Source of the DNA: an uncultured archaeon | GTDB taxonomy: Archaea > Aenigmatarchaeota > Aenigmatarchaeia > GW2011-AR5 | DNA length: 64,000 nucleotides | NCBI GenBank assembly: GCA_964373255.1 | Contig: CAYJTG010000002.1 | Coordinates: forward strand, 30,481-94,480 | Direction: 5' to 3' | Shown: piece after piece, positions 1-64,000 of the stretch | Position numbering within the stretch: position 1 is the stretch's first letter | How the letters are laid out: each line of letters opens with the position of its first letter | Made by a program: the position numbers and the translations under genes | Notes under the pieces: model-generated | What the model was told of the DNA's origin: nothing | Database searches by the model: none | What the model saw: only the letters and a program-made list of their open reading frames with translations

Positions 1-198
1 GTTTTCGTAATGCTTCTTTATCTCTTCCCATTTGTAGCCGCACGCAACAACGATATTTTTTATGCCGTATGTCCTCAGCCAATCGATATGGTATTGTATC
101 ATAGGCTTCCCATTAACGGGTATCATGCACTTCGGCATATTGTCTGTTAGCGGTCTGAGCCTTTTTCCCTGACCACCTGCAAGAATTATTGCATCCAT
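1..198 (-). CDS. Sugar-phosphate nucleotidyltransferase (NTP-transferase family), N-terminal 66 codons; gene continues beyond window start
   Basis: Not in the ORF track because it is open-ended. Reverse translation from the ATG at 196-198 gives MDAIILAGGQGKRLRPLTDNMPKCMIPVNGKPMIQYHIDWLRTYGIKNIVVACGY. This carries the classic GxGxRLxPLT...PK signature. Confidence 0.8.
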   Translation of the reverse strand, partial: MDAIILAGGQGKRLRPLTDNMPKCMIPVNGKPMIQYHIDWLRTYGIKNIVVACGYKWEEIKKHYEN

Positions 199-267
199 AC
201 AAATCACAATTTATTGACCATAACTTTATAAGCGTCATTTTCGTAGATATCATTTGTGTGATTGAAA

Positions 268-813
268 ATGAAAGCGACTTCAGTTATTTTGTTACTGGCA
301 TTTGTTGTCTTCCTGGCCGGGTGCACCCAGCAGCAGGAACAGACAGACGTACAGATACCAGGCCATCCTGTTGTCTATTCGTTTTCCAACCCGATAAAGG
401 AGGCGCTGAAATACCCGGTGACGGAAAAAGACGAGATAAGAACCATGATTCTCTCGAGTCGTAATATGAATGTTATTTTTGACGGGTCGAGCGCAGAGGA
501 CAACAAATACTTTCAGGTTGTTCTCTACAATATTGTCACAAAAATACAGACATTTTTTGTTTACGAAGGAGTTCTGATGAGGTTCAACACTTATTATTTT
601 ATCGGAGACAAATGGTACAACTCGACTGACGAGACGGAAAGACCGGATTTGTCCGGACTGACGCTGTGGATAAAAGGCCCTGACACAGGCGCCACAGGCA
701 ATTCCGTAAGCTTCGCCGATAACACAATTTTTGTACAGGGCATGAACTACAAGAACCTGACGCTGGCGGGTGACAGGCTTGTTCTCCTGGTGATAGGTGT
801 AGAAAAAATTTAG
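268..813 (+). CDS. Secreted lipobox protein, function unknown
   Basis: The track ORF 262..813 starts at TTG. The first ATG (268) gives MKATSVILLLAFVVFLAGC, a signal peptide ending in an LAGC lipobox-like motif. Confidence 0.6.
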   Translation: MKATSVILLLAFVVFLAGCTQQQEQTDVQIPGHPVVYSFSNPIKEALKYPVTEKDEIRTMILSSRNMNVIFDGSSAEDNKYFQVVLYNIVTKIQTFFVYEGVLMRFNTYYFIGDKWYNSTDETERPDLSGLTLWIKGPDTGATGNSVSFADNTIFVQGMNYKNLTLAGDRLVLLVIGVEKI

Positions 814-927
814 AAATGATTTTGATGCACTGTTTTGGGGGACTTTTCTTTACTCTTGCTAGAAAACCTTTACAAAAGCATTGATGTAAAGGCATTGTCT
901 GAACAAATAGATACATTATGACAAATT

Positions 928-2517
928 TCATTTTTTCATGACTGAGAGTATCTTCTTCTCTGGATTGCGGTGATAGTGCCAGTACCCTATTCCAACTATT
1001 ACTACTAATACCACAATTATGTAGACTACCTCAGCTGAAATCGGTATAGCCGGTGCTTCTGTCTGCGGCGCCGAATAGCTTGGCGGTAATTGTCCTGTGC
1101 ATGCGCTTGTGTCAAACTTGCAGTCTGTACATTTGAGTGTACCGCCCTGGAAGTTCTTTGTTGAACAGGTCTGACCTGCAATGTCTGATCCATCGCACTC
1201 CTCGCTGCCCTCACGGACGTTATTTCCGCAGGCAGCTGCTGTGCCGTTTGTTACCGGCTGTGTTGTCGGCTGGGTTACGGTTTTTTCACCCACGATCGCG
1301 AATGTTGAAAAGCCTGGAGTCACTGACTCGTATTCAGCTTCTGCTGGACCTTCGGTCAACAGCGATGTCACCAGCTTTTCCCAGTTGCCGCCAGAAAATC
1401 TTCTTAGGGATACTTCGCTGATGGAGAAGCTGTTCTGTGTGAGCCATGACTTTGTGATGTTGAATTTTATTTTTCCCCTGTTCACGTTGTCACTGCTCAG
1501 GTTTGTGATATTTATATCAATGTACTGATAAACTGTTCCTGTGACAGTTTTCGTCACTGAAGCAGGCTGTCCGGCGAGCTTCAGGATTGTTATGGTGATG
1601 TTGTGCGCAGGGCTGTTGACCTCGATCTGTATTTCTTTTATCCCAAGGTCCTTGCTCGCGAATTTTGTTACGGCTGCTGCGCCTGGTGTAATGACCGACA
1701 GGGTCCTGTTCTCTTTGGTTACCGTGCTTGTGGCGTTGCTTCCGGTACTGCCGCCTCCGCCGGGTGTTGTTGTGGTGGTTGTTCCTGATGTGCAGCTTGA
1801 ATTGCCTGTCACGCTGACAGAGGCAGCGCCTGATGTGCTCCCAAGGTCAAATGTTATTGTCTTGCTTCCTGTAAAGCACGTGCTGTGTTGTACGGTGTAA
1901 GAAAGTGTTTTTGTGCTTGAAGCGTCGATTGTTGTACCTGATGAAGATGCTGGGTCGCCGCTGCTCCTTGTAAGGCCCGAAGGCAGGTTTAGCGCGTAAG
2001 ACGTTGTCACGCCGCTCGACTGCGGGTTCTGCACGCTTATGCTAAGCGAAAATGAATTGCCGGACGTCACGCTAGCTGATGAAGGCGAGGCTGTAACGGT
2101 CAGATCGCTGGGTGAAACAAATTCCAGTATCTGTGACGTCGAGTCGACAGACCCTGACGTTGTGGTTCCCTGCGCATAATAATTGTAAGTACCGCTTGTC
2201 CCTGCTGTAATGCTGAATGATTTTGTTGTACCCGCCGAAAAGCCGCCGTATTGGCCGCTAGAAGGGTCGTTAATTGTAAGAGAGGGCGAAGACACAAACG
2301 CAAGCGTGCTTATGGTACACGACGACCCTGTTGTGCTTACGGTTATTGTAACGCTCGTTCCAGTAGTCGCACGGGACGTGGACGTAGTTGTCGAGACGTC
2401 TGTAAGGCATTGTGACTGTGCCAACCCAACGGGCGAATAGGCGACCACGAATAAGAAAAATAAAAACACTGCTCCTACAATTCTAAAATTTGCACCTGAT
2501 ACTATCTTTTTATTCAT
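928..2517 (-). CDS. Surface protein: S/T-rich region, PGF-pre-PGF-like module, Cys-rich repeat, C-terminal TM anchor
   Basis: ATG start and N-terminal signal. The module ..VYQYIDINITN..KIKFNITKSWL..FSTFAIVG resembles archaeal PGF-pre-PGF surface domains. It is followed by CGNNVREGSEECDGSDIAGQTC..CTDCKFDTSAC and then a TM helix plus a GYWHYHRNPEKK tail. Confidence 0.8.
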   Translation of the reverse strand: MNKKIVSGANFRIVGAVFLFFLFVVAYSPVGLAQSQCLTDVSTTTSTSRATTGTSVTITVSTTGSSCTISTLAFVSSPSLTINDPSSGQYGGFSAGTTKSFSITAGTSGTYNYYAQGTTTSGSVDSTSQILEFVSPSDLTVTASPSSASVTSGNSFSLSISVQNPQSSGVTTSYALNLPSGLTRSSGDPASSSGTTIDASSTKTLSYTVQHSTCFTGSKTITFDLGSTSGAASVSVTGNSSCTSGTTTTTTPGGGGSTGSNATSTVTKENRTLSVITPGAAAVTKFASKDLGIKEIQIEVNSPAHNITITILKLAGQPASVTKTVTGTVYQYIDINITNLSSDNVNRGKIKFNITKSWLTQNSFSISEVSLRRFSGGNWEKLVTSLLTEGPAEAEYESVTPGFSTFAIVGEKTVTQPTTQPVTNGTAAACGNNVREGSEECDGSDIAGQTCSTKNFQGGTLKCTDCKFDTSACTGQLPPSYSAPQTEAPAIPISAEVVYIIVVLVVIVGIGYWHYHRNPEKKILSVMKK

Positions 2518-2535
2518 AACTATTCACTTTCCCGC

Positions 2536-5500
2536 CTAATAGCACGGTACCGATTGCGGACAGCCAACGCTTACGCTGCCCACTGTAAATTGTTCTGTTG
2601 ATCCTGAAGATGTTATGCTGGCCTTGATTTCATTGGAAAATCCAGCTGTCCATCCGTTTGTCCGTGAAACATTGAATGTTGCACATCCGCTCGGCCCTGT
2701 GAGCAAAGACGCTACAGAAGTTCCTGTAAATGGATTATACATCGTGAGGTTTTCTGTTGTCGGAGGGCCGCTGGATGTGAAGCTTCTTGTTATCAAGCTT
2801 GAAACGTTGGCGCCGATAACAGGCTTTGACGGCCTTGAAAATGTGAAAGCGCACGCACGCACAGTAACGTTAACATTCATGCGCAATGAACTGCCTGTGT
2901 TGAATATGTATGTGTTGAAGAATGAATTTGGATTGGCGATCAATATCCTTATGGTGTTCTCGTCAACGGTCAGCGTGCCGTCCACGGTAAACTTGTCGCC
3001 CATTATATTTCGCTGGGTTGGCTGGTCAGAGCCAAATGTATCGGTGAAGTTTCCATACAGCGGCCCGAATGGGTCGCCGCCGCCATCCATGCTGCTCGTG
3101 TTCAGGTTGCCGTCATTGTCAAGAACGATTTCTGTGAACGCGCCGCCAGGTATGGCTGTATAAGGCACACCCGGTATTAACTGCGTTACGTTTCTCAGCG
3201 CCATGTAATGATAGTAATTTGTTCCGTCATTCAACAGCACGCCGCTCGAAGATTCATTCCACACAGCCGAGTAGATAGGGCTGTTTGGAATTGTGGCATT
3301 TCTTGTTTCTGTCGAGTTCTTTACAAATGTTATAGAACGGAAGGTTGAAGGATGATTTCCCGTAAGTATGCCGCCTTCTGTCCTTAGGGCTTTTATCTCT
3401 ATAGGGATGCCCTCTGAGAAGTCACCTGTGTCAGAAGTGGCACCGTCTGTGAAATTCCAGATAATGCTGTATAGGCCGGCTCTTGAAACATTCAGCCGCA
3501 GGAATGCCATGCCATTGGAATCTGTGGTTGCTTGTGTTGCAACATAATTGCTTGCAGGCAGGGTTCCTGTGAATCCGAAGCCGCCACGGCCGCCGCCGAA
3601 ATCTTCCTGCTGCACAAGCTGGAAGACGTCTATTGTTACATTTACCTTGGCTGTGCTACCGCGGCGGACGATAAACGGTATTTGAGCAACTGTATTGACC
3701 TGGTGCTGGCCACCAAAGCCTGATCCAAAGCCGGTGCCATTTATCTGTGCGTTGGACACTGAGCCGAACTCGCAGCCATCTAATTTCATGAAATACAGGT
3801 AGCCAAATCCGGCCGACGCCAGCGAGCGGTTTCCTGCGTGCACCACGCCGATCTGCGTGCCCCCGTTCACACTAACTATAAGCGTGTCATAGTTGTTCGC
3901 GGTCAAGTTGTCCATCACAATAAAAGTAGTGTTAGTCAGATTCGAGTAGACAACCGTCTGCGACATAAACCCGAACCGCGTTGTATTGAATGTTCTGCCT
4001 ACGCAAACCCTGCCCGACTTTGAGTTGACATTAAATGTCGTGTTTATGGTTGTAAGGTTCACGCTGTACGTGCTCAAGAAGGTACTCACGTTGGCAGCGC
4101 TCGATACGTTCGCCTCAATAAAATACTCTGACGGGAAAACGCCTTCCATATCAGGGACAGATATAGACAGTGTCGCGGCTGTTCCGAATGTCATGATGTC
4201 TGTCGTTTCATTAAGATAATTATAGACCTTGATGGTTATCATGTTGCCGCCCTTTCTCAGGTTTGACGGCACGGTGAACGTAACATTCCATTTCTCGAAA
4301 TTGTCAAAGCCTGTGTGGCCTGTGTTGTTCCAGCCGTCTGATTTCAGCGAAAAGTTGACAACCGTCGCGTCAACCAGCGAGCCTTCCCACGGCATTCCGA
4401 TCTGAACGGTGAAATTAGTAACGTTTGTCCTGGCCATGATGTTGTAAGTAACATTAGTGCCTGTAACAAGCGATGTCTGGAATGCTCCCGCCATGAAGTC
4501 CTGGAATGCGTCGAAGGCGACGACCATGAATCCGCCGAAGCCTGTATCGCATGTCTGTGGCGACGTCGAATTGTCACAGACCTGTATGCGGAAATTATTG
4601 AATCCGTTGAACCATTTGCCGCTTAACCCTGAGAAGTTTGCTGGGAATAATGTAAACTGCGCAGCGCCATTGCTGAGCAGGAATGTCGATGACAGGCCTG
4701 GTATGAACTTCGGGCCCTTTGTTGGGTCGAAGCTCTCAAGCCTTAATATATTTACGGTGCCGTTTGAAACCTGGGCGCCTGTATTAAGGTTCCTTATACC
4801 GCTCAATGTTACATTTATGCCTGATGCAGGCGCGACAAAGAAGCCGCCTGTTCCGCTTGACCCTAATGCCTGTAACTGGGGGAAGAACGAGAGCTGGCGG
4901 CACTCAAATCCGCCTGGCAGCGAGTCTGACTTGCCGTCATTCGTAGTAATATTTATCAACATAAAATGGAATCCTGACATCGCGCCCGTGAAGTTTAGTG
5001 TAACGTTGCCTACGCCGTTGCTGTCAGTGCTTGTTGACGACACAATCGAGAGGGAGCTTGCTACGCTCTTTCCTGTCAATTCCTCGCGTGCTTCCTGGAT
5101 AGAATTGAAAGCAACGTTCCTTGCTGCCTGGCGCGTGCGGACGTCATATATCCGGGCTGTGAAATTCTGCACACCGCTGCAGCGGAAGCTCCCGCCTTCA
5201 AAGCCGCCGCCATCATGACCTGCGCCAAAACCGCCGCCAAAGCTTCCTGGGAATATAAAGCCTTCGACGTATCGTGCAAAGTAGAACGACGACCCTATTA
5301 TAGTTGACCCTGCCACCGTTGCCTTGAACTCGATTATATGAGGCCCTGTCCTGTTTTCAGGTACAGCAATCTTGAGCTTGGGATTTGCCGTGGCTGTGCC
5401 GTTTGTATATTCGAGGACTTGTATATTTGTTATATCCGATTGCCCGCCGCCTGTGAATGACATTGGTGTTATCTTTGTGACATTAAAGTTCGTTATCGAA

Positions 5501-6987
5501 TTGCCGGCAAGCGCTGCCCCGTTAGATGAAAGGTTTCTTACACTTATCTCGAATGTAGCGTTGTCGTTTGGCATCAGGAATGTAAGGAATTCATTTCCAC
5601 CCCCTATAGAGGAGACCGGATTCGGTTTCATGATGTAGCTTTGCACAGAGAAGTAACCGGTCGCAAGAACTGTGGTTGCCGCTCCTTCACCTACGCTTGT
5701 ATTTACAGTAATAGAATAAATGCCGTCAGAAGACGGTGCTGTGAATCTTATCTTGCACACGTTTTGCCCCAAAAATAAACTAACGCTTCTTGTGAGCGTT
5801 GGTGATGAGACAGTGCTTCCGTTTAACGTGTTTTTAAACTGCGTTACTGATATAGACGTGCAATTCACATTCGATCCGCCGCCTGCAAGGCTGCCGTTGA
5901 GCAACGTATCCGCACTTAGATTATAGACAAGCGCGTTGAACTCGACAGGACCGCCCGCCCTAAATGAAGAAGCGGATCCGAAATCGAAGAAAAAGTCCTT
6001 TACAATGTCAAGCACCCCTTCCAGTTTCTGCACGGTTATGCTTGAAGTAGATCGGACAACCCTCGTAGACGTGTTTGCAACAATCTCTATTGTATATTCT
6101 CCCGGGAGTGTGGTGCCTGAAAATGTGCCGTTGTATGTGCCGTTTGTTTCTGGTGAATGCGTTAACGTTATGTTTACAACGGTGCTATTAGGGGATGTAA
6201 TAAATGCGGTGACGCTCGCCGTAATTATTGGGCCTGAATCGTCACGGACCTTTCCGACTACCACGACCGTCTCGCCCTGGCCGAAACTTGTTGTCGTCGA
6301 GTTTGCAGAATCCTGTGTATTGGCTACTGCGATGACAGACGACTTAACAAATAATACAGTAGCGCCCGCGCCGTTCTCGAATTCCATCACGTACCTGCCC
6401 TCGGCGTTGCTCGGCACGGTTATATTGTATAAAATAGAATTTGCATTGGTTCGCGGTGTCAGGTTGCTTATCGTCCAGCCGGAAGAAATGCCGCTGTTTG
6501 GATTGAAAATATCGAGCGTTGGCGTGATTGTCAGTGTTCCCTTGAATGACACATTCGCAAGGAACGAAGAGCCGTTTGCGAATGGCGGCTTGGTGCTTGT
6601 AAAGTTGATGACAACGCTGGAAACATTGGAAATGTATACGCTGATATTCTTGATGACTGATGTATTTGTCGATAATGAAACATTGTAGTACCCCGTCGAG
6701 TTCGGCGAGGTGAGGTTGAAGACAAAGCAGCCCGAGGAATCAGAAACGATGCTGAAGTTAGAGCTGTTCAGAATGCCTGTCATATTGACATTATTTACGC
6801 CAGAGCCGTTGTCGAGCTTTATGCAGCCACGAACGGTGACGTTGGAGCTGTAGTTCGTGTAGTGCGAGGCACCGGCGTCAAGGTAGTCGGCGTACGCGAC
6901 TGGCAGGACTACAACAGCTAATAACACCAAGAATACGAGCGCAGATAAATTATTTTTAACGATGCCTTTACTGTTCAATGCAGACAA
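2536..6987 (-). CDS. Giant secreted sequon-rich surface protein (1483 aa)
   Basis: Uninterrupted 4.4-kb ORF. The in-frame start is TTG, with no in-frame ATG nearby. It has a hydrophobic signal (LSALVFLVLLAVVVLPVAYA), dozens of N-x-S/T sequons and Gly-rich patches (GGGFGAGHDGGGFEGG, GSGFGGQ, FGGGRGGFGF). There is no TM anchor. Confidence 0.85.
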   Translation of the reverse strand: MSALNSKGIVKNNLSALVFLVLLAVVVLPVAYADYLDAGASHYTNYSSNVTVRGCIKLDNGSGVNNVNMTGILNSSNFSIVSDSSGCFVFNLTSPNSTGYYNVSLSTNTSVIKNISVYISNVSSVVINFTSTKPPFANGSSFLANVSFKGTLTITPTLDIFNPNSGISSGWTISNLTPRTNANSILYNITVPSNAEGRYVMEFENGAGATVLFVKSSVIAVANTQDSANSTTTSFGQGETVVVVGKVRDDSGPIITASVTAFITSPNSTVVNITLTHSPETNGTYNGTFSGTTLPGEYTIEIVANTSTRVVRSTSSITVQKLEGVLDIVKDFFFDFGSASSFRAGGPVEFNALVYNLSADTLLNGSLAGGGSNVNCTSISVTQFKNTLNGSTVSSPTLTRSVSLFLGQNVCKIRFTAPSSDGIYSITVNTSVGEGAATTVLATGYFSVQSYIMKPNPVSSIGGGNEFLTFLMPNDNATFEISVRNLSSNGAALAGNSITNFNVTKITPMSFTGGGQSDITNIQVLEYTNGTATANPKLKIAVPENRTGPHIIEFKATVAGSTIIGSSFYFARYVEGFIFPGSFGGGFGAGHDGGGFEGGSFRCSGVQNFTARIYDVRTRQAARNVAFNSIQEAREELTGKSVASSLSIVSSTSTDSNGVGNVTLNFTGAMSGFHFMLINITTNDGKSDSLPGGFECRQLSFFPQLQALGSSGTGGFFVAPASGINVTLSGIRNLNTGAQVSNGTVNILRLESFDPTKGPKFIPGLSSTFLLSNGAAQFTLFPANFSGLSGKWFNGFNNFRIQVCDNSTSPQTCDTGFGGFMVVAFDAFQDFMAGAFQTSLVTGTNVTYNIMARTNVTNFTVQIGMPWEGSLVDATVVNFSLKSDGWNNTGHTGFDNFEKWNVTFTVPSNLRKGGNMITIKVYNYLNETTDIMTFGTAATLSISVPDMEGVFPSEYFIEANVSSAANVSTFLSTYSVNLTTINTTFNVNSKSGRVCVGRTFNTTRFGFMSQTVVYSNLTNTTFIVMDNLTANNYDTLIVSVNGGTQIGVVHAGNRSLASAGFGYLYFMKLDGCEFGSVSNAQINGTGFGSGFGGQHQVNTVAQIPFIVRRGSTAKVNVTIDVFQLVQQEDFGGGRGGFGFTGTLPASNYVATQATTDSNGMAFLRLNVSRAGLYSIIWNFTDGATSDTGDFSEGIPIEIKALRTEGGILTGNHPSTFRSITFVKNSTETRNATIPNSPIYSAVWNESSSGVLLNDGTNYYHYMALRNVTQLIPGVPYTAIPGGAFTEIVLDNDGNLNTSSMDGGGDPFGPLYGNFTDTFGSDQPTQRNIMGDKFTVDGTLTVDENTIRILIANPNSFFNTYIFNTGSSLRMNVNVTVRACAFTFSRPSKPVIGANVSSLITRSFTSSGPPTTENLTMYNPFTGTSVASLLTGPSGCATFNVSRTNGWTAGFSNEIKASITSSGSTEQFTVGSVSVGCPQSVPCY

Positions 6988-7020
6988 TCATGCCACCTGC
7001 CAGATTTGTTTTAAGCTAAA

Positions 7021-7062
7021 ATGTAAGTGTAATTGCCGTGTATGTAAGTGTAATTGCTATGT
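7021..7062. repeat. Tandem 21-bp direct repeat x2 in the leader of the 1483-aa gene
   Basis: atgtaagtgtaattgccgtgt / atgtaagtgtaattgctatgt. It lies 35-75 nt upstream of the TTG start at 6987. Confidence 0.8.
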
Positions 7063-7125
7063 GATTGAAGGAAAATTTATGTTAACAATATGGAGAAATG
7101 TAATATATAAAGTTTTTCGTATTTC

Positions 7126-7268
7126 GGCATTGTCAACTTAAGGAGCACATAGTGGAATCGAAGATTCCACTTGTGCAGGTGAAGCTTTGCTTCACCATGC
7201 ATTAGCCTTTGCTAATGCTCCAGAAAGGGGTGTTATCGATAGATAACACCCGTTAAGTTTACAATGCC
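7126..7268. mobile_element. MITE-like nested-hairpin element (terminal stem GGCATTGTCAACTTAA / TTAAGTTTACAATGCC)
   Basis: A 16-bp terminal inverted repeat encloses four perfect 8-10 bp hairpins (gtggaatc/gattccac, ggtgaagc/gcttcacc, gcattagc/gctaatgc, ggtgttatc/gataacacc). The flanking 9-mers tcgtatttc and ttgtatttc match at 8/9 positions. Confidence 0.7.
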
Positions 7269-7361
7269 TTGTATTTCTCAATATGTAAGATTGTGCTATA
7301 AAATCCTACTTTATGAAGTCGTAGGTTTTCAGAAGTAATCTTAAAAGGTTATATGTGCGAT

Positions 7362-8183
7362 CTATTCGGAATCTTTTATCCTGTCAGCTATGTCTCTCTG
7401 AAAGCGGGCGTCTTTTTCAAGCTCGAGAGACTGCAAAATTCTTCTCTTTGGCTTGTGATGGTAGTGCCAGTACCCTACAATTGCGATTACAGCCAGCACA
7501 AGCACTACGTAAATAATCTCAGCGGCCACTGGTATTTGTGGTATTCCTGTCCCTGGCTGGTAAGCCGACGGCAATTGTCCTGTGCACGAGCTTGTGTCGA
7601 ACTTACATGCGCTGCACTTCAGTGTTCCGCTGACGAAGCCTTTTGTGTTGCACGCTTGTCCTGCAAGGTCTGATCCATCGCATTCCTCTGTTCCTTCACG
7701 AATATTGTTGCCGCACACAGCTCCAGTTTCAGCAGGCTGTGTGGTCGTCTGTCCTACACTAAGGCTTGATGATTTTGTGTTGAACCCGCCTGGATACGTC
7801 CAGACAGCAATAAGCTCATAAGTGCCGACAGACGAAGGCGCTGCCATTGTATAGCTCAGCGTTATCGCCGAGGAGAGAGGCTTGCTGAATTTCCAGTGCA
7901 GCCCGTTTCTTGTTGCACCCTGATAAGATATAAGCTGGCTATCGAACGCAACGTCAGACTTCGTGTATCCGGATACAGACCAGTCCGCTACTGTCCACGT
8001 ACTGGGAACAAAATCAGCTAGGTCAAACGCTGTAAGCGCGCCCTCCGGGTTGATCGAAAACGAGACGGTAAATGAAGAAGACGGGCTTGCAGAAGACGGC
8101 ATGTTCCTGTCGACCGCAACTGCAAAGGCCGTTGTGCTAAAAAGTAAAAATGCCGCGAAAATCAGAATTATTTTTTTCATCAT
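7362..8183 (-). CDS. Surface protein with the same C-terminal Cys-rich repeat + TM anchor as 928..2517
   Basis: The track ORF starts at GTG 8189 and the ATG is at 8183 (MMKKIILIFAAFLLF signal). The C-terminus reads CGNNIREGTEECDGSDLAGQACNTKGF..CSACKFDTSSC...AEIIYVVLVLAVIAIVGYWHYHHKPKRR. Confidence 0.8.
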   Translation of the reverse strand: MMKKIILIFAAFLLFSTTAFAVAVDRNMPSSASPSSSFTVSFSINPEGALTAFDLADFVPSTWTVADWSVSGYTKSDVAFDSQLISYQGATRNGLHWKFSKPLSSAITLSYTMAAPSSVGTYELIAVWTYPGGFNTKSSSLSVGQTTTQPAETGAVCGNNIREGTEECDGSDLAGQACNTKGFVSGTLKCSACKFDTSSCTGQLPSAYQPGTGIPQIPVAAEIIYVVLVLAVIAIVGYWHYHHKPKRRILQSLELEKDARFQRDIADRIKDSE

Positions 8184-8192
8184 AAACACCTA

Positions 8193-9353
8193 TTATGACT
8201 TATAGTATAAATCTATCAGGCTCACGACGTCAAAGAAATTCACGCCGCCCTTGTAATATTGGTCGATCTTGCCTATGACATCAAAAAACGACACCTTCTT
8301 TGAGCTCGTGATTGCGTACACGGAGAATGATGTCGTGACTGCTTCAAACGTATAGTTTGTGCCGTCAAAACTCAGTTTCTGCGTAGGCAGCGACACCCAC
8401 TGGTTATTGACCAATTTCTTCAGAACGGTTGCCTCTGGCACTACGCTGTTGCTTGTAAACCATGATTTCGGGACCTTGAACTGAATCTTCACATCAGAAA
8501 TTTTGGTGCTTGGAAAGGAAGACGTGATATCAAGATATTTGTAGACAGTGCCCTGTGCTGAAGATATAGCCACGCTTGCCTCTGCCGGTTTTGTTGTTTC
8601 TTTGATTGTGATTGTCGCTGCTGTAATTGTTTCTGTTGCATTCAGGTCTATCTCTGTGATACTGAGGCTTGTGACATTTGCTGCAGATATCGTAAATGTT
8701 GCAGTTGAGCCAGCGCTGACGGTCTGCGGGGCTGTTGTCTCTGTAACCGTTGGCGTGGTCACGGCACCGCCGCCACCGCCACCTCCGGTGCTGCTTGTGG
8801 ATGTAGTCTGGCAGCCGCTTGTACACGCCTGCCCAGATGAGCAGGCTGAATCATCAGAAGAACAAGATTCGCCTGTGTCGCAAAATGCATCACCGCAGAA
8901 TGTTGATGCGGCCCGGCAGATGCTATGGACGCAGAACCCACCAGAACACCCGGATGCGAACGTGCACGCAACTGTGTTCGCCGACCGGTTGGCAGAAAGA
9001 TTGAAGTTCTCGACGACAATCTGTCCTGATAAAATTGTCTGCGCGGTTGTGTTTGTGCCGTTCATTGCAACAAGGGCTGCGCCATTTATCTTGAACGTTA
9101 CATTATCGCCTGAATTTGCCTCAAAAGAGATTACATACCTGCCCTGCGGCGTAACGCCAGCCAGTATGCCTTCTCCTATTGTCACGCCAGACGCAGCTGT
9201 GGACGCATTGTTTAAAAATGCCTGTATTATTGTACCGTTAGCAGCTGTCGCACCGTCTAAGAATGCGTAGCCACGATAGAAAACAGGCGATGCTGCGTAA
9301 GAAATAGATGTGAACAAAGTAAAGATCATTGCAAATATTAAAAAATTTTTCAT
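8193..9353 (-). CDS. Secreted Cys-rich protein with PGF-pre-PGF-like module and C-terminal tandem 17-aa motif
   Basis: ATG start and signal MKNFLIFAMIFTLFTSISYA. It has a Cys cluster (CTFASGCSGGFCVHSICRAASTFCGDAFC...), a poly-Gly stretch and the module ..VYKYLDITSS..KIQFKVPKSWF..FSVYAITS. It ends VSFFDVIGKIDQYYKG GVNFFDVVSLIDLYYKS. Confidence 0.8.
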   Translation of the reverse strand: MKNFLIFAMIFTLFTSISYAASPVFYRGYAFLDGATAANGTIIQAFLNNASTAASGVTIGEGILAGVTPQGRYVISFEANSGDNVTFKINGAALVAMNGTNTTAQTILSGQIVVENFNLSANRSANTVACTFASGCSGGFCVHSICRAASTFCGDAFCDTGESCSSDDSACSSGQACTSGCQTTSTSSTGGGGGGGAVTTPTVTETTAPQTVSAGSTATFTISAANVTSLSITEIDLNATETITAATITIKETTKPAEASVAISSAQGTVYKYLDITSSFPSTKISDVKIQFKVPKSWFTSNSVVPEATVLKKLVNNQWVSLPTQKLSFDGTNYTFEAVTTSFSVYAITSSKKVSFFDVIGKIDQYYKGGVNFFDVVSLIDLYYKS

Positions 9354-9457
9354 TTTTCACGACCCCATTATACCTTGTAACAGCCTAAATCTGCTTGTTA
9401 ATTCTTGTTAATATTTGAATATGAAATTATAAAAATCGAAAAAAGAACGGCTATTTC

Positions 9458-12400
9458 TTATATCGTGAACCTTGTGTTGCTTGCTGTTATGTTAATGAAG
9501 TAAGGCTTGTCGTTCGTGTTGTTCACAAACTTCAGCGTGGATCCGCCCGGGTCTGTCCTGGTCGCAAGCACCCAACCCGTGCTTGAGCCGTTGACATTGT
9601 AATACATGTAATTCCAGTTCGAACTTAGGCTGGACAATATGGATGTGAAGTTGAAGCTGCCTGTTGTGCCGGCTGTCTTGCCCGCTGATTCCATTATTGT
9701 CTGCGTCGGGATGAAGAGCGTGCTCCAGCCCACAGCAAAGTACCCTGTGCTTGGCTGCGTGTAATTGAAATTACCCCTCGTATCGATTTCAAACCATACA
9801 ATGCCCGACGCCGTCATCGTATTGCCGAACGTGTCTGCGCATCTTACATAGTAAGCGTACACGCCATCGTTCTGGCCAGACAGCGTGTAGTTGTGTGTTG
9901 TGCCTGTTCCTGTGAATGTATTAGCCATGCCCGAATAAGTCTTGTCTGAGTTGTCAAACTTGCACGTTGCTGCTTCGCTTGTATTTACCAAGAGGCTAGG
10001 CGAACTTGTTGTAACTTTAGCGGCCGTTGTTGGGGCTGTTGCTGTTATTGTCGGCGCGGCATTGTCGGTTGTTATATTAGATGTATTCGAACCCAACGTT
10101 GCTACGGTTGGCGTAATTGCTACGCCAGACGAACCGCCTGTTATTGTCATATTTGCTGCAGCTGTTGTAAACGCCAATGTCTTGTCGCCACCTGCTCCTG
10201 ATGATACATTTATAACCAAAAGCAATACTTGTGTTGTACCATTTGTTACCGTGAACAATGGCGCTGCTGAGAAGTTATAGACACTATTGGAAGGCGCAGA
10301 TAAGTTCCATCTGATCAACGTCTCTGTAGCGTTGAGAATTCCATCGTCGTTTGTTGCGTTGAATAAGCCGACTGCAACTATATCCGCGTCCCCGGCTGTT
10401 CCTGTCCTTGTTACGTTAAAGTTGGTTATGTTCATTGTTTCGCCTACCGCTGATAATGAATAGCTTATTACTGTGACGTTAGGCGTTCCTGATATTGTGA
10501 ATTGCGATATCCTGTTCGTTCCTGTGACCGTGACATTACCATTTATTGTAGATGTTACAGATATGCCTGTGGATATTGTTTCGCTGATTGATTGACCTGT
10601 AGCCCCCCCAGTTGTAACTATGTCAGCAGATACATTTATTCCTGCGCCGAATGTTCTGCCCCCGAATGCATTGTTGCTCAGGTTGACGACAACAAAAACT
10701 ATTTGCGAACCGCCTGACGCAACCCTGAATGAAAGGCTGGAGAAATTATATCTTCCATTTGTCGAAACCGACCTGTTGCCTATGAATGTTTCTGTGCCGT
10801 TCAGTACGCCATCGTTTATTGTATCATTGTACAATGATATTGTAGTAATGTCGGAATCGCCGATATTAGTGCCGTTTCTTGTGATTATTATCTCGGAAAT
10901 GTTCATCTGCTCACTTGTCGCAGAGAAGTTGAGCGTGACGACAACAATGCCCCCTGTTCCTACTGTTGCATTGGCAGGTGCCCGCGATGTCCCTGTTATT
11001 GTAAGTGTTCCTGCTATTGTAGACGTATTCGAGCCTCCTGATGTGAGTGTCTGCGGCGTAACAGCTGCGCCGCTTGTGGCTGACGTTACGCTCAGGTTAG
11101 AACTTCCTAATGAAGCGCCGAACGTCCTGCCGCCTGTTGCGGTGCCGGATATGTTGAATACGACAATAACGTGCTGATAGCTGCCTGACGATATGTTCAG
11201 AAGGCTGGCGCCTGTAAAGTTATAGACGCCACTGGAAGGTATGGAAGTGTTCCACCTAAGCAGCGTTGAGCTTGCCAGGTCAGTTGCAACAGAGTTATTG
11301 TATATTCCGACAGCAACAACGTCTGAGTCAACAGATGACCCTATCCTTGTTATGTTTATGGCGGTCAAATTCATTTGTTCTTCAACGGCAGTAATGTTAT
11401 AGACAATAACAGTAACATTATTTGCGCCTATGTCTGTAAGTGCACCAAGCTTATTGATGCCTGTAATGTTAAGCGTGCTTATTGCAAGCGTGGATGAATT
11501 TGTACCGGAAACAACAGGCGTAATTGCTATATTTGATGTTCCTCCCACCATTGTCAGGTTTGCTGTTGCAATGTTTGCGCCGAATGTCCTGCCGCCTGTT
11601 GCGGTGCTTGTTAAATTAAACACAACTATGATGTGATGATATCCACCTGCTGATACACTCAAAATCGGCGCGCCTGAGAAGTTGTAAACCAGGTTTGTTG
11701 GCGCAGAGGTATTCCATGCTATCAATGTAGCTGCTGCTAGTCCCGTACCAGCAGAATTATTGTATATTCCGACTGCTGCGATATCGTCACTATTTGCTGT
11801 ACCTAAACGTGTAATATTCAACCTTGTTATATTTGCTGCTTCGCCTGTCGCTGTAATATTGTAAACGATCATTGAGACATTGGATGTTCCGGCAACCTTC
11901 ACAGTAGTCAATTGATTAATACCTGTTATAGTTGCTGTGGCGAATATTGTGCTCAAGGATGAGTTTGTGCTTGTCAATGTTGGCGTTATGGCCTGGCCTG
12001 TTGTGCTGCTGATTATGCTCAAGTTTGCAGCTGCGATGTTAGCACCGAACGTGCGGCCGCCTGTTGCTGATCCAGATATATTAAATACAACAAGTACGTG
12101 CTGGTTGCTGCCTGATGATACATTGAGTATGCTAGGCCCGCCTTCTGCAGTAATATTAAATACATAAACACCGTTGACTGGCGCAGACGTGTTCCACCTT
12201 ATCAATGTCGCAGCTGCTAATCCTGTTCCTACAGAATTGTTGAACAATCCGACAGCAACGATGTCGGTGTTCTGTACTGTTCCTAATCTTGTTACGTTAA
12301 GCCACGTGAGGTTCATCTGTTCGCCTGTGGCTGTGATGTTGTAGACTATGACTGTTACATTCACAGAGCTTACGTTTGTCGTTGCAGATACCTGGCTGAT

Positions 12401-15400
12401 GCCTGTTATTGACGACGTGCCGATTATTGTTGACGTAGATGATGCAACAGAAGCAAGTGTTGGTGTTGCCTCGATGTTCGATGTTCCGCCACTTATTGTA
12501 AGGTTCGCCGTTGCAATGTTCGCCCCGAACGTATTGCCCACGGTTGCGCCGCTCGACACGTTAACAGCAATTATCAAATGATGATAATTGCCTGCTGCCA
12601 CGCTTATAATCGGCGATCCTGAGAACCTTACATTTATGCCAGACCGCGTGCCGTTGCCTGAAATAAGCGTTGCACCTGATACTGTTGTGCCTGTTGAAGA
12701 ATTGTACAACGCAACAGAGATCACGTCCGTTGCACTACCAGTACCCAGCATTGTCACATTAAATTCGGTCAAATTCATTGCCTCGCCTGTGGCTGTTATG
12801 TTGTAGACGATGACATTATTGTTATTGGTGCTCACGTTTGTCGTGGTGGCAATTTGGGTGATTCCTGTAATTGCTGCTGTGCCGAAGATTGTTTGTGTTG
12901 AAGAGTTTGTTGTTGCGAATGTCGGACCAATGCTTTGACCGGATGTCGCGCCGACAACACTTATGTTGGCTGCTGCTGTATCTGCGCCAAACGTACGGCC
13001 GCCGGTTGCACCGCTGGTGATATTGAACACGACGAGCAGGTGCGTGTTGTTGGCTGCAAGTATGCGCACAAGCGGCGCTGCCGAGAAGTTGTACACTCCT
13101 GCTGTGGGCGCGGAAAGGTTCCATGCGATAAGCGTAGCTGTCGCCAGTGCTGTTGAGACTGTATTATTGAATATGCCTACTGCTCCTATGTCTGAATTGC
13201 TGAATGAACCAAGCTTTGTTATATTAAAGTTGGTGAGGTTCATCGCCTCGCCTGTTGCTGTGATATTATAAATAATGACAGTGACATTGCTGGTGCTCAG
13301 GTTCCTGTTCGCCGTGTTCTGGTTTATTCCTGTTACAGCAGAAGTGCCGACTATCGATGCCAGTGATGAATTGGAGCTCGAGAGCGTTGGAGTAATTACA
13401 GAGCCCGATGCACTGCCAAGCATGCTCAGGTTTGCTGTTGCTATGTTCGCGCCGACTGTGTTGCCGAACGTGACATCAGCTGCACCAGATATATTAAATA
13501 CAACAATAAGGTGCTGATAGCTTCCTGAAGATATATTCAATATACTCGGACCACCGTCGGCAGTTACGTTGAATATGTAAACGCCATTTGTAGGGCTGGT
13601 TGCGTTCCATCTTATCAACGTAGAGCTTGCAAGACCAGTGCCAACTGAGTTGTTAAACAACCCGACTGCTGTAATATTAGTGTTTGCTGTGAGGAACGCG
13701 CCTGTACCAAGACGCGTTATATTTATCCACGTCAAATTCATCTGCTCTGCGCCTGCTGTTATGTTGTAAATTATTACCGTGACATTAGTCGCGCTGACAT
13801 TTACCGTAGAACTAAGCACGTTTATTCCTGTAATTGTCGAGTTGCCAAATATATTCGAATTCGTTGTCGACATGCCTGATGTTATTGTCTCTGCTATCGA
13901 CTGTCCGGAGACGGAACCGGTTGTTGCTACGTCGGCGGAAACATTTATGCCTGCGCCAAATGTGCGGCCGCCGGTTGCGCCTGAAGAAATATTAAATACA
14001 ACCAAGAGTATCTGCGAACTACCGTTTCCGATAACCAAACTAAGTCCTGAGAAATTGTACTTGCCATTTGTCGTGACAGAGCGGTTGCGTATGAATGTTT
14101 CTGTTGCGTTGAATACGCCATCGTTAAGTGTCTCATTGTATAAAGATACTGCAGATATGTCGGCGTCCGCTATGCTGGTGCCGTTCCTTTCGATAAGTAT
14201 TTCAGATATATTCATCTGCTCGCCGGCGCTTGTGAAATTTATTGTCACAACAGTGACGTTCCTTGTGCCCACAGCTGTAGTCGCGCCAACCCTGCTTGTT
14301 CCTGTAAGTGTAAGCGTACCGAATGTTGTCACGTTCGGTACTGATGAAAATATCGTATAGTTGCCGCCCGCAGAGCCGTTGACAGTTACTTCGAATGGTA
14401 TGACACCTGCTGTTGATGGCGCAAGCCAGTTCGCAATTATGACGCTTGCATTTGAACCAGAAGCCACTACGGAAGCACTGGAGTTCTTTGTACATTTCAC
14501 AATCTTTGTAGCAGCGGTTACGCTGCCGTCCCACGTGCCCGAACCTATGGTAGGACACGTAACGTTTGCCACTTCCGTGTCGGCGTAGCCAGTTGCCGTA
14601 TAGTTTATTCTTATCTCGTTTATGCTATCTCCACCAGAAGGATTTACAACCGTGAAATTGAAAGTCTTTCTCGTACTTATTTGCTGCGTTGTATCGTTGA
14701 CGCCTGCTGTTGCCGAGAGTGCAAGTATGTTTGAATTTGTTGCTGGGTTGAGAGGAAACGCCCCCAAAGTTGTAATTGCCACGCCTGTCGCGCCGCTGCT
14801 CACTGTAATATTCGCTGCTGCTGCGACATACGCGTCGACCTTGTTAGAAGCCGCCGCACTCGCATTTATAACAAATGTAACTATAAGCGTTCTTGTTGCA
14901 CCACTTGTTACATTAAATATGCCATCGGCTGAACCGGAACCGAAGCGTGCAATACTTCCGGTCAATGTCGCTGTTGCAATCAGCGAATCAGCCGGCGTGA
15001 ACAGACCGTCGTTTGTTGAGTCATTATACAGCCTTGCTGCGGTCACGTCGTTGTTGTTTGTGTTATTCATAGTAATGTTAATCTCCCTTATTTTCATGGC
15101 CTCGCCTGTTGCCACAAACGTAAGGTTGATTATTGCCGCCTCCTGGCTCTGGTCAACATTACTGGGCGTCATGTCTGCTGCGGTAACCGAAAGGTTGCCG
15201 AATATTGTTGACGTTGACGAATTCGAGTTTGATAATGCAGGTGTTACAGCTGTGGCTGACGTGCCGCCAGCCATCGTCAGGTTCGCTGTGGCTATGTCTG
15301 CGCCAAATGTATTTCCTCCAGCGGCGGACCCGGAAACATTGAACACGACTATCAGGTGCTGGTTGCTGCCTGATGCAACAGTTACCAGAGGCGACTCGGC

Positions 15401-17521
15401 TGTCCTTGTGAAATTAATACTTATGCCGGAACGCGTGCCATTTCCTGATACCAGTGTTGCACCTGCGATGGCAGTGCTTGTCGATGAATTGTACAATGCA
15501 ATAACAGGTATGTCGGCTGCCGTGGCGTTTCCAAGCATTGTTACGTTGAATTCTGAGAGGTTCATGGCCTCGCCTGTGGCCGTGATGTTGTAGACTACTA
15601 TTGAGACGTTAACAGAACCTATTACTGTTGTGTTTGCATTCTGGTTTATGCCTCTCATAGTTGAATTGCCAAATATTGTTGATGCAGTAGAAGCTCCTGT
15701 CGTGACTGTTTCCGTGATGGCCACGCCGGATACAGCTGCTGTTGTAGAAACATTTGCAGGGTTAATTTCAACGCCGAACGTCCTGCCGCCTGTTGCGGCG
15801 CCGGATATGTTGAACACGACAAATAACGCCTGATAATTCACACTTCCGTTCCTTACCACAAAACTCAGGCTCGTGAAATTATAAACGCCTGTGCTTCCTG
15901 TGGTGTTCCAGCCTATGAGCGTTTCCGTGCCGTTGAGCACGCCGTCATTGATTGCTGATTCGTTATATAAAGCGACTGCGACAATATCCGCAGCCGTTGC
16001 TGTTCCTGTCCTTGTTACCTGTATATTTGTAACATTCGCGTTCTCGCCTGTGGCCGTGAAGTTGTACGTGATGACCACAACATTCGTCCTGTTAATCTGC
16101 GTTGTCGTGGCGACCCTGTTCGTGCCTGTTACGTTCAGTGCACCAAATATCGTGACAGTTGAAGAACCAAAGTCAGTGCCTGTCGATGTTATGGCCTGTG
16201 AAGAATTGCCGCCTGTTGCCGTGACATTTGCACCGCCGACAGTTATTCTTAGTGTGTTGCCGCCAACGGCATTTGCAGAAATATTATACGCAACGATATA
16301 ACATTGCGCCAGTCCTTGGGGTATATTACCGCCGGACGGGAGCGTCAGTAACATGGACTGGTTCACGCTGTCGCTCACAAGAAGGACTTCGCTTGCAACA
16401 GCTCCGTCGCAGTTTGAGTCGTTGAAAACCATTATCCTGGAGATATCATTCCCGAGGTTTGTCGCTATTGTATTGACGCGCAGCTGGATCGAAGAAAGGT
16501 TCTCGCCTGTTGATGAAAGATTTATCTGCCCCATCACCTTGTTGCCAACGCCGATCTGGACTGTTGTGGCGCTTGACGCCCTGTCGACAGACGTCAATGC
16601 CATTGTGCCAAAAACAGTCACCGTCGGCCTGTCTGCCTGCAGCGTAAAGTTGCCGCCCAGCGCGCCCCTGATATCAACTTGAAATGTCCTTACCCCGCCT
16701 GTTGAAGGGGCATCAAAGCTTGCTATCGCCATTGTTGCAGACTGTGATGTTGTGAGGTCTTGCCCGTCTGCGGGAGAAGTACACGTCACTGTGTTTCCTC
16801 CTGCATCAGCACTAGCGTCCCAAGAGCCAGAGATAGAAGGACACGTTATATCTGCGAGGTTAGGGTCGCCGAACCCTGCATCGGTATAATTAATAATTAT
16901 TCTGTCTATGGCGTCTGTACCATTGTTTCTTACCGTGAAATTATAATTTTTCTCCGAGCTTATCGCTGCTGTTGTATCATTTACAGTCACATTTGCCGCC
17001 AGCTGCGACACCGTTATTCCGACGGTTGACGAATTTGTTATATTATTAAGGACACCTGACGTCGCGTTGACCTCTGTTGTGTTGGTTGTGAAATTGGATC
17101 TCACTGGATAAGCAGGTGCTGCTGTTCCAGAAACAGTAATATTGAATGTAGTTCCGCCGAAGGCGACCACCGAGAAATTAAAGCATCGTATTATACCTCC
17201 GCCTGGCAATGAAGAATTAAATCCGCTTGAACACGTTATTGAATTATTGGCGGCTGGTACGTCCCATCTTGCTGCTGTGAAGTTTATGTCAAAAATTGAA
17301 ATATTGGCCTCGGTTCCTGTCCTTGTTATTGTAAAATTCAGCTGTATCGCCTGTGACGTGTCCAGCGGGCCCGCAGGCACGACAGCCGTTGTCGTGTTGT
17401 GGAGCGCGAAAACAGGATACACATAACTGAAGGCAAATATCGCTACTACTGCTATAATTAACACTACGCCTGCCATCAATCCTTTCTGCGCGCCCTTCAG
17501 CAGCCCTTTCTTCCTTTCCAT
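9458..17521 (-). CDS. Giant repetitive surface glycoprotein candidate (2687 aa)
   Basis: 8-kb ORF with an ATG start and an N-terminal hydrophobic segment. It contains at least a dozen ~150-aa repeats (..VTVIVYNITATGEAMNLT.FN(V/I)T.LG....DI.AVGL(F/Y)NNS...GGRTFGANIATANL..). Sequons are extremely dense. The distinct C-terminal ~200 aa includes ATCKFDNSDKTYSGM...THNYTLSGQNDGVYAYYVRCADTFGN. Confidence 0.9.
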   Translation of the reverse strand: MERKKGLLKGAQKGLMAGVVLIIAVVAIFAFSYVYPVFALHNTTTAVVPAGPLDTSQAIQLNFTITRTGTEANISIFDINFTAARWDVPAANNSITCSSGFNSSLPGGGIIRCFNFSVVAFGGTTFNITVSGTAAPAYPVRSNFTTNTTEVNATSGVLNNITNSSTVGITVSQLAANVTVNDTTAAISSEKNYNFTVRNNGTDAIDRIIINYTDAGFGDPNLADITCPSISGSWDASADAGGNTVTCTSPADGQDLTTSQSATMAIASFDAPSTGGVRTFQVDIRGALGGNFTLQADRPTVTVFGTMALTSVDRASSATTVQIGVGNKVMGQINLSSTGENLSSIQLRVNTIATNLGNDISRIMVFNDSNCDGAVASEVLLVSDSVNQSMLLTLPSGGNIPQGLAQCYIVAYNISANAVGGNTLRITVGGANVTATGGNSSQAITSTGTDFGSSTVTIFGALNVTGTNRVATTTQINRTNVVVITYNFTATGENANVTNIQVTRTGTATAADIVAVALYNESAINDGVLNGTETLIGWNTTGSTGVYNFTSLSFVVRNGSVNYQALFVVFNISGAATGGRTFGVEINPANVSTTAAVSGVAITETVTTGASTASTIFGNSTMRGINQNANTTVIGSVNVSIVVYNITATGEAMNLSEFNVTMLGNATAADIPVIALYNSSTSTAIAGATLVSGNGTRSGISINFTRTAESPLVTVASGSNQHLIVVFNVSGSAAGGNTFGADIATANLTMAGGTSATAVTPALSNSNSSTSTIFGNLSVTAADMTPSNVDQSQEAAIINLTFVATGEAMKIREINITMNNTNNNDVTAARLYNDSTNDGLFTPADSLIATATLTGSIARFGSGSADGIFNVTSGATRTLIVTFVINASAAASNKVDAYVAAAANITVSSGATGVAITTLGAFPLNPATNSNILALSATAGVNDTTQQISTRKTFNFTVVNPSGGDSINEIRINYTATGYADTEVANVTCPTIGSGTWDGSVTAATKIVKCTKNSSASVVASGSNASVIIANWLAPSTAGVIPFEVTVNGSAGGNYTIFSSVPNVTTFGTLTLTGTSRVGATTAVGTRNVTVVTINFTSAGEQMNISEILIERNGTSIADADISAVSLYNETLNDGVFNATETFIRNRSVTTNGKYNFSGLSLVIGNGSSQILLVVFNISSGATGGRTFGAGINVSADVATTGSVSGQSIAETITSGMSTTNSNIFGNSTITGINVLSSTVNVSATNVTVIIYNITAGAEQMNLTWINITRLGTGAFLTANTNITAVGLFNNSVGTGLASSTLIRWNATSPTNGVYIFNVTADGGPSILNISSGSYQHLIVVFNISGAADVTFGNTVGANIATANLSMLGSASGSVITPTLSSSNSSLASIVGTSAVTGINQNTANRNLSTSNVTVIIYNITATGEAMNLTNFNITKLGSFSNSDIGAVGIFNNTVSTALATATLIAWNLSAPTAGVYNFSAAPLVRILAANNTHLLVVFNITSGATGGRTFGADTAAANISVVGATSGQSIGPTFATTNSSTQTIFGTAAITGITQIATTTNVSTNNNNVIVYNITATGEAMNLTEFNVTMLGTGSATDVISVALYNSSTGTTVSGATLISGNGTRSGINVRFSGSPIISVAAGNYHHLIIAVNVSSGATVGNTFGANIATANLTISGGTSNIEATPTLASVASSTSTIIGTSSITGISQVSATTNVSSVNVTVIVYNITATGEQMNLTWLNVTRLGTVQNTDIVAVGLFNNSVGTGLAAATLIRWNTSAPVNGVYVFNITAEGGPSILNVSSGSNQHVLVVFNISGSATGGRTFGANIAAANLSIISSTTGQAITPTLTSTNSSLSTIFATATITGINQLTTVKVAGTSNVSMIVYNITATGEAANITRLNITRLGTANSDDIAAVGIYNNSAGTGLAAATLIAWNTSAPTNLVYNFSGAPILSVSAGGYHHIIVVFNLTSTATGGRTFGANIATANLTMVGGTSNIAITPVVSGTNSSTLAISTLNITGINKLGALTDIGANNVTVIVYNITAVEEQMNLTAINITRIGSSVDSDVVAVGIYNNSVATDLASSTLLRWNTSIPSSGVYNFTGASLLNISSGSYQHVIVVFNISGTATGGRTFGASLGSSNLSVTSATSGAAVTPQTLTSGGSNTSTIAGTLTITGTSRAPANATVGTGGIVVVTLNFSATSEQMNISEIIITRNGTNIGDSDITTISLYNDTINDGVLNGTETFIGNRSVSTNGRYNFSSLSFRVASGGSQIVFVVVNLSNNAFGGRTFGAGINVSADIVTTGGATGQSISETISTGISVTSTINGNVTVTGTNRISQFTISGTPNVTVISYSLSAVGETMNITNFNVTRTGTAGDADIVAVGLFNATNDDGILNATETLIRWNLSAPSNSVYNFSAAPLFTVTNGTTQVLLLVINVSSGAGGDKTLAFTTAAANMTITGGSSGVAITPTVATLGSNTSNITTDNAAPTITATAPTTAAKVTTSSPSLLVNTSEAATCKFDNSDKTYSGMANTFTGTGTTHNYTLSGQNDGVYAYYVRCADTFGNTMTASGIVWFEIDTRGNFNYTQPSTGYFAVGWSTLFIPTQTIMESAGKTAGTTGSFNFTSILSSLSSNWNYMYYNVNGSSTGWVLATRTDPGGSTLKFVNNTNDKPYFINITASNTRFTI
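10070..16610 (-). repeat. In-frame tandem coding repeats, period roughly 450-480 nt
   Basis: The recurring antisense translation RFAVAMFAPNVLPPVA appears in track ORFs near 11.56, 12.03, 12.51, 12.99 and 13.45 kb. The sense motif GG(R/N)TFGA.IA.ANL recurs at least 12 times. The boundaries are approximate. Confidence 0.8.
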
Positions 17522-17584
17522 TCAATGAACCCCAAATAATGTAATATTCTTGGTTTTGCCCTCTATATATAATTTTTTGTCGTT

Positions 17585-17836
17585 TCAGTAGCTTTTTTCT
17601 GCAACCCGTCCTTTTGTAATATTAGTGCTTGTAAATTCTGTCTTTAGAGCAACTGTCCTGTAAACGTTGGACCTTCCTACGCGTATTTTCTCTAGTTTGC
17701 CCTGGTTGCGCAATGCTTCCAAATAGCCAGATACGGCATCGCGCCTCATGTTTATGCGTTTCGCAACCTCAGACGTAGAAAGAAGCTCCTCTGACAACAG
17801 ATCAAGTATCCTTTTTTCGATATTCTCGGCCTGCAT
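17585..17836 (-). CDS. Small winged-helix transcription regulator
   Basis: 83 aa with an ATG start. The segment LSTSEVAKRINMRRDAVSGYLEALRNQGKLEKIRVGRSNVY is a typical wHTH recognition helix plus wing. Confidence 0.7.
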   Translation of the reverse strand: MQAENIEKRILDLLSEELLSTSEVAKRINMRRDAVSGYLEALRNQGKLEKIRVGRSNVYRTVALKTEFTSTNITKGRVAEKSY

Positions 17837-17960
17837 TACATATTCATTACACTTGTAATGTATTTATACGTTAAATAGCGGCAATATTGCAACAATATGG
17901 TGACAATATTGCTGCAAGGAAAAAAAACAAAACGCATAACGAAATGTAGAATAAAATTAA

Positions 17961-18010
17961 TAGAAAAATGAAAGAAAAAAGAAAAAAAATTCAATTTCTC
18001 AGTTCTTGAC
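17961..18010 (-). terminator. Oligo-T tract terminator candidate after the S-layer gene
   Basis: The minus strand reads TTTTTTTTCTTTTTTCTTTCATTTTTC immediately after the stop at 18019. Archaeal termination typically uses T-runs. Confidence 0.5.
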
Positions 18011-18018
18011 TAAGATTT

Positions 18019-20751
18019 TTACGAGCTTAGCGTTGACGAGATGACCCCGTTCTTCCAAACAGCCAGGTTCTTGTTCATCAGGTCTGATTTGTATGCGTCG
18101 TAGTTCTGCAAGATTCCTGACACAAGTCTTGTGTCGGCCTTGGAGTGTCCTGCAACGACCAGTGCTGATTTGCCTGACGTGAACGCGTCTGCCACAAGGT
18201 TCAAGATTGCTGTTCCCGCTCCCTCTTGGACGTATTTGCTTGTTGCCCATGTCTTTCCAGCGTCTGCCAGTTCTTTTACCATTGAGTTTACCGCCGGTCC
18301 GCCCACTAGGATCAGGTTCTTGTTTGCCTTGTCAGCTGATGTGACTTCGCTGTCCAGCTTTGCGATGGACGTTTTTATCGGCGTAGCTGACCTTACAGTT
18401 CCGCCTCCGGTTGCTGTGCCGCCGCCTATTGTCGAGTCTTTTCCCAGAACAGCTATATTGGCTGTCACCTGCAGGTCTGGATAGTAGAGCCACACTTTGT
18501 CCTGGCTTGATGTTCCATGCTGCACAAAGGTGCCGTACCTGTCAACTGCCCATTGCACGTTGGAATCGCTTCCTAGCGCAACCTCAGATGCCAAGCCGTC
18601 AGAGAAGCTTATCGAGTTTACTGAAGCCTGTTGGTTGCTTCCTGATGCTTCTGTACCCAGAGACACGGTTATTGTGTAGATGTCCTTGTTGTCGTCCTCT
18701 TCTTCTACAAAGACCAGGGCTGGTTGTGTCAATCCAATGCCTCCTGAACCGCCGACTATTTTCAATGTGGCTGATGTACTGCTACCACTGGCACCACTTA
18801 TGTTATACACCAAACCGCCGTTGGATGTTTTACCCAACGTAAATGTAGCGTTTGCTCCTGCTGTCGCATTGAATCCTGTAGGCAGACTTGTTCCTACAGA
18901 TGTTGTTCCATCCTCATTTGCTGTTGCAGTGAAGTTCCATAAGCTACCAGAGTACAGCGTTGCTGTTACTGCGCCTGTTGGCAGCTGTAATTTGTTGCCG
19001 TTTGTCAGGGTCACTAGTGATTGGTTGTACAAGGCAAGGTATTGCCCCTTCTGTCCCTTGATTTTTGGGAATGCTGTTGTATAGTCTCCAACAGAGTTGT
19101 TTGCTGAACCTGCTCCCCACCAGACATTCATGCCTGCGCTGTTCGCCCAGATATAATATGTCTGGCCGTCGATGACTTTTGTGTCCTGGTTGTCGGTACC
19201 CAAGGTGACTTTTGTTGTTACGCCGCTGAAAACGTCTGTTATGTCGAGCGAAGCCGATGTCGATGCGTCTGCCGTCAGGCTTGTAAGCTCGAACAGGTGC
19301 GAGAAGTCTCCTGCGTCCACAACAAAGTACTCGTTTTGCGCGACCTGTGCCCCTTCAACAACTTCTATTCTGTCGCCAGAGCTGTCGCCCAACAGGAATG
19401 CGGTTCCTGATGATGTCGCCTTGTATGCCCAGTTAACAGCTTTTTCCTGACCCTTGTCATCTTTGTATACTACTGTAACAAGGTTGTCTCCAGAAGGCTC
19501 GATCTTTATCAAACCTCTTGAAGCAGCTTTCATGTCTTCTGAAAGCGATGGGAAAGCCATCTTGAATGTCTTCCACGTTGGATCCATGTATTCCCCGCCG
19601 AGTTTCAGGAAGTCTGAGCTTGAAGACTTTCCGCCAGCGTAGACTACAAAGGATGCCAGCTTGCCTGCAGAGACCGTCAGGTTCACGAATGTACCCTGCA
19701 CTGCTGTTTCGTCTGTTCCTATCTTGACTTTGCTTCCGTGCTGCAACACGACTTTGTTTGCGCCCAGCAAAACCTTTGCCGAGTTCTGTGTCTGGTCTGT
19801 GGTTGACAGGTGGAATACGTCGTCTAGGTATACATCAAGGCCGCCGATCTGTGTTTGCACGCCTTTTGTCAGCGTCTTCTGGTCAGCACCTACTTTTATG
19901 ACAGCCTGTGTTGTAGATGATGTACCAATCATGCTTACTTCGTATGTTGAGCTGCCTATTGTTACTGATGCAACCTCTCCTGATTTCATTACGCGTGTGT
20001 CTGCTCCGCCTGAGATGACCAGCTTGTTGCTTGTGAAAGGACTCGCCCCGGTGAATGTCGTGTCACTGTTAATTGTGTATATTCCACCAAAAAGAGTCAG
20101 CTTCTCTCCGACTGCTGTTGTTCCGTTGACTTCTTTGTCGAAGATTATCTGTGTTTGGTAGAACCACTCGTCGTCGTCAGGGCTTTGTGTGAACTCCCCG
20201 AAGCTGTATGTAGGGTCTTCATTGCTTATCGAAGAGTCTCCTGGTTTCTCGAATTGCAATCTGTAGCTGTTCAGGTTTGCTGTACCTGGTGTCACTTTTA
20301 TGTACTGAGTGTATTTGTGTGTTGTTCCAGCGTCAGAGTCCACGAGCGAGCCGTCTGCCAAGGTCGTTGGAAGGTCGTCCTTTGTCATCGTGTTTCTCAG
20401 GCCTGTTTTTCCCATTGTGTCGTTGAGGAAAATCTTTTTGTTTGCCGTTGCAACATTTTTTCCCTCGCCTGTTATGCTTGTGGCTGTTACAGTGCCTGCT
20501 ATTGCGACTTCTGTTGTTACTTCGCCGCCCAAACGGGCTGCTATGTCTATTGCGCCTGAAATGTCGCTTGCGAGACCTGCCGCGTCTGTACCCTGTGAGC
20601 CTACGACAATCAGCAGTTGAGGCCCTGCCGATGTGACGAATGGCGCCGGGTATGCGTCTAGTGCTGCAAATCCAATGCTAGAGCCTATCATGACCCCGGC
20701 AAGTGCACCTGCAGCAACGATTTTTCCTATTTTTCCTAATTGCATTTTCAT
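18019..20751 (-). CDS. S-layer protein (Methanococcales-type S_layer_N / S_layer_C architecture)
   Basis: 910 aa with an ATG start. The N-terminus has a signal followed by ..YPAPFVTSAGPQLLIVVGSQGTDAAGLASDISGAIDIAARLGG. The C-terminus has ..NLILVGGPAVNSMVKELADAG.. Both ends are conserved in this S-layer family. Confidence 0.85.
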   Translation of the reverse strand: MKMQLGKIGKIVAAGALAGVMIGSSIGFAALDAYPAPFVTSAGPQLLIVVGSQGTDAAGLASDISGAIDIAARLGGEVTTEVAIAGTVTATSITGEGKNVATANKKIFLNDTMGKTGLRNTMTKDDLPTTLADGSLVDSDAGTTHKYTQYIKVTPGTANLNSYRLQFEKPGDSSISNEDPTYSFGEFTQSPDDDEWFYQTQIIFDKEVNGTTAVGEKLTLFGGIYTINSDTTFTGASPFTSNKLVISGGADTRVMKSGEVASVTIGSSTYEVSMIGTSSTTQAVIKVGADQKTLTKGVQTQIGGLDVYLDDVFHLSTTDQTQNSAKVLLGANKVVLQHGSKVKIGTDETAVQGTFVNLTVSAGKLASFVVYAGGKSSSSDFLKLGGEYMDPTWKTFKMAFPSLSEDMKAASRGLIKIEPSGDNLVTVVYKDDKGQEKAVNWAYKATSSGTAFLLGDSSGDRIEVVEGAQVAQNEYFVVDAGDFSHLFELTSLTADASTSASLDITDVFSGVTTKVTLGTDNQDTKVIDGQTYYIWANSAGMNVWWGAGSANNSVGDYTTAFPKIKGQKGQYLALYNQSLVTLTNGNKLQLPTGAVTATLYSGSLWNFTATANEDGTTSVGTSLPTGFNATAGANATFTLGKTSNGGLVYNISGASGSSTSATLKIVGGSGGIGLTQPALVFVEEEDDNKDIYTITVSLGTEASGSNQQASVNSISFSDGLASEVALGSDSNVQWAVDRYGTFVQHGTSSQDKVWLYYPDLQVTANIAVLGKDSTIGGGTATGGGTVRSATPIKTSIAKLDSEVTSADKANKNLILVGGPAVNSMVKELADAGKTWATSKYVQEGAGTAILNLVADAFTSGKSALVVAGHSKADTRLVSGILQNYDAYKSDLMNKNLAVWKNGVISSTLSS

Positions 20752-20838
20752 GCAACCTCCATGTCGTATTTTTTACAAGTCGAAATTAATTGCCAAACAC
20801 AGGACGATCAAAAATAATTCCGAACAAGAAACCGCGAT

Positions 20839-20890
20839 TCGTGTTTATAATTTGTGTTTATATATTGTGTTTATATATTGTGTTTACTTT
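20839..20890. promoter_or_regulatory. Four tandem 13-bp units, each carrying a TTTATA(TA) TATA-box-like core
   Basis: The units are tcgtgtttataat, ttgtgtttatata, ttgtgtttatata and ttgtgtttacttt. They lie 90-140 nt upstream of the S-layer ATG (20751) and about 450 nt upstream of the divergent gene at 21339. Confidence 0.5.
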
Positions 20891-20968
20891 TGCTTTTACT
20901 TTATCGCGATTTTTCTTCAGTTTTACTTTAATCATCCGAATGTTTTTTCATTAACTTCAACAGTTCAT

Positions 20969-21076
20969 CAGAGACTTTTGGTCTCTGCATTTGATCCGGA
21001 TCAAATCGGTTAAAGACTTTTGAGGTCTTTTGATTTGAAAATCAAGCACAGATAGATTTTGATAGACCTATCTGTA
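20969..21076. repeat. String of five consecutive short perfect hairpins
   Basis: The hairpins are cagagac/gtctctg, atttgatcc/ggatcaaat, aaagac/gtcttt, tgattt/aaatca and acagata/tatctgt. They are back to back in the S-layer upstream intergenic region. Confidence 0.7.
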
Positions 21077-21338
21077 CATGCTATTTTTACTTACAGATAT
21101 GGATTTGCACCCTATATAAGGGTGACGGGAAACAGTTGCAGATTGAGCAAAATGGCTAAATCATGTATATTTTAAAGGTTTACATAGATTATATATTGTT
21201 AATGAACGTTTCAAAGGTAAATTTTAGGCTATTTAGATCAAAAAAGATCATTTTTAATCTTATTTTTCTTGCGTATTTCATTTTTGCACTTTGTATCGTT
21301 ATAACGTATTTTTAAGCATAAGCATAATTAGTTTATGC

Positions 21339-22262
21339 ATGAGAATGGTGGCATTTATTGCAATAGCGGCTATTTTACTGTTTTCGCCGCTTACAGCACA
21401 CGCGGCCCTTGTAAAATGGGACGTAGCTGTTTTGCTGAACGAAGACAGGACTGCAGAGTGGACAGTAGAGCTCGTGTATAACGAAACTGTGAAAAAAACC
21501 GATTATTTTCTGCTTGGAAAAATTGTAGATTACGAAGTCTTTGGAGACAACAAGCTTCTCGTCTGCTCCATAACTTATGAAATCGGGTCAACCATATTGT
21601 GCAATGACATAAGCGCCAGAAATATTGTCTACAAAATAAAAACATCACCGATGGTCAGCGACATCCAGCAAAATTTCAAGCTGTTTTCTTACAAATTTTC
21701 CGTTACCGCACCCGCGGGTGAATTTAAAGCGACAGTAAAATTGCCGCTTGGTTCTGTTCTTGCTGATCCCAAACTCCTTGGGGGCACAAGCGTAAAGGCT
21801 TTCGCGCCCGAAACAGGAAAGGAGGGCTCTGACGGAAGGCGCATATTTGTAGAATGGGCTATCATCAATCCAAAGCTCGGCGAAACACTAGACACCGTTG
21901 TTGTATATGAGCAGTTGTCGGAAAAGACGGAGTTTGCACTCTTTGGAGCAATAATAATAGTTATAATAATTCTGCTGGTATTGTTTTTGATATTTATCAG
22001 GCGCAGGACCGTGCGCGAAATACTCCCCGTGCTGACGCCAAGCGAGAGAAAGGTTGTTGAGATACTTTTGCGCGAGAAAGGCGACGTCGACCAGAGGGAA
22101 ATTGTCAGGGAGACCGATTTCAGCAAAACCAGCGTGTCCAGAATTATAACAAACCTCGTCAACAGGGGAATCGCCGAAAAGATTTCAAAAGGGAGAAAAA
22201 ACCTCATACGCCTCAAGAAATCCATAAAGCGAAAAGATGTAACGGCAAAAAAAGAACAATAA
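21339..22262 (+). CDS. Membrane-anchored wHTH regulator (extracytoplasmic domain - TM - cytoplasmic winged helix)
   Basis: The ATG at 21339 gives the signal MRMVAFIAIAAILLFSPLTAHA. A TM helix FALFGAIIIVIIILLVLFLIFI follows, then PSERKVVEILLREKGDVDQREIVRETDFSKTSVSRIITNLVNRGIAEK (MarR/TrmB-like wHTH). Confidence 0.7.
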   Translation: MRMVAFIAIAAILLFSPLTAHAALVKWDVAVLLNEDRTAEWTVELVYNETVKKTDYFLLGKIVDYEVFGDNKLLVCSITYEIGSTILCNDISARNIVYKIKTSPMVSDIQQNFKLFSYKFSVTAPAGEFKATVKLPLGSVLADPKLLGGTSVKAFAPETGKEGSDGRRIFVEWAIINPKLGETLDTVVVYEQLSEKTEFALFGAIIIVIIILLVLFLIFIRRRTVREILPVLTPSERKVVEILLREKGDVDQREIVRETDFSKTSVSRIITNLVNRGIAEKISKGRKNLIRLKKSIKRKDVTAKKEQ

Positions 22263-22380
22263 AATCCCCTTTATAACCACTCGCCAAAAGACTTTGTCTT
22301 TTGCACGAAGTCGGTGGTTTCCTTGAGGGTTTCTTTTCGAATTCATTTGCAGGTTTTCTGATGAATTCAAAAATAAATAA

Positions 22381-22824
22381 TTATTTTTTCTTTTCTTCAG
22401 GCGTTATGACGATGCCGCCGACGCCTGCGGCCGCGAACTGGTGCACGAGCCCGGCCAAAACATTGGATATTTCCTGCACCTCGCCAACATCGACATCCTT
22501 TTTGTGCGGCCCCAATATTTCTATCGCGGAAGGGCCATACGTGAGGACTGTATTCAGCAGGGTGGACAGCGTCTTTGCAAGAAATTTAATGCTGACAACG
22601 TAGGAATAAGCGCTGTCTATGCCCTTCAACGGGGTCTCCACTTTTTTTATTTCCTTGAACTGCTTTTCGTAGACAAATACGTCCCTTACGTGAGAAAGCT
22701 TTTCTGCGTGCTTTTCCAGCGCGCTCTTTACGGTAGACTCGTCAACGGCGAGCGCCTCGATGCTGAACCACACGTCAAACCAGTTTTCCTTGCGCCGCCT
22801 GTTTATTTCGTCTTTCATTTCCAT
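22381..22824 (-). CDS. Hypothetical cytoplasmic protein
   Basis: Track ORF with a TTG start at 22830 and an ATG at 22824 (MEMKDEINRR...). No motif was recognised. Confidence 0.5.
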   Translation of the reverse strand: MEMKDEINRRRKENWFDVWFSIEALAVDESTVKSALEKHAEKLSHVRDVFVYEKQFKEIKKVETPLKGIDSAYSYVVSIKFLAKTLSTLLNTVLTYGPSAIEILGPHKKDVDVGEVQEISNVLAGLVHQFAAAGVGGIVITPEEKKK

Positions 22825-22986
22825 AGACAAGACACCTACGGTTTCTTTTCCTCGATATCTTCCCTCTTAATTGGAAGAAAAGGTCTCCCACAATGTATAA
22901 TATCTGAAATCTTAAGTTGTTTAGCTATAACCTTTAAATCTTCACAAAAGAAGTTAGAATAAAACAATAAATTTGTTGTGATATCG

Positions 22987-23565
22987 ATGTGTATTGACAT
23001 ACTAAAAAATCCCGTTGCGGCTGTCATGAAGGCAAAAAAGAAGAACATGGGCAAGACCGCTGTCACGCTCATAGAATCATGCATTTTGTTTGGGCTGACC
23101 GCAGCTATCGTTATCATGCAGACGGGAGGCCTCTCACAGACCGCTGTTTTCTTAGCTGCTGTTTCGTTCACCTATCTGTTTGTCCTTGTGCTTGTTGCGT
23201 CAATAGTGTTCGGCTACGTACTCAAGATTATTGCAACCACCTTGGGCGGAAGCGGGAAATACTATGAGGGCCTTACGGTTGTTGCATACACTCTGGTGCC
23301 GATATCGGCCGCCATGTTTGTTGCGTCTATTTTGTCGTTTTTGCCCGTCGTGGGCGTTTTGCTAAATATTATTGTGCTTTCGGTCGGCTTTGCCTTGGGC
23401 GTAAGCCTGCTCTACAGATCGATAAAGGAGCTTTTCAGGACGGACATGGTTGTGGCCTTGGTGGCTGTCTCAGTTCTCGTAATCGTGCTATTCATCGCTG
23501 CGACGGTTTCTTTCGGCTTGTCAACGTTGACACAGCTTGGTGGAATTCTTCCTATGGGTGCCTGA
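22987..23565 (+). CDS. Polytopic membrane protein (Yip1-domain-like)
   Basis: GTG at 22978 and ATG at 22987 (MCIDILKNPVAAV..). It has five hydrophobic helices, and the N-terminal motif and topology resemble Yip1-family proteins. The family call is weak. Confidence 0.55.
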   Translation: MCIDILKNPVAAVMKAKKKNMGKTAVTLIESCILFGLTAAIVIMQTGGLSQTAVFLAAVSFTYLFVLVLVASIVFGYVLKIIATTLGGSGKYYEGLTVVAYTLVPISAAMFVASILSFLPVVGVLLNIIVLSVGFALGVSLLYRSIKELFRTDMVVALVAVSVLVIVLFIAATVSFGLSTLTQLGGILPMGA

Positions 23566-23566
23566 T

Positions 23567-23848
23567 ATGAAAATATTAGACGTTGTTTTTGTTGTCATAG
23601 GCATAATAGCATTTATCGGTGGGCTGGTCGCTGCCTACATATTTGTCCAGACCGGGGCAGCCCTGGACGTGCTCAAGGAGCGCGTGGCGGCAGGCACTGC
23701 AACCGGCGCTATTGACGTGCAGAACTTCCAGTACGTCATGGATACGTTCAACGCGTTCCTGGTTGCCGGGTGGATATGGATCGTTGCTGTTCTTCTTTCT
23801 TCCGGCTACGCGATCTGGTCTGGCGTGCAGAAGATAAGAGAAAAATGA
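23567..23848 (+). CDS. Small two/three-TM membrane protein
   Basis: The ATG at 23567 lies 1 nt after the upstream stop. Sequence MKILDVVFVVIGIIAFIGGLVAAYIF... Confidence 0.5.
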   Translation: MKILDVVFVVIGIIAFIGGLVAAYIFVQTGAALDVLKERVAAGTATGAIDVQNFQYVMDTFNAFLVAGWIWIVAVLLSSGYAIWSGVQKIREK

Positions 23849-23854
23849 AAATGA

Positions 23855-24066
23855 AGCCCCAGGGGAGCATCGAACTCCCGACCTCCTGTTTTCTTGTTTC
23901 TTACTTGATTTTCTTTCTAAAAGAAAATCATACGAGACAGGTGCTTTCGGCTTTTTCTACCAATCTCCCCGATCCTTTCTAAATATTTGTGAAATCTATA
24001 GTTTCTTTGGGGTGAAACCTAGACCTTTCTTTACAAAGAAAGGGATCGGTGCTGAGCTACTGAGGC
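23855..24066 (-). tRNA. tRNA-Thr(CGU) with 2-3 introns (212 nt gene)
   Basis: Acceptor GCCTCAG/CTGGGGC (one G-U pair) and T arm GGGAG-TTCGATG-CTCCC. The anticodon arm is CCTGT-CTCGTA[40-nt intron]A-ACAGG. An 86-nt intron sits in the D loop after GCTCAGC. A possible 11-nt insert splits the D-stem 3' strand (GA|AAAAGCCGAAA|GC). The lengths add up: 75+86+11+40=212. Confidence 0.8.
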
Positions 24067-24261
24067 GTTTTGCTACTCTATTTCTCAATATTCACTATTA
24101 CTTTTTAAGCATTTCTTTTAAAGTAAATCAAACATTTCGCAAAAGAAGGTCTTGAATCCTCTATTTATGGTATATAAAGAATTTTTAAGGGGAGATAGTA
24201 CGGTAAGAAGAACAGACTGAAGTTGCTTTGCAACTTCTATGTATATGAGGTGTCTTGCGTT

Positions 24262-24552
24262 ATGAAAGAAGTATTTCTGGTAAAAACCGAGAACAAGCAG
24301 AAGGTTGAAGACCTGCTGAAAAAGGACGATGTTGTAAGCAGGGGCAGCATAACTATAAGGACGGCTGCATCCCTGGATATAAAGGAAGAAGGCTATTTTT
24401 TCATACTGGATATGCCCGAATCGTCGCTCAAAATAGCAGAGGGACTTACAAAAGGCATTGCTGAAAAATACAAACACGGAGAAAATATAATAAAAAAAGT
24501 CCAGGAACAGGAAGATTCTGCAATAGAAGGCTTCGGAAATATCCTGGGATAA
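24262..24552 (+). CDS. Hypothetical small protein
   Basis: ATG at 24262 (MKEVFLVKTENKQ...EDSAIEGFGNILG). No family was recognised. Confidence 0.45.
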   Translation: MKEVFLVKTENKQKVEDLLKKDDVVSRGSITIRTAASLDIKEEGYFFILDMPESSLKIAEGLTKGIAEKYKHGENIIKKVQEQEDSAIEGFGNILG

Positions 24553-24565
24553 TTATGGTGGCGCT

Positions 24566-25057
24566 ATGACTTCTGACATATTTGACAATTTGCCTGTGAG
24601 CTCTCTTGACAACTTTCACAAATTTCGCGAGTCGACTTACAATTTTCTCTATTTGTGCAAAGCTTGCGCACGCACCTTCGACTCTGAAAAGTCCATGGAA
24701 ACCTGCAAGTTCTGCGGCAATCCTGTGACAGAGCTGAGAAGCGTAAAAAGAAATAGAGAAGCCTTGAAGGACGGATTCAGAAAAAATATTCGATATAGAT
24801 ATTATTGTCCGACGTGCGAGAAAAATTTCGTAACGACGGAAAAGCTTGCGTTGTGCAATACGTGCCGGACAGACTACCTGCACGTTTATACGTGGGACCT
24901 GCTAAGAAAAAGGGACAGGCTCTACATAAAACTGAACAAAGCGCTGAAGACCGTATTTGAGAATAAGGCCAACAAAGCACAGACAAAGATAACTATAAAA
25001 CGCCCGGTATTTTCTGTTAATTTTTCGAGACCAAAAGAAGAGGTTCCTACTTTTTGA
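24566..25057 (+). CDS. Double zinc-ribbon protein
   Basis: Two CxxC...CxxC pairs are present: CKAC..CKFC and CPTC..CNTC. Confidence 0.55.
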   Translation: MTSDIFDNLPVSSLDNFHKFRESTYNFLYLCKACARTFDSEKSMETCKFCGNPVTELRSVKRNREALKDGFRKNIRYRYYCPTCEKNFVTTEKLALCNTCRTDYLHVYTWDLLRKRDRLYIKLNKALKTVFENKANKAQTKITIKRPVFSVNFSRPKEEVPTF

Positions 25058-25083
25058 TCAAATTTTTTCTAAAGAAGTTTGGA

Positions 25084-25173
25084 TGGGTCCGGGCGGATTC
25101 GAACCGCCGGCCTTCTGCACGTCAAGCAGACGTCATCTGTGGTCTTTGCAGATAACCACTAGACTACGGACCC
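25084..25173 (-). tRNA. tRNA-Val(GAC) with a 17-nt D-loop intron
   Basis: The gene reads GGGTCCG TA GTCT AGTGGTTAT[CTGCAAAGACCACAGAT]GAC G TCTGC-TTGACGT-GCAGA AGGCC GGCGG-TTCGAAT-CCGCC CGGACCC A. The intron forms an ATCTG/CAGAT helix. Confidence 0.85.
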
Positions 25174-25506
25174 TAGTTCTATTTTCATACCGATTCTTAT
25201 TTTTAAATCCGTATTTTTCAGTTCCAGGCAGTATTTTGCTTTCTTGTTTTTGTAAACTTTCCAGGTTTCTGGATTCAACGTAATTGGGACAGCTATCTCG
25301 TTTCCTACTATTCTCATTTTATCATCAAGAAATACCAGATTTAATTTTTTCTTTACAAAAGGCATCCATATAGAATTTGCATAAATCAAGGCACCGTCTT
25401 TATCTTCCAGCTTGTCAAACGTCAAGCCGCGCAAAGAAGAGGCTCCTTTGCAATCCTTTATTTTTAAAATCTTGTTATTTATCTTTAATGCTAGAAACGA
25501 CATCAT
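25159..25506 (-). CDS. DUF192-like protein
   Basis: ATG start. The stretch ..GLTFDKLEDKDGALIYANSIWMPFVKKKLNLVFLDDKMRIVG...YCLELK matches the DUF192 pattern (GL..r....gmlF....fwM.n...pLD..fld..g.i). The last ~15 nt overlap the tRNA-Val 5' end. Confidence 0.65.
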   Translation of the reverse strand: MMSFLALKINNKILKIKDCKGASSLRGLTFDKLEDKDGALIYANSIWMPFVKKKLNLVFLDDKMRIVGNEIAVPITLNPETWKVYKNKKAKYCLELKNTDLKIRIGMKIELGSVV

Positions 25507-25536
25507 AATAATTGTCTACAAAAGAATTAATTATAT

Positions 25537-25627
25537 AGTATCTCCGAAAGTGAGGTATACGCCTCTTGGCGTATACCTCGGTAGAGGATTACTGCCAACA
25601 GGCAGTAATCCAACTTTCGGAGATACT
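25537..25627. repeat. 91-nt three-way nested-hairpin element
   Basis: The outer stem is AGTATCTCCGAAAGT/ACTTTCGGAGATACT. It encloses GAGGTATACGCC-TCTT-GGCGTATACCTC and GGATTACTGCC-AACA-GGCAGTAATCC, all perfect. It sits 30 nt upstream of tRNA-Gly(CCC). Confidence 0.7.
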
Positions 25628-25657
25628 GTTATAGCTCTGTAGAAAACCTATGCAAGA

Positions 25658-25818
25658 GCATCTGTGATCTAGTGCACCTTTCCAGAAAGCTGCACCAAAG
25701 CGGTGAAAGGTGTGGATATTGGTATGATACAAGCTTCCCACAAGCTTTCCAGAAAGCTTGAGCAAAGCGGAAGGCTTGGAGTCAGCTTGATATGCGGGTT
25801 CGATTCCCGCCAGATGCA
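25658..25818 (+). tRNA. tRNA-Gly(CCC) with two introns (D loop ~45 nt; anticodon loop 43 nt)
   Basis: Acceptor GCATCTG/CAGATGC and T arm GCGGG-TTCGATT-CCCGC. The anticodon arm is CAAGC-TTCCCA[43 nt]A-GCTTG. The D arm is ATCT..GGTA TGAT. The two introns share TTTCCAGAAAGCT..AAAGCGG..AAGG. Confidence 0.75.
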
Positions 25819-25895
25819 TCAAGAAAACTGGAAGATGGTTGATCAAGAAAGGTGGAAAAAACTGATTATTAAAATATTGTATAGAAACTATTTGC

Positions 25896-28217
25896 ATGCA
25901 AATCGCTGATCTGCAACTGCACAGCAAGTACAGCCGCGCCACGTCTGGGAAGATGGTTCTCGACGAGCTTGCGAAGTACGCGAAGATCAAGGGCGTCGAT
26001 ATATTAGGCACAGGGGACTTCACACACCCAATTTGGCTGCAAGAGCTGAAGGGCAAATTAGCTGAAAAGAATGCAGGCGTTTACGAATACGACGACGTGA
26101 TGTTTGTTCTTACCGGTGAAATATCCCTGATTTATACGCAGGACGGCAGGCAGAGGCGCGTGCACCATGTAATATTAGCACCTAATTTCTCTGTGGTCGA
26201 CCAGATCAACGAGTGGCTGGACAAAAAAGGCCGCAGGGACTATGACGGCCGGCCTATCTTTGGATTCTCATCAATAGAATTTGTCGAAGCGATGATGTCC
26301 ATATCGAAAGATATAGAAATAATCCCCGCACATTGCTGGACTCCGTGGTACGGAATATTTGGGTCGATGTCAGGTTTCGATTCTCTGGAGGAATGCTTCC
26401 GCGAAAAGGCAAAATACATACACTGCATCGAGACAGGGATGTCTTGCTACGATACCGAGACAGAAGTGCTGACAAATAATGGATGGAAAAAAATCTCGAG
26501 TGTCGGACATTCCGATGAAATTTGTACTTTAGACATTAATACAAATAGAATTGAACTCCAGAAGCCAATTAAATTGTTTAAATATAGTTACAAGGGCAAG
26601 ATGTATAGGTTAAAGACCAAAAGAATTGATCTTTTGGTAACTCCTAACCATAAACTTCTATGTAGCCCTTGTGATTTTAGAAAAAACCCTTCTTTTTCTC
26701 TTAAAGAAGCAGAATTTTTATTTAACAAATCAAAGCGATTTAAGAAAGATGGTATTTGGATTGGTGACAATCCAGAATATTTTGTTATTCCGGCTGTCAA
26801 AATAAAGCATGGAAGCAGATTTTATTCTGGATTTCGAAATAAAGGTGAAAAAAAGTGTCCGATCAAGCCTTGGTTAAGATTCTTCGGTTTTTGGTTGGCA
26901 GAAGGCTGGGCAACAGAAAGCAAAAATGGTGACTATGGGATTTATCTTGCGAATTCGAATCCGGAGATAATTTCTGAGATGAAAAAAATTCTTGAAAGCT
27001 TCGACTACACGGTATATCAATATAAAAATAGAAGCATGGACACAATTAGAGTAAGAGATTATCAATTATTTTCTTATCTTAAACAATTTGGAAAAGCCTC
27101 CGAAAAATTTATTCCTTCAGACATAAAATCATTATCAAAAGAGTTCTTAGAAATCTTATTTGAATTTTACATAAAGGGTGATGGACATAGGTACGGTAGA
27201 AATGGGAAAGGTCTTTCGGCTACCACAATCTCAAAACGTCTTCGTGACGATCTGCAGGAAATCGCGCTAAAAATTGGTATTTCAGCATATTATAAATTGC
27301 ATAACAAGAAAGGTACACCAATTACTTCTCTTCCAAAAGCCAAACTAAAAGGCTATAAACAATCCGAAGATTCGTGGGTAATATATTTCATCAGAAATAA
27401 CATTCATACTGTTTTGCCTTCCACTATCAAGAAATATAATTACATCGAATCTTGGGTCGACTACGACGGTTTTGTATATTGCGTTGAAGTCCCAAACCAT
27501 GTAATTTACATTAGAAGAAATGGTATTCCTGTTTGGTGCGGAAACTCGAATCCTGCGATGAACTGGCGCATTTCTGCTTTGGACAACATCACTCTGACAA
27601 GCAACAGCGACGCGCACTCGCCGTACCCGTGGCGGCTTGGCCGGGAGGCCAATGTATTTGATTTCAAAGAAGTGAATTTTGAAAATATCATAAACGCGTT
27701 TCGTAACAGGAAGGATTTTGCTTACACGATTGAAACAAGCCCGAACTATGGAAAATATCATTATGACGGACACCGGGCGTGCAATTTCTCATGCTCGCCA
27801 GACGAGACAAAGAAGCTCAGTGACGTATGCCCGAAGTGCGGCAAAAAATTAGTTATAGGCGTGCTCAACAGAGTGGAACAACTTGCAGACCGTGATGAAG
27901 GGTTCGTACCAAAGGACGCGATCCCGTTCAGGACTCTGATACCTCTGAGCGAAGTCATCGCTGCCTTTCACGACACTGATGTGTTCACAAAAAAGGTGTG
28001 GGAAATTTACAACAGGCTGATCGACCGTTTTGGCGATGAATTCAATATCCTTCTTAATACGGAAAAAAACGAACTTGAAAAGACGATCGACGAAAAACTG
28101 GCGGCGCTCATAATAAAGAACCGCGAGAACAAGCTGCACGTCGAGCCTGGTTACGATGGTGTATACGGAAAATTAGTTGTCAAAGAGGAAACGGGATTGA
28201 GAAGATTTATAAAATGA
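25896..28217 (+). CDS. PHP-domain endonuclease Q-like protein (EndoQ family) interrupted by an intein
   Basis: The N-extein reads MQIADLQLHSKYSRATS...GTGDFTHP...HHVILAP...PAHCWTPW...ETGMS. The C-extein reads SNPAMNW...LTSNSDAHSPYPWRLGRE...GKYHYDGHRAC...CPKCGKK...PGYDGVYG. This gives PHP metal motifs, a Zn finger and a C-terminal domain, as in archaeal EndoQ. Confidence 0.75.
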   Translation: MQIADLQLHSKYSRATSGKMVLDELAKYAKIKGVDILGTGDFTHPIWLQELKGKLAEKNAGVYEYDDVMFVLTGEISLIYTQDGRQRRVHHVILAPNFSVVDQINEWLDKKGRRDYDGRPIFGFSSIEFVEAMMSISKDIEIIPAHCWTPWYGIFGSMSGFDSLEECFREKAKYIHCIETGMSCYDTETEVLTNNGWKKISSVGHSDEICTLDINTNRIELQKPIKLFKYSYKGKMYRLKTKRIDLLVTPNHKLLCSPCDFRKNPSFSLKEAEFLFNKSKRFKKDGIWIGDNPEYFVIPAVKIKHGSRFYSGFRNKGEKKCPIKPWLRFFGFWLAEGWATESKNGDYGIYLANSNPEIISEMKKILESFDYTVYQYKNRSMDTIRVRDYQLFSYLKQFGKASEKFIPSDIKSLSKEFLEILFEFYIKGDGHRYGRNGKGLSATTISKRLRDDLQEIALKIGISAYYKLHNKKGTPITSLPKAKLKGYKQSEDSWVIYFIRNNIHTVLPSTIKKYNYIESWVDYDGFVYCVEVPNHVIYIRRNGIPVWCGNSNPAMNWRISALDNITLTSNSDAHSPYPWRLGREANVFDFKEVNFENIINAFRNRKDFAYTIETSPNYGKYHYDGHRACNFSCSPDETKKLSDVCPKCGKKLVIGVLNRVEQLADRDEGFVPKDAIPFRTLIPLSEVIAAFHDTDVFTKKVWEIYNRLIDRFGDEFNILLNTEKNELEKTIDEKLAALIIKNRENKLHVEPGYDGVYGKLVVKEETGLRRFIK
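26445..27545 (+). mobile_element. Intein (367 aa) with LAGLIDADG homing-endonuclease domain
   Basis: Block A is CYDTETEVLTNNGW and block B is LLVTPNHKLL. The LAGLIDADG motifs are LRFFGFWLAEGWA and LEILFEFYIKGDGH. The C-terminus is VYCVEVPNHVIYI..GIPVWCGN followed by the +1 Ser. It is in frame (26445 and 27546 share the host frame) and visibly more AT-rich than the exteins. Confidence 0.85.
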
Positions 28218-28225
28218 ATGCCTTT

Positions 28226-28357
28226 GATTGAATTCCATGTTCGTATGATGATCGTCAGCGTAGCGATATACGTCTTTTGACGTATACCGCAGCTAGCACC
28301 ATCGCCAGAAAGGCGATGGTGCTCACGCTGACGATCATACTTTAATGGAATTCAATC
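28226..28357. mobile_element. MITE-like nested-hairpin element with 8-bp TSD ATGCCTTT
   Basis: The termini are GATTGAATTCCAT.../...ATGGAATTCAATC. The second stem is GTATGATGATCGTCAGCGT/ACGCTGACGATCATAC. The internal hairpins are GATATACGTC-TTTT-GACGTATAC and AGCACCATCGCC-AGAA-AGGCGATGGTGCT, joined by AGCT. Exact ATGCCTTT copies lie at 28218-28225 and 28358-28365. Confidence 0.8.
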
Positions 28358-28364
28358 ATGCCTT

Positions 28365-29621
28365 TTAAACAATACCAGGCCCTGACAATCCTTCGACGCC
28401 AGTGACCATAACGTTGACTGTCCTGTCGACGTAATACCTGTACCACAGGCTTATTGTGAATGTTATGGTACCGGCAGGTTTTGTCGCCCATGTTGCGCGG
28501 TCTATTCCTATGGTGCAGCCGACGGGCACTGTCTGATCGGCACGGAGCTTCACAAGGCTGCCTATGACGTCAGAGCCCACAAAAACTTCTGTGCCTGTCT
28601 GGCCAAGGCACTCGGACAAGTATACGCCTGGGCCGTCTACTGCAAGTGTGGCAACCAGGAAGCCTGAAGATCCTGGAAAAGCAACATTATCCAGCGACAG
28701 CGGAAAGCCCTCGCCGGTGTTCACGAATTCAAAGCGGTAATTCTCGAAATGCACAGGCCCTGAAAGAGAGTATGGGTCAACAACTACAGGGTTCGACCCG
28801 CGTGTTACAAGAACCTGTATCGGCGCTGCAAAAGAATTCTGAACAGCCAGCGGAAAGACGGTTGGCTGTCCAATCTTTGATCTTGTTTGAAATTCTTCTT
28901 TGTTTAATGCCTGCACATTAATATGCGCATTTGTTGTGTAGAAAAATGATGTGCGCGCGGTCACAGGATAGACCAGGCTTGCGCGCTCAAGCAGGACAGG
29001 CGGCCTCAGTGTCCAGTCCCGTATGAACGACTGGCCCGCCCTTCCGGTGTTTGGATCAGGTGGAAGGAGCTCTGGCTGGAATTTTGTGAGCAAAAATCGC
29101 TGGTTTGCCGAATCATAGCTGTTGCAGAACTGGTTTGAGAATTCAAGGAACGACGAGCCTATAAATCCTGACAATGTCGTGCCACGATCTCTAACATAAT
29201 TTACACAGACGCTCCCAAGCTCTACATTCCTGTAGCACCCGCTGAATATGCCGTTTATGAAATCGAGGTTGAACCCAAGGCCCTGCGTAGGTATGATGGG
29301 TCCGAAGACCGATATGGGCTGGCCGTCTATGGTGCGCCAGGTGTCAACGCCGAACAGCTCTGTGGTTACGCATCTAGCTGTAGTGCCGCCGACGTTCTCG
29401 GCGTCTATGAAAAAACGGACAGGGTCTGTGGCCTCGGCAACAGGAGGGTCGGCTGAGAAGTCGTTGACATTCAAACCATTATTTGCATTGACGTTTGACT
29501 GGGCAGTGCAGCCTGAAAGAAATACAATCATCACAACGAGAAGAAGTATTTTTGAATTCGTTAACAACTTCAGAGAACGAATTCGATTTGTGAGTAACAT
29601 AAAGGATTTCGTTTTTTTCAT
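28365..29621 (-). CDS. Lipobox surface protein, paralog 1 of a four-member family
   Basis: ATG at 29621 (TTG at 29627) and signal ..ILLLVVMIVFLSGC. The first domain is NDFSADPPVAEATDPVRFFIDAENVGGTTA (CARDB-like). The C-terminus is ..ISLWYRYYVDRTVNVMVTG. Confidence 0.75.
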   Translation of the reverse strand: MKKTKSFMLLTNRIRSLKLLTNSKILLLVVMIVFLSGCTAQSNVNANNGLNVNDFSADPPVAEATDPVRFFIDAENVGGTTARCVTTELFGVDTWRTIDGQPISVFGPIIPTQGLGFNLDFINGIFSGCYRNVELGSVCVNYVRDRGTTLSGFIGSSFLEFSNQFCNSYDSANQRFLLTKFQPELLPPDPNTGRAGQSFIRDWTLRPPVLLERASLVYPVTARTSFFYTTNAHINVQALNKEEFQTRSKIGQPTVFPLAVQNSFAAPIQVLVTRGSNPVVVDPYSLSGPVHFENYRFEFVNTGEGFPLSLDNVAFPGSSGFLVATLAVDGPGVYLSECLGQTGTEVFVGSDVIGSLVKLRADQTVPVGCTIGIDRATWATKPAGTITFTISLWYRYYVDRTVNVMVTGVEGLSGPGIV

Positions 29622-29699
29622 ATTCAATTATTGTGGATTCGCAAATATAAACACAATCCACAATGATTTGGTTGTGTTCAGAAAGAACAAGAATCAAAA

Positions 29700-29954
29700 T
29701 TATTGGTCAAACTCGAGCTCGACGCCACCGACTTTTCCTGCAATGAGGTTATACAGGAATGCGCCGATTGCGCCAAAAATAAATCCGATAATTCCGAAGT
29801 ATATCGGAAGGATAATGATTACAAGTACGCCAAGCCCGGCGCCTACAAACGGTACGCCGAGAAGCCCGCCTACGGCTGTGCCTATGGCAGCAAAGTTGCC
29901 AGTGATAAAACACCAATATGTCTCAAAACTGCCTTCTCTGTCATTTTTATCCAC
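29700..29954 (-). CDS. Small Gly-rich two-TM membrane protein
   Basis: 84 aa with a GTG start. Sequence GNFAAIGTAVGGLLGVPFVGAGLGVLVIIILPIYFGIIGFIFGAIGAFLY. Confidence 0.45.
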   Translation of the reverse strand: MDKNDREGSFETYWCFITGNFAAIGTAVGGLLGVPFVGAGLGVLVIIILPIYFGIIGFIFGAIGAFLYNLIAGKVGGVELEFDQ

Positions 29955-29981
29955 CTGCTGATTTTAGAAATTATTTAGAAC

Positions 29982-30953
29982 TTATTTTCCCTGCACACTG
30001 ACCGTTGCGGTTGCGTCAACGTAGTACCTGTAAAACAGCTCGAACACGAGCTGTACCCTGTCTTCCGGCCTGCTGCCCCACGCTGACTTGTCTATACCTA
30101 TCATGCAGCCAATGGTGTACGTCCCGTCCTGGCGCAGCCTCACCAATATATCAGTGGAATCAAGATCGATTTCATTTCCGCTTGTTACGCCAAGGCATTC
30201 ATCAAAGTGCGGGTTGCCTGCGCCCAGCAATGTTATCTTTCCGCTGATCTTACCGCCTGTGCCACGAATGGCCGGGTCGTCCTCCAGCGTGATTGGGAAG
30301 CCGTCGCCGCCGTTGCTGAATATTATGCGCAGAGGCCATTCCTGGTCGTCACTTTCCGTGTCTGCGGTATCGACGTGTATGGGTAAGAAGCCTTTCGCAC
30401 TGTCAACCAAAATTTTTATAGGGCCTGCACTGCCCGAGAATGTGGGCGACGGCAGCGCCTGGTTGTTTGATTCTCTTATCGTTATTTCATTCTCGCTCAG
30501 CGCCGGTATATCGATGATGCCGTTTGTGGCATAATCATAAGTCACGCGCGCCGTTACAGTAGCAGCGTACGGGATTCCCTGAGGCACGTCAGGCGTCATG
30601 AGCCGATACTGGACAAGCTTGAACTGGCCTGGAACGCCACGTCCGACATCAGGCGGCTTCAAAGTCCCGAGCTCTTTTGTCAGCGTGTCTGGTATAGGAT
30701 TGCCTGTGGAATCTCTCCACTGATTTTCAACGCCGTACAGGTCTATCTGCGCTTCTTTTGCAGTTGTCCCGCCTATATTTTCAACCTCGATATCAAAAAG
30801 CACCAATTCGCCGGACCTGACAGACGCCGGGTCTGCGTTGAAGCTGTTTATGGTGAGCCCGCGGTTCGGGTCAGTAGTGACAGGCCTGTCTCCTCCGGTG
30901 CAGCCGGAAATAATCACAACCGCAGCAAGAAGAACCAACAGGTATTTTTTCAT
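29982..30953 (-). CDS. Lipobox surface protein, paralog 2
   Basis: ATG start and MKKYLLVLLAAVVIISGC. Sequence NSFNADPASVRSGELVLFDIEVENIGGTTA...RVTYDYATNGIIDIPAL...FELFYRYYVDATATVSVQGK. Confidence 0.8.
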   Translation of the reverse strand: MKKYLLVLLAAVVIISGCTGGDRPVTTDPNRGLTINSFNADPASVRSGELVLFDIEVENIGGTTAKEAQIDLYGVENQWRDSTGNPIPDTLTKELGTLKPPDVGRGVPGQFKLVQYRLMTPDVPQGIPYAATVTARVTYDYATNGIIDIPALSENEITIRESNNQALPSPTFSGSAGPIKILVDSAKGFLPIHVDTADTESDDQEWPLRIIFSNGGDGFPITLEDDPAIRGTGGKISGKITLLGAGNPHFDECLGVTSGNEIDLDSTDILVRLRQDGTYTIGCMIGIDKSAWGSRPEDRVQLVFELFYRYYVDATATVSVQGK

Positions 30954-31067
30954 TTAATCGCCCAAATAGACTATTATAATTTCCCTTACTTTATGTATGA
31001 TTCCGACCCCTTAAATAATTTTTGATGTGCGATTTCTGAAGTAATGCAAGGTAAATGCTTATTCACC

Positions 31068-31200
31068 GGCTCTGTTGAAATGCTCAATAAAAGCATCGAC
31101 GTGAGAGCTATTGTCTTTTGACAATAGCTCTAGCTGACCCTTACGTCGATAAGACGTAAGGGTCTACGTCGATGCTTTTTCATAGGTTTTCAACAGAGCC
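31068..31200. mobile_element. MITE-like nested-hairpin element with 8-bp TSD TATTCACC
   Basis: The termini are GGCTCTGTTGAAA.../...TTTCAACAGAGCC. The second stem is GCATCGACGT/ACGTCGATGC. The hairpins are GAGAGCTATTGTC-TTTT-GACAATAGCTCT and GACCCTTACGTC-GATAA-GACGTAAGGGTC, joined by AGCT. TATTCACC occurs at 31060-31067 and 31201-31208, and the right copy contains the stop codon of the next gene. Confidence 0.85.
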
Positions 31201-31203
31201 TAT

Positions 31204-32277
31204 TCACCTGATTACTGTAATCTCTGTTTTGCCGCGCACTTCATACCTGTACTTCAGCGCTATTTCAAGGCCGTAGTTCTCGACGACGGTGACGCCTGTC
31301 GGAAGCTCAAGACGGCAGGCTACGCGCGGGAATTCTTTGCCCTGCAACTTCAACGACCAACCGGACTTGATGATTTCGTCGCAGCGGGCAATATTCGCAT
31401 TGTTGTATCCGACGGGGCTCACGCGCAAGTTAGTGTCATCGATATCGCCGATAAAGCCGTTGCCAATATTCTTTATAGTAATATACATCAAATACTCGCG
31501 GTCGGGTCTGACAACAATCGGCATTTCATCGCTGAACTCTACAATAATCTCCACGTTCTTGTCACGATACACGAACGAAGAGGGCTTTTTTGCGAGCTGG
31601 CCGCGCTCTAAGCGCGTTATGTATTCGCTCTCGGTCATCATCTCTATCAGCTGGACGACTGGCAGCTCTGTGGTGTAACTGACCCTTGAACTCACGACAG
31701 ATTTTTGCGTGTCTTCAGCAAGGTCTGTTTTCTGCGGCGCCATCAACAGGCACGAAAGTGTCTTGAAGTCATCGGGCAGCATGAATTCTATGAACTTGCC
31801 GCACGCGCCTGGTGTGATGTATTCACCGGATTGCGTGTAGTCAGCAGTGCCAAGAATGTTGAATATTCCAGCGTCAAAGATGTCCGCCTCGACGTCTGTG
31901 ACGCGGCGCGGGTTCTGGTTGTCGATATCCACGTTAACACGAACCTCGCCTGACGCAAAGACCTTTGACGGGTCTGGCGTTAGCGTAACAAAAAGCCCGC
32001 CACCTACTGTCTGCGGCTGTATGCAGCCGCTTATGAAAATTATAACAACAAATAATAAAGCAAGAAGAAGCGATTTGGAATTTTCTTTAACTAGCTCTGT
32101 AAAAATGCTCGATAAAGAGCATCGACGTAGACCTATATGTCTCTTGACGTATAGGTCAGCTAGAGGCATTGTCTGAACCGTTAGACGCACTTCGTGCGTC
32201 AGTTTGTTACAATGCCTCTCACGTCGATGCTCTTGCATAGGTTTTCTACAGAGCACTTTAACTATTTTAAATATCAT
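31204..32277 (-). CDS. Lipobox surface protein, paralog 3, carrying an in-frame MITE insertion in the signal-peptide n-region
   Basis: ATG at 32277. Removing 171 nt (element plus one TSD) restores MIFKIVKENSKSLLLALLFVVIIFISGC. The C-terminus is ..LKYRYEVRGKTEITVIR. Internal ATGs at 32238 and 32169 are alternative starts. Confidence 0.7.
   Translation of the reverse strand: MIFKIVKVLCRKPMQEHRRERHCNKLTHEVRLTVQTMPLADLYVKRHIGLRRCSLSSIFTELVKENSKSLLLALLFVVIIFISGCIQPQTVGGGLFVTLTPDPSKVFASGEVRVNVDIDNQNPRRVTDVEADIFDAGIFNILGTADYTQSGEYITPGACGKFIEFMLPDDFKTLSCLLMAPQKTDLAEDTQKSVVSSRVSYTTELPVVQLIEMMTESEYITRLERGQLAKKPSSFVYRDKNVEIIVEFSDEMPIVVRPDREYLMYITIKNIGNGFIGDIDDTNLRVSPVGYNNANIARCDEIIKSGWSLKLQGKEFPRVACRLELPTGVTVVENYGLEIALKYRYEVRGKTEITVIR
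32094..32255. mobile_element. MITE-like nested-hairpin element (same family as 31068) with 9-bp TSD CTTTAACTA, inside a CDS
   Basis: The termini are GCTCTGTAAAAA.../...TTTTCTACAGAGC. The second stem is GAGCATCGACGT/ACGTCGATGCTC. The hairpins are AGACCTATATGTC-TCTT-GACGTATAGGTC and AGAGGCATTGT...ACAATGCCTCT. CTTTAACTA occurs at 32085-32093 and 32256-32264. Confidence 0.85.
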
Positions 32278-32555
32278 ACATCTCGAATTCTATTTGTCCT
32301 GCGTGGTTTAAATTTATCTCAGAAATTGGCTGAATCAGATAGAACACATTATTAAGTCTTTATAATGAAACCAGAAAAGAATCTGGACATGTTTTTCTGG
32401 TTTCACTTACATGGCGAAACTTTGTTTCGCCTGTACAGAAATCGATAGTTTCTTGAAGCAGAGCTCTTTCAAAGCCTGTGTTCGTGCTCGAAGCCAACAA
32501 TTCATCCGCTTGCTGAAGCAATAGGCATTCTTGTTGATGATAGTAAATTCTTCAA

Positions 32556-33719
32556 TTAGCCGACGTTGTAGAACGGATTCACCGTAACTTCAATGGATTT
32601 CCTCAGCTCATAGTTGTACCCGACGTATGCGCGGATTGTGAATGACTTGAACGGCACGCCTTCCGGCACATTGGTGTTGACTTTGAACCGCAGCGATGTG
32701 CGGGATTCGTCGCGGAACAATTCTATTGGCTCGACGTTGAAGCAGTCCGTTGTGCCGTCGTTATTCAACGCACAGTTGAAGCCTTTTTCTTCCGAGTTTC
32801 CGTCGGGCATGGTGCAGATTCCGGTCGTGCGATCAGCGTTGCACCCAGGCCATTCCACGACCTGCGTGTCCTGCGGGAACTTTATGGTCATGCCGTGAAA
32901 GACGACCTCTTGTAATCCCTGTCCTTTAAGAAACCTGTCAAGTATGTCTCCGATTGAGCTTATGGAAATTATTTCCTGCTCGATCTGAACTTCTTTTGCT
33001 GTATCAATTTTTGAATTAAACACGGTCCCGCTCCCGACGTTCTTTATCTTGAACACGAGTATAGCGGGCTGGCCGGCTAAAACGTAAGTCGGGCCAACAA
33101 GCGAGACGTCGATTTTTACAGGACCGGAGCTCTGGGCCTTTGAGAACTGGATTTCTGTTTTTTCGTTCCCACGCTGGCGCGCGCGGATTTCTTCGAGATT
33201 TACAGCAGGCATGGTGTACACAAGGGCGCCGACAAAGTCGTAGTTTGCCTTGAAGTCGATGGCTGTCTTTGTTATGATGCCTGCGATGTCCGTTTCCCGT
33301 GGGGTCTTCATCTCCACTGATATCTGCTTCTCCTCGCCAGGCAGTATGCTGCACTTGCTTGTTCCGGTGCAGTATTCTACACCTGCTTGATCAACCGGTT
33401 TGCAGCCGATCTGATTGCACAATTGACCAGCAGAATCACGGAACAGCGGGGCGTTGAATATATCTGTCGACGTCAGTGCTGTCTTTACGTCGTCCTTGTT
33501 GACGAGATTAAACAGCAGATCGACATTCTGGTCCGGAAATACAGTATTGCCCTTCGAGGCTGGCGAGATCTGTGCGTTCTCAATAACAATGACGTCCTTC
33601 GGGTTCTCTGTGGTTATGACGTTCTGTATGTTGAGCACATCAGAGCCTGGCAGGAATGGTATGCTTGTGCAGCCTGCTACGAATATCACTAGAAAAACCA
33701 GCAAGAATGATCTTTTCAT
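32556..33719 (-). CDS. Lipobox surface protein, paralog 4 (divergent)
   Basis: ATG start and MKRSFLLVFLVIFVAGC. Sequence ..IDFKANYDFVGALVYTMPAVNLEEI... with C-terminus ..AYVGYNYELRKSIEVTVNP. Confidence 0.7.
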   Translation of the reverse strand: MKRSFLLVFLVIFVAGCTSIPFLPGSDVLNIQNVITTENPKDVIVIENAQISPASKGNTVFPDQNVDLLFNLVNKDDVKTALTSTDIFNAPLFRDSAGQLCNQIGCKPVDQAGVEYCTGTSKCSILPGEEKQISVEMKTPRETDIAGIITKTAIDFKANYDFVGALVYTMPAVNLEEIRARQRGNEKTEIQFSKAQSSGPVKIDVSLVGPTYVLAGQPAILVFKIKNVGSGTVFNSKIDTAKEVQIEQEIISISSIGDILDRFLKGQGLQEVVFHGMTIKFPQDTQVVEWPGCNADRTTGICTMPDGNSEEKGFNCALNNDGTTDCFNVEPIELFRDESRTSLRFKVNTNVPEGVPFKSFTIRAYVGYNYELRKSIEVTVNPFYNVG

Positions 33720-33868
33720 GGCATCACTATAAACATATAATTCTGCCGATTAATAAAGATAAAGTATAATTTATCAAATGAATTTTTGTTTTGCAAAAAC
33801 ACGAAAATAGGTTATACATATATCTTTATATACATATATTTATATATCTAATATAAAAGGTGATCCGT

Positions 33869-34174
33869 ATGGAAACGATAGAAAGCAAAAGACCTGTAAA
33901 AATAAGACTATACAAAAATATTCATCACTGGCCAACACTCAAGACGATGCTCATGGTAGAAAAAACACTGAAGGACGTTGATGGACCTATTTCCCTTGAA
34001 GAATTAAAGAGAAGGCTGAAGACCAAAGTAATGGACCAAACATTAAGGATTATTCTAGCTTACTTGGAAGATAAAGGATCCGTATTAATAGGCCCAAAAG
34101 GCGTATCGTGGATAGAGAACAAAAGCCCCAAATTCCTGAAATTCATCGAAAGAAGCAAGGTAATAGAATTATGA
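33869..34174 (+). CDS. Hypothetical small protein (possible winged helix)
   Basis: ATG at 33869 (GTG at 33860). Sequence ..PISLEELKRRLKTKVMDQTLRIILAYLEDKGSVLIGPKGVSW. Confidence 0.45.
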   Translation: METIESKRPVKIRLYKNIHHWPTLKTMLMVEKTLKDVDGPISLEELKRRLKTKVMDQTLRIILAYLEDKGSVLIGPKGVSWIENKSPKFLKFIERSKVIEL

Positions 34175-34237
34175 AGCCTATAAGAGTTTCGATAACAATT
34201 AAAAAGTATCGAATGAATTTATTGGAAGGCGAGGCAT

Positions 34238-34456
34238 ATGAAATTTAAAATCGTATTAGAAAGGGGAGAAGATGGATACTATACAGCAACAGTACCATCT
34301 CTTCCAGGCTGCATATCGCAGGGAAAGACAGAAGATGAAGCCAAAAAGAATATAAAAGAAGCTATAGAATTGCACCTTGAAAGCCTGGTAGAAGATGGCG
34401 TACCTATTGTTAAGAAAAAAGATACAAAAGAATACGAGCTTCAGGTTACATTATGA
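34238..34456 (+). CDS. hicB: HicB-family antitoxin
   Basis: MKFKIVLERGEDGYYTATVPSLPGCISQGKTEDEAKKNIKEAIELHLE is the hallmark HicB/UPF0150 N-domain. It overlaps the next gene by ATGA. Confidence 0.85.
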   Translation: MKFKIVLERGEDGYYTATVPSLPGCISQGKTEDEAKKNIKEAIELHLESLVEDGVPIVKKKDTKEYELQVTL

Positions 34457-34674
34457 AATTGCCAGTAGTTTCAGGTATGGAAACCATAAAAGCGCTTTCT
34501 AAAATTGGTTATTACGTACGCAATCAGAAAGGTAGTCATGTCCATCTTCGCCATCCAATCAGAAAACCTCTTACGGTTCCGATGCATTCAACAATAGCCA
34601 AAGGTACGCTTAAAGAAATAATCAAAAGTGCTGGCATTACTGAAGAAGAGTTCTTGGAACTTTTGAAAAAGTGA
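34453..34674 (+). CDS. hicA: HicA-family mRNA interferase toxin
   Basis: The stretch ..ETIKALSKIGYYVRNQKGSHVHLRHP...TVPMHS.IAKGTLKEIIKSAGI fits the YcfA/HicA pattern (GSH.h...p). Confidence 0.85.
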   Translation: MKLPVVSGMETIKALSKIGYYVRNQKGSHVHLRHPIRKPLTVPMHSTIAKGTLKEIIKSAGITEEEFLELLKK

Positions 34675-34681
34675 TTTAATC

Positions 34682-35656
34682 ATGCCAGGTTTTTTCCAGA
34701 CGTATTTCATCGACCCGATTTACTACGGCACCGGATATAACATCGTGAATACAGCTGTTTTTGCCGCAATACTGATCGTAGCTGCATTGCTCACGTACAA
34801 GTTGCTAAGAGCGCTGAAGATAAGGATCGACAAAAATTTCTTCTTCGGGATTATTCCATTCATAGCATTAGGCGGCATCCTGAGGAGCTGGGAAGACCTT
34901 TTAGAGTCTGCTGGCGCAACAAGTCTGCTCAATTCTTTGCTTGGAAATTTCGTTCTTGTCGATGCGACAGGCACAGCAAGAAATCTGCTTCTGGTATCAC
35001 CATTGATTTATGTCACCATGTTCTTTGTCGCATTAATTCCGTTATTAATAGCAAAGCTGGCTGAAAAATATTGGAAAATAGCTTATTGGAAATCATGGTT
35101 CACTATAGGAATAATATTAGATGCGATTGTCCTGTCGCAGCTAAGGTTCATCAATACATTTGGTTTCGTGGCGATGGTAGGAATAACGATTTTCTGGGTT
35201 GTTGCCATAATGGCCGTTAAGAAAATTTCAATATGGAAATCTACAAAATTAACAGAAGATAAAAATCCTGCTTTTGCTTCGTCTAAGATCAAGGCGAATT
35301 CTGATAAATCCAGGATTTCTCACTCACATTATTTAAAATTAAGAAATTTCTTCTCGAACGAAAACGTGTTTATCCTGGATGTGCATATGTTTGACGCCAC
35401 AACGACATTTGTATCGCTTTCTTACTTCAGTTACTTTGAGCAGCACGTTTTGCCGAGCTTCTTGATAGGCATTTTTGGACCTGGCATTATGTTTATACTC
35501 AAATTTGTTGTTGTTTCTATTGTCCTTTATTTCTTCGACAAGGAATTAAGCAAAGAAGAAGACCTAGAAAAGCGGACATTCCTCAAGATCGTTGTCCTGA
35601 TTTTAGGCATGGGACCTGGATTAAGGAACTTCTTGAGGCTGGCGATGGGGGTTTGA
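34682..35656 (+). CDS. Polytopic membrane protein (possibly DUF63 family)
   Basis: 324 aa with about 7 TM helices. The N-terminus FIDPIYYGTGYNIVNTAVFAAILIVA resembles archaeal DUF63 proteins. The family call is tentative. Confidence 0.6.
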   Translation: MPGFFQTYFIDPIYYGTGYNIVNTAVFAAILIVAALLTYKLLRALKIRIDKNFFFGIIPFIALGGILRSWEDLLESAGATSLLNSLLGNFVLVDATGTARNLLLVSPLIYVTMFFVALIPLLIAKLAEKYWKIAYWKSWFTIGIILDAIVLSQLRFINTFGFVAMVGITIFWVVAIMAVKKISIWKSTKLTEDKNPAFASSKIKANSDKSRISHSHYLKLRNFFSNENVFILDVHMFDATTTFVSLSYFSYFEQHVLPSFLIGIFGPGIMFILKFVVVSIVLYFFDKELSKEEDLEKRTFLKIVVLILGMGPGLRNFLRLAMGV

Positions 35657-35702
35657 TGATAATTGTCAAACTATTTAAACGTATGTAAATAATATTTAAC
35701 AC

Positions 35703-36206
35703 ATGTTAAAAATAATTAACGATTTACGCCCGTTCTTTGAGGACTGCTACAGGCGAATAAATGTAAGGGAATACGCAAAGATTGTGCGTATATCACCGCC
35801 GACTGCGTCTTCTATTTTAATGAGCTACAGGTCTGAAGACCTGCTTGTCATGGAAAGGTACAAAAACTATATGCTATTCTTTGCCAATAAAGACAGCAAG
35901 GACTTTATAGATCTGTCGAGGATGTACTGGAGACACAAATTAAACGAACTAATTCGGCTCATCGAGAAGAATTCCATTGATTCTACAATAATCCTGTTTG
36001 GCTCGCTTTCAAAAGCAGAAGTTAAAAATGATTCTGATGCAGACATAGCTATTATTGGCAAAAAGGGGGAGCTGGCTATAAAGCACATTGAAAAAAAGCT
36101 AAAAAGAAAAATACAGCTGTTCTGGTTTGATTCGATAAACAGTATAAAAAACAAGGATCTTGCAAAAAATGTCGTGAACGGTTATGTTTTGTCGGGAAGG
36201 CTATGA
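35703..36206 (+). CDS. Minimal nucleotidyltransferase with N-terminal wHTH (MNT-type antitoxin candidate)
   Basis: IILFGSLSKAEVKNDSDADIAIIG carries the GS...DxD polymerase-beta-type NTase motif. Confidence 0.7.
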   Translation: MLKIINDLRPFFEDCYRRINVREYAKIVRISPPTASSILMSYRSEDLLVMERYKNYMLFFANKDSKDFIDLSRMYWRHKLNELIRLIEKNSIDSTIILFGSLSKAEVKNDSDADIAIIGKKGELAIKHIEKKLKRKIQLFWFDSINSIKNKDLAKNVVNGYVLSGRL

Positions 36207-36631
36207 ATATGGACTGGAAAGAATGCTGCAATAAACAGCTGGTCAAAGACGTAAAGACCGACACAAATATGATAAAATCGCTTGTAAAATCAAGCGACAA
36301 CAAGCTTGAATCAGAAAAAATGCTTGCGATGAATGAAACAACGGCTGCATCCAAGCTTTCTCTTGCGTATGATTCGCTAAGGGAACTTTTGGAAGCTTTG
36401 GCACTCAAAAATGGCTACAAGATCTACAACCATGAATGCTATACGGCATTTCTTAAAGAGATTCTAAAAGAGAGCAACAAAGGAGATGAATTTGACGATA
36501 TCAGAAAAATAAGAAATGCTGTAAATTACTATGGAAAAGAAATATCGGCAAAAGAGACACAAAAAATTATAGACAGGATAAAGACACTAAGAAATTTCGT
36601 ATATAATTTGATTACTATAAATCGCTCATAA
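36203..36631 (+). CDS. HEPN-like protein, partner of the upstream nucleotidyltransferase
   Basis: It has a 4-nt ATGA overlap with the NTase gene, is all-helical, and contains ..IRKIRNAVNYYGKE.. in the position of the HEPN R-x4-6-H motif, but the His is not evident. Confidence 0.5.
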   Translation: MNMDWKECCNKQLVKDVKTDTNMIKSLVKSSDNKLESEKMLAMNETTAASKLSLAYDSLRELLEALALKNGYKIYNHECYTAFLKEILKESNKGDEFDDIRKIRNAVNYYGKEISAKETQKIIDRIKTLRNFVYNLITINRS

Positions 36632-36699
36632 GGAACTTTTTGAGGCTGGCGATGGGGGTTTAAAGTAATTGGAAGGGTTATCTGACAGTTTTTTATTTT

Positions 36700-39600
36700 T
36701 TACACGACCGTCGAAATACAGTCGGGATTTATATCGCTCACAAAACCTCTATGATAATAATCAAAATTAGTAATAATTGTATTTTCGCCTGCTATTCCAA
36801 GTCCTAATATATCGTTAGCTGTAACGTCGCTCATGTGCTGTGGAGTTAATTTGCTAGATATAGGCTTATAGCTCCAGTGCCAAGGTTCTGTTTTTACAAG
36901 CTTGTCCATATCGTAAGGCTGGCAGAAACCGTAATTTTTTGCATTTGTCTTCAGCCATTCGTAAACAGCTACCTGACACGCGTTCCCCACACATCCTTGC
37001 TGCCACTCAGCAGGATCCACAGAATTTATGTCTACCTCTGTTCCCCAGTGATGTCTTGATAATCCTGGAATAGCTGAATATTCTGCAACCTTGTTCACTT
37101 TTTCTTGTTCTGTGCCTTGTGCAGATGCGAATTTGCTGTTCCATATGCCCAACTGGTCAGTAAACGAACGGTAGCCTGATACTATTACAAAATCGAACCC
37201 TGCCTGTTTTGCAGCAGTTTTCATTGAGTCGAATGCCACCTGGACTTCTGGTTTAAGTCCTGTAAGTATCCCACGTCCCATCAAGTCGGGGTTCTTGGCT
37301 ATTACAGGTGGCAATCCACTATATATGCTGTCAATCAGCGTTCTAAACCTGCTTACGTCCTGTCCCTTAACGTTATCGACATAATTTTTATCGCCTACAG
37401 AGCAGTCGGTATTCCAGCCGTTGTAATACCTGTAAATAGCGTCCCAGCCGCTGTATGAAATGCTGAGACACGTATACAATTTTGCCGGATCGTTTGCGTA
37501 ATCTGTTTTTAGATTAAGGATGTAGTTCACGCCCAGGAATATGTTACAGTCCAAATCGTATGGAAGCTCGCCGTTGCAGCCGTTTGATGATGTGTCGTAC
37601 CACGAAGGATGCGCGACCTGGTTGAGCTGGAATACGCCATAGCCCTTTCCATCGGATGCGCCCAAAACATTGTCTTGGTTCGTGTTCCCGCAGTTAAGCG
37701 TTCCGTCTTTGCAGTGCCTCAGTCCTGATTCCTGAGCTGCTATTTTTAGTATGTTCTCCGCCTCGTTCTTGTCAAAGCCTGCTTCCTTGGCCTGCCTGAT
37801 TATTTTTTCTGCAATATCTCCTGAAAATCGCGTGAACGTTAGTGTTATTCTGTCTGCTGGCGCTGACTCGCATCTTTGTACAGGTATGCCGCGCTCATTC
37901 ACGGCATTTGCATTCCACTTACAAGTCAATTTGCATGCCGCATCTTCTCCTTCGCATGAATTTTCGTTCGGAAACATTGAACACGATCTTACGCCTTCTA
38001 GTCCGCACGAATGGCACACATTACCAACCAATCTCCGCGGTGTGTTCGTAGCTGATTCAAAGGGATCTAATGTTATCTCCCCAGAATACCAGCACTTATT
38101 AGAACCTTCTGAAAAACTATGACATTCATCTGCATCACAGATATTTGTACGACCATCGCCACATTTATTGCACACCTTCTCAAACGGGTCGTATAGAATG
38201 CCCAATCGCGGCGTCACGGGCACGTCCTTTGTCTGCTCCAAGCGGAAGATGTAGCGCGGGAGCTCGGCTGTGATGAAGCTCGACGTGACTGTATTTATTT
38301 CTGTATCGGGCTGGGTTGCGAATTCGCAGATAAAGCCATAGATGGAATTGAACTCGAACGGAAGGACCTCGACTGCGTTCTGGCCTTCCTGTGGCAGTAT
38401 CTCATAAGCAATGGTATCAAAGCCTTCTTTGTAGTACGGATTATTTGGTGCTGCGCGTACTGCCTGCTCGCCGCAGCGCAGGCTGTCGAGCACAGCAATT
38501 TCATGAGGAACACGAATTATGACCTTTGTGCCCCTTGGCAGGACAACCTTGCTTTTATCGCGCGTATTTGATATTGACACAAGCAGCAAAGCGCCCTGGC
38601 CTGTTTGCAACGGCTGCGGCCCGACATTCAGCGACAGCCGCGCAGGCGTGCCCTTGTCGACGGCAAGTACGGGCTTGAACACGGCCTGCCCTTCGCGGAA
38701 CAATCTTTGCAATTCCTGGCTGTTTATCACGCTTACCTGCAGCGAGGAATTTGTCGCGTATGCATAGCTCACGTTGAAGTTTATCTTTGCAAAGTTCGTC
38801 AATCCTCTCTGCTGAGGGAAAAACGATGCTGCCAAAGACTTCACGGTAATTATCTCGCCTGTGCCGCGCGGAAGGTTATCTTTTATATAGAATAACCTGC
38901 CGTTTTTTATGTCGCTGATAATCTTATCCCCAGCAATCCCGTATCTTTCTTTCAGCTCGTTCAGCCTTGCGTCATCCTCAATAGGCACTGGCGAAGTTAG
39001 TTGCACAGATCTTGAGTTACACCACTGGTTGGTGCAGTCGACAGAAACCAAAACGTCTTTTGCGTCCAGAATGCCGTCGTTCTTTATTATAGCCGCCAGC
39101 GCGAATTCCTGGCCGCTTGGCACAGACGGCGGCAGGGCCTCTAAGCTCGCTAATTCAATGCCTTTCGGAAAGTCCAATGGCCGTTCGGGCCTGACGTTGA
39201 CCAACTGCTGCCGTGCGTACCATTCTGTCGGGTTCGTAGCAAGCAGCCAGACGTCTGTTATGGCATTAGACGCGTATCTGTACGCCAGCTCGACAGGCGC
39301 CTTGACCTGGCCGACTGCCTGGTGGAAATATGCGCTGTACGGGCCGAACGCCAGGTAAGAAAGCAGAAGTATGATTATTCCGCCCTGTAGCACGATCTTC
39401 CATCCGCCGTGCTGGTAGAACTGGAAGAGCCCTATGAACCCAAGTATTGCCCACCAGATCCAGAAGCCGGTACTCCCCACGCCATTCATGCCTATGAATC
39501 CCCAATTCTCTGCGCCGAACGCCAGCAAGAAGAGGGCAGCACTGTACCCCATGATTGCTCCTGATGACAGATGTGTTACCCAGTCCAGTGGCTGGAATGA

Positions 39601-42114
39601 ATCTGAGAAATTGAGCAGGAACGTAAATCCAGCGCCTATAATGGGCATCATCCACAGGATCTGGACGTTGTAGCCCACAAACGTGAGCGTGAAGAAGAAC
39701 AAAAGAAGCGTGAACAGCGTTGTTATCGTCCACGGCCCGAATATGAACTGGAAGATGTTGTAAAGTATGTTCGTGCCGGCTGCTCCGCCTGTCTCCAGAG
39801 CGTTGGATGTTATACCAAGACCGCGCATGAATGCATGTCGCATTGTTCGGCCGCGCAGGACAAACTTCTGGGCTATATCGGTTGCATATCCATCTAATGC
39901 AGTTCCCAAGTCAACCTCGTCCGCAGAACCTATAGGCATGCGGTACCTGCGTGCAATACTGACCATTAGAGTTTTTGCCATGTTTTTGAGATAATTTTCA
40001 AGCTCTGCTGCGGCTGATTCTACTCGTTCTGTATAGTCTTTATCTAGAGAGTCACGTGCCTTAATAAAAAGTTCAAGATTTTGTCGTGCTGTGCTTAATG
40101 CATCCAGCATTGCCGGATCATTTCCTGAACTTGTGAGTTGTTCGATAAGAGTACTAGCACCATTTAATAGATCGTTATCTCCCCGTATCTGCCGTCGGCC
40201 AAGGCCTGTTGCTTGTCTGTTTTGTCTTATCATTCTTCTTAGATTTCGCCTAGCTGTTGTTGAGGCTTCTCTTAATTGCTCAGTTTGTTCTCTTCTTGTT
40301 TCGAACTCTGCATTAAGCGGATTAAATATGCTCGAATATTTTGCTCTTGCATATCTGTTCAACATTCTTTTGCCCCTGTTTATGGCTGCAAGCAGATATG
40401 GGTCGCGCTTTAATTCACGCCTTTCAACATCCGTAAGACCTCCTTTGATCCTTTCTCTAACACCTCGTGTCCCTACTGCCGCAGCAGCAGCTCCACGGAT
40501 TCCTCCCTGACTGAGAGGAGACCCTGTCTGATATCGAGCAGCCTGGCCTGGTCTGCGAGTCTTGTCAATACTGGCTTCCTTGTGGTAGAAAGCAACGAGC
40601 TTTACATTGCTTGCGAGATCTATTTCGAGTGTAGGATCCCAATGTGTAACGACATTGTTGCGCACAGATCTTACAAGTCTCTCTTCCTCTGGTTTTGTAG
40701 GATTGTGCATTCTTATGTCGTACATATTTCCAAGGTTTGGAGCTCCCTCGCCCGAATAAGTGATTTCCCAATGATGGAATTTGGCACCAGCAGCTTCTGT
40801 GTCAGCCTTGAAACGATATTTTTGAGGTCCTATATTTAGTGCAGTTCCAGGTAAGCTGAGATAGAAGATCGTGTATGTATTTCTCTCGACAATTTTGTCG
40901 TCAAGGCCCGCCGACTCTAAACCTATGCCGTAATAAGTGCCTCCAAATACTTCTCTGTACCGGGGCGTGAGCCTATCACCTTCTGCTTTTGTTGCCAGAT
41001 ATTGTGTTGTGCGCGCAAGGCTGAAAGGAACTGGACCTTCTGCATCCAAAGAGTCCGATCGCCATTTATCTAAAGTAATCCACTTGGGTTCTCCTCCGTA
41101 ATAAGTATCTAAAATAAGTTTCGTTAAATCTTCATCAGTTATTCCGACTCTTGACAATATTCCTAACAAAGCAACCTCAGCCGCAGCTCTATCTGGATAT
41201 GGACCACTGTTTGCGAATGCCGTAGCTCCTCGCATAGCATGTGATACGCTAGGATGATTTGTATCCACACCGAGGGCAGTCGCATAATTTTTTGGCTTTA
41301 AGGTGCCATGCATTCTGGTAGTGGTTTTTACTTCAACATTTACATGTACCTCTTGCATAGGAGCAGAATCTACCGTGACCATAAAACGAGGCCGTTGTGG
41401 TGGTGTAGGTGGTGGAGGCGGTGGGGGTTCTGGAAATCTTCTTTCTGGATATCGTATTGCAAGCGGATAGGGACCTCTTCTTGCTAGCGGATACTTGCCC
41501 TTTGTTCCTTCTGTTAATTGCTTTGGCGCTTCCCGTCTCTGGTACGGTTGCATATTAGCAGCTGTCACAGGGCCTGCCCGGGCTTCTGGCAGTCTTAATG
41601 GCTCTTGATGCGCTGGCAACAACGCTATGGGTTGCCGACCTGCTGTGAGACGTTTTGCTTCTTCGTGTGCAGGCAACATTAATGGTTCTTCCTGCCTCTG
41701 GTACGGCTCCATGTTAGCAGGTGTCATAGGGCCTGCCCGGGCTTCTGGCAGCTGCCTTGGCGCTCTTGCGTATCTTTGCTGCGCCAGATACTCGGAAGGC
41801 ACGATCATAATTTTTTTGTATGTTATCGGCTTGTCGCCCGCTTTTGTAGAATATAAAGCAGCATAATATTCGTCTTTTTCTTGGATAACTTTTACGCGAT
41901 CTATCGGGTATTTTGTATCGCGCTTGGGTTCGCCGAAAACGACGCCCTCGTCCTCTGTGCCTGGCTGACCGACCCTTACAGGCACGACCTTCATGTTCTT
42001 GCCAAGTATGCCCTTTTCTGGATTTAATTCTTCTGCTACCCGGAAGCCCATTTTAGCCAGGTGCTTAAGCAAAGTCAGGCTCTCTATGGCTGTTAATTCT
42101 TTATCGTCTGCCAT
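36700..42114 (-). CDS. Giant polytopic membrane protein with C-terminal lytic transglycosylase and M15 (VanY-like) peptidase domains
   Basis: The track ORF starts at GTG 42123 and the ATG is at 42114 (MADDKEL). See the sub-features for domain evidence. The order is a ~780-aa cytoplasmic region, a ~6-TM block, two beta-rich modules related to the lipobox paralogs, a Cys-rich region, SLT and then M15. Confidence 0.9.
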   Translation of the reverse strand: MADDKELTAIESLTLLKHLAKMGFRVAEELNPEKGILGKNMKVVPVRVGQPGTEDEGVVFGEPKRDTKYPIDRVKVIQEKDEYYAALYSTKAGDKPITYKKIMIVPSEYLAQQRYARAPRQLPEARAGPMTPANMEPYQRQEEPLMLPAHEEAKRLTAGRQPIALLPAHQEPLRLPEARAGPVTAANMQPYQRREAPKQLTEGTKGKYPLARRGPYPLAIRYPERRFPEPPPPPPPTPPQRPRFMVTVDSAPMQEVHVNVEVKTTTRMHGTLKPKNYATALGVDTNHPSVSHAMRGATAFANSGPYPDRAAAEVALLGILSRVGITDEDLTKLILDTYYGGEPKWITLDKWRSDSLDAEGPVPFSLARTTQYLATKAEGDRLTPRYREVFGGTYYGIGLESAGLDDKIVERNTYTIFYLSLPGTALNIGPQKYRFKADTEAAGAKFHHWEITYSGEGAPNLGNMYDIRMHNPTKPEEERLVRSVRNNVVTHWDPTLEIDLASNVKLVAFYHKEASIDKTRRPGQAARYQTGSPLSQGGIRGAAAAAVGTRGVRERIKGGLTDVERRELKRDPYLLAAINRGKRMLNRYARAKYSSIFNPLNAEFETRREQTEQLREASTTARRNLRRMIRQNRQATGLGRRQIRGDNDLLNGASTLIEQLTSSGNDPAMLDALSTARQNLELFIKARDSLDKDYTERVESAAAELENYLKNMAKTLMVSIARRYRMPIGSADEVDLGTALDGYATDIAQKFVLRGRTMRHAFMRGLGITSNALETGGAAGTNILYNIFQFIFGPWTITTLFTLLLFFFTLTFVGYNVQILWMMPIIGAGFTFLLNFSDSFQPLDWVTHLSSGAIMGYSAALFLLAFGAENWGFIGMNGVGSTGFWIWWAILGFIGLFQFYQHGGWKIVLQGGIIILLLSYLAFGPYSAYFHQAVGQVKAPVELAYRYASNAITDVWLLATNPTEWYARQQLVNVRPERPLDFPKGIELASLEALPPSVPSGQEFALAAIIKNDGILDAKDVLVSVDCTNQWCNSRSVQLTSPVPIEDDARLNELKERYGIAGDKIISDIKNGRLFYIKDNLPRGTGEIITVKSLAASFFPQQRGLTNFAKINFNVSYAYATNSSLQVSVINSQELQRLFREGQAVFKPVLAVDKGTPARLSLNVGPQPLQTGQGALLLVSISNTRDKSKVVLPRGTKVIIRVPHEIAVLDSLRCGEQAVRAAPNNPYYKEGFDTIAYEILPQEGQNAVEVLPFEFNSIYGFICEFATQPDTEINTVTSSFITAELPRYIFRLEQTKDVPVTPRLGILYDPFEKVCNKCGDGRTNICDADECHSFSEGSNKCWYSGEITLDPFESATNTPRRLVGNVCHSCGLEGVRSCSMFPNENSCEGEDAACKLTCKWNANAVNERGIPVQRCESAPADRITLTFTRFSGDIAEKIIRQAKEAGFDKNEAENILKIAAQESGLRHCKDGTLNCGNTNQDNVLGASDGKGYGVFQLNQVAHPSWYDTSSNGCNGELPYDLDCNIFLGVNYILNLKTDYANDPAKLYTCLSISYSGWDAIYRYYNGWNTDCSVGDKNYVDNVKGQDVSRFRTLIDSIYSGLPPVIAKNPDLMGRGILTGLKPEVQVAFDSMKTAAKQAGFDFVIVSGYRSFTDQLGIWNSKFASAQGTEQEKVNKVAEYSAIPGLSRHHWGTEVDINSVDPAEWQQGCVGNACQVAVYEWLKTNAKNYGFCQPYDMDKLVKTEPWHWSYKPISSKLTPQHMSDVTANDILGLGIAGENTIITNFDYYHRGFVSDINPDCISTVV
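36859..37281 (-). other. M15/VanY-type (LAS) zinc peptidase domain
   Basis: IVSGYRSFTDQ is followed by SRHHWGTEVD (the S-x-H-x-x-G-x-x-x-D zinc motif at 37030-37059) and then EPWHW (E-x-x-H). YGFCQPY lies between them. All three metal ligands are present. Confidence 0.85.
37399..37821 (-). other. Family-1 lytic transglycosylase (SLT) domain
   Basis: IAAQESGLRH (catalytic E-S, nt 37713-37740), GYGVFQLN (GLMQ-equivalent) and RYYNGWN (AYNAG-equivalent) occur in the canonical order and spacing. Confidence 0.8.
39319..39771 (-). other. Hydrophobic block of about six TM helices
   Basis: ILYNIFQFIFGPWTITTLFTLLLFFFTLTFVGY...IILLLSYLAFGPYSAYF. Confidence 0.8.
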
Positions 42115-42255
42115 TATTCTCACGACTAGACAAATCTAGCTACATCTATAATCAGCCAGATTCTCTGTAAACCTATTGTAATGGGCGAAATATAAAGTTT
42201 AGAGAAGAAAATCGTTTTAGAAACAGCGCTTATGAATATACTATTACTTTTTGAT

Positions 42256-43662
42256 TTATAATTCTCTTTGTCGGAAAAGCCCTTTTGAGCCGCAGAAAAT
42301 CAGGCCTTTTACGTCATCGCCATATTCTCCTTTGTCTATGGCGTCCTGTACGCGGTCTGCTGCCCTTAAGTAAGGCAGGGGCGTTTCATGTTGCTTGAGA
42401 AATGCTACACTACGCTCGTAGAAACCAAGGATTTCTTGCAGCCTAGGGTAATCAACCCGTTCCAATAAGTCGAAAGTTTTGTTGACAGCCTGCGCATATT
42501 TGGAGACTATTTCAGCAAACTTTCCTTTCTGTTGATGTATTTCAGGGTTTTTATCGAGCTCAAAAAATACAGTCCTTAAAAATGCAGTTTCGTAATTTAT
42601 TGAATTAATGTAATTATACTGGATATTTTTTTCTGAAAGTGGAAGCCCGTCAAATGCGTCTGAAAAAAGCTTGGACATGTCCTGTATGACATCTGAAGAA
42701 TTGAAATCAATGTCGTATTTTGAATGGTCCGCAGGCTGCTCTTCGCGTTTAATTGTTGTTGACTCGGTTACTTTGGGTTGTTCAGGTGTCTGGATTTGTT
42801 TTTCATTGGTATTTGCAACATAATCTTTATCCTCAGGAAGTTGTTTTGCTGCATCTGGAATAGTTAATCCACCATATTTTTGTTCACTTCTAGATGTTTC
42901 ACTAAGAACACCTTGAATGATCTTCTTTACTTTTTCTGGAATATTTCCTATATAATTAATTTGTTCTTCTGAATCTTGTGTTTCGTTTCCTTTTGTGATT
43001 TTTTCCTCTGCAGCCTTTTTCCCAATCAGCTTTTCAAAATCAACATTAAGGTCGCTTTCAGAAATGCTTAGAACGTAATCATTGCTTGCAAGTATTTCTG
43101 CGTGGCGCTTCAGCCTTTCGTCTTCGTTTCCAATGACCTGATTTGCGTATTTCTTGACATTTTCAATATAATCTTTCATCTGATTTTTCTTTATCGCTGC
43201 TGTGTTTTCCGACTTGCATATTGCCGCCATGAACGCCTCTTCGACGCCCATTTCTTCGGCAAGTATATTGTAAGCTTCCATCATTTCGTCGTAATCGACA
43301 TTATAGGATTTTTTGTAATTTTCTTTTATTTCAGCATCAGCCTTTGCGTTTTTTACAAATCCTGCGAAATTTATTTCTGCTTCTGAAGGATTAGTGAAGT
43401 AGGGCTTTGCGTTTTTTGTTATTTCTATGACAGGGCTTTGAAAAACACGGGCTTTCCCTGTAACTCCGGGGATTTCCTTGTCGTTTCTTATAATAACGCC
43501 ATAATGAAAGTTGCCATGGTAATCGACAAGCATGCCAAGAGATTCGAGAATTTTTGATTCATCCACTGTGATAGAATTTTTATAGTCGGGATTAAACAGA
43601 TGCATGCCTCTTATTCCGCGCTTTTCTTCTTTCTCTACTTTTGTATCTGTTGCTTCTGTCAT
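42256..43662 (-). CDS. Hypothetical cytoplasmic protein (468 aa), upstream neighbour of the giant gene
   Basis: ATG start, acidic and Lys-rich, with no TM helix or recognisable motif. Confidence 0.6.
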   Translation of the reverse strand: MTEATDTKVEKEEKRGIRGMHLFNPDYKNSITVDESKILESLGMLVDYHGNFHYGVIIRNDKEIPGVTGKARVFQSPVIEITKNAKPYFTNPSEAEINFAGFVKNAKADAEIKENYKKSYNVDYDEMMEAYNILAEEMGVEEAFMAAICKSENTAAIKKNQMKDYIENVKKYANQVIGNEDERLKRHAEILASNDYVLSISESDLNVDFEKLIGKKAAEEKITKGNETQDSEEQINYIGNIPEKVKKIIQGVLSETSRSEQKYGGLTIPDAAKQLPEDKDYVANTNEKQIQTPEQPKVTESTTIKREEQPADHSKYDIDFNSSDVIQDMSKLFSDAFDGLPLSEKNIQYNYINSINYETAFLRTVFFELDKNPEIHQQKGKFAEIVSKYAQAVNKTFDLLERVDYPRLQEILGFYERSVAFLKQHETPLPYLRAADRVQDAIDKGEYGDDVKGLIFCGSKGLFRQREL

Positions 43663-43719
43663 AAACGATCACGTTCAAAATATAAAAAGAATTTAAATTG
43701 CCAAAACATGCGCTTGGAT

Positions 43720-44091
43720 TTATCTGTAATACCGCATCGGCAGGGATTTTTTTACTCTTTGCACGGCAGCTGCTACTTCTTTGCCATCTTCTGTATCTTT
43801 TGCTCCTTCATAAATGTAGCCTCTTGGCTTGCCCCAGCATATGTCGAATAATCCAAATCTCCACACAGGTCCTGCAAGAGGCGCAACCTTGCCTATGTAC
43901 ACGTCACGATTGGTGTTTTGGTAGTTGCGCGGATTATCTACCTGATCTTGCCGAACGTTTTTGTTAAGTGTGTAATTACGATCACTGAATATATGCCAGA
44001 CGCGGTTGCCACTTGAGTCTTCTGTTCGAGCTAAATCAAATCCTGCCCTTCTGAGAGCTCTTAACATTTTGTGTGTATCTCCAATAGCCAT
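43720..44091 (-). CDS. Hypothetical protein (123 aa)
   Basis: ATG start. The N-terminus KMLRALRRAGFDLA weakly echoes LLKHLAKMGFRVA at the N-terminus of the giant protein. Confidence 0.5.
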   Translation of the reverse strand: MAIGDTHKMLRALRRAGFDLARTEDSSGNRVWHIFSDRNYTLNKNVRQDQVDNPRNYQNTNRDVYIGKVAPLAGPVWRFGLFDICWGKPRGYIYEGAKDTEDGKEVAAAVQRVKKSLPMRYYR

Positions 44092-44155
44092 AATTCATCA
44101 CTATTCAGTAACTTTATATTTATAAGTATTTAAAGATTTCGCCACTTAAAAGTAG

Positions 44156-44446
44156 TTAAATATACCTATACAGGCTTTGGCTGTACACCGCCCGCTTTTT
44201 CTCATTCAGTATTCTCATCTCTATGCTGTCGTCGGTGATGCGCCTTGTTGCCATGTACGTCGCTATCAGATTGATTGGCAACAGGGCCGTGAGCAAGATG
44301 AGTTCGACGTCTGCTTCGCCGTAGCTGTTTATATCGATACGAACGGCCTTTGCAGGCGACCAGTAGGCTGTGATAAATGTTATGTAAAGGACTAGAAAGA
44401 CGGCGAACATCGATAATATTCCTAATACGGCTGCTGATGTTTTCAT
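44156..44446 (-). CDS. Two-TM membrane protein (96 aa)
   Basis: ATG start. Helices AAVLGILSMFAVFLVLYITFITAYW and LILLTALLPINLIATYM. Confidence 0.5.
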   Translation of the reverse strand: MKTSAAVLGILSMFAVFLVLYITFITAYWSPAKAVRIDINSYGEADVELILLTALLPINLIATYMATRRITDDSIEMRILNEKKRAVYSQSLYRYI

Positions 44447-44525
44447 GCATTACCACACCACAAAAATGAAATTAATCTGAATATAATGGAATCGTAACTT
44501 GTGAATATTTTTCGTGTATCTGTTT

Positions 44526-45404
44526 TTAATATACCGTCATGCCTGTGTACGGCTGCATAGCTGTGACAACGCCTGTCTGATTGATCGTCTCTGGAAATTG
44601 TGCAAGGAACACGACAACTACGGCAGCAGAGCCGCTGAACATGGAGTTGTCGCCTGCCTTGAACGTGATTATGTTGTCGCCCAGTCTCAGGTCTGATTTG
44701 TCCAATCGTATGCTCTGCAGGTCGGCGACAGGGCTTTCCCAGACGTTTATTCCGTTAATATCAACTACCAGCGTGCCTACGTTCTCTGTCATGTTCAAAT
44801 CTATTTTCGAGAACTGAAGATTGAGATACTCTTCGCCTAAGTAAAACCTGAACTGGCTGAAGTCATTTTCGAAGCTTGCGTAGTTTACAGTAACGTCGCT
44901 AAGCTTGTATAAATTAGGTGCCCAGATACGCCAGAAAGATGATTCTGGAAATACCTCTATCACGGCTTTTTCTGATAACATGCTGCTGTCTATGGATATT
45001 TCATAGTCGCCAGGGTCGAAAACCCTGCTTTCGATAATTTTCCCGTTGACGCTGATTATGAGCTTGCCGATGTCGTTATTGGACAAAACGGTGAATTTTA
45101 CAGAAGCCGCCTGCAGTCCGGACTTTCTCAGTTCGTACGTTATTTTCTCTTCGCCAAACAGCAGACCGTTCTTTAATTCCTTGTCGCCCAGGTCGATGGA
45201 ATTTGCCTGCAAAACGTCACTTGCTGCGAAAGCTGGTATATAGAAGACCTTTACCGCCTCGATTATGCCTAGATTCCTTGTCTTGTTTTCCGGGCATCTG
45301 TCACTGGTGCACGTACCAACGTATGCGCTGAATGCAGCCAGAAGTATCGCTAATATCATCAGGCCAACTACAAGAAAATACACAAATTCATTATTGCCTT
45401 TCAT
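44526..45404 (-). CDS. N-terminally anchored extracytoplasmic protein (possible class-III/pilin-like signal)
   Basis: ATG at 45404 (TTG at 45410). MKGNNEFVYFLVVGLMILAILLAAF has a short charged head ending in KG followed by a long hydrophobic helix. Confidence 0.55.
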   Translation of the reverse strand: MKGNNEFVYFLVVGLMILAILLAAFSAYVGTCTSDRCPENKTRNLGIIEAVKVFYIPAFAASDVLQANSIDLGDKELKNGLLFGEEKITYELRKSGLQAASVKFTVLSNNDIGKLIISVNGKIIESRVFDPGDYEISIDSSMLSEKAVIEVFPESSFWRIWAPNLYKLSDVTVNYASFENDFSQFRFYLGEEYLNLQFSKIDLNMTENVGTLVVDINGINVWESPVADLQSIRLDKSDLRLGDNIITFKAGDNSMFSGSAAVVVVFLAQFPETINQTGVVTAMQPYTGMTVY

Positions 45405-45410
45405 TACCAA

Positions 45411-45472
45411 TCCCTTTTCTTAAAAGAAAAGGTCTAGGTTTTATCCCAAAAGAATGGGGGTTCTTCTAGACC
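45411..45472. repeat. Intergenic copy of a tRNA-intron-like sequence
   Basis: TCCCTTTTCTTAAAAGAAAAGGTCTAGGTTTTATCCCAAAAGAA compares with the tRNA-Thr D-loop intron TCCCTTTCTTTGTAAAGAAAGGTCTAGGTTTCACCCCAAAGAAA (about 80% identity over ~44 nt by eye). Confidence 0.75.
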
Positions 45473-45593
45473 TTGTCTTCAAAAATTATTGTGAGTCTAT
45501 ACCATATTATTTTATTTTGATACAACGTTGTAATGTAACTACTTTACAGTAAATATATACCATAAGCTTTAAAAAGGTTTGGTTTAGCAACTT

Positions 45594-46781
45594 ATGATGG
45601 ACAGAAGAGAATTTCTGAACTATATGTGTGCACTTGTAGCGACGACGCCGGCTGCGGCTATGGCGTCACCTGTTAGGAATACGGCTGTGTACGCCGCTGC
45701 AAGAAGATACGATTTTCTGACAACTCCTGTATATGATTCGATATACGATCCTATAGGAGAGAACGCAGAAAATATAGCCATGGAGCTCTATCCGAACTCA
45801 TTGCAGGACCTCGTCAGCAAGGGAATAATTACATCGGGCATAAAAGACCTTTCGTTTCCACTTGGGATAAGATACCAGCACAATGGCGGGGAAAGGAAAA
45901 GGGTGGATTTCTACCGCGGGATGCGCGACATGTGGAACGCGAAGCCGGGAATAAAAGGCAGCAGGGCGCTGAAAAGCCAGAGGGATGGGTTCCTGAAAAA
46001 AATCAAGCATGAAAAAAAATCAAGCCTTCGCGAATACAGAAGGAATGAAATAGCGCACGGCATTGAAGTTGCCGGGGAGATCCGGAAAAATATAGACCAA
46101 ACCTATAAAGGCGAGATGGCAAGATTTGCAAGAAACGCTGCAGAAAAGCTTTCGTCAAACGTTTTGCTGGGGTACAATATACATGAAATAACGCCGCCAA
46201 GCTACAACGGCAGGCAGATAAACCCTGTCTTCAAGGCTTATTTTGTCGACCGCTTATTCAAGGAAGCCGGCAAGGAGTTCATAGAAGGCTATCCGGCAAG
46301 GTACGACCCTTACATGAGCTTCGGGCCGTTCCAGATGACAAACTTTGCAATGCCTGTTGCAGCCGGCTTAAACCGGCATGTCGGCAAAGAAGATAGGATT
46401 CCGTATAATGTGCAGGACTTAGAAGGGCTGCAGGACCACGTAAACGCAGCTGTCATGTTTGCACTGTCAAATTTCGTGTCGCTTGGAAATCATCTTTCAG
46501 GGCGCAAGCTCCTGAAAAAGTTCAACGACGGCTTTGAGAAGATGGACGAGCGCAGCCAGCAGATAGTTATATCGGGCACAACGGCCTGCATGCACCACCA
46601 GCCTTCAATAACAAAAAAAAGGATAGGATTCTACGTCGACAAAAAGCCTATGGATGACATGTTCTACAAGATACGTCCATCGCTGACAGACCAGTTGCAA
46701 AAGTACTACGACAGCGCAGCAGAGGCGTATCTGCTGATGAAGGTATTTCACGACCTTGAAGACAAATATTCCAGAGACTAG
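45594..46781 (+). CDS. Secreted protein with twin-arginine (Tat) signal
   Basis: MMDRREFLNYMCALVATTPAAAMASP contains the RREFL Tat motif. The mature part was not recognised. Confidence 0.65.
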   Translation: MMDRREFLNYMCALVATTPAAAMASPVRNTAVYAAARRYDFLTTPVYDSIYDPIGENAENIAMELYPNSLQDLVSKGIITSGIKDLSFPLGIRYQHNGGERKRVDFYRGMRDMWNAKPGIKGSRALKSQRDGFLKKIKHEKKSSLREYRRNEIAHGIEVAGEIRKNIDQTYKGEMARFARNAAEKLSSNVLLGYNIHEITPPSYNGRQINPVFKAYFVDRLFKEAGKEFIEGYPARYDPYMSFGPFQMTNFAMPVAAGLNRHVGKEDRIPYNVQDLEGLQDHVNAAVMFALSNFVSLGNHLSGRKLLKKFNDGFEKMDERSQQIVISGTTACMHHQPSITKKRIGFYVDKKPMDDMFYKIRPSLTDQLQKYYDSAAEAYLLMKVFHDLEDKYSRD

Positions 46782-46792
46782 TTTCTGATTAG

Positions 46793-47082
46793 TGCGAGGG
46801 GGCGGATTCGAACCGCCGAACGGACTAACCGACAAGATAGCTCAAACGGTCATATAATAATCGTTTGCTAATAAATCGATTTCTTGAGTTTCACAGTCAT
46901 CTAAGCTTCTTTAGAAAAGAAGCTTAATCAAGAAACTTCTTTTCTTTCAACGCTTATCTTAACTCAATGACACTTGCGCCTTTGACCAGATTTCCATACC
47001 TTCTCTTCATAATACAGCTTTACCATAATTTCTTTTGGTATAGCTTTTCTTTTGAAAGAAAAGGTATCTTGGCTACCCTCGC
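46793..47082 (-). tRNA. Class II tRNA, probable tRNA-Leu(CAA), with three introns (290-nt gene)
   Basis: The 5' part is GCGAGGG TA GCC AAG[77 nt]TCTGGTCAAA GGC G CAAG[83 nt]. Next come ACTCAAGA[44 nt]TCTTG and T CGGTTAGTCCG TTC. The 3' part is GGCGG-TTCGAAT-CCGCC CCCTCGC A. The lengths add up (86+204=290). The isotype depends on an 8-nt micro-exon. Confidence 0.7.
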
Positions 47083-47140
47083 AATGTCCTTGTTTCATAT
47101 TGACAACACAATTTATTAAACTATTAGAAAAAGCTTAGGC

Positions 47141-47602
47141 TTACTTTGCACCCTGGAGGTGCTGCCTGAGGTTTGAAATCTGCTTCTGCATGTCTGTCAG
47201 AGTATTCTCGAGCTGCATTATTTCAGGGGTAGCGCCACCCATCTCGCTGATGCTGATGCCTTTTGGCCTCAGAAGTTCTGTGTCTATTTCTGTTATCGAT
47301 TTTTCAACGCGCTGTATGGTGGCTTGCATGATACTAATGGCGTTTGATTTAACAGCCTCGGCCTCGTGTATAACAGCAAAAAACTGCTTGAGAACGGAAA
47401 TAAAGAGCTTTATCTCTTGCACAGTGGACAGGACCTCTTTGTACTTGTCGACCTTGATAAAAAGCGGGGCGCTAAAATCCTGCCGAACAGCGCTGCTGGC
47501 GATGTGCGGCTGACTCGTTGGGATCTCTTCCAGGGGCTCTTCCATTATATCTTTGATGTCCTGCATTTCTGATCGGTAGTCGTCCTTTTTCCTGAACAGC
47601 AT
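47141..47602 (-). CDS. Hypothetical coiled-coil protein
   Basis: ATG start, 153 aa, heptad-like C-terminal half. Confidence 0.5.
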   Translation of the reverse strand: MLFRKKDDYRSEMQDIKDIMEEPLEEIPTSQPHIASSAVRQDFSAPLFIKVDKYKEVLSTVQEIKLFISVLKQFFAVIHEAEAVKSNAISIMQATIQRVEKSITEIDTELLRPKGISISEMGGATPEIMQLENTLTDMQKQISNLRQHLQGAK

Positions 47603-47663
47603 CTATAATCATCCCTGAAGTTTATTATGGACTATGAAATATATATAGCTAAATGAATGTTGA

Positions 47664-47778
47664 CATTATCAACTTAACGGCTGTTGTCAAAGCATATAGA
47701 CGCACTTCGTGAGTCAGTTTGTTTCAACAGCCTTTTCTGGGTGATTAGCTGTTGCTAATCACCCTTAAGTTGATAGTG
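47664..47778. mobile_element. MITE-like nested-hairpin element (CAACTTAA family, inverted relative to 49480)
   Basis: The terminal stem is CATTATCAACTTAA/TTAAGTTGATAGTG. The hairpins are GGCTGTTG..CAACAGCC and GGGTGATTAGC-TGTT-GCTAATCACCC. The first contains TAGACGCACTTCGTGAGTCAGTTTGTT, which is shared with 32180. No clear TSD was found. Confidence 0.65.
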
Positions 47779-47785
47779 TTATAAA

Positions 47786-47932
47786 TGCGGTAGCCGGGAT
47801 TCGAACCCGAATCGCAACCTTGGCAAGGTTGTATCCTACCATTATCCATTTTCTTGGTTCTGTTGGTTCTTTTGGTTCTGTTGGTTCTTTTGATTAAACT
47901 TTTCTTCCAAGAAAAGTTTAGACTACTACCGC
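47786..47932 (-). tRNA. tRNA-Gly(GCC) with a ~75-nt D-loop intron
   Basis: Acceptor GCGGTAG/CTACCGC. The D arm is GTCT AA[intron]TGGTA GGAT. The anticodon arm is CAACC-TTGCCAA-GGTTG and the T arm TCGGG-TTCGAAT-CCCGG. The intron contains a tandem 18-nt repeat. Confidence 0.8.
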
Positions 47933-48029
47933 TGTTTGAAAACAGTGGAATGCAAGATTTAAATATAGAAATAAATTGTAAATCTAAAATCTAAAGAAAT
48001 CAAAACCAAAAATAAAATAAAAAACAAAA

Positions 48030-48662
48030 CTACTTTATGCTGAGATTTTTCACGTATCTCTTCGATACGTCACTAACTGCTTCCCTTAGCCCAAGCCCAA
48101 GCGCTATGGCAACCCCAAGACCGATCGATCCTATTATGACAAGCAGGATGTTGTTGACCAGCGTTGCGGATATACCCAGAACAGGCAGAGCCAGTGCAAT
48201 TGAGACGTATATAATGAAGAAGAACAGTATCTTTGCGACCAGTATTCCCCACAAGGACTTTGTGGCTTTTATGTGGCCTTTTATGTATTCTCCCAGTGCG
48301 TAGCCCACAACTAGTATAACGGATGCGCCTATTATTCTAGGTATGAATGCGTTTATCTCCGCTACCCATATTGCAAGCTGTGTTATTCCAAGAACCTCTC
48401 TGGACAGTGCTGCAGCAACAAATGCTAGATAGATCCACCATCGTGCAACTACTGAAAACAATTTGCTGAGATGCACGACTGGCTTCTGCGTTTCTGAAAC
48501 GTAGTAGTCCAGCTTCATCTTGTCGAGAGCCTCATTTACGACCCTGCCCACTACTTTTCCTACTACAAGACCTATTACGAGCAGAATCACAGCGCTTACG
48601 AGATTCGGGAGAAACTCCACCGCTCCTGTGGTTAGGTTGGTCAGTACGTCTGCTAATACCAT
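48030..48662 (-). CDS. Polytopic membrane protein with repeated TM-helix motif (mechanosensitive-channel-associated 'conserved TM helix'-like)
   Basis: ATG start. The stretch FLPNLVSAVILLVIGLVVGKVVGRVV recurs as IPRIIGASVILVVGYALGEYI and again later. The family call is tentative. Confidence 0.55.
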   Translation of the reverse strand: MVLADVLTNLTTGAVEFLPNLVSAVILLVIGLVVGKVVGRVVNEALDKMKLDYYVSETQKPVVHLSKLFSVVARWWIYLAFVAAALSREVLGITQLAIWVAEINAFIPRIIGASVILVVGYALGEYIKGHIKATKSLWGILVAKILFFFIIYVSIALALPVLGISATLVNNILLVIIGSIGLGVAIALGLGLREAVSDVSKRYVKNLSIK

Positions 48663-48793
48663 TTTTAAGCCTCCTGACGAACCACACCTAATTTGTTTTG
48701 ACTCTTTCTTTATTGTTCTTGATTCTGGTCGGTTAATAAAGGTTTTGATACGCCAAAGAATAGAATTTTATAGAGAAAAACAGTCAAAAATTA

Positions 48794-49285
48794 CTACTTT
48801 TTTACAATCTCGAACTTTCCTGGAGATTCCTTTATTTCTGCAAGCCCGTTAGCCTTCAGCTTCAGGGCCCAGTACTTTACCTTGCCTTCGGCTACGCCAA
48901 GCTCCCTTGAAGCAGCTTTGGCCGTTAGTTTTTTCTTTTTTAGAACGAGCTCGAACAGGTCGTCTGCGCCTTTTTTTTCAGGCATGATGTCCATGCCCTC
49001 GAGAACAAGGTCTTTCATCAGATTAACGTTCTCGCCGATCTTATCCTTTACCTGCACTATGCCCGGTGTACTAAATTTTCGCATGAATTCCTTGTACTTT
49101 TCCAGCAGAAAGTCCCGGTCGCGCCTGAGTTCGGCATTCTCCTGCTGAAGGTTTAGTATAATTTTCCTGAACGTCTCGAACGACTCGTCCGTCCTGGCGA
49201 AATTCCTCTCTATCTTAGTATCCATTTCCTTTATCTTTTTGTCCAATTTCTCGATTCTCTCGTCCTTTGAAAGTATGATGTCCAT
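48794..49285 (-). CDS. Coiled-coil protein with C-terminal helix-turn-helix
   Basis: ATG at 49285 (TTG at 49309). Sequence ..LTAKAASRELGVAEGKVKYWALKLKANGLAEI. Confidence 0.5.
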   Translation of the reverse strand: MDIILSKDERIEKLDKKIKEMDTKIERNFARTDESFETFRKIILNLQQENAELRRDRDFLLEKYKEFMRKFSTPGIVQVKDKIGENVNLMKDLVLEGMDIMPEKKGADDLFELVLKKKKLTAKAASRELGVAEGKVKYWALKLKANGLAEIKESPGKFEIVKK

Positions 49286-49337
49286 AACAGATATATGGAA
49301 AACAGGCAAATAAATAGAATAAGGTGCTTGTTGTATT

Positions 49338-49505
49338 ATGAAAAAATATTCAAAGCAGTGTCCGGTTTGTAAATCCGTGAATATTACGTGGTACGCAGGT
49401 GGTGTAACTGGGAATTACGAATGCAAGGGGTGCGGGTACGTTGGAATTCTTGTTCTGGAAGTTGTAGAAGACGACAAAAGGCAACGTCAACTTAAGGGTG
49501 GTTAG
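49338..49505 (+). CDS. Zinc-ribbon mini-protein (55 aa)
   Basis: It falls below the track cutoff. Sequence MKKYSKQCPVCKSVNITWYAGGVTGNYECKGCGYVG... The last 26 nt and the stop lie inside the element at 49480. Confidence 0.4.
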   Translation: MKKYSKQCPVCKSVNITWYAGGVTGNYECKGCGYVGILVLEVVEDDKRQRQLKGG

Positions 49506-49568
49506 CTGTTGCTAACCACCCAGAAAAGGCTGTTGCCGATAGGCAACAGCCGTTAAGTTGACGATGCC
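49480..49568. mobile_element. MITE-like nested-hairpin element (CAACTTAA family)
   Basis: The terminal stem is GGCAACGTCAACTTAA/TTAAGTTGACGATGCC. The hairpins are GGGTGGTTAGC-TGTT-GCTAACCACCC and GGCTGTTGCC-GATA-GGCAACAGCC, joined by AGAAAA. The flanks match only weakly. Confidence 0.7.
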
Positions 49569-49619
49569 TTGAAAAAAGAAAACTTAAGAAGAGAAGAAAA
49601 ATTAGATGATTATTAAGAA

Positions 49620-49779
49620 GCCGGCGTAGTCTAACCTGGTAAGTCGCTAGTCTCGAAAACTAGTGCCCTTCGGGGCTTGCAGGTTCAAAGCCGAGGAAGG
49701 ATATCCTTCCTAAGGCATTACCATCCTTAGGTGGGCTCCGCAGATATTATCTGACTCGGGGGAATTCCTGCCGCCGGCG
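49620..49779 (+). tRNA. tRNA-Ser(CGA) with a 76-nt T-loop intron
   Basis: Acceptor GCCGGCG/CGCCGGC with discriminator G. The anticodon arm is CTAGT-CTCGAAA-ACTAG and the long variable arm is TGCCCTTCGGGGCTT. The T arm is GCAGG-TTCAAA[76 nt]T-CCTGC. Confidence 0.8.
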
Positions 49780-49847
49780 CTTTCTTTTTAAAATACTAAT
49801 TCTAATTTACTGTAAACCCACTAAATAATCAGGACATAATTCCACAT

Positions 49848-49972
49848 GCCGGCTTGGCAGAACTAGGTAAATGCACGTGCCTTGAGTAAATTTTTTAGAA
49901 AAAAGTTTAATCAAAAAACAAGGTCAGCACGAGTGGCTCCGCCACACGCAGGTTCAAATCCTGCAGCCGGCG
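49848..49972 (+). tRNA. tRNA-Ser(UGA) with a 39-nt canonical (37/38) intron
   Basis: Acceptor GCCGGCT/AGCCGGC. The anticodon arm is CGTGC-CTTGAG[39 nt]A-GCACG. The variable arm is AGTGGCTCCGCCACAC and the T arm GCAGG-TTCAAAT-CCTGC. The lengths add up (86+39=125). Confidence 0.85.
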
Positions 49973-50037
49973 CTTATAATCCCAAGAATCCCAAGAAGGG
50001 GCAAGGAACAAAGCTTTTAAAAATAGAAATTTGTATT

Positions 50038-50565
50038 ATGAGTATGGAAAATGATTTTTACCGCCAGCTGGGAACAGGCGTTGCCAGCCTAACATTCGGT
50101 GTAGCGCTTTCGATATTTATTTATGCGGCTGCGTCTGGAATAGCAAGCACGACGCAAGCGTGGCTGCTTTTCGGGGCTTCGTTTTTGATTATGCTCAGGT
50201 TCTGGTGGCGATACAATGAACTCTTTGTGCAGTTTTTGCCATCAAAAACATTCTGGCATTTCCTGTTTGATTTCTTGATTTCATTTTTTGGCATACTGGC
50301 CGTGCTTTCTGTAAACAATATACAGACGTGGGCCGTGATCGGGATGCTGGCAATGATATCCTCTGCTGTCAGATGCGGGCTATCGTGGGATGCCAAAAAA
50401 GACGCAAAGCAAAGGCTTCAAAGGACGCTCTACGGGGCTGTCGGAATGCTTATTATATTTGGCATTGTCTATAGCCTTGCGTCTATCATTGAACACGTTC
50501 TACTGGCAGAAGCCATCTTCGTGATAGTCTTAATTTTTGTTATTTACTCCTCTAAAAAGAACTAA
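50038..50565 (+). CDS. Polytopic membrane protein
   Basis: The track ORF (49882) overlaps tRNA-Ser(UGA). The ATG at 50038 gives MSMENDFYRQLG.. followed by about five TM helices. Confidence 0.6.
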   Translation: MSMENDFYRQLGTGVASLTFGVALSIFIYAAASGIASTTQAWLLFGASFLIMLRFWWRYNELFVQFLPSKTFWHFLFDFLISFFGILAVLSVNNIQTWAVIGMLAMISSAVRCGLSWDAKKDAKQRLQRTLYGAVGMLIIFGIVYSLASIIEHVLLAEAIFVIVLIFVIYSSKKN

Positions 50566-50876
50566 ATCGTTTTTGTATTTTGTTTTATGAGAAATCTGCA
50601 TATACTGTAGAGTTCTGTCTCCAGCGCTGGCTTGTCTATTTTCCCGTTTATGAGCTGCTCGCACAACTGCCTTATTTTACCGGCTAAATTCTGATCAGAC
50701 ATCATTTTATTCGCGCCGCGGATCTGCCGCAGGTACTGTGAAACAGCGGGCTGCGTTACGCCAAGCATGTTAGAGATCTCTGTCTGATTCAGTTTGTAAG
50801 AATTAGCTAATTCTCGGGCCATCTTAGCCCTCACAGAAGGCAGCAATTCTGCGATTTTCTCGATTTCAAGCTTCAT
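50562..50876 (-). CDS. XRE-type helix-turn-helix regulator
   Basis: ATG at 50876 (MKLEIEKI..). LNQTEISNMLGVTQPAVSQYLRQIRG is a classic HTH. The longer TTG-start version would run into a repeat remnant. Confidence 0.7.
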   Translation of the reverse strand: MKLEIEKIAELLPSVRAKMARELANSYKLNQTEISNMLGVTQPAVSQYLRQIRGANKMMSDQNLAGKIRQLCEQLINGKIDKPALETELYSICRFLIKQNTKTI

Positions 50877-50916
50877 AGCTATCGTAAATGTTATTGGTGG
50901 CAGAACTTTTTTATAA

Positions 50917-50952
50917 GCAATTGATGCTATTTCACAGGTTTTCAACAGAGCC
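50917..50952. repeat. Remnant (one arm) of the GGCTCTGTTGAAA MITE family
   Basis: ..gcaattgatgctatttcacaggttttcaacagagcc compares with acgtcgatgctttttcataggttttcaacagagcc at 31166-31200. No partner arm is present. Confidence 0.6.
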
Positions 50953-50959
50953 GTTTCTA

Positions 50960-51787
50960 TTACTCTTCAAATCTAGAAAAAAGCTTTATAGCGAAATGTG
51001 TGAACAACCCGCCTATGTTTGAGAAGACAAGATTTCGAAAGAACTCCATGATTACCCAGAAGCTGAACCCGGAAATCAGCGGTAGCCAGCGGAAATAGGC
51101 ATTGAAAATTTTGGAATCTTCGATGGACGATGATATTTGGTTCTCAACAAGGTCTTTCCCCAATAACTGCGCCTCTGGTGGCAATGACTCCAGGGCGATG
51201 GTCGTCATGGTCTCTGTGAGATCCTGGCGAAAGCTTGCCTGATAGTACTGCATGCCGAGAAGCACAGCAAACAATATGCCCAACGCCATCAGTATATTGG
51301 TTACAAGGAGCGCCTTGCTTACTGAATTCGAGCCGACGCGAAACAAAACCCATTTTTTCAATTCTTTACCGTACGTATTTGAAAGCGGAATCAGAAAAAC
51401 AAACGAAACAAAGGCAGAAGCGGCTATGAACAACCCCATTACCGTAGGAAACAGGATAACGGTCAGCACAACACAGATAGCGCCAATGACAGCGCCGATC
51501 CTTTTGTCTGCTGAGAAGTAACCGTAGCTGCTCACGAACGAAAACGACAGCACAAGAACAATAACAGCAAGGAAGATAGTCGAGAAAGGCGCCAGAACGT
51601 GCAGCAGCGACGAGGCAGTGCCGAGATCTGAGGAGCCCACTATCATCGATTTCAGCAGGGAGTTCTGGAGATTTACGATATAGCCGACAGAGATTCCGCT
51701 ATGCTTCAGAAGAAAAAGGAAAACTACGTAAGCTGCAACGGGCAATACTATTGAAATCTTTTCCAGTGTTTCTAATTTCATGCTCAT
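50960..51787 (-). CDS. Polytopic membrane protein (275 aa)
   Basis: ATG start with about seven hydrophobic helices. No motif was recognised. Confidence 0.6.
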   Translation of the reverse strand: MSMKLETLEKISIVLPVAAYVVFLFLLKHSGISVGYIVNLQNSLLKSMIVGSSDLGTASSLLHVLAPFSTIFLAVIVLVLSFSFVSSYGYFSADKRIGAVIGAICVVLTVILFPTVMGLFIAASAFVSFVFLIPLSNTYGKELKKWVLFRVGSNSVSKALLVTNILMALGILFAVLLGMQYYQASFRQDLTETMTTIALESLPPEAQLLGKDLVENQISSSIEDSKIFNAYFRWLPLISGFSFWVIMEFFRNLVFSNIGGLFTHFAIKLFSRFEE

Positions 51788-51807
51788 TTCCTCAAATTGT
51801 TAATGTT

Positions 51808-53052
51808 TTACTTGGACGACACAGAAACCTTTTGCTGCTTAGCTGTAAACAGCGTTTGCTTCTTTGACGGCCAAAACAAATAAACAATAACTGCTATAGC
51901 AGCTATCACAACAACGTACACCCATATTGGGAGCGGCTCGCCTGCAGACGGCGGTTGACCTGTGTCGTCAATCGCCTCTTGGAATCTTACGTTTGCAACC
52001 TTATCGTTAAACTCGGACATCAGGTTTTTTACCTCGTCCAATACAAGCTTTGCGTTGAAGTAATCGCCGTTGTCTATGTACGCCTGGCTCTGGTTCATCT
52101 TGCTCCTGATTGTATCAAGCAGTGACCTCAGGGCCTGGACGTCCTCGGCAGTGGCATTTCTGTTTTCAAGGTCGGTAATATTTGTGTCAAGCGGGTCTGT
52201 TAGCAGCTTATAATCTAGATACGTCTGGTTAATGACAACGTACGTACTGGCGCTTGGCGTGACATTTATGCCCAGCGTGGTCGAATTCCTGGCGCCTGTC
52301 TCATTCGTTGTGACATTTATGACTGCAACGTAAGCCTTTACTTCTGCGTCTATAGGGACAGCAATGCTTATGTTGAACGACCTTGAACCACCAAGCGGTA
52401 TAGAAGGGATGGATGATGGGTCTATGCTGTACCACGCGGTGCTTACGCCTGTTATGGAAAGTATCGCAGATGATAATGCCCTGGAACCGGTGTTCTTCAC
52501 CGTTGCCGACACGGCTGCTGATTTGCCCTGAACAATGGTAAGCGATGACGCATTAAGCGTCAGGCTGATCGACGCCTTTGTAGTCGTTGTGTTTGTGGTT
52601 GTTGATGAAGATGTCGTGGTTGTTGTGGTCGACGATGGCGTTGAACACGTGCCAGAACTGCACGTCTGCCCGGATGAACAGCTTGTCACAGAAGACCAGG
52701 TACCGCTTGAGCACGACCTGTATGTCGTGTTTGTTATGCATATATTGCTGCCGGTGGACGTGGCATTCCCATCGTGGTAGCAGCCCGTCGTAGAAGACGG
52801 GTAGCACCATCCGACGCTTGAGCCGCTTGCTGTGCCGTCGTAGTCTGAGAAGCATTTGTACGAACTGCAGTCTGCGTCGGAATTGCAGAACTGGACAGTA
52901 TAGCCAAGCAGTCCTGTAACAATCGTCACGTTGGAAACAGAATTTCCACTGGCGTTCAATACGCCGACCACTTCTGATAAAGAAGGGGAAGAAAATGCAA
53001 GTATTGACAAAAGAACGTATAGGACCTGATATGGTTTATGCATAATTACCAT
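51808..53052 (-). CDS. Surface protein: Cys-rich N-domain, poly-Ser/Thr linker, C-terminal TM anchor
   Basis: ATGs at 53052 and 53043 (TTG at 53067). Signal ..VLYVLLSILAFSSPSLS, Cys cluster CNSDADCSSYKC...CSSGQTCSSGTC, linker PSSTTTTTTSSSTTTNTTTT, anchor PIWVYVVVIAAIAVIVYLFW. Confidence 0.75.
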   Translation of the reverse strand: MVIMHKPYQVLYVLLSILAFSSPSLSEVVGVLNASGNSVSNVTIVTGLLGYTVQFCNSDADCSSYKCFSDYDGTASGSSVGWCYPSSTTGCYHDGNATSTGSNICITNTTYRSCSSGTWSSVTSCSSGQTCSSGTCSTPSSTTTTTTSSSTTTNTTTTKASISLTLNASSLTIVQGKSAAVSATVKNTGSRALSSAILSITGVSTAWYSIDPSSIPSIPLGGSRSFNISIAVPIDAEVKAYVAVINVTTNETGARNSTTLGINVTPSASTYVVINQTYLDYKLLTDPLDTNITDLENRNATAEDVQALRSLLDTIRSKMNQSQAYIDNGDYFNAKLVLDEVKNLMSEFNDKVANVRFQEAIDDTGQPPSAGEPLPIWVYVVVIAAIAVIVYLFWPSKKQTLFTAKQQKVSVSSK

Positions 53053-53110
53053 CTCTATGCAAGGCAATAAGAAATTCGGATCAAAACTTTCCTGATCAGC
53101 CTCGAAAATC

Positions 53111-54406
53111 TTAAGCAGCTGACCTAAATAACATGCTGTAAGTCGTGTACCACGTAGCTGATATTGGTGTGCTTGTCGGAATAATCATTCTCAAGAATAT
53201 TGTAATCAGGCCAGACGTGCTTGTGTACGACAGGCCCTGAGTAAGATTATATTCATTTGTAATGTTGAATTTGCTTGTTGTGTTGAAGTCCGACGATGAC
53301 CGCAGGGTAGCGTAGGACGTATTGCCGCTCGACAGCGACATATTCTGCCCGCTGGAATCGCTCCAGTTTGTCATCTTGAACTGCAGAAGGCCCGTGACCG
53401 TGTCTGTTACATTTACAGTGAAATTGAATTCCCAGTAATCTGTGTTATTGACGATGGCGGCGACTTTCATCGCGCCCACGCTTGTCACATTAAGAAGCTG
53501 CTTTGTCGTGACGTTTGTCTGGTTGTTATTTACTGGGTCTGTGGCGACATTAGTAAGATTTGAACCTGTGATGGTTGATGTAAACAAACCGGAAGCTGCT
53601 CCAGATGTATTTACTGTGAAATACAACTTTACAGGACTTGGCGTAGGTGTATTAAGCGTGACATTTATCTGGGATGCTGTTGTGGCGTTTGAAACGCCGG
53701 TTGTAGAGTTCGTTCCATCGTGCTCTATAATGCTTAGTGCAACAAGCGGGTACGATGTTGGCAAAGCCAGCGTTAGGTTGCTAATCGTATCTGTACCTGT
53801 AGGCGTGAACGTATAAACAAAACTCTGGTTAATCACATTTGTGTCCACAATTCTCGGCGTTATCGACGCATTTGCATGAACGTCCTGTATCTGCGATGCA
53901 GAAGAATTTGAGAATCCTGACACTATCGTAACATTTGTTCCGTTATCTACCTGCACTATCCCGATTTCCACTGTGCCGTTTATCTGGACCGATACAACGG
54001 TACGTGGCGTTGCAGTCGAAGACACGTTTATTGCAATTATCAACGACCTGTTTGTCCCGCTTGTAATATTTAATCCATTTGGTATGTAAAGAGTAAATTT
54101 TGCCATTGTGTTATTTGTAGCACTGGCGGCGGTGGAATTTGCTATCAATACCGCACCGGTTGAATTTACGATTGATACAGCTGATATATTACCTGTTGAT
54201 AGGTTTCCGATAGATACATTTATTGCAGTTAGATTAGAGTCGCCGCCGTAAGAGCCAAACGTGAGGTTTAACATATTCGTTTGGTTTCTTGTATTGATGT
54301 ATGCCGGAGCCATATTTGCACTGCTGACGTTCAGGTTGCCGGCTGCGAAGACCGGTGAAACAGCAAGAACGAACAAAGCCGCTGCTAAAATTATTACGAA
54401 TCTCAT
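53111..54406 (-). CDS. Secreted sequon-rich protein related to the repeat unit of the 2687-aa protein
   Basis: The ATG at 54406 gives MRFVIILAAALFVLAVSPVFA. The stretch ..NLTAINVSIGNLSTGNISAVSIVNSTGA..NRSLIIAINVSSTA.. resembles the NIT..G...DI.AV.L.N.S repeat logic. Confidence 0.75.
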   Translation of the reverse strand: MRFVIILAAALFVLAVSPVFAAGNLNVSSANMAPAYINTRNQTNMLNLTFGSYGGDSNLTAINVSIGNLSTGNISAVSIVNSTGAVLIANSTAASATNNTMAKFTLYIPNGLNITSGTNRSLIIAINVSSTATPRTVVSVQINGTVEIGIVQVDNGTNVTIVSGFSNSSASQIQDVHANASITPRIVDTNVINQSFVYTFTPTGTDTISNLTLALPTSYPLVALSIIEHDGTNSTTGVSNATTASQINVTLNTPTPSPVKLYFTVNTSGAASGLFTSTITGSNLTNVATDPVNNNQTNVTTKQLLNVTSVGAMKVAAIVNNTDYWEFNFTVNVTDTVTGLLQFKMTNWSDSSGQNMSLSSGNTSYATLRSSSDFNTTSKFNITNEYNLTQGLSYTSTSGLITIFLRMIIPTSTPISATWYTTYSMLFRSAA

Positions 54407-54470
54407 TTCAATCAAGTAAATTATATGCCCAGATTAATATAAAGCTAATTCTATATTTGTAATTATTAAG

Positions 54471-54689
54471 CGCTCCCGGCGCGAATATCGACAAATCTCT
54501 GTTCTTTTTTTCCTTTTCTTTAGGACATACAAAGACCTTTCTTTTTGGAAAAGAAAGGGATTTGTTTTCGAACGCGCGACCCCTTGCTTTCACACTTGAC
54601 GGAGTCATCATTTCGCAGCAAAGCTGCGATCTGTTCACCTCCGTGTCAAGTAGGAGGCAAGTGCTCTATCCAAACTGAGCTACGGAAGC
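54471..54689 (-). tRNA. tRNA-Arg(CCU) with two introns (62 nt at 37/38; 82 nt in the T loop)
   Basis: The 5' part is GCTTCCG TA GCTC AGTTTGGATA GAGC A. The anticodon arm is CTTGC-CTCCTA[62]A-GCAAG, followed by GGGTC. The T arm is GCGCG-TTCGAA[82]T-CGCGC, followed by CGGGAGC G. The lengths add up (75+144=219). Confidence 0.8.
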
Positions 54690-54743
54690 ACTATTAAAAT
54701 AAACACAGAAAACTAATTATACATAACGCTAATAAATGTAACT

Positions 54744-54989
54744 ATGGCGGTCGAATTTGTTGGCGTAGTCATAATTTTAGCCGCGTGGATAGTAGAAATG
54801 AACGAAAATCTGAAGGAAAAAGAACACAACAAAAACCGCCATAAGTTCCTGATTTTCTACATAATTGGATTTTTATCGCTTGCCTACTATTCGTCGCAGA
54901 TCAACAGCCTTGTTCTTACGTTCTTTTTCGGGTTGCTTGCATTAATCAACCTGATAGAGTTTGCATTTTTGATGATAAAACGCAAATAG
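54744..54989 (+). CDS. Small membrane protein (81 aa)
   Basis: ATG start with three hydrophobic segments. Confidence 0.4.
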   Translation: MAVEFVGVVIILAAWIVEMNENLKEKEHNKNRHKFLIFYIIGFLSLAYYSSQINSLVLTFFFGLLALINLIEFAFLMIKRK

Positions 54990-55111
54990 ATAATCTTGAG
55001 GAAACGTAATGGTGCTTCCCGCTTAACAGGTCTCCAACTCCTTCGACTATACCAGCATAACCCGCGACTCTGTTTCCTATGTTGTATTTCAATTCTTTTC
55101 CTTCCCATTAA

Positions 55112-56944
55112 TCACACAAATATCTTCAGGTCATTTTTTATCAGGGCGTGCATGACGTCCTTTCCGACGTCGCTGTTCTTTGCGACGCGGATTTGAGAGT
55201 TTTTGCCGATTGTTGCCGAGAACAGGTACTGCCCAGAAACGTAAAAGTTTGCGATCTTTACAGGTTTTTCATTGACGGTGAAAACGATGTAGGCGCCTGT
55301 CTCTTCTTTTTCAAAAGTAATTTCCTTGCCCATTGTAGCTACCTTCGGGCTTACCTCTATGCTTATACCCAGCTTTTCCTCGAGTTCCTTTATGGTCTTG
55401 CCCTGCCTTCCGATCAGGCGTGGTATGACGTCGTTCTCCACCCTTACAACAACCTTGTTGTCCGATACCATGTCGACGGCAACATTCCTGTCAAAATGTC
55501 TGAGCTCTGATACAATTTGCCTCTTTGCAAGTTTAATTAATCCTGATTCTTTTGCCTTTGCTTCAACGGGTATTATCACATTTTCTTCTCCGTACGTGTA
55601 TATTTCGTACTCGAGCTTGTTTGTCATAAAATCGCGCACCTCGACAACCGGCCTTGCCAGGTCTGCTTCGGTCATGCCCGTTGGCGTCCTCACGACTAGC
55701 TTCAAGAAATAGACCTTCTCTATGCGACCGGCTTTGATGAAGACTATTGTATCGATTATGTGGGGCACCATACCAAGCTCGATACGCCCCATGAACCTCT
55801 GCACGGCATCAATGGGGTCGCTTGCGTGCACAACACCGATCATGCCTATGCCTGAAAGGCGCATGTCAGAAAATATTATAAATTCCTCTGTTTTTCGCAC
55901 TTCGTCAAACACGGTGTAGTCCGGCCGAACGAGCAAAAGGAGGTCAGCCGTATTTTCAAAGCTGCCCCGCAATTTTGAATACTGTGTTATTTCAGGCCTG
56001 ACCTGAAGGTCGCGGGGCGATTCCATTGTTTTTACGATCTTGCCGTTATTTTCATAGAACTCGGCGATTGAAGCGGCAAATGTCGATTTGCCAGAGCCTG
56101 GCGGGCCCGCTATAATAATTCCTTCTGCGCTTTTTGTCAGCCTTTCCCTTAATTTATCAGGAACGTTGTAATCGTCCAGCGCGAGCTTTGTAATAGGGCG
56201 AACGACAGTTATTTCAACACCGTCTGAAAATGGTGGCCTCGCTATTGCTATTCTCATGTCGCCCATTTGTATAACAGATGCCATATGTCCGCCTAGCTCT
56301 ATGAACGTATCCTCTTCATAGCGGGCTGCATCGGTGACTTCTTTTATAATTTCCTCAAGACCTTCAGCCGTAAGCAGCTCTTCGCGGATTTTAACAAGCT
56401 GGAAATTTCCGGGTACGCCGCGCTTCGCCATCGGCAGCGTTCCTTCTTTTAGATGAAGGCTCATCGTGTCTTTTGTCATGAATGACGCCAATTTTGTTTC
56501 GGTCTTCTTCTCGTATGATTTGAAGTATTTTGTCGGGACGCCTTCCGCCTCGCTTACCTGCGCCTGGACGTAGTCAGAAGTATAGAGTGTTGCTTTCTCT
56601 TCGCGAGCCACATCGAGAATTAAGGCGTCGATACGGCCGTATTTTGCAAGCTGTATCTCTTCCATGGTCTGCCTTCTGCCCATCTTGGTAACCGTCACGC
56701 CCTTCCCGCCGAACTCGCGCAATTTCTTGATCTCTTCGATGCCCTTGAAGCCGACCTCACGCCCTTTGGATGCCTGTGCGCGAAGCTCCTCGACAACGAA
56801 TTCTGGTATAATCACTTCTGTATCCTTAAACTCGCCTTTCTGCACGAGGTCAGACAATATTCCGGCTATCAGAACAGACGTATCCGCTACTATCCGGTTT
56901 GTCTTATTTTCATTTTTATTCTCATTTTTATTTTCTTTTGTCAT
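55112..56944 (-). CDS. PIN-domain / PilT-like ATPase / KH-domain protein (archaeal PINc-KH ATPase)
   Basis: The PIN N-terminus is [12 protein letters not shown]. Walker A is [14 protein letters not shown]. The KH GxxG motif is [21 protein letters not shown]. Confidence 0.85.
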
Positions 56945-57307
56945 AAATTTTCACCTATTTTAATAAGACAAAATGATGATACACGTTTTGTTTTACTTTA
57001 ATTATTTTTGAATCTTCTGAAAGATTCGAAAAGAAATCCTCAAGTTAGTCACAGGTTATATAAAGGATTTCATTTTTACTATAAATCTTCCTCAGAAAGA
57101 AGTAAGAGTCTTTTACTTGTTGATTGCAAAGATATTTAAACGTTTGTATTTTCGTCTCTTCTTTGTGGTTATGGATAAAAACATTTCGCCGATCGAAAGA
57201 ATATAATGGATCGAAGAAAATTCTTTATAAAGCAAAACCGATAGATATCTTTAGGGGTAGGTCGGCACCACTTTTTATCATGTTCAAAGGTCATAGTGGT
57301 GAATTTC

Positions 57308-57415
57308 ATGCACTGCACAGACTGCGGATCTGACCATATAGCCTACGATCCAATGAGCGAGGACAGGTTCTGCAGGGAGTGTGGGCTTGTGGTCGAGGAG
57401 ATAAGATTCAGGTGA
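57308..57415 (+). CDS. Stand-alone TFB/TFIIB-type zinc-ribbon mini-ORF (35 aa)
   Basis: MHCTDCGSDHIAYDPMSEDRFCRECGLVVEEIRFR matches the C-x2-C..(I/V)YD...GE.VC..CG.V..E pattern of the TFB N-terminal ribbon. No B-reader or cyclin folds follow. Confidence 0.4.
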   Translation: MHCTDCGSDHIAYDPMSEDRFCRECGLVVEEIRFR

Positions 57416-57511
57416 AGATAAATCTCTGACGAGCATTACAAACGGCTTTTTCTTACGTCTGGGGCTATGCAAAATATAAATAAACTGAACGCCATTGGTG
57501 GTTTTTTTCTC

Positions 57512-58786
57512 TTACTTTATCAATTTCTTCACTTCTTCAAGATCATTAAGATTGACCTCGGTTTCCTGGCCGGTCTTCATGTTCCTTAGTTTTGCCTTTC
57601 CGGATTTGAGCTCTTTCTCGCCGAGAACAATCACATACGGAACGCCTTTAGAGTTAGCGTAATCCAATTCCTTGCTCAATGATCGTTTCATGAGATCGAA
57701 TTCAGTCGGCACGCCGAGAGAAATGAGACTTCTTGCCAGCATTATTGCCTCTTTTACAGCCGTGTCGACAACAGGCGCTATGTAGATCTTCGTGTTTGTC
57801 TTTTCTGTTTTGATCAGTTTCTTTCCATCCAATGCAAGGATAAGTCTGTCGATGCCAAAAGATATGCCCGTGGCAAGAGTAGGCTTGCCGCCGAAACTTT
57901 CTATAAGATTGTCGTAACGGCCGCCGCCCCCAACGCTGACATCCAGGCCGGCATTTATCTCAAAAACCGGCCCTGTATAATATTCCAGACCGCGCACCAG
58001 GCTGATGTCAAACTTGACAAAGTCTGAAAAGCCAAAATTATCTATGTAATCGAGTATCGTTTCCAGCTCCTGAACGCCCTGTTTTCCGAGCTCTTCCTTC
58101 TCGACAATTTTTTTAACATCCGGCAATTTCCTTATTTTTACGAAATCCATTATCTTCTTTATCTTCTCGTTCGCTACGCCTTTTTCTTTCAGCTCTTTTC
58201 CGACGTTGTTTTCGCCTATCTTTTCCAGCTTATCAATGCTGCGCATGACATCAATAACTTCTTTTTTCAGACCTATAGAAATAAGAAACGCTTCGACAAT
58301 TTTTCTGTTGTTGATTCGTATAAAGAAATCAGTAAACCCCAGCGATCGCATCGAATCGCAAGCGACTGCTACGCACAATGCATCGGCTTCGCCTGCAGGA
58401 GCGCCCACAACGTCTACGTCGGCCTGCCAGAACTCTCTGTAACGACCGGATCCGGGCCGGTCGTATCGCCACACAGGGCCATACTGGTATCTGCGGAATG
58501 GCTTCGGTAATTGTGGATTGTTGACAATCACCCTTGCCAGCGGAACAGTAAAATCGAACCGTAGACCAAGCTCGCGATCAGATTTGTCCTTGAAATAATA
58601 TATTTCATTCTTGATCTCGTCTCCGCCCTTTGCCGCCAAGAGCTTCCAGTCCTCAAAGGCGGGCGTCTGCAATGGGTCGAAGCACCATTTCTCGAAAATA
58701 GAAATAATCCTGTTCAAGACGTACTGCCGTTTGATCATGTCCTCTGGCAGAAAATCGCGCGTTCCACGGGGTGGTTGGTATTCCAT
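57512..58786 (-). CDS. hisS: Histidyl-tRNA synthetase
   Basis: The ATG at 58786 gives MEYQPPRGTRDFLPED. The motif-2-like stretch is RRYQYGPVWRYDRPGSGRYREFWQADVD. GGGGRYDNL and a C-terminal anticodon-binding domain follow. Confidence 0.92.
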   Translation of the reverse strand: MEYQPPRGTRDFLPEDMIKRQYVLNRIISIFEKWCFDPLQTPAFEDWKLLAAKGGDEIKNEIYYFKDKSDRELGLRFDFTVPLARVIVNNPQLPKPFRRYQYGPVWRYDRPGSGRYREFWQADVDVVGAPAGEADALCVAVACDSMRSLGFTDFFIRINNRKIVEAFLISIGLKKEVIDVMRSIDKLEKIGENNVGKELKEKGVANEKIKKIMDFVKIRKLPDVKKIVEKEELGKQGVQELETILDYIDNFGFSDFVKFDISLVRGLEYYTGPVFEINAGLDVSVGGGGRYDNLIESFGGKPTLATGISFGIDRLILALDGKKLIKTEKTNTKIYIAPVVDTAVKEAIMLARSLISLGVPTEFDLMKRSLSKELDYANSKGVPYVIVLGEKELKSGKAKLRNMKTGQETEVNLNDLEEVKKLIK

Positions 58787-58855
58787 ATTTATCAACTTCT
58801 TTTACTTATTTTCTATCCTTAAAATCATTAAAATGTGGGACGTACTTCAGCATAT

Positions 58856-58949
58856 TGTAAACCCAGTAAATAATCAGGTATTATAACTGGGTTTACATAT
58901 AGCGAACAACAAAAGTAATATGTCCAAAATCTTTTGTTGATTCGCTATA
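58856..58949. repeat. Two adjacent nested perfect hairpins; the first shares a 24-nt motif with 49811-49834
   Basis: The first hairpin is TGTAAACCCAGT..ACTGGGTTTACA. The second is TATAGCGAA-CAACAAAAG..CTTTTGTTG-ATTCGCTATA. TGTAAACCCA(G/C)TAAATAATCAGG also lies upstream of tRNA-Ser(UGA). Confidence 0.65.
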
Positions 58950-58975
58950 AAAGGTTTTTGCCTTAATTAATTAAA

Positions 58976-59134
58976 ATGGCAGGCGGCAGTTATCTTAGAT
59001 TTTTCATCGGGCTGATTCTCTCGCTATCCGTACTAATATCCTTTTTCTCAGGTGACAGAACTACACCCGTTTCTGCGATACTGTCAATTCTTTTCCTCAT
59101 TCTCGCTGTGCTCTGGGCTATTTTCAGGTTTTAA
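58976..59134 (+). CDS. Small two-TM membrane peptide (52 aa)
   Basis: It falls below the track cutoff. Sequence MAGGSYLRFFIGLILSLSVLISFF...ILSILFLILAVLWAIFRF. Confidence 0.3.
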   Translation: MAGGSYLRFFIGLILSLSVLISFFSGDRTTPVSAILSILFLILAVLWAIFRF

Positions 59135-59146
59135 TAGATTTCTGTT

Positions 59147-59560
59147 ATGGTAAAAATCATGATGAACGAATCAGATTTTTATACGTTAGATTCCGACACT
59201 GAAACTGATACCATACTAGAAGAAATACCAAAAGGTGCGGAAGTGAGCACTAGCCAAGAAGGCACAAGAATAGACGCCTACCGAAGCCATGGGAATAGCC
59301 TATATAGCGTTGCTTTTTACGAGCTTGAGAGGGAAGAGCATATGAGAAATAAACTCGGAATAGCTCCAGAACTAACCATAGCGATTCCGGGAATACCTTT
59401 CAATGAAACAGAGAATAAATTCAGGTCAAAGGCACAGTACAAAATAGGATTGCGGAGCAGAAAAGATGAAGTGGAATATATTGTAGACATATTTGAGTTT
59501 TATCAGAAAAGGCTTGTTGGTGACATCATCGAGGAAATAAAAAAGGAATTTATGTCGTGA
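59147..59560 (+). CDS. Hypothetical protein (137 aa)
   Basis: ATG start and tight spacing to the downstream parvulin gene. No motif was recognised. Confidence 0.5.
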   Translation: MVKIMMNESDFYTLDSDTETDTILEEIPKGAEVSTSQEGTRIDAYRSHGNSLYSVAFYELEREEHMRNKLGIAPELTIAIPGIPFNETENKFRSKAQYKIGLRSRKDEVEYIVDIFEFYQKRLVGDIIEEIKKEFMS

Positions 59561-59564
59561 TTTT

Positions 59565-59840
59565 ATGCCGTCAAAAATACGCTGCTCTCATATTCTTGTA
59601 AAGACAGAGCAAGAGGCATTGGAAATTCTGGAAGACCTGCACAATGGAGTTAGCTTTGCCGCTTTAGCAGAGATGAAGTCGCAATGCCCGTCGCGTAAGA
59701 AAGGCGGGGACCTTGGTGTTTTTGGCCATGGGCAAATGGTCAAGCCGTTCGAGAAGGCTGCGTTTGCACTGGAGGTTGGCAAGATTTCCGGCCATGTCAA
59801 GACCGAGTTCGGCTGGCATATTATTAAGAGGACTGGATAA
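59565..59840 (+). CDS. Parvulin-type peptidyl-prolyl cis-trans isomerase (PpiC domain)
   Basis: CSHILV...CPSRKKGGDLGVFGHGQMVKPFEKAAFAL..G.IS..VKTEFGWHIIKR is the single-domain archaeal parvulin pattern. Confidence 0.85.
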   Translation: MPSKIRCSHILVKTEQEALEILEDLHNGVSFAALAEMKSQCPSRKKGGDLGVFGHGQMVKPFEKAAFALEVGKISGHVKTEFGWHIIKRTG

Positions 59841-59847
59841 ATAAAAG

Positions 59848-59980
59848 GGCTGGTATCGGGATTTGAACCCGACCGAAAGGATCCACAGTCCTGTACATCA
59901 GAATCTATTAACAGAATCTGTTTATGCTACCACTATAGCTATCTGTCTATGTGGCAAATAGCAGCTACATCATACCAGCC
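59848..59980 (-). tRNA. tRNA-His(GUG) with encoded G-1 and two introns (32 nt D loop; 29 nt in the 5' anticodon stem)
   Basis: G-1 precedes acceptor GCTGGTA/TACCAGC, with discriminator C opposite G-1. The D arm is ATGT AG[32]TGGTA GCAT. The anticodon arm is AA[29]AGGA-CTGTGGA-TCCTT and the T arm TCGGG-TTCAAAT-CCCGA. The lengths add up (72+61=133). Confidence 0.8.
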
Positions 59981-60135
59981 ATGAAATAAAACAAAATAAG
60001 CTTCGCTTTCTATTTATCTCTTTTGTGGGAAGGCTTAAAAGTAAGCAAAACAAAAAGAATGCTTAATGATTTCGATGAAAAAGAAATCAAGCGCTACGCT
60101 AATTTCTATCAGCATCGATAATTTATCGTGATACC

Positions 60136-62970
60136 ATGAACAATGAAAAAGAGCAGGAAATAATAAACTTCTGGGAAAAAAAGCATATCTATCAGAAGTT
60201 AAAGCACGCCTCCGCTAAAAACAAGAAGTTTTACTTTCTGGACGGCCCGCCTTATGCGACGGGCTCGATTCACATAGGCACCGCATGGAACAAGATCCTG
60301 AAAGACGCTTACATCAGGTTCTGGCGAATGATAGGTTTTAATGTATGGGACCAGCCTGGATACGACACACACGGATTGCCAATCGAGAATAAGGTCGAGA
60401 AGCAGCTTCAGATCAAATCAAAGGCCGATATAGAAAGGCTTGGAATAGAGAAATTCATAGTTGAGTGCAGGAACTTCGCAACAAAATTTATTTCTACGAT
60501 GAACAGTCAGTTCGCTAACTTAGGGGTGTGGATGGACTGGAACAGTCCTTACATCACACTGTCCAATGAATATATAGAAGGCGCGTGGCACACGTTCAAG
60601 ACCGCATACGACAAGGGGTTTCTTTACCGAGGTTTGTATCCGGTGCATATATGCCCGCACTGCGAGACAGCCGTGGCTTATAATGAAATAGTATATGAAA
60701 ATGTTACAGACCCATCGGTATACGTAAAGTTCAGGGTGAGGTCCGACGAATCTATTCCAACCTACCTTGTTATTTGGACGACGACGCCGTGGACACTGCC
60801 TGCAAATACAGGCGTCATGGCGAAGCCCGGTGCTGATTATGTAAAGGTAAAAGTAAACGATCAGATGCTCATTATCGCAAAAGATCTCCTAGAAGGCACA
60901 ATGCAAAAAATAGGTGCACCGGACTACCAGATAATTTCTGTCGTTAAGGGAAAGGATATTGGAGGCCTCGAATATGAGCACCCGATGAGGGATATATTTG
61001 AATTTCAGAGAAGCCTCAAGAATGCACATAGAATTGTTCTGTCCGACCAGTTCGTTACATTGGACACAGGCACGGGACTTGTTCATACAGCCCCTGGTCA
61101 TGGCCAGGAGGACTATAAAGTAGGCGTAGAAAATGCCCTGCCTGTAATTTCACCGGTCAATCTTAATGGAACGTTCAACAGCGAGTGTGGCGATTTGTCA
61201 GGTATATTTGTAAAAGCAGCGGACCGCCTAATTATCGACAAATTAAAGGAGCGCGGTCTGTTACTGCATGAGGAAAAAATAACCCACGAATACCCACAGT
61301 GCTGGCGGTGCAGCTCGCCACTGCTTCTAATATCGGTGCAGCAGTGGTTTTTCCGCGTTACAAAGATCAGGAACAAGCTCATCGGAGAGAACAAAAAGGT
61401 CAACTGGTTTCCGAAATGGGCCGGCCAGAGATTCGAGAACTGGCTGGAAAACTTAGGCGACTGGCCTGTAAGTCGCCAGCGCTACTGGGGTATACCGCTG
61501 CCCATATGGGTGTGCGGGGACTGCCACTATATCCGCGTAATAGGCTCTGCGAAAGAATTGAAAAAAGTAAAAGACCTGCACAGGCCTTACATAGACAACG
61601 TAACGCTAAAATGCAAGTGTGGGGAAAGGATGAAAAGGATACCTGACGTTTTGGACGTCTGGTTTGACGCCGGCCTTGCTTCGTGGGCATCGCTTGGGTA
61701 CCCAAAGAACAAGACACTATTCAAAAAATTGTGGCCTGCTGATTTAAACATAGAAGGCCCTGACCAGATACGCGGGTGGTGGAACGCTGAGCTTATAACG
61801 AGCGTGATAACCTTTGATAAAGCGCCTTTCAAAAACATCCTGTTTCACGGCTTCGTTCTGGATGCACACGGCACAAAAATGGCAAAAAGTGTGGGAAATA
61901 TAGTAGCACCCGAAGAGATTATAGAAAAATACGGCCGTGATGTTTTGCGGTCTTACTTCTTATCGTCGGCGCCCTGGGACGACTTCTATTTCAAATGGTC
62001 TGACGTCGAAACGCTGGCGAAATCTTTTGTTATAATAGAAAATACGTTCAATTTTGTGAAATCGTATTGCCAGAAGCCAAAAAAGGCAAAACTAAACGTG
62101 GAGGACAGGTGGATACTGTCAAAACTAAATTCCCTGATCGTAAGCGTCACGAGCGACATGTCGTCTTATAATATCCACAAGGCCGCAACGGAGATACAAG
62201 AATTTATTGTAAATGACTTCTCGAGGTGGTACATAAAAATTATCAGGAACCGCGTCTGGCCGACATACAAAAAAAGAGACCGTCACGCCGCGTTTTATAC
62301 ACTACACGAAACAACAAAGTCCCTGTCACTGCTGATGGCACCGCTGACGCCATTTCTGTCAGAACACATCCATCAAAACATCCTGAGGCATTTCGGCGAA
62401 AAATCAGAAAGCGTACATATGTGCAAATGGCCGAGACCTGACAAAAAAATGATCGACAAAAGTACCGAGTCTATGATGGAAACTGTCAAAGAAATCATAG
62501 AAACTGTGAATTCTACAAGAAAGGAAAACAACCTAAACCAGAGATGGCCGGTAGATAAAATAATCGTAGAGAGCAAGGACGCGATCGTGAAAAAGGCTGC
62601 AAAGGAATTCGCTCGTGTATTGACAGACATGGTCAATGCAAAAAAAATCGAATTTGGCCACGGTGAGAAGGATTTTGCCGAAAAACAATTTTCAAGGGGA
62701 AAAATATACGTAAGCAAAAATGTACTGAAGGACGAGGCGTTACTGAGAGAGCTTCTGCGTGAAATACAAAACGAGAGGAAAAAAAGAAAACTGGTTGTCA
62801 AAGATAAAATACTGCTGCATCTAGACAACGAAGCGATGAAAAAATTCGTGCGTGAAATAAAGGAAAAGGTCGGCGCAAAGAAAATTCAGTTTGGAAGCGT
62901 TGAGGGTGAATTCAGCAGGGTCAAGCTTGACGACAGCACAGTTAAGTTTAAATTCATGCTGGTGAAATGA
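60136..62970 (+). CDS. ileS: Isoleucyl-tRNA synthetase (archaeal type)
   Basis: The N-terminal class-I motif is FYFLDGPPYATGSIHIGTAWNKILKD. It is followed by PGYDTHGLPIE, a CP1 editing region and the zinc motifs CPHC/CWRC. The KMSKS equivalent is GTKMAKSVGN. Confidence 0.9.
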   Translation: MNNEKEQEIINFWEKKHIYQKLKHASAKNKKFYFLDGPPYATGSIHIGTAWNKILKDAYIRFWRMIGFNVWDQPGYDTHGLPIENKVEKQLQIKSKADIERLGIEKFIVECRNFATKFISTMNSQFANLGVWMDWNSPYITLSNEYIEGAWHTFKTAYDKGFLYRGLYPVHICPHCETAVAYNEIVYENVTDPSVYVKFRVRSDESIPTYLVIWTTTPWTLPANTGVMAKPGADYVKVKVNDQMLIIAKDLLEGTMQKIGAPDYQIISVVKGKDIGGLEYEHPMRDIFEFQRSLKNAHRIVLSDQFVTLDTGTGLVHTAPGHGQEDYKVGVENALPVISPVNLNGTFNSECGDLSGIFVKAADRLIIDKLKERGLLLHEEKITHEYPQCWRCSSPLLLISVQQWFFRVTKIRNKLIGENKKVNWFPKWAGQRFENWLENLGDWPVSRQRYWGIPLPIWVCGDCHYIRVIGSAKELKKVKDLHRPYIDNVTLKCKCGERMKRIPDVLDVWFDAGLASWASLGYPKNKTLFKKLWPADLNIEGPDQIRGWWNAELITSVITFDKAPFKNILFHGFVLDAHGTKMAKSVGNIVAPEEIIEKYGRDVLRSYFLSSAPWDDFYFKWSDVETLAKSFVIIENTFNFVKSYCQKPKKAKLNVEDRWILSKLNSLIVSVTSDMSSYNIHKAATEIQEFIVNDFSRWYIKIIRNRVWPTYKKRDRHAAFYTLHETTKSLSLLMAPLTPFLSEHIHQNILRHFGEKSESVHMCKWPRPDKKMIDKSTESMMETVKEIIETVNSTRKENNLNQRWPVDKIIVESKDAIVKKAAKEFARVLTDMVNAKKIEFGHGEKDFAEKQFSRGKIYVSKNVLKDEALLRELLREIQNERKKRKLVVKDKILLHLDNEAMKKFVREIKEKVGAKKIQFGSVEGEFSRVKLDDSTVKFKFMLVK

Positions 62971-62971
62971 T

Positions 62972-64000
62972 ATGAAATATTTTAACGAAGCTGTACAATT
63001 TCTGAAGGACATCAACGTGAAGGACGAGATAATCATAGTTTTTAACAACGACGGGGACGGAATTTCATCATGCGCCATACTGATGAAATACCTAGAAACG
63101 ACGGGAAAAAAGAAACCTTACATCATATCACAGCCCATGCCCATGGACAAGAACCTTGTAAACAGGATAAAAACAGCATTGCCGAACAAAATAATATTTC
63201 TCGACCTTGTGGTTGACCAGCAGGAGGATATTTTGAAAAGGGTGCGGGGGTTTTCTGACATACTTATCGTAGACCACCACCAGATCATAAAAAATCTCAA
63301 CGGCAATAACGTTGTCATGTTCAATCCGAGGTTTACACGCCCGACGATATACCAATCAACAACGTACCTCGTATACAAAGTCTGCTCCGAGCTCGTTGAC
63401 CTCTCGGATTATTTATGGCTGGCTGGCATAGGCATCGTTTCTGACTACAATCTGGAAGACTCGACAGATACGGTGGAAAAAATAGCAAAAAAATATAAAA
63501 TAGAAGTTCTGTATGAATCGTTTATGGGCAGAATCGCAGACATGATAAGCGCGACGCGCGCGACAAAAATGATGAGCTGTGAGGAAATGGTACCATTTTT
63601 CATGCGTGTAGTTGATCCGACAAAGATAGAAGACGAAAAAGACGGGGATAAGCTTGTAAAATCATACCATATTGTGGAAGACGAGCTCAGTTCTCTTCTG
63701 CTAGACGCCCAGGAAAACTGCACAAAGGATGGCAACATAATACTGTACAATGCAAAATCAAAGTACAACCTCGATTCTTCTTTGTCGACAAAATTGAGCG
63801 AGAAGCACATGGATAAATTAGTCATCGTCTACAGCAAGAAGGGATCGCGGTACAAGATTTCAGCAAGAAACCAAAAGAAAAAAATCAACGCCGGCAAGGT
63901 CATGAAGCTTGCATCAAAAGGCCTGAAGGCTTCTGGCGGTGGGCACGAGGCTGCGGCCGGGGCGACCGTTGACGAAAAAGACTGGGAGAAATTTTTAAAA
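62972..64000 (+). CDS. DHH/DHHA1-family phosphoesterase (RecJ/GAN-like), 3' end outside window
   Basis: Open-ended ORF that is not in the track. Motifs are MKYFNEAV..IIVFNNDGDGISSCA (motif I), ILIVDHHQ (DHH) and SGGGHEAAAGA (DHHA1 GGGH). Confidence 0.85.
   Translation, partial: MKYFNEAVQFLKDINVKDEIIIVFNNDGDGISSCAILMKYLETTGKKKPYIISQPMPMDKNLVNRIKTALPNKIIFLDLVVDQQEDILKRVRGFSDILIVDHHQIIKNLNGNNVVMFNPRFTRPTIYQSTTYLVYKVCSELVDLSDYLWLAGIGIVSDYNLEDSTDTVEKIAKKYKIEVLYESFMGRIADMISATRATKMMSCEEMVPFFMRVVDPTKIEDEKDGDKLVKSYHIVEDELSSLLLDAQENCTKDGNIILYNAKSKYNLDSSLSTKLSEKHMDKLVIVYSKKGSRYKISARNQKKKINAGKVMKLASKGLKASGGGHEAAAGATVDEKDWEKFLK

What the first reader, a model, noticed from the sequence alone, without database searches (positions are those of the whole stretch)
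36700..45410. Archaeal five-gene cluster ending in a ~1800-aa membrane protein that displays two peptidoglycan hydrolases
What the sequence shows:
- Five same-strand genes with 57-141 nt gaps run 45404->36700. In order they are an N-anchored 292-aa protein, a 2-TM 96-aa protein, a 123-aa protein, a 468-aa protein and a giant protein.
- The giant protein has a ~780-aa cytoplasmic part. It contains a tandem ~53-aa duplication (RQLPEARAGPMTPANMEPYQRQEEP / LRLPEARAGPVTAANMQPYQRREAP, nt 41524-41757), a PPPPPPPTPP run and Arg-rich coiled-coil-like segments.
- After the cytoplasmic part come about six TM helices and then an ectodomain.
- The ectodomain has two beta-rich modules related to the neighbouring lipobox paralogs, a Cys-rich stretch, an SLT lytic transglycosylase (AAQES...GYGVFQLN...YYNGW) and an M15/VanY peptidase (SRHHWGTEVD...EPWHW). 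All catalytic and metal residues are intact.

Established knowledge: SLT enzymes cleave MurNAc-GlcNAc bonds and M15 peptidases cut D-Ala-containing stem peptides. Archaea have no murein.

Inference: the substrate is a bacterial wall. This would be a membrane-embedded, cell-surface wall-breaching or antibacterial device of an archaeon, possibly for contact with a bacterial partner or prey. Hydrolase-bearing channel components are known from bacterial conjugative T4SS and from phage tape-measure proteins. No secretion ATPase, relaxase or phage structural gene accompanies this one, and I cannot assign the cytoplasmic 780 aa or the four upstream genes to any family.
Basis: partly seen in the sequence, partly recalled or inferred. 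Interest (0 to 1): 0.85.

Follow-up and report, generated by a model that had tools for sequence, protein, structure and literature searches.

The report
Membrane-anchored bacterial-wall-cutting enzyme of Aenigmatarchaeota
A tiny symbiotic-type archaeon (Aenigmatarchaeota, DPANN) encodes a giant membrane protein that holds two bacterial-cell-wall-cutting enzymes outside the cell. It belongs to a lineage-wide family that swaps such enzymes on a conserved membrane core, which points to an interaction with bacteria.

Summary
Five same-strand genes (45404→36700) end in a 1,804-aa protein with this layout:
- a Cys-free N-terminal part of about 780 aa
- five hydrophobic TM helices
- two Ig-like modules
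- a Cys-rich stretch
- an SLT lytic transglycosylase
- a VanY/M15B peptidase

VanY is firm (Pfam E = 3e-31, metal and catalytic residues aligned). SLT is supported only at family-profile level: MltC E = 4e-6, an invariant catalytic Glu, and 13 of 22 relatives matching Pfam SLT.

The contig is archaeal and chromosomal. The roughly 20-kb neighbourhood is syntenic on contigs up to 399 kb. There are no viral, phage or plasmid matches, and every named relative comes from Candidatus Aenigmatarchaeota.

The protein belongs to a family of at least 155 clusters with a conserved helical–TM–Ig core. After the core comes a glycan cleaver (SLT or glucosaminidase), then a stem-peptide cleaver (VanY, M23 or Amidase_2) or an esterase. 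Bacterial murein is therefore the likely substrate.

Only the 292-aa anchored protein travels consistently with the giant gene; the three genes between them vary.

Large SLT proteins of DPANN archaea, with the bacterial-host idea, are already published. This is a new variant. The conserved core, the module swapping and the partner gene did not turn up in the four full-text searches I ran. Function is inferred, not shown.

The parts
44526..45404 (-). 292-aa protein with one N-terminal TM anchor and repeated beta-rich units ('A294' family). It is the consistent partner of the giant gene.
   Evidence: ORF. One TM. Homologues lie upstream on the same strand in 12 of 13 distinct loci that have at least 4.5 kb of upstream sequence, and are directly adjacent in L016 and L017. 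No Pfam or PDB relative.
44156..44446 (-). 96-aa protein with two TM helices.
   Evidence: Homologues found only in L001, L014 and L020.
43720..44091 (-). 123-aa soluble protein of unknown family.
   Evidence: Homologues in L001, L006, L010 and L011.
42256..43662 (-). 468-aa acidic soluble protein. It evolves fast and only its position is conserved.
   Evidence: No family hit apart from a weak unnamed-PHROG match (phrog_14881, E 8e-4). It shares only a motif of about 50 aa with L004's 316-aa protein (E 6e-4 in a tiny database) and has no significant match to L001's 489-aa protein.
36700..42114 (-). Giant membrane protein, 1,804 aa from the ATG at 42114. An alternative GTG start at 42123 gives 1,807 aa; the aa numbers below use the 1,807 numbering.
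   Evidence: Family of 155 clusters.
41779..42114 (-). N-terminal domain, aa 4-115, on the cytoplasmic side.
   Evidence: Conserved in only 5 family members. No signal peptide.
41398..41760 (-). Pro-rich linker holding the duplicated motif (aa 122-200) and the PPPPPPPTPP run (aa 233-242).
   Evidence: Homologues carry longer 'EQKLLPPHP' arrays at this position.
40534..41397 (-). Second N-side domain, aa 243-530, family unknown.
   Evidence: Conserved in 11 members. No Cys.
39784..40491 (-). Arg/Lys-rich helical region, aa 545-780. It is part of the conserved core.
   Evidence: Conserved in 47 members. Its modelled end (aa 690-794) is helical. 17% of residues are R or K.
39319..39783 (-). Conserved block of five TM helices, aa 781-935.
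   Evidence: No relative in PDB by sequence profile or by fold.
38179..39318 (-). Juxtamembrane helix plus two Ig-like beta-sandwich modules, aa 936-1315.
   Evidence: AlphaFold pLDDT above 90. Foldseek finds only generic Ig-like tandems. Homologous to the lipobox paralogs.
37849..38178 (-). Cys-rich stretch, aa 1316-1425, with 12 Cys.
   Evidence: Present in 29 members.
37306..37836 (-). SLT-type lytic transglycosylase module, aa 1430-1606, with putative catalytic Glu1465.
   Evidence: The window's copy alone is below the Pfam threshold.
36862..37257 (-). VanY / M15B zinc peptidase module, aa 1623-1754 (His1691, Asp1698, Glu1746, His1749).
36703..36861 (-). C-terminal tail, aa 1755-1807, which travels with the VanY module.
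   Evidence: Found only in the 4 VanY-bearing members.

Best explanation
What it is. The giant gene encodes a chromosomal, lineage-specific (Candidatus Aenigmatarchaeota) polytopic membrane protein. It displays a two-enzyme murein-degrading head on the outside of the archaeal cell.

Proposed topology (inferred):
- The Cys-free N-terminal part of about 780 aa stays in the cytoplasm.
- Five TM helices anchor the protein.
- A stalk of two Ig-like modules and a Cys-rich stretch holds the enzymes away from the membrane.

Proposed action (inferred):
- The SLT module cuts the MurNAc-GlcNAc glycan.
- The VanY/M15B module trims D-Ala-containing stem peptides.

The archaeon makes an S-layer protein, and archaea are not known to make murein. 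The substrate is therefore taken to be the wall of a bacterium touching the cell. The device would thin or open that wall locally, for attachment to or exploitation of a bacterial partner or prey, and would release muropeptides at the archaeal surface.

The 292-aa anchored protein is its conserved partner, with an unknown role.

Shown: gene structure, domain identities, conserved catalytic residues, family-wide module swapping, chromosomal synteny and taxonomy. Inferred: topology, enzymatic activity, bacterial target and purpose.
For: - VanY: Pfam E 2.9e-31, with ligands aligned to solved enzymes.
- SLT: the family profile matches MltC at 3.8e-6 and 6.1e-5 and Slt70 at 0.012, with ES, GxMQ and YNG in register. 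Thirteen of 22 modules match Pfam SLT.
- Family: 155 clusters, 102 of them at E <= 1e-30.
- Module census in 38 members: SLT 15, M23 7, Amidase_2 5, glucosaminidase 5, VanY 3, esterase 2.
- Module order: glycan cleaver, then peptide cleaver (L004 has SLT plus esterase).
- Outside location of the C-side: homology to lipobox lipoproteins and Cys 3.2% against 0.13% on the N-side.
- Inside location of the N-side: no signal peptide in 50 members, and zinc ribbon and AIG2/GGACT domains occur there.
- Core model: pLDDT 92.
- Archaeal context: S_layer_C gene at 18019-20751 and intron-bearing tRNAs.
- Taxonomy: named relatives are all Aenigmatarchaeota.
- Chromosomal: synteny on contigs up to 399 kb, none viral.
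- Literature: the same idea has been proposed for Woesearchaeota and Pacearchaeota (PMC8204110, PMC9723730).
Against: - No enzyme activity, substrate or localisation has been measured.
- The window's SLT copy does not reach the Pfam threshold on its own, and its AlphaFold model failed (pLDDT 32).
- No bacterial partner of Aenigmatarchaeota turned up in the papers I searched.
- The strongly conserved TM block and the large cytoplasmic part are more than a simple anchor needs, so something is unexplained.
- Topology rests on indirect arguments. A sixth membrane-crossing by helix 761-794 is not strictly excluded.
Confidence: 0.6

Rival explanations
1. Nutrient scavenging only. The surface-tethered enzymes digest free peptidoglycan debris or dead bacteria, giving a metabolically poor cell amino sugars and amino acids, with no specific living partner.
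For: - The family covers nearly every bond type in murein: glycan, amide, cross-bridge and D-Ala. That suits full depolymerisation.
- Tethering keeps the products at the cell surface.
- One member has a cytoplasmic AIG2/GGACT domain that could process gamma-glutamyl peptides.
- Peptidoglycan from dead bacteria has been proposed as an amino-acid source for Pacearchaeota (PMC11537232).
Against: - No uptake or catabolic genes for muropeptides were seen next to the cluster.
- A membrane-tethered enzyme reaches only material that touches the cell.
- Each protein carries only two enzymes, not a full set.
Confidence: 0.25
2. Trans-envelope conduit. The conserved five-TM block, with the helical cytoplasmic region and the A294 partner, forms a channel or translocation device. 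The hydrolases only clear a path, as VirB1-type or tape-measure lysins do.
For: - The TM block is the most conserved part, with near-invariant polar residues (GPW, LNFSDSxxPLDWxTH, FQFYQxGG).
- The large, variable cytoplasmic part and the conserved helical region are not needed for a plain anchor.
- In L014 and L025 the membrane part and the ecto part are separate genes.
Against: - No ATPase, relaxase, pilin or other secretion component lies in the conserved neighbourhood.
- No structural analogue was found for the core.
- Oligomeric state is unknown.
Confidence: 0.12
3. Remnant or part of a mobile element: a conjugative T4SS-like system, or a virus tape-measure or ejection protein with lysin domains.
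For: - Glycosidase plus peptidase on a protein with helical and TM segments recalls phage tape-measure or ejection proteins and Gram-positive conjugation hydrolases (my own knowledge).
- Toxin-antitoxin genes and, in L001, a transposase lie nearby.
- There are weak CD1107-like hits 30 kb away.
Against: - No locus in IMG/VR and no core match in phage or plasmid records.
- The only phage matches are to the VanY domain, at about 30% identity.
- No significant PHROG hit for the giant protein.
- Both flanks are syntenic across many genomes.
- The CD1107 hits are below threshold.
Confidence: 0.03
4. Remodelling of the archaeon's own or an archaeal host's wall polymer, such as pseudomurein.
For: It would remove the need for a bacterial partner. 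DPANN hosts known so far are archaea (PMC8204110 abstract).
Against: - SLT, glucosaminidase, M23, Amidase_2 and VanY all act on murein-specific bonds (established enzymology).
- Pseudomurein lacks MurNAc and D-Ala.
- The window encodes an S-layer protein.
Confidence: 0.03

Closest known systems
[quoted passage not shown] 2021, PMC8204110; also PMC9723730 and PMC10936187)
   Same: - Very large DPANN proteins with an SLT/GH23 domain.
- Predicted to be extracellular or membrane-bound.
- Proposed to bind and degrade bacterial walls, implying bacterial hosts or prey.
   Different: - Those were reported for Woesearchaeota and Pacearchaeota; here every named member is from Aenigmatarchaeota.
- The conserved helical/five-TM/two-Ig core, the paired and swapped second enzyme (VanY, M23, Amidase_2, esterase) and the partner gene are not mentioned in the passages I read.
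- I could not test sequence membership in fam00969.
Secreted peptidoglycan hydrolases of archaea that kill bacteria (PLoS Biol 2025, PMC12352652)
   Same: Archaeal proteins with bacterial-type murein hydrolase domains, directed at bacteria.
   Different: - By that paper's title and abstract those are enzymes that archaea produce; this one would stay fixed to the producing cell by five TM helices and has a large cytoplasmic part.
- A text search of that paper found no mention of VanY, SLT, Aenigm* or 'transmembrane', and DPANN only in its reference list.
Bifunctional wall hydrolases of Gram-positive conjugation systems (CwlT, PrgK, TraG of pIP501) and VirB1 (from my own knowledge)
   Same: A membrane-associated glycan-cleaving module plus a peptidase module that opens murein locally for a trans-envelope process.
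   Different: No VirB4, VirD4, relaxase or other T4SS genes accompany it. The organism is archaeal, and the target would be another cell's wall.
Phage tape-measure or ejection proteins and endolysins with lysin domains (from my own knowledge; VanY endolysin hits)
   Same: Helical region, hydrophobic segments and muralytic domains. VanY-type peptidase domains serve as phage endolysin modules.
   Different: No virion genes, no viral contigs and no fold match. Only the VanY domain matches phage genes, at about 30% identity.
Polymorphic toxin/effector architecture (from my own knowledge)
   Same: A conserved delivery or anchoring part with interchangeable C-terminal enzymatic modules across close relatives.
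   Different: The modules are wall hydrolases rather than intracellular toxins. No cognate immunity gene is evident downstream.

Membership tests
VanY / MEROPS M15B D-Ala-D-Ala (LD/DD) carboxypeptidase | Pfam PF02557 match above the gathering score | tested here: met
   108.4 bits against a cutoff of 25, E 2.9e-31, profile positions 4-131 of 132.
VanY / MEROPS M15B D-Ala-D-Ala (LD/DD) carboxypeptidase | Zinc ligands His-x6-Asp and a C-terminal His, plus the catalytic Glu (SxHxxGxAxD ... ExxH) | tested here: met
   SRHHWGTEVD (His1691, Asp1698) and EPWHW (Glu1746, His1749) align with SEHQLGLAVD and EPWHY of 5hnm, 6a6a and 5zhf.
VanY / MEROPS M15B D-Ala-D-Ala (LD/DD) carboxypeptidase | Hydrolysis of the terminal D-Ala (or L-Lys-D-Ala) of stem peptides | not testable with these tools
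   Needs an enzyme assay. NCBIfam equivalog cutoffs for named VanY/LdcB subtypes are not reached (42 bits against 400), so the subtype and exact bond are open.
SLT / GH23 family-1 lytic transglycosylase | Pfam PF01464 match above the gathering score for this copy | tested here: not met
   No SLT hit. The best hits are SLT_3 at 13.9 bits (cutoff 27, E 0.078) and Phage_lysozyme2 at E 0.12.
SLT / GH23 family-1 lytic transglycosylase | Homology to solved lytic transglycosylases at profile level | tested here: met
   The 22-member profile matches MltC 9vi7 at E 3.8e-6, 4c5f at 6.1e-5 and Slt70 at 0.012. Thirteen of 22 family modules match Pfam SLT, best 2.4e-17. P0014 and P0019, which have the same SLT-VanY order, match SLT at 7e-14 and 3e-11.
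SLT / GH23 family-1 lytic transglycosylase | Catalytic Glu in the E-S motif; G-L-M-Q and A-Y-N-x-G motifs | tested here: met
   Glu1465 (AAQES) is invariant in A6 and aligns with the MltC ES motif. GVFQLN and YYNGW occupy the GLMQ and AYNG positions, with substitutions.
SLT / GH23 family-1 lytic transglycosylase | Lysozyme-like fold | tested here: inconclusive
   The AlphaFold model of aa 1420-1807 from a 2-sequence alignment had pLDDT 32 and was unusable.
DPANN large murein-like lytic transglycosylase proteins (fam00969, PMC8204110) | Large DPANN protein with an SLT domain, predicted extracellular or membrane-bound | tested here: met
   1,804 aa, SLT module, C-out topology inferred.
DPANN large murein-like lytic transglycosylase proteins (fam00969, PMC8204110) | Sequence membership in the published cluster and its lineage (Woesearchaeota/Pacearchaeota) | not tested
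Named relatives here are Aenigmatarchaeota only.
Conjugative type IV secretion system (VirB1-like hydrolase component) | VirB4/VirD4-type ATPases, relaxase or other T4SS genes nearby | tested here: not met
   Pfam scans of the window's large ORFs found none. The only T2SSE-type hit is a PIN-KH ATPase 13 kb away. The conserved neighbourhood has none.
Virus tape-measure / ejection protein with lysin domains | Located among virion genes; relatives in viral genomes | tested here: not met
   No PHROG hit, no IMG/VR locus, no phage tblastn match for the core and no specific BFVD fold match.

The most novel reading that the evidence does not exclude
The conserved helical region, the five-TM block and the A294 partner form the core of a so far undescribed archaeon-to-bacterium contact apparatus. 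The swapped hydrolase pairs breach the wall of a specific bacterial host. The membrane core then serves as a conduit or signalling link to the archaeal cytoplasm, for uptake of muropeptides or host material. If so, Aenigmatarchaeota would be cross-domain episymbionts or predators of bacteria, with host range set by the hydrolase modules.
Probability: 0.15. Interest if true: 0.85.

Novelty: new variant of a known kind. Interest (0 to 1): 0.58.

Why it matters
The hosts and lifestyle of Aenigmatarchaeota are not settled in the DPANN papers I searched. DPANN archaea with a known host are episymbionts of other archaea (PMC8204110 abstract).

A phylum-wide, chromosomally fixed family presents paired murein hydrolases on the cell surface. 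That is concrete genomic evidence that these archaea deal with bacterial walls. It also turns the question 'do some DPANN live on bacteria?' into testable experiments, such as enzyme assays on sacculi of co-occurring bacteria and imaging of contacts.

The swapping of modules (SLT or glucosaminidase with VanY, M23, Amidase_2 or esterase) could mark adaptation to different wall chemistries.

The conserved five-TM core has no relative among solved structures. It is a candidate new membrane domain.

On the practical side, public records name these proteins after a single domain ('alpha/beta hydrolase-fold protein', 'zinc ribbon domain-containing protein'), which hides the family.

Tried and rejected
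- Word-index homology search with the full protein found only itself and one relative. The same search with the SLT region alone found nothing, not even itself.
- The first exhaustive profile job failed because the profile exceeded 1,200 positions.
- A two-sequence SLT profile against PDB gave only a spurious summed PCNA hit.
- AlphaFold of the C-terminal 388 aa with a 2-sequence alignment was unusable (pLDDT 32).
- My reading of LysM-like repeats in L004's 316-aa protein was not supported by Pfam.
- The idea that the divergent 395-aa gene is a lysozyme-like enzyme (motif SFGPFQMT) found no support in Pfam or PDB.
- Foldseek of the core against PDB and BFVD returned only generic Ig-like tandems with TM-scores at or below 0.16. 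The TM-block profile found nothing in PDB.
- Profiles of the A294 partner found nothing in PDB or Pfam.
- Viral contigs, phage records and plasmid records gave no match to the core.
- TATA-like hexamers occur in every AT-rich gap. They cannot decide between one transcript and several.
- The genome-contig scan used patterns from the poorly conserved N-side and returned only one locus.
Full report
**Observation**

The five minus-strand ORFs exist as described: 294/292, 96, 123, 468 and 1807/1804 aa. They are separated by AT-rich gaps of 79, 64, 57 and 141 nt. Public gene calls and homologues that start 'MAK...' place the start of the giant gene at the ATG at 42114, giving 1,804 aa.

The N-terminal duplicated motif is 19/26 identical, and the poly-Pro run is at 41398-41427. 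In relatives this segment is a longer array of 'EQKLLPPHP'-type repeats.

**Organism and genomic status**

The window is archaeal:
- Two tRNAs are 90 and 125 nt long, so they carry introns. Rfam finds them and ARAGORN misses them.
- It encodes an S_layer_C protein, DUF63/AliA_AliB, a DUF7343/TrmB regulator, an intein-bearing protein, a PIN-KH ATPase and aminoacyl-tRNA synthetases.

A GTDB genome scan found a relative (44% identity) in a Candidatus Aenigmatarchaeota MAG, with DUF63 in the same downstream position. All eight family members that carry a public name are from archaeal MAGs, seven of them Aenigmatarchaeota.

Twenty-two metagenomic loci carry a relative, several on contigs of 55-399 kb. 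The roughly 20-kb neighbourhood recurs in the same order in many of them:
- an MscS-like 210-aa protein
- a 153-aa protein
- the 292-aa protein and the giant gene
- DUF63 on the opposite strand
- four paralogous proteins of 320-420 aa

No relative lies in IMG/VR contigs. The core has no tblastn match in phage or plasmid records, and the giant protein has no PHROG match. The cluster is therefore chromosomal and vertically conserved, not a mobile element. Toxin-antitoxin genes have been inserted here and there.

**The two hydrolases**

VanY is unambiguous. Pfam gives 108 bits and E = 2.9e-31. In alignments with solved VanY/LdcB enzymes, His1691, Asp1698, Glu1746 and His1749 are in register.

SLT needed more work. 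The window's copy alone is below threshold (SLT_3 E = 0.078), and a two-sequence profile found nothing real. An iterated search within the family found the module in about 39 members. A 22-member alignment has an invariant Glu, which is Glu1465 in 'AAQES'. Its profile matches MltC (E = 3.8e-6 and 6.1e-5) and Slt70, with the ES, GxMQ and YNG motifs aligned. Thirteen of the 22 modules match Pfam SLT directly, best 2.4e-17. The assignment is therefore supported by transitive homology. The fold could not be checked because the model was poor.

**The family**

An exhaustive profile search with the core (aa 243-1320) found 155 clusters at 50% identity. Of these, 102 scored E <= 1e-30, and many are 1,400-1,970 aa long.

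Domain mapping gave these counts among the 152 sequences:
- second Ig-like module: 97
- first Ig-like module: 127
- TM block: 83
- helical region: 47
- the two N-terminal domains: 5 and 11

The helical region, TM block and two ecto modules are therefore the conserved parts.

After the core, a Pfam census of 38 members found SLT (15), Peptidase_M23 (7), Amidase_2 (5), glucosaminidase (5), VanY (3) and esterase (2). In individual proteins the order is a glycan cleaver followed by a stem-peptide cleaver or an esterase:
- SLT-VanY
- SLT-Amidase_2
- glucosaminidase-M23
- glucosaminidase-Amidase_2
- SLT-esterase

Apart from the esterase, these are all murein enzymes. The recurring pairing is the strongest argument that bacterial peptidoglycan is the substrate.

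**Topology and structure**

A 56-sequence alignment gave a confident model of aa 690-1320 (pLDDT 92.4, pTM 0.77). It shows cytoplasmic helices, five hydrophobic TM helices, a long juxtamembrane helix and two beta-sandwich modules. Foldseek finds only generic Ig-like tandems, such as integrin legs, transglutaminase barrels and the AglB C-domain, with TM-scores at or below 0.16. The TM-block profile has no PDB relative.

Several lines support N-in/C-out:
- None of 50 full-length members has an N-terminal signal peptide.
- Zinc ribbon and AIG2/GGACT domains occur on the N-side.
- The ecto modules are homologous to the four downstream paralogs, three of which start with a lipobox signal.
- Cys content is 0.13% before the TM block and 3.2% after it. 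In the window the counts are 0 and 26.

The TM block has near-invariant polar residues and motifs. It may do more than anchor the protein.

**The upstream genes**

The 292-aa anchored protein is the consistent partner. It lies upstream on the same strand in 12 of 13 distinct loci with enough upstream sequence, and is directly adjacent in two of them. It has no known relative.

The 96-aa and 123-aa proteins recur only in closer relatives. The 468-aa protein is barely conserved. The 'five-gene cluster' is therefore a conserved pair with variable filling. In L014 and L025 the membrane part and the ecto part of the giant protein are separate genes.

**Interpretation**

The best-supported reading is a membrane-anchored, surface-displayed pair of murein hydrolases that acts on the wall of bacteria in contact with the archaeal cell. 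Three questions remain open:
- whether the purpose is attachment to or exploitation of a living bacterial partner
- whether it is harvesting of wall material
- whether it clears a path for a conduit formed by the conserved core

**Comparison with published work**

Large extracellular SLT proteins in Woesearchaeota and Pacearchaeota, and the inference of bacterial hosts or predation, are published (PMC8204110, PMC9723730, PMC10936187, PMC11537232). Archaeal peptidoglycan hydrolases that kill bacteria have been shown experimentally (PMC12352652).

My four literature searches turned up no description of three things:
- this Aenigmatarchaeota family with its conserved membrane core
- the systematic pairing and swapping of the hydrolase modules
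- the partner gene

I rate it a new variant of a known kind, of moderate to good interest.

Noticed in passing
window 28365-33719 (-) and 34682-35656 (+): Four paralogous proteins (387, 357, 323 and 420 aa) lie in a row. At least three start with a lipobox signal (FVAGC, ISGC, LSGC). They sit next to DUF63, which one data source lists under the name AliA_AliB. The order is conserved in L006, L007, L009, L010, L015 and L025. They share the two Ig-like modules of the giant protein. The start of the 357-aa ORF looks mis-called.
   Followed up: partly
window 45594-46781 (+): A divergently transcribed 395-aa protein has a twin-arginine-like signal (DRREFL). It is not part of the conserved synteny. 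It has 26 relatives, one fused to bacterial SH3_3/SH3_4 domains and one from the bacterium Aureispira. It has no Pfam or PDB relative. It may be a transferred, wall-related exported protein.
   Followed up: partly
window 34238-34674 and 35703-36631 (+): Toxin-antitoxin-type pairs lie between the giant gene and DUF63: HicB/HicA, and a nucleotidyltransferase (Polbeta/NTP_transf_2) with a 142-aa partner. Other loci have different pairs (for example a PIN-like protein in L004) at the same spots, so these sites look like insertion hot spots.
   Followed up: partly
window 25084-25173 (-) and 49848-49972 (+): Two tRNA genes of 90 and 125 nt, so intron-containing. Rfam finds them, but ARAGORN in bacterial mode misses them.
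   Followed up: no
window 2536-6987 (-) and 9458-17521 (-): Two further giant ORFs (1,483 and 2,687 aa) have no Pfam family. The larger has internal repeats, seen as paralogous antisense ORFs, and shares a segment with the 434-aa protein at 53111-54415.
   Followed up: no
window 928-2517, 7362-8189, 8193-9353 (-): Three related proteins. The C-terminal ~115 aa of 928-2517 and 7362-8189 are 59% identical. They have weak, sub-threshold hits to the mobile-element protein family CD1107-like (E 0.004-0.03).
   Followed up: no
window 25896-28217 (+): A 773-aa protein with an intein (LAGLIDADG_3, Intein_splicing) and a PHP_C-like end. It is 69% identical to a protein in L017.
   Followed up: no
L014 1738-4593 and 5761-7821; L025 6804-9242 and 9989-13210: In these loci the giant protein is split. 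A protein of 812-951 aa carries the 4-5 TM helices, and a separate protein carries the ecto modules and hydrolases. Small genes lie in between.
   Followed up: no
P0015 aa 4-139 (family member, not in the window): An AIG2/GGACT (gamma-glutamyl cyclotransferase-like) domain sits at the cytoplasmic N-terminus of one family member. It could act on gamma-glutamyl-linked stem peptides if these were imported.
   Followed up: no
window 47141-47602 and 48030-48662 (-): A 153-aa protein and a 210-aa protein with mechanosensitive-channel TM helices are conserved just upstream of the cluster in most related loci (41-73% identity).
   Followed up: no
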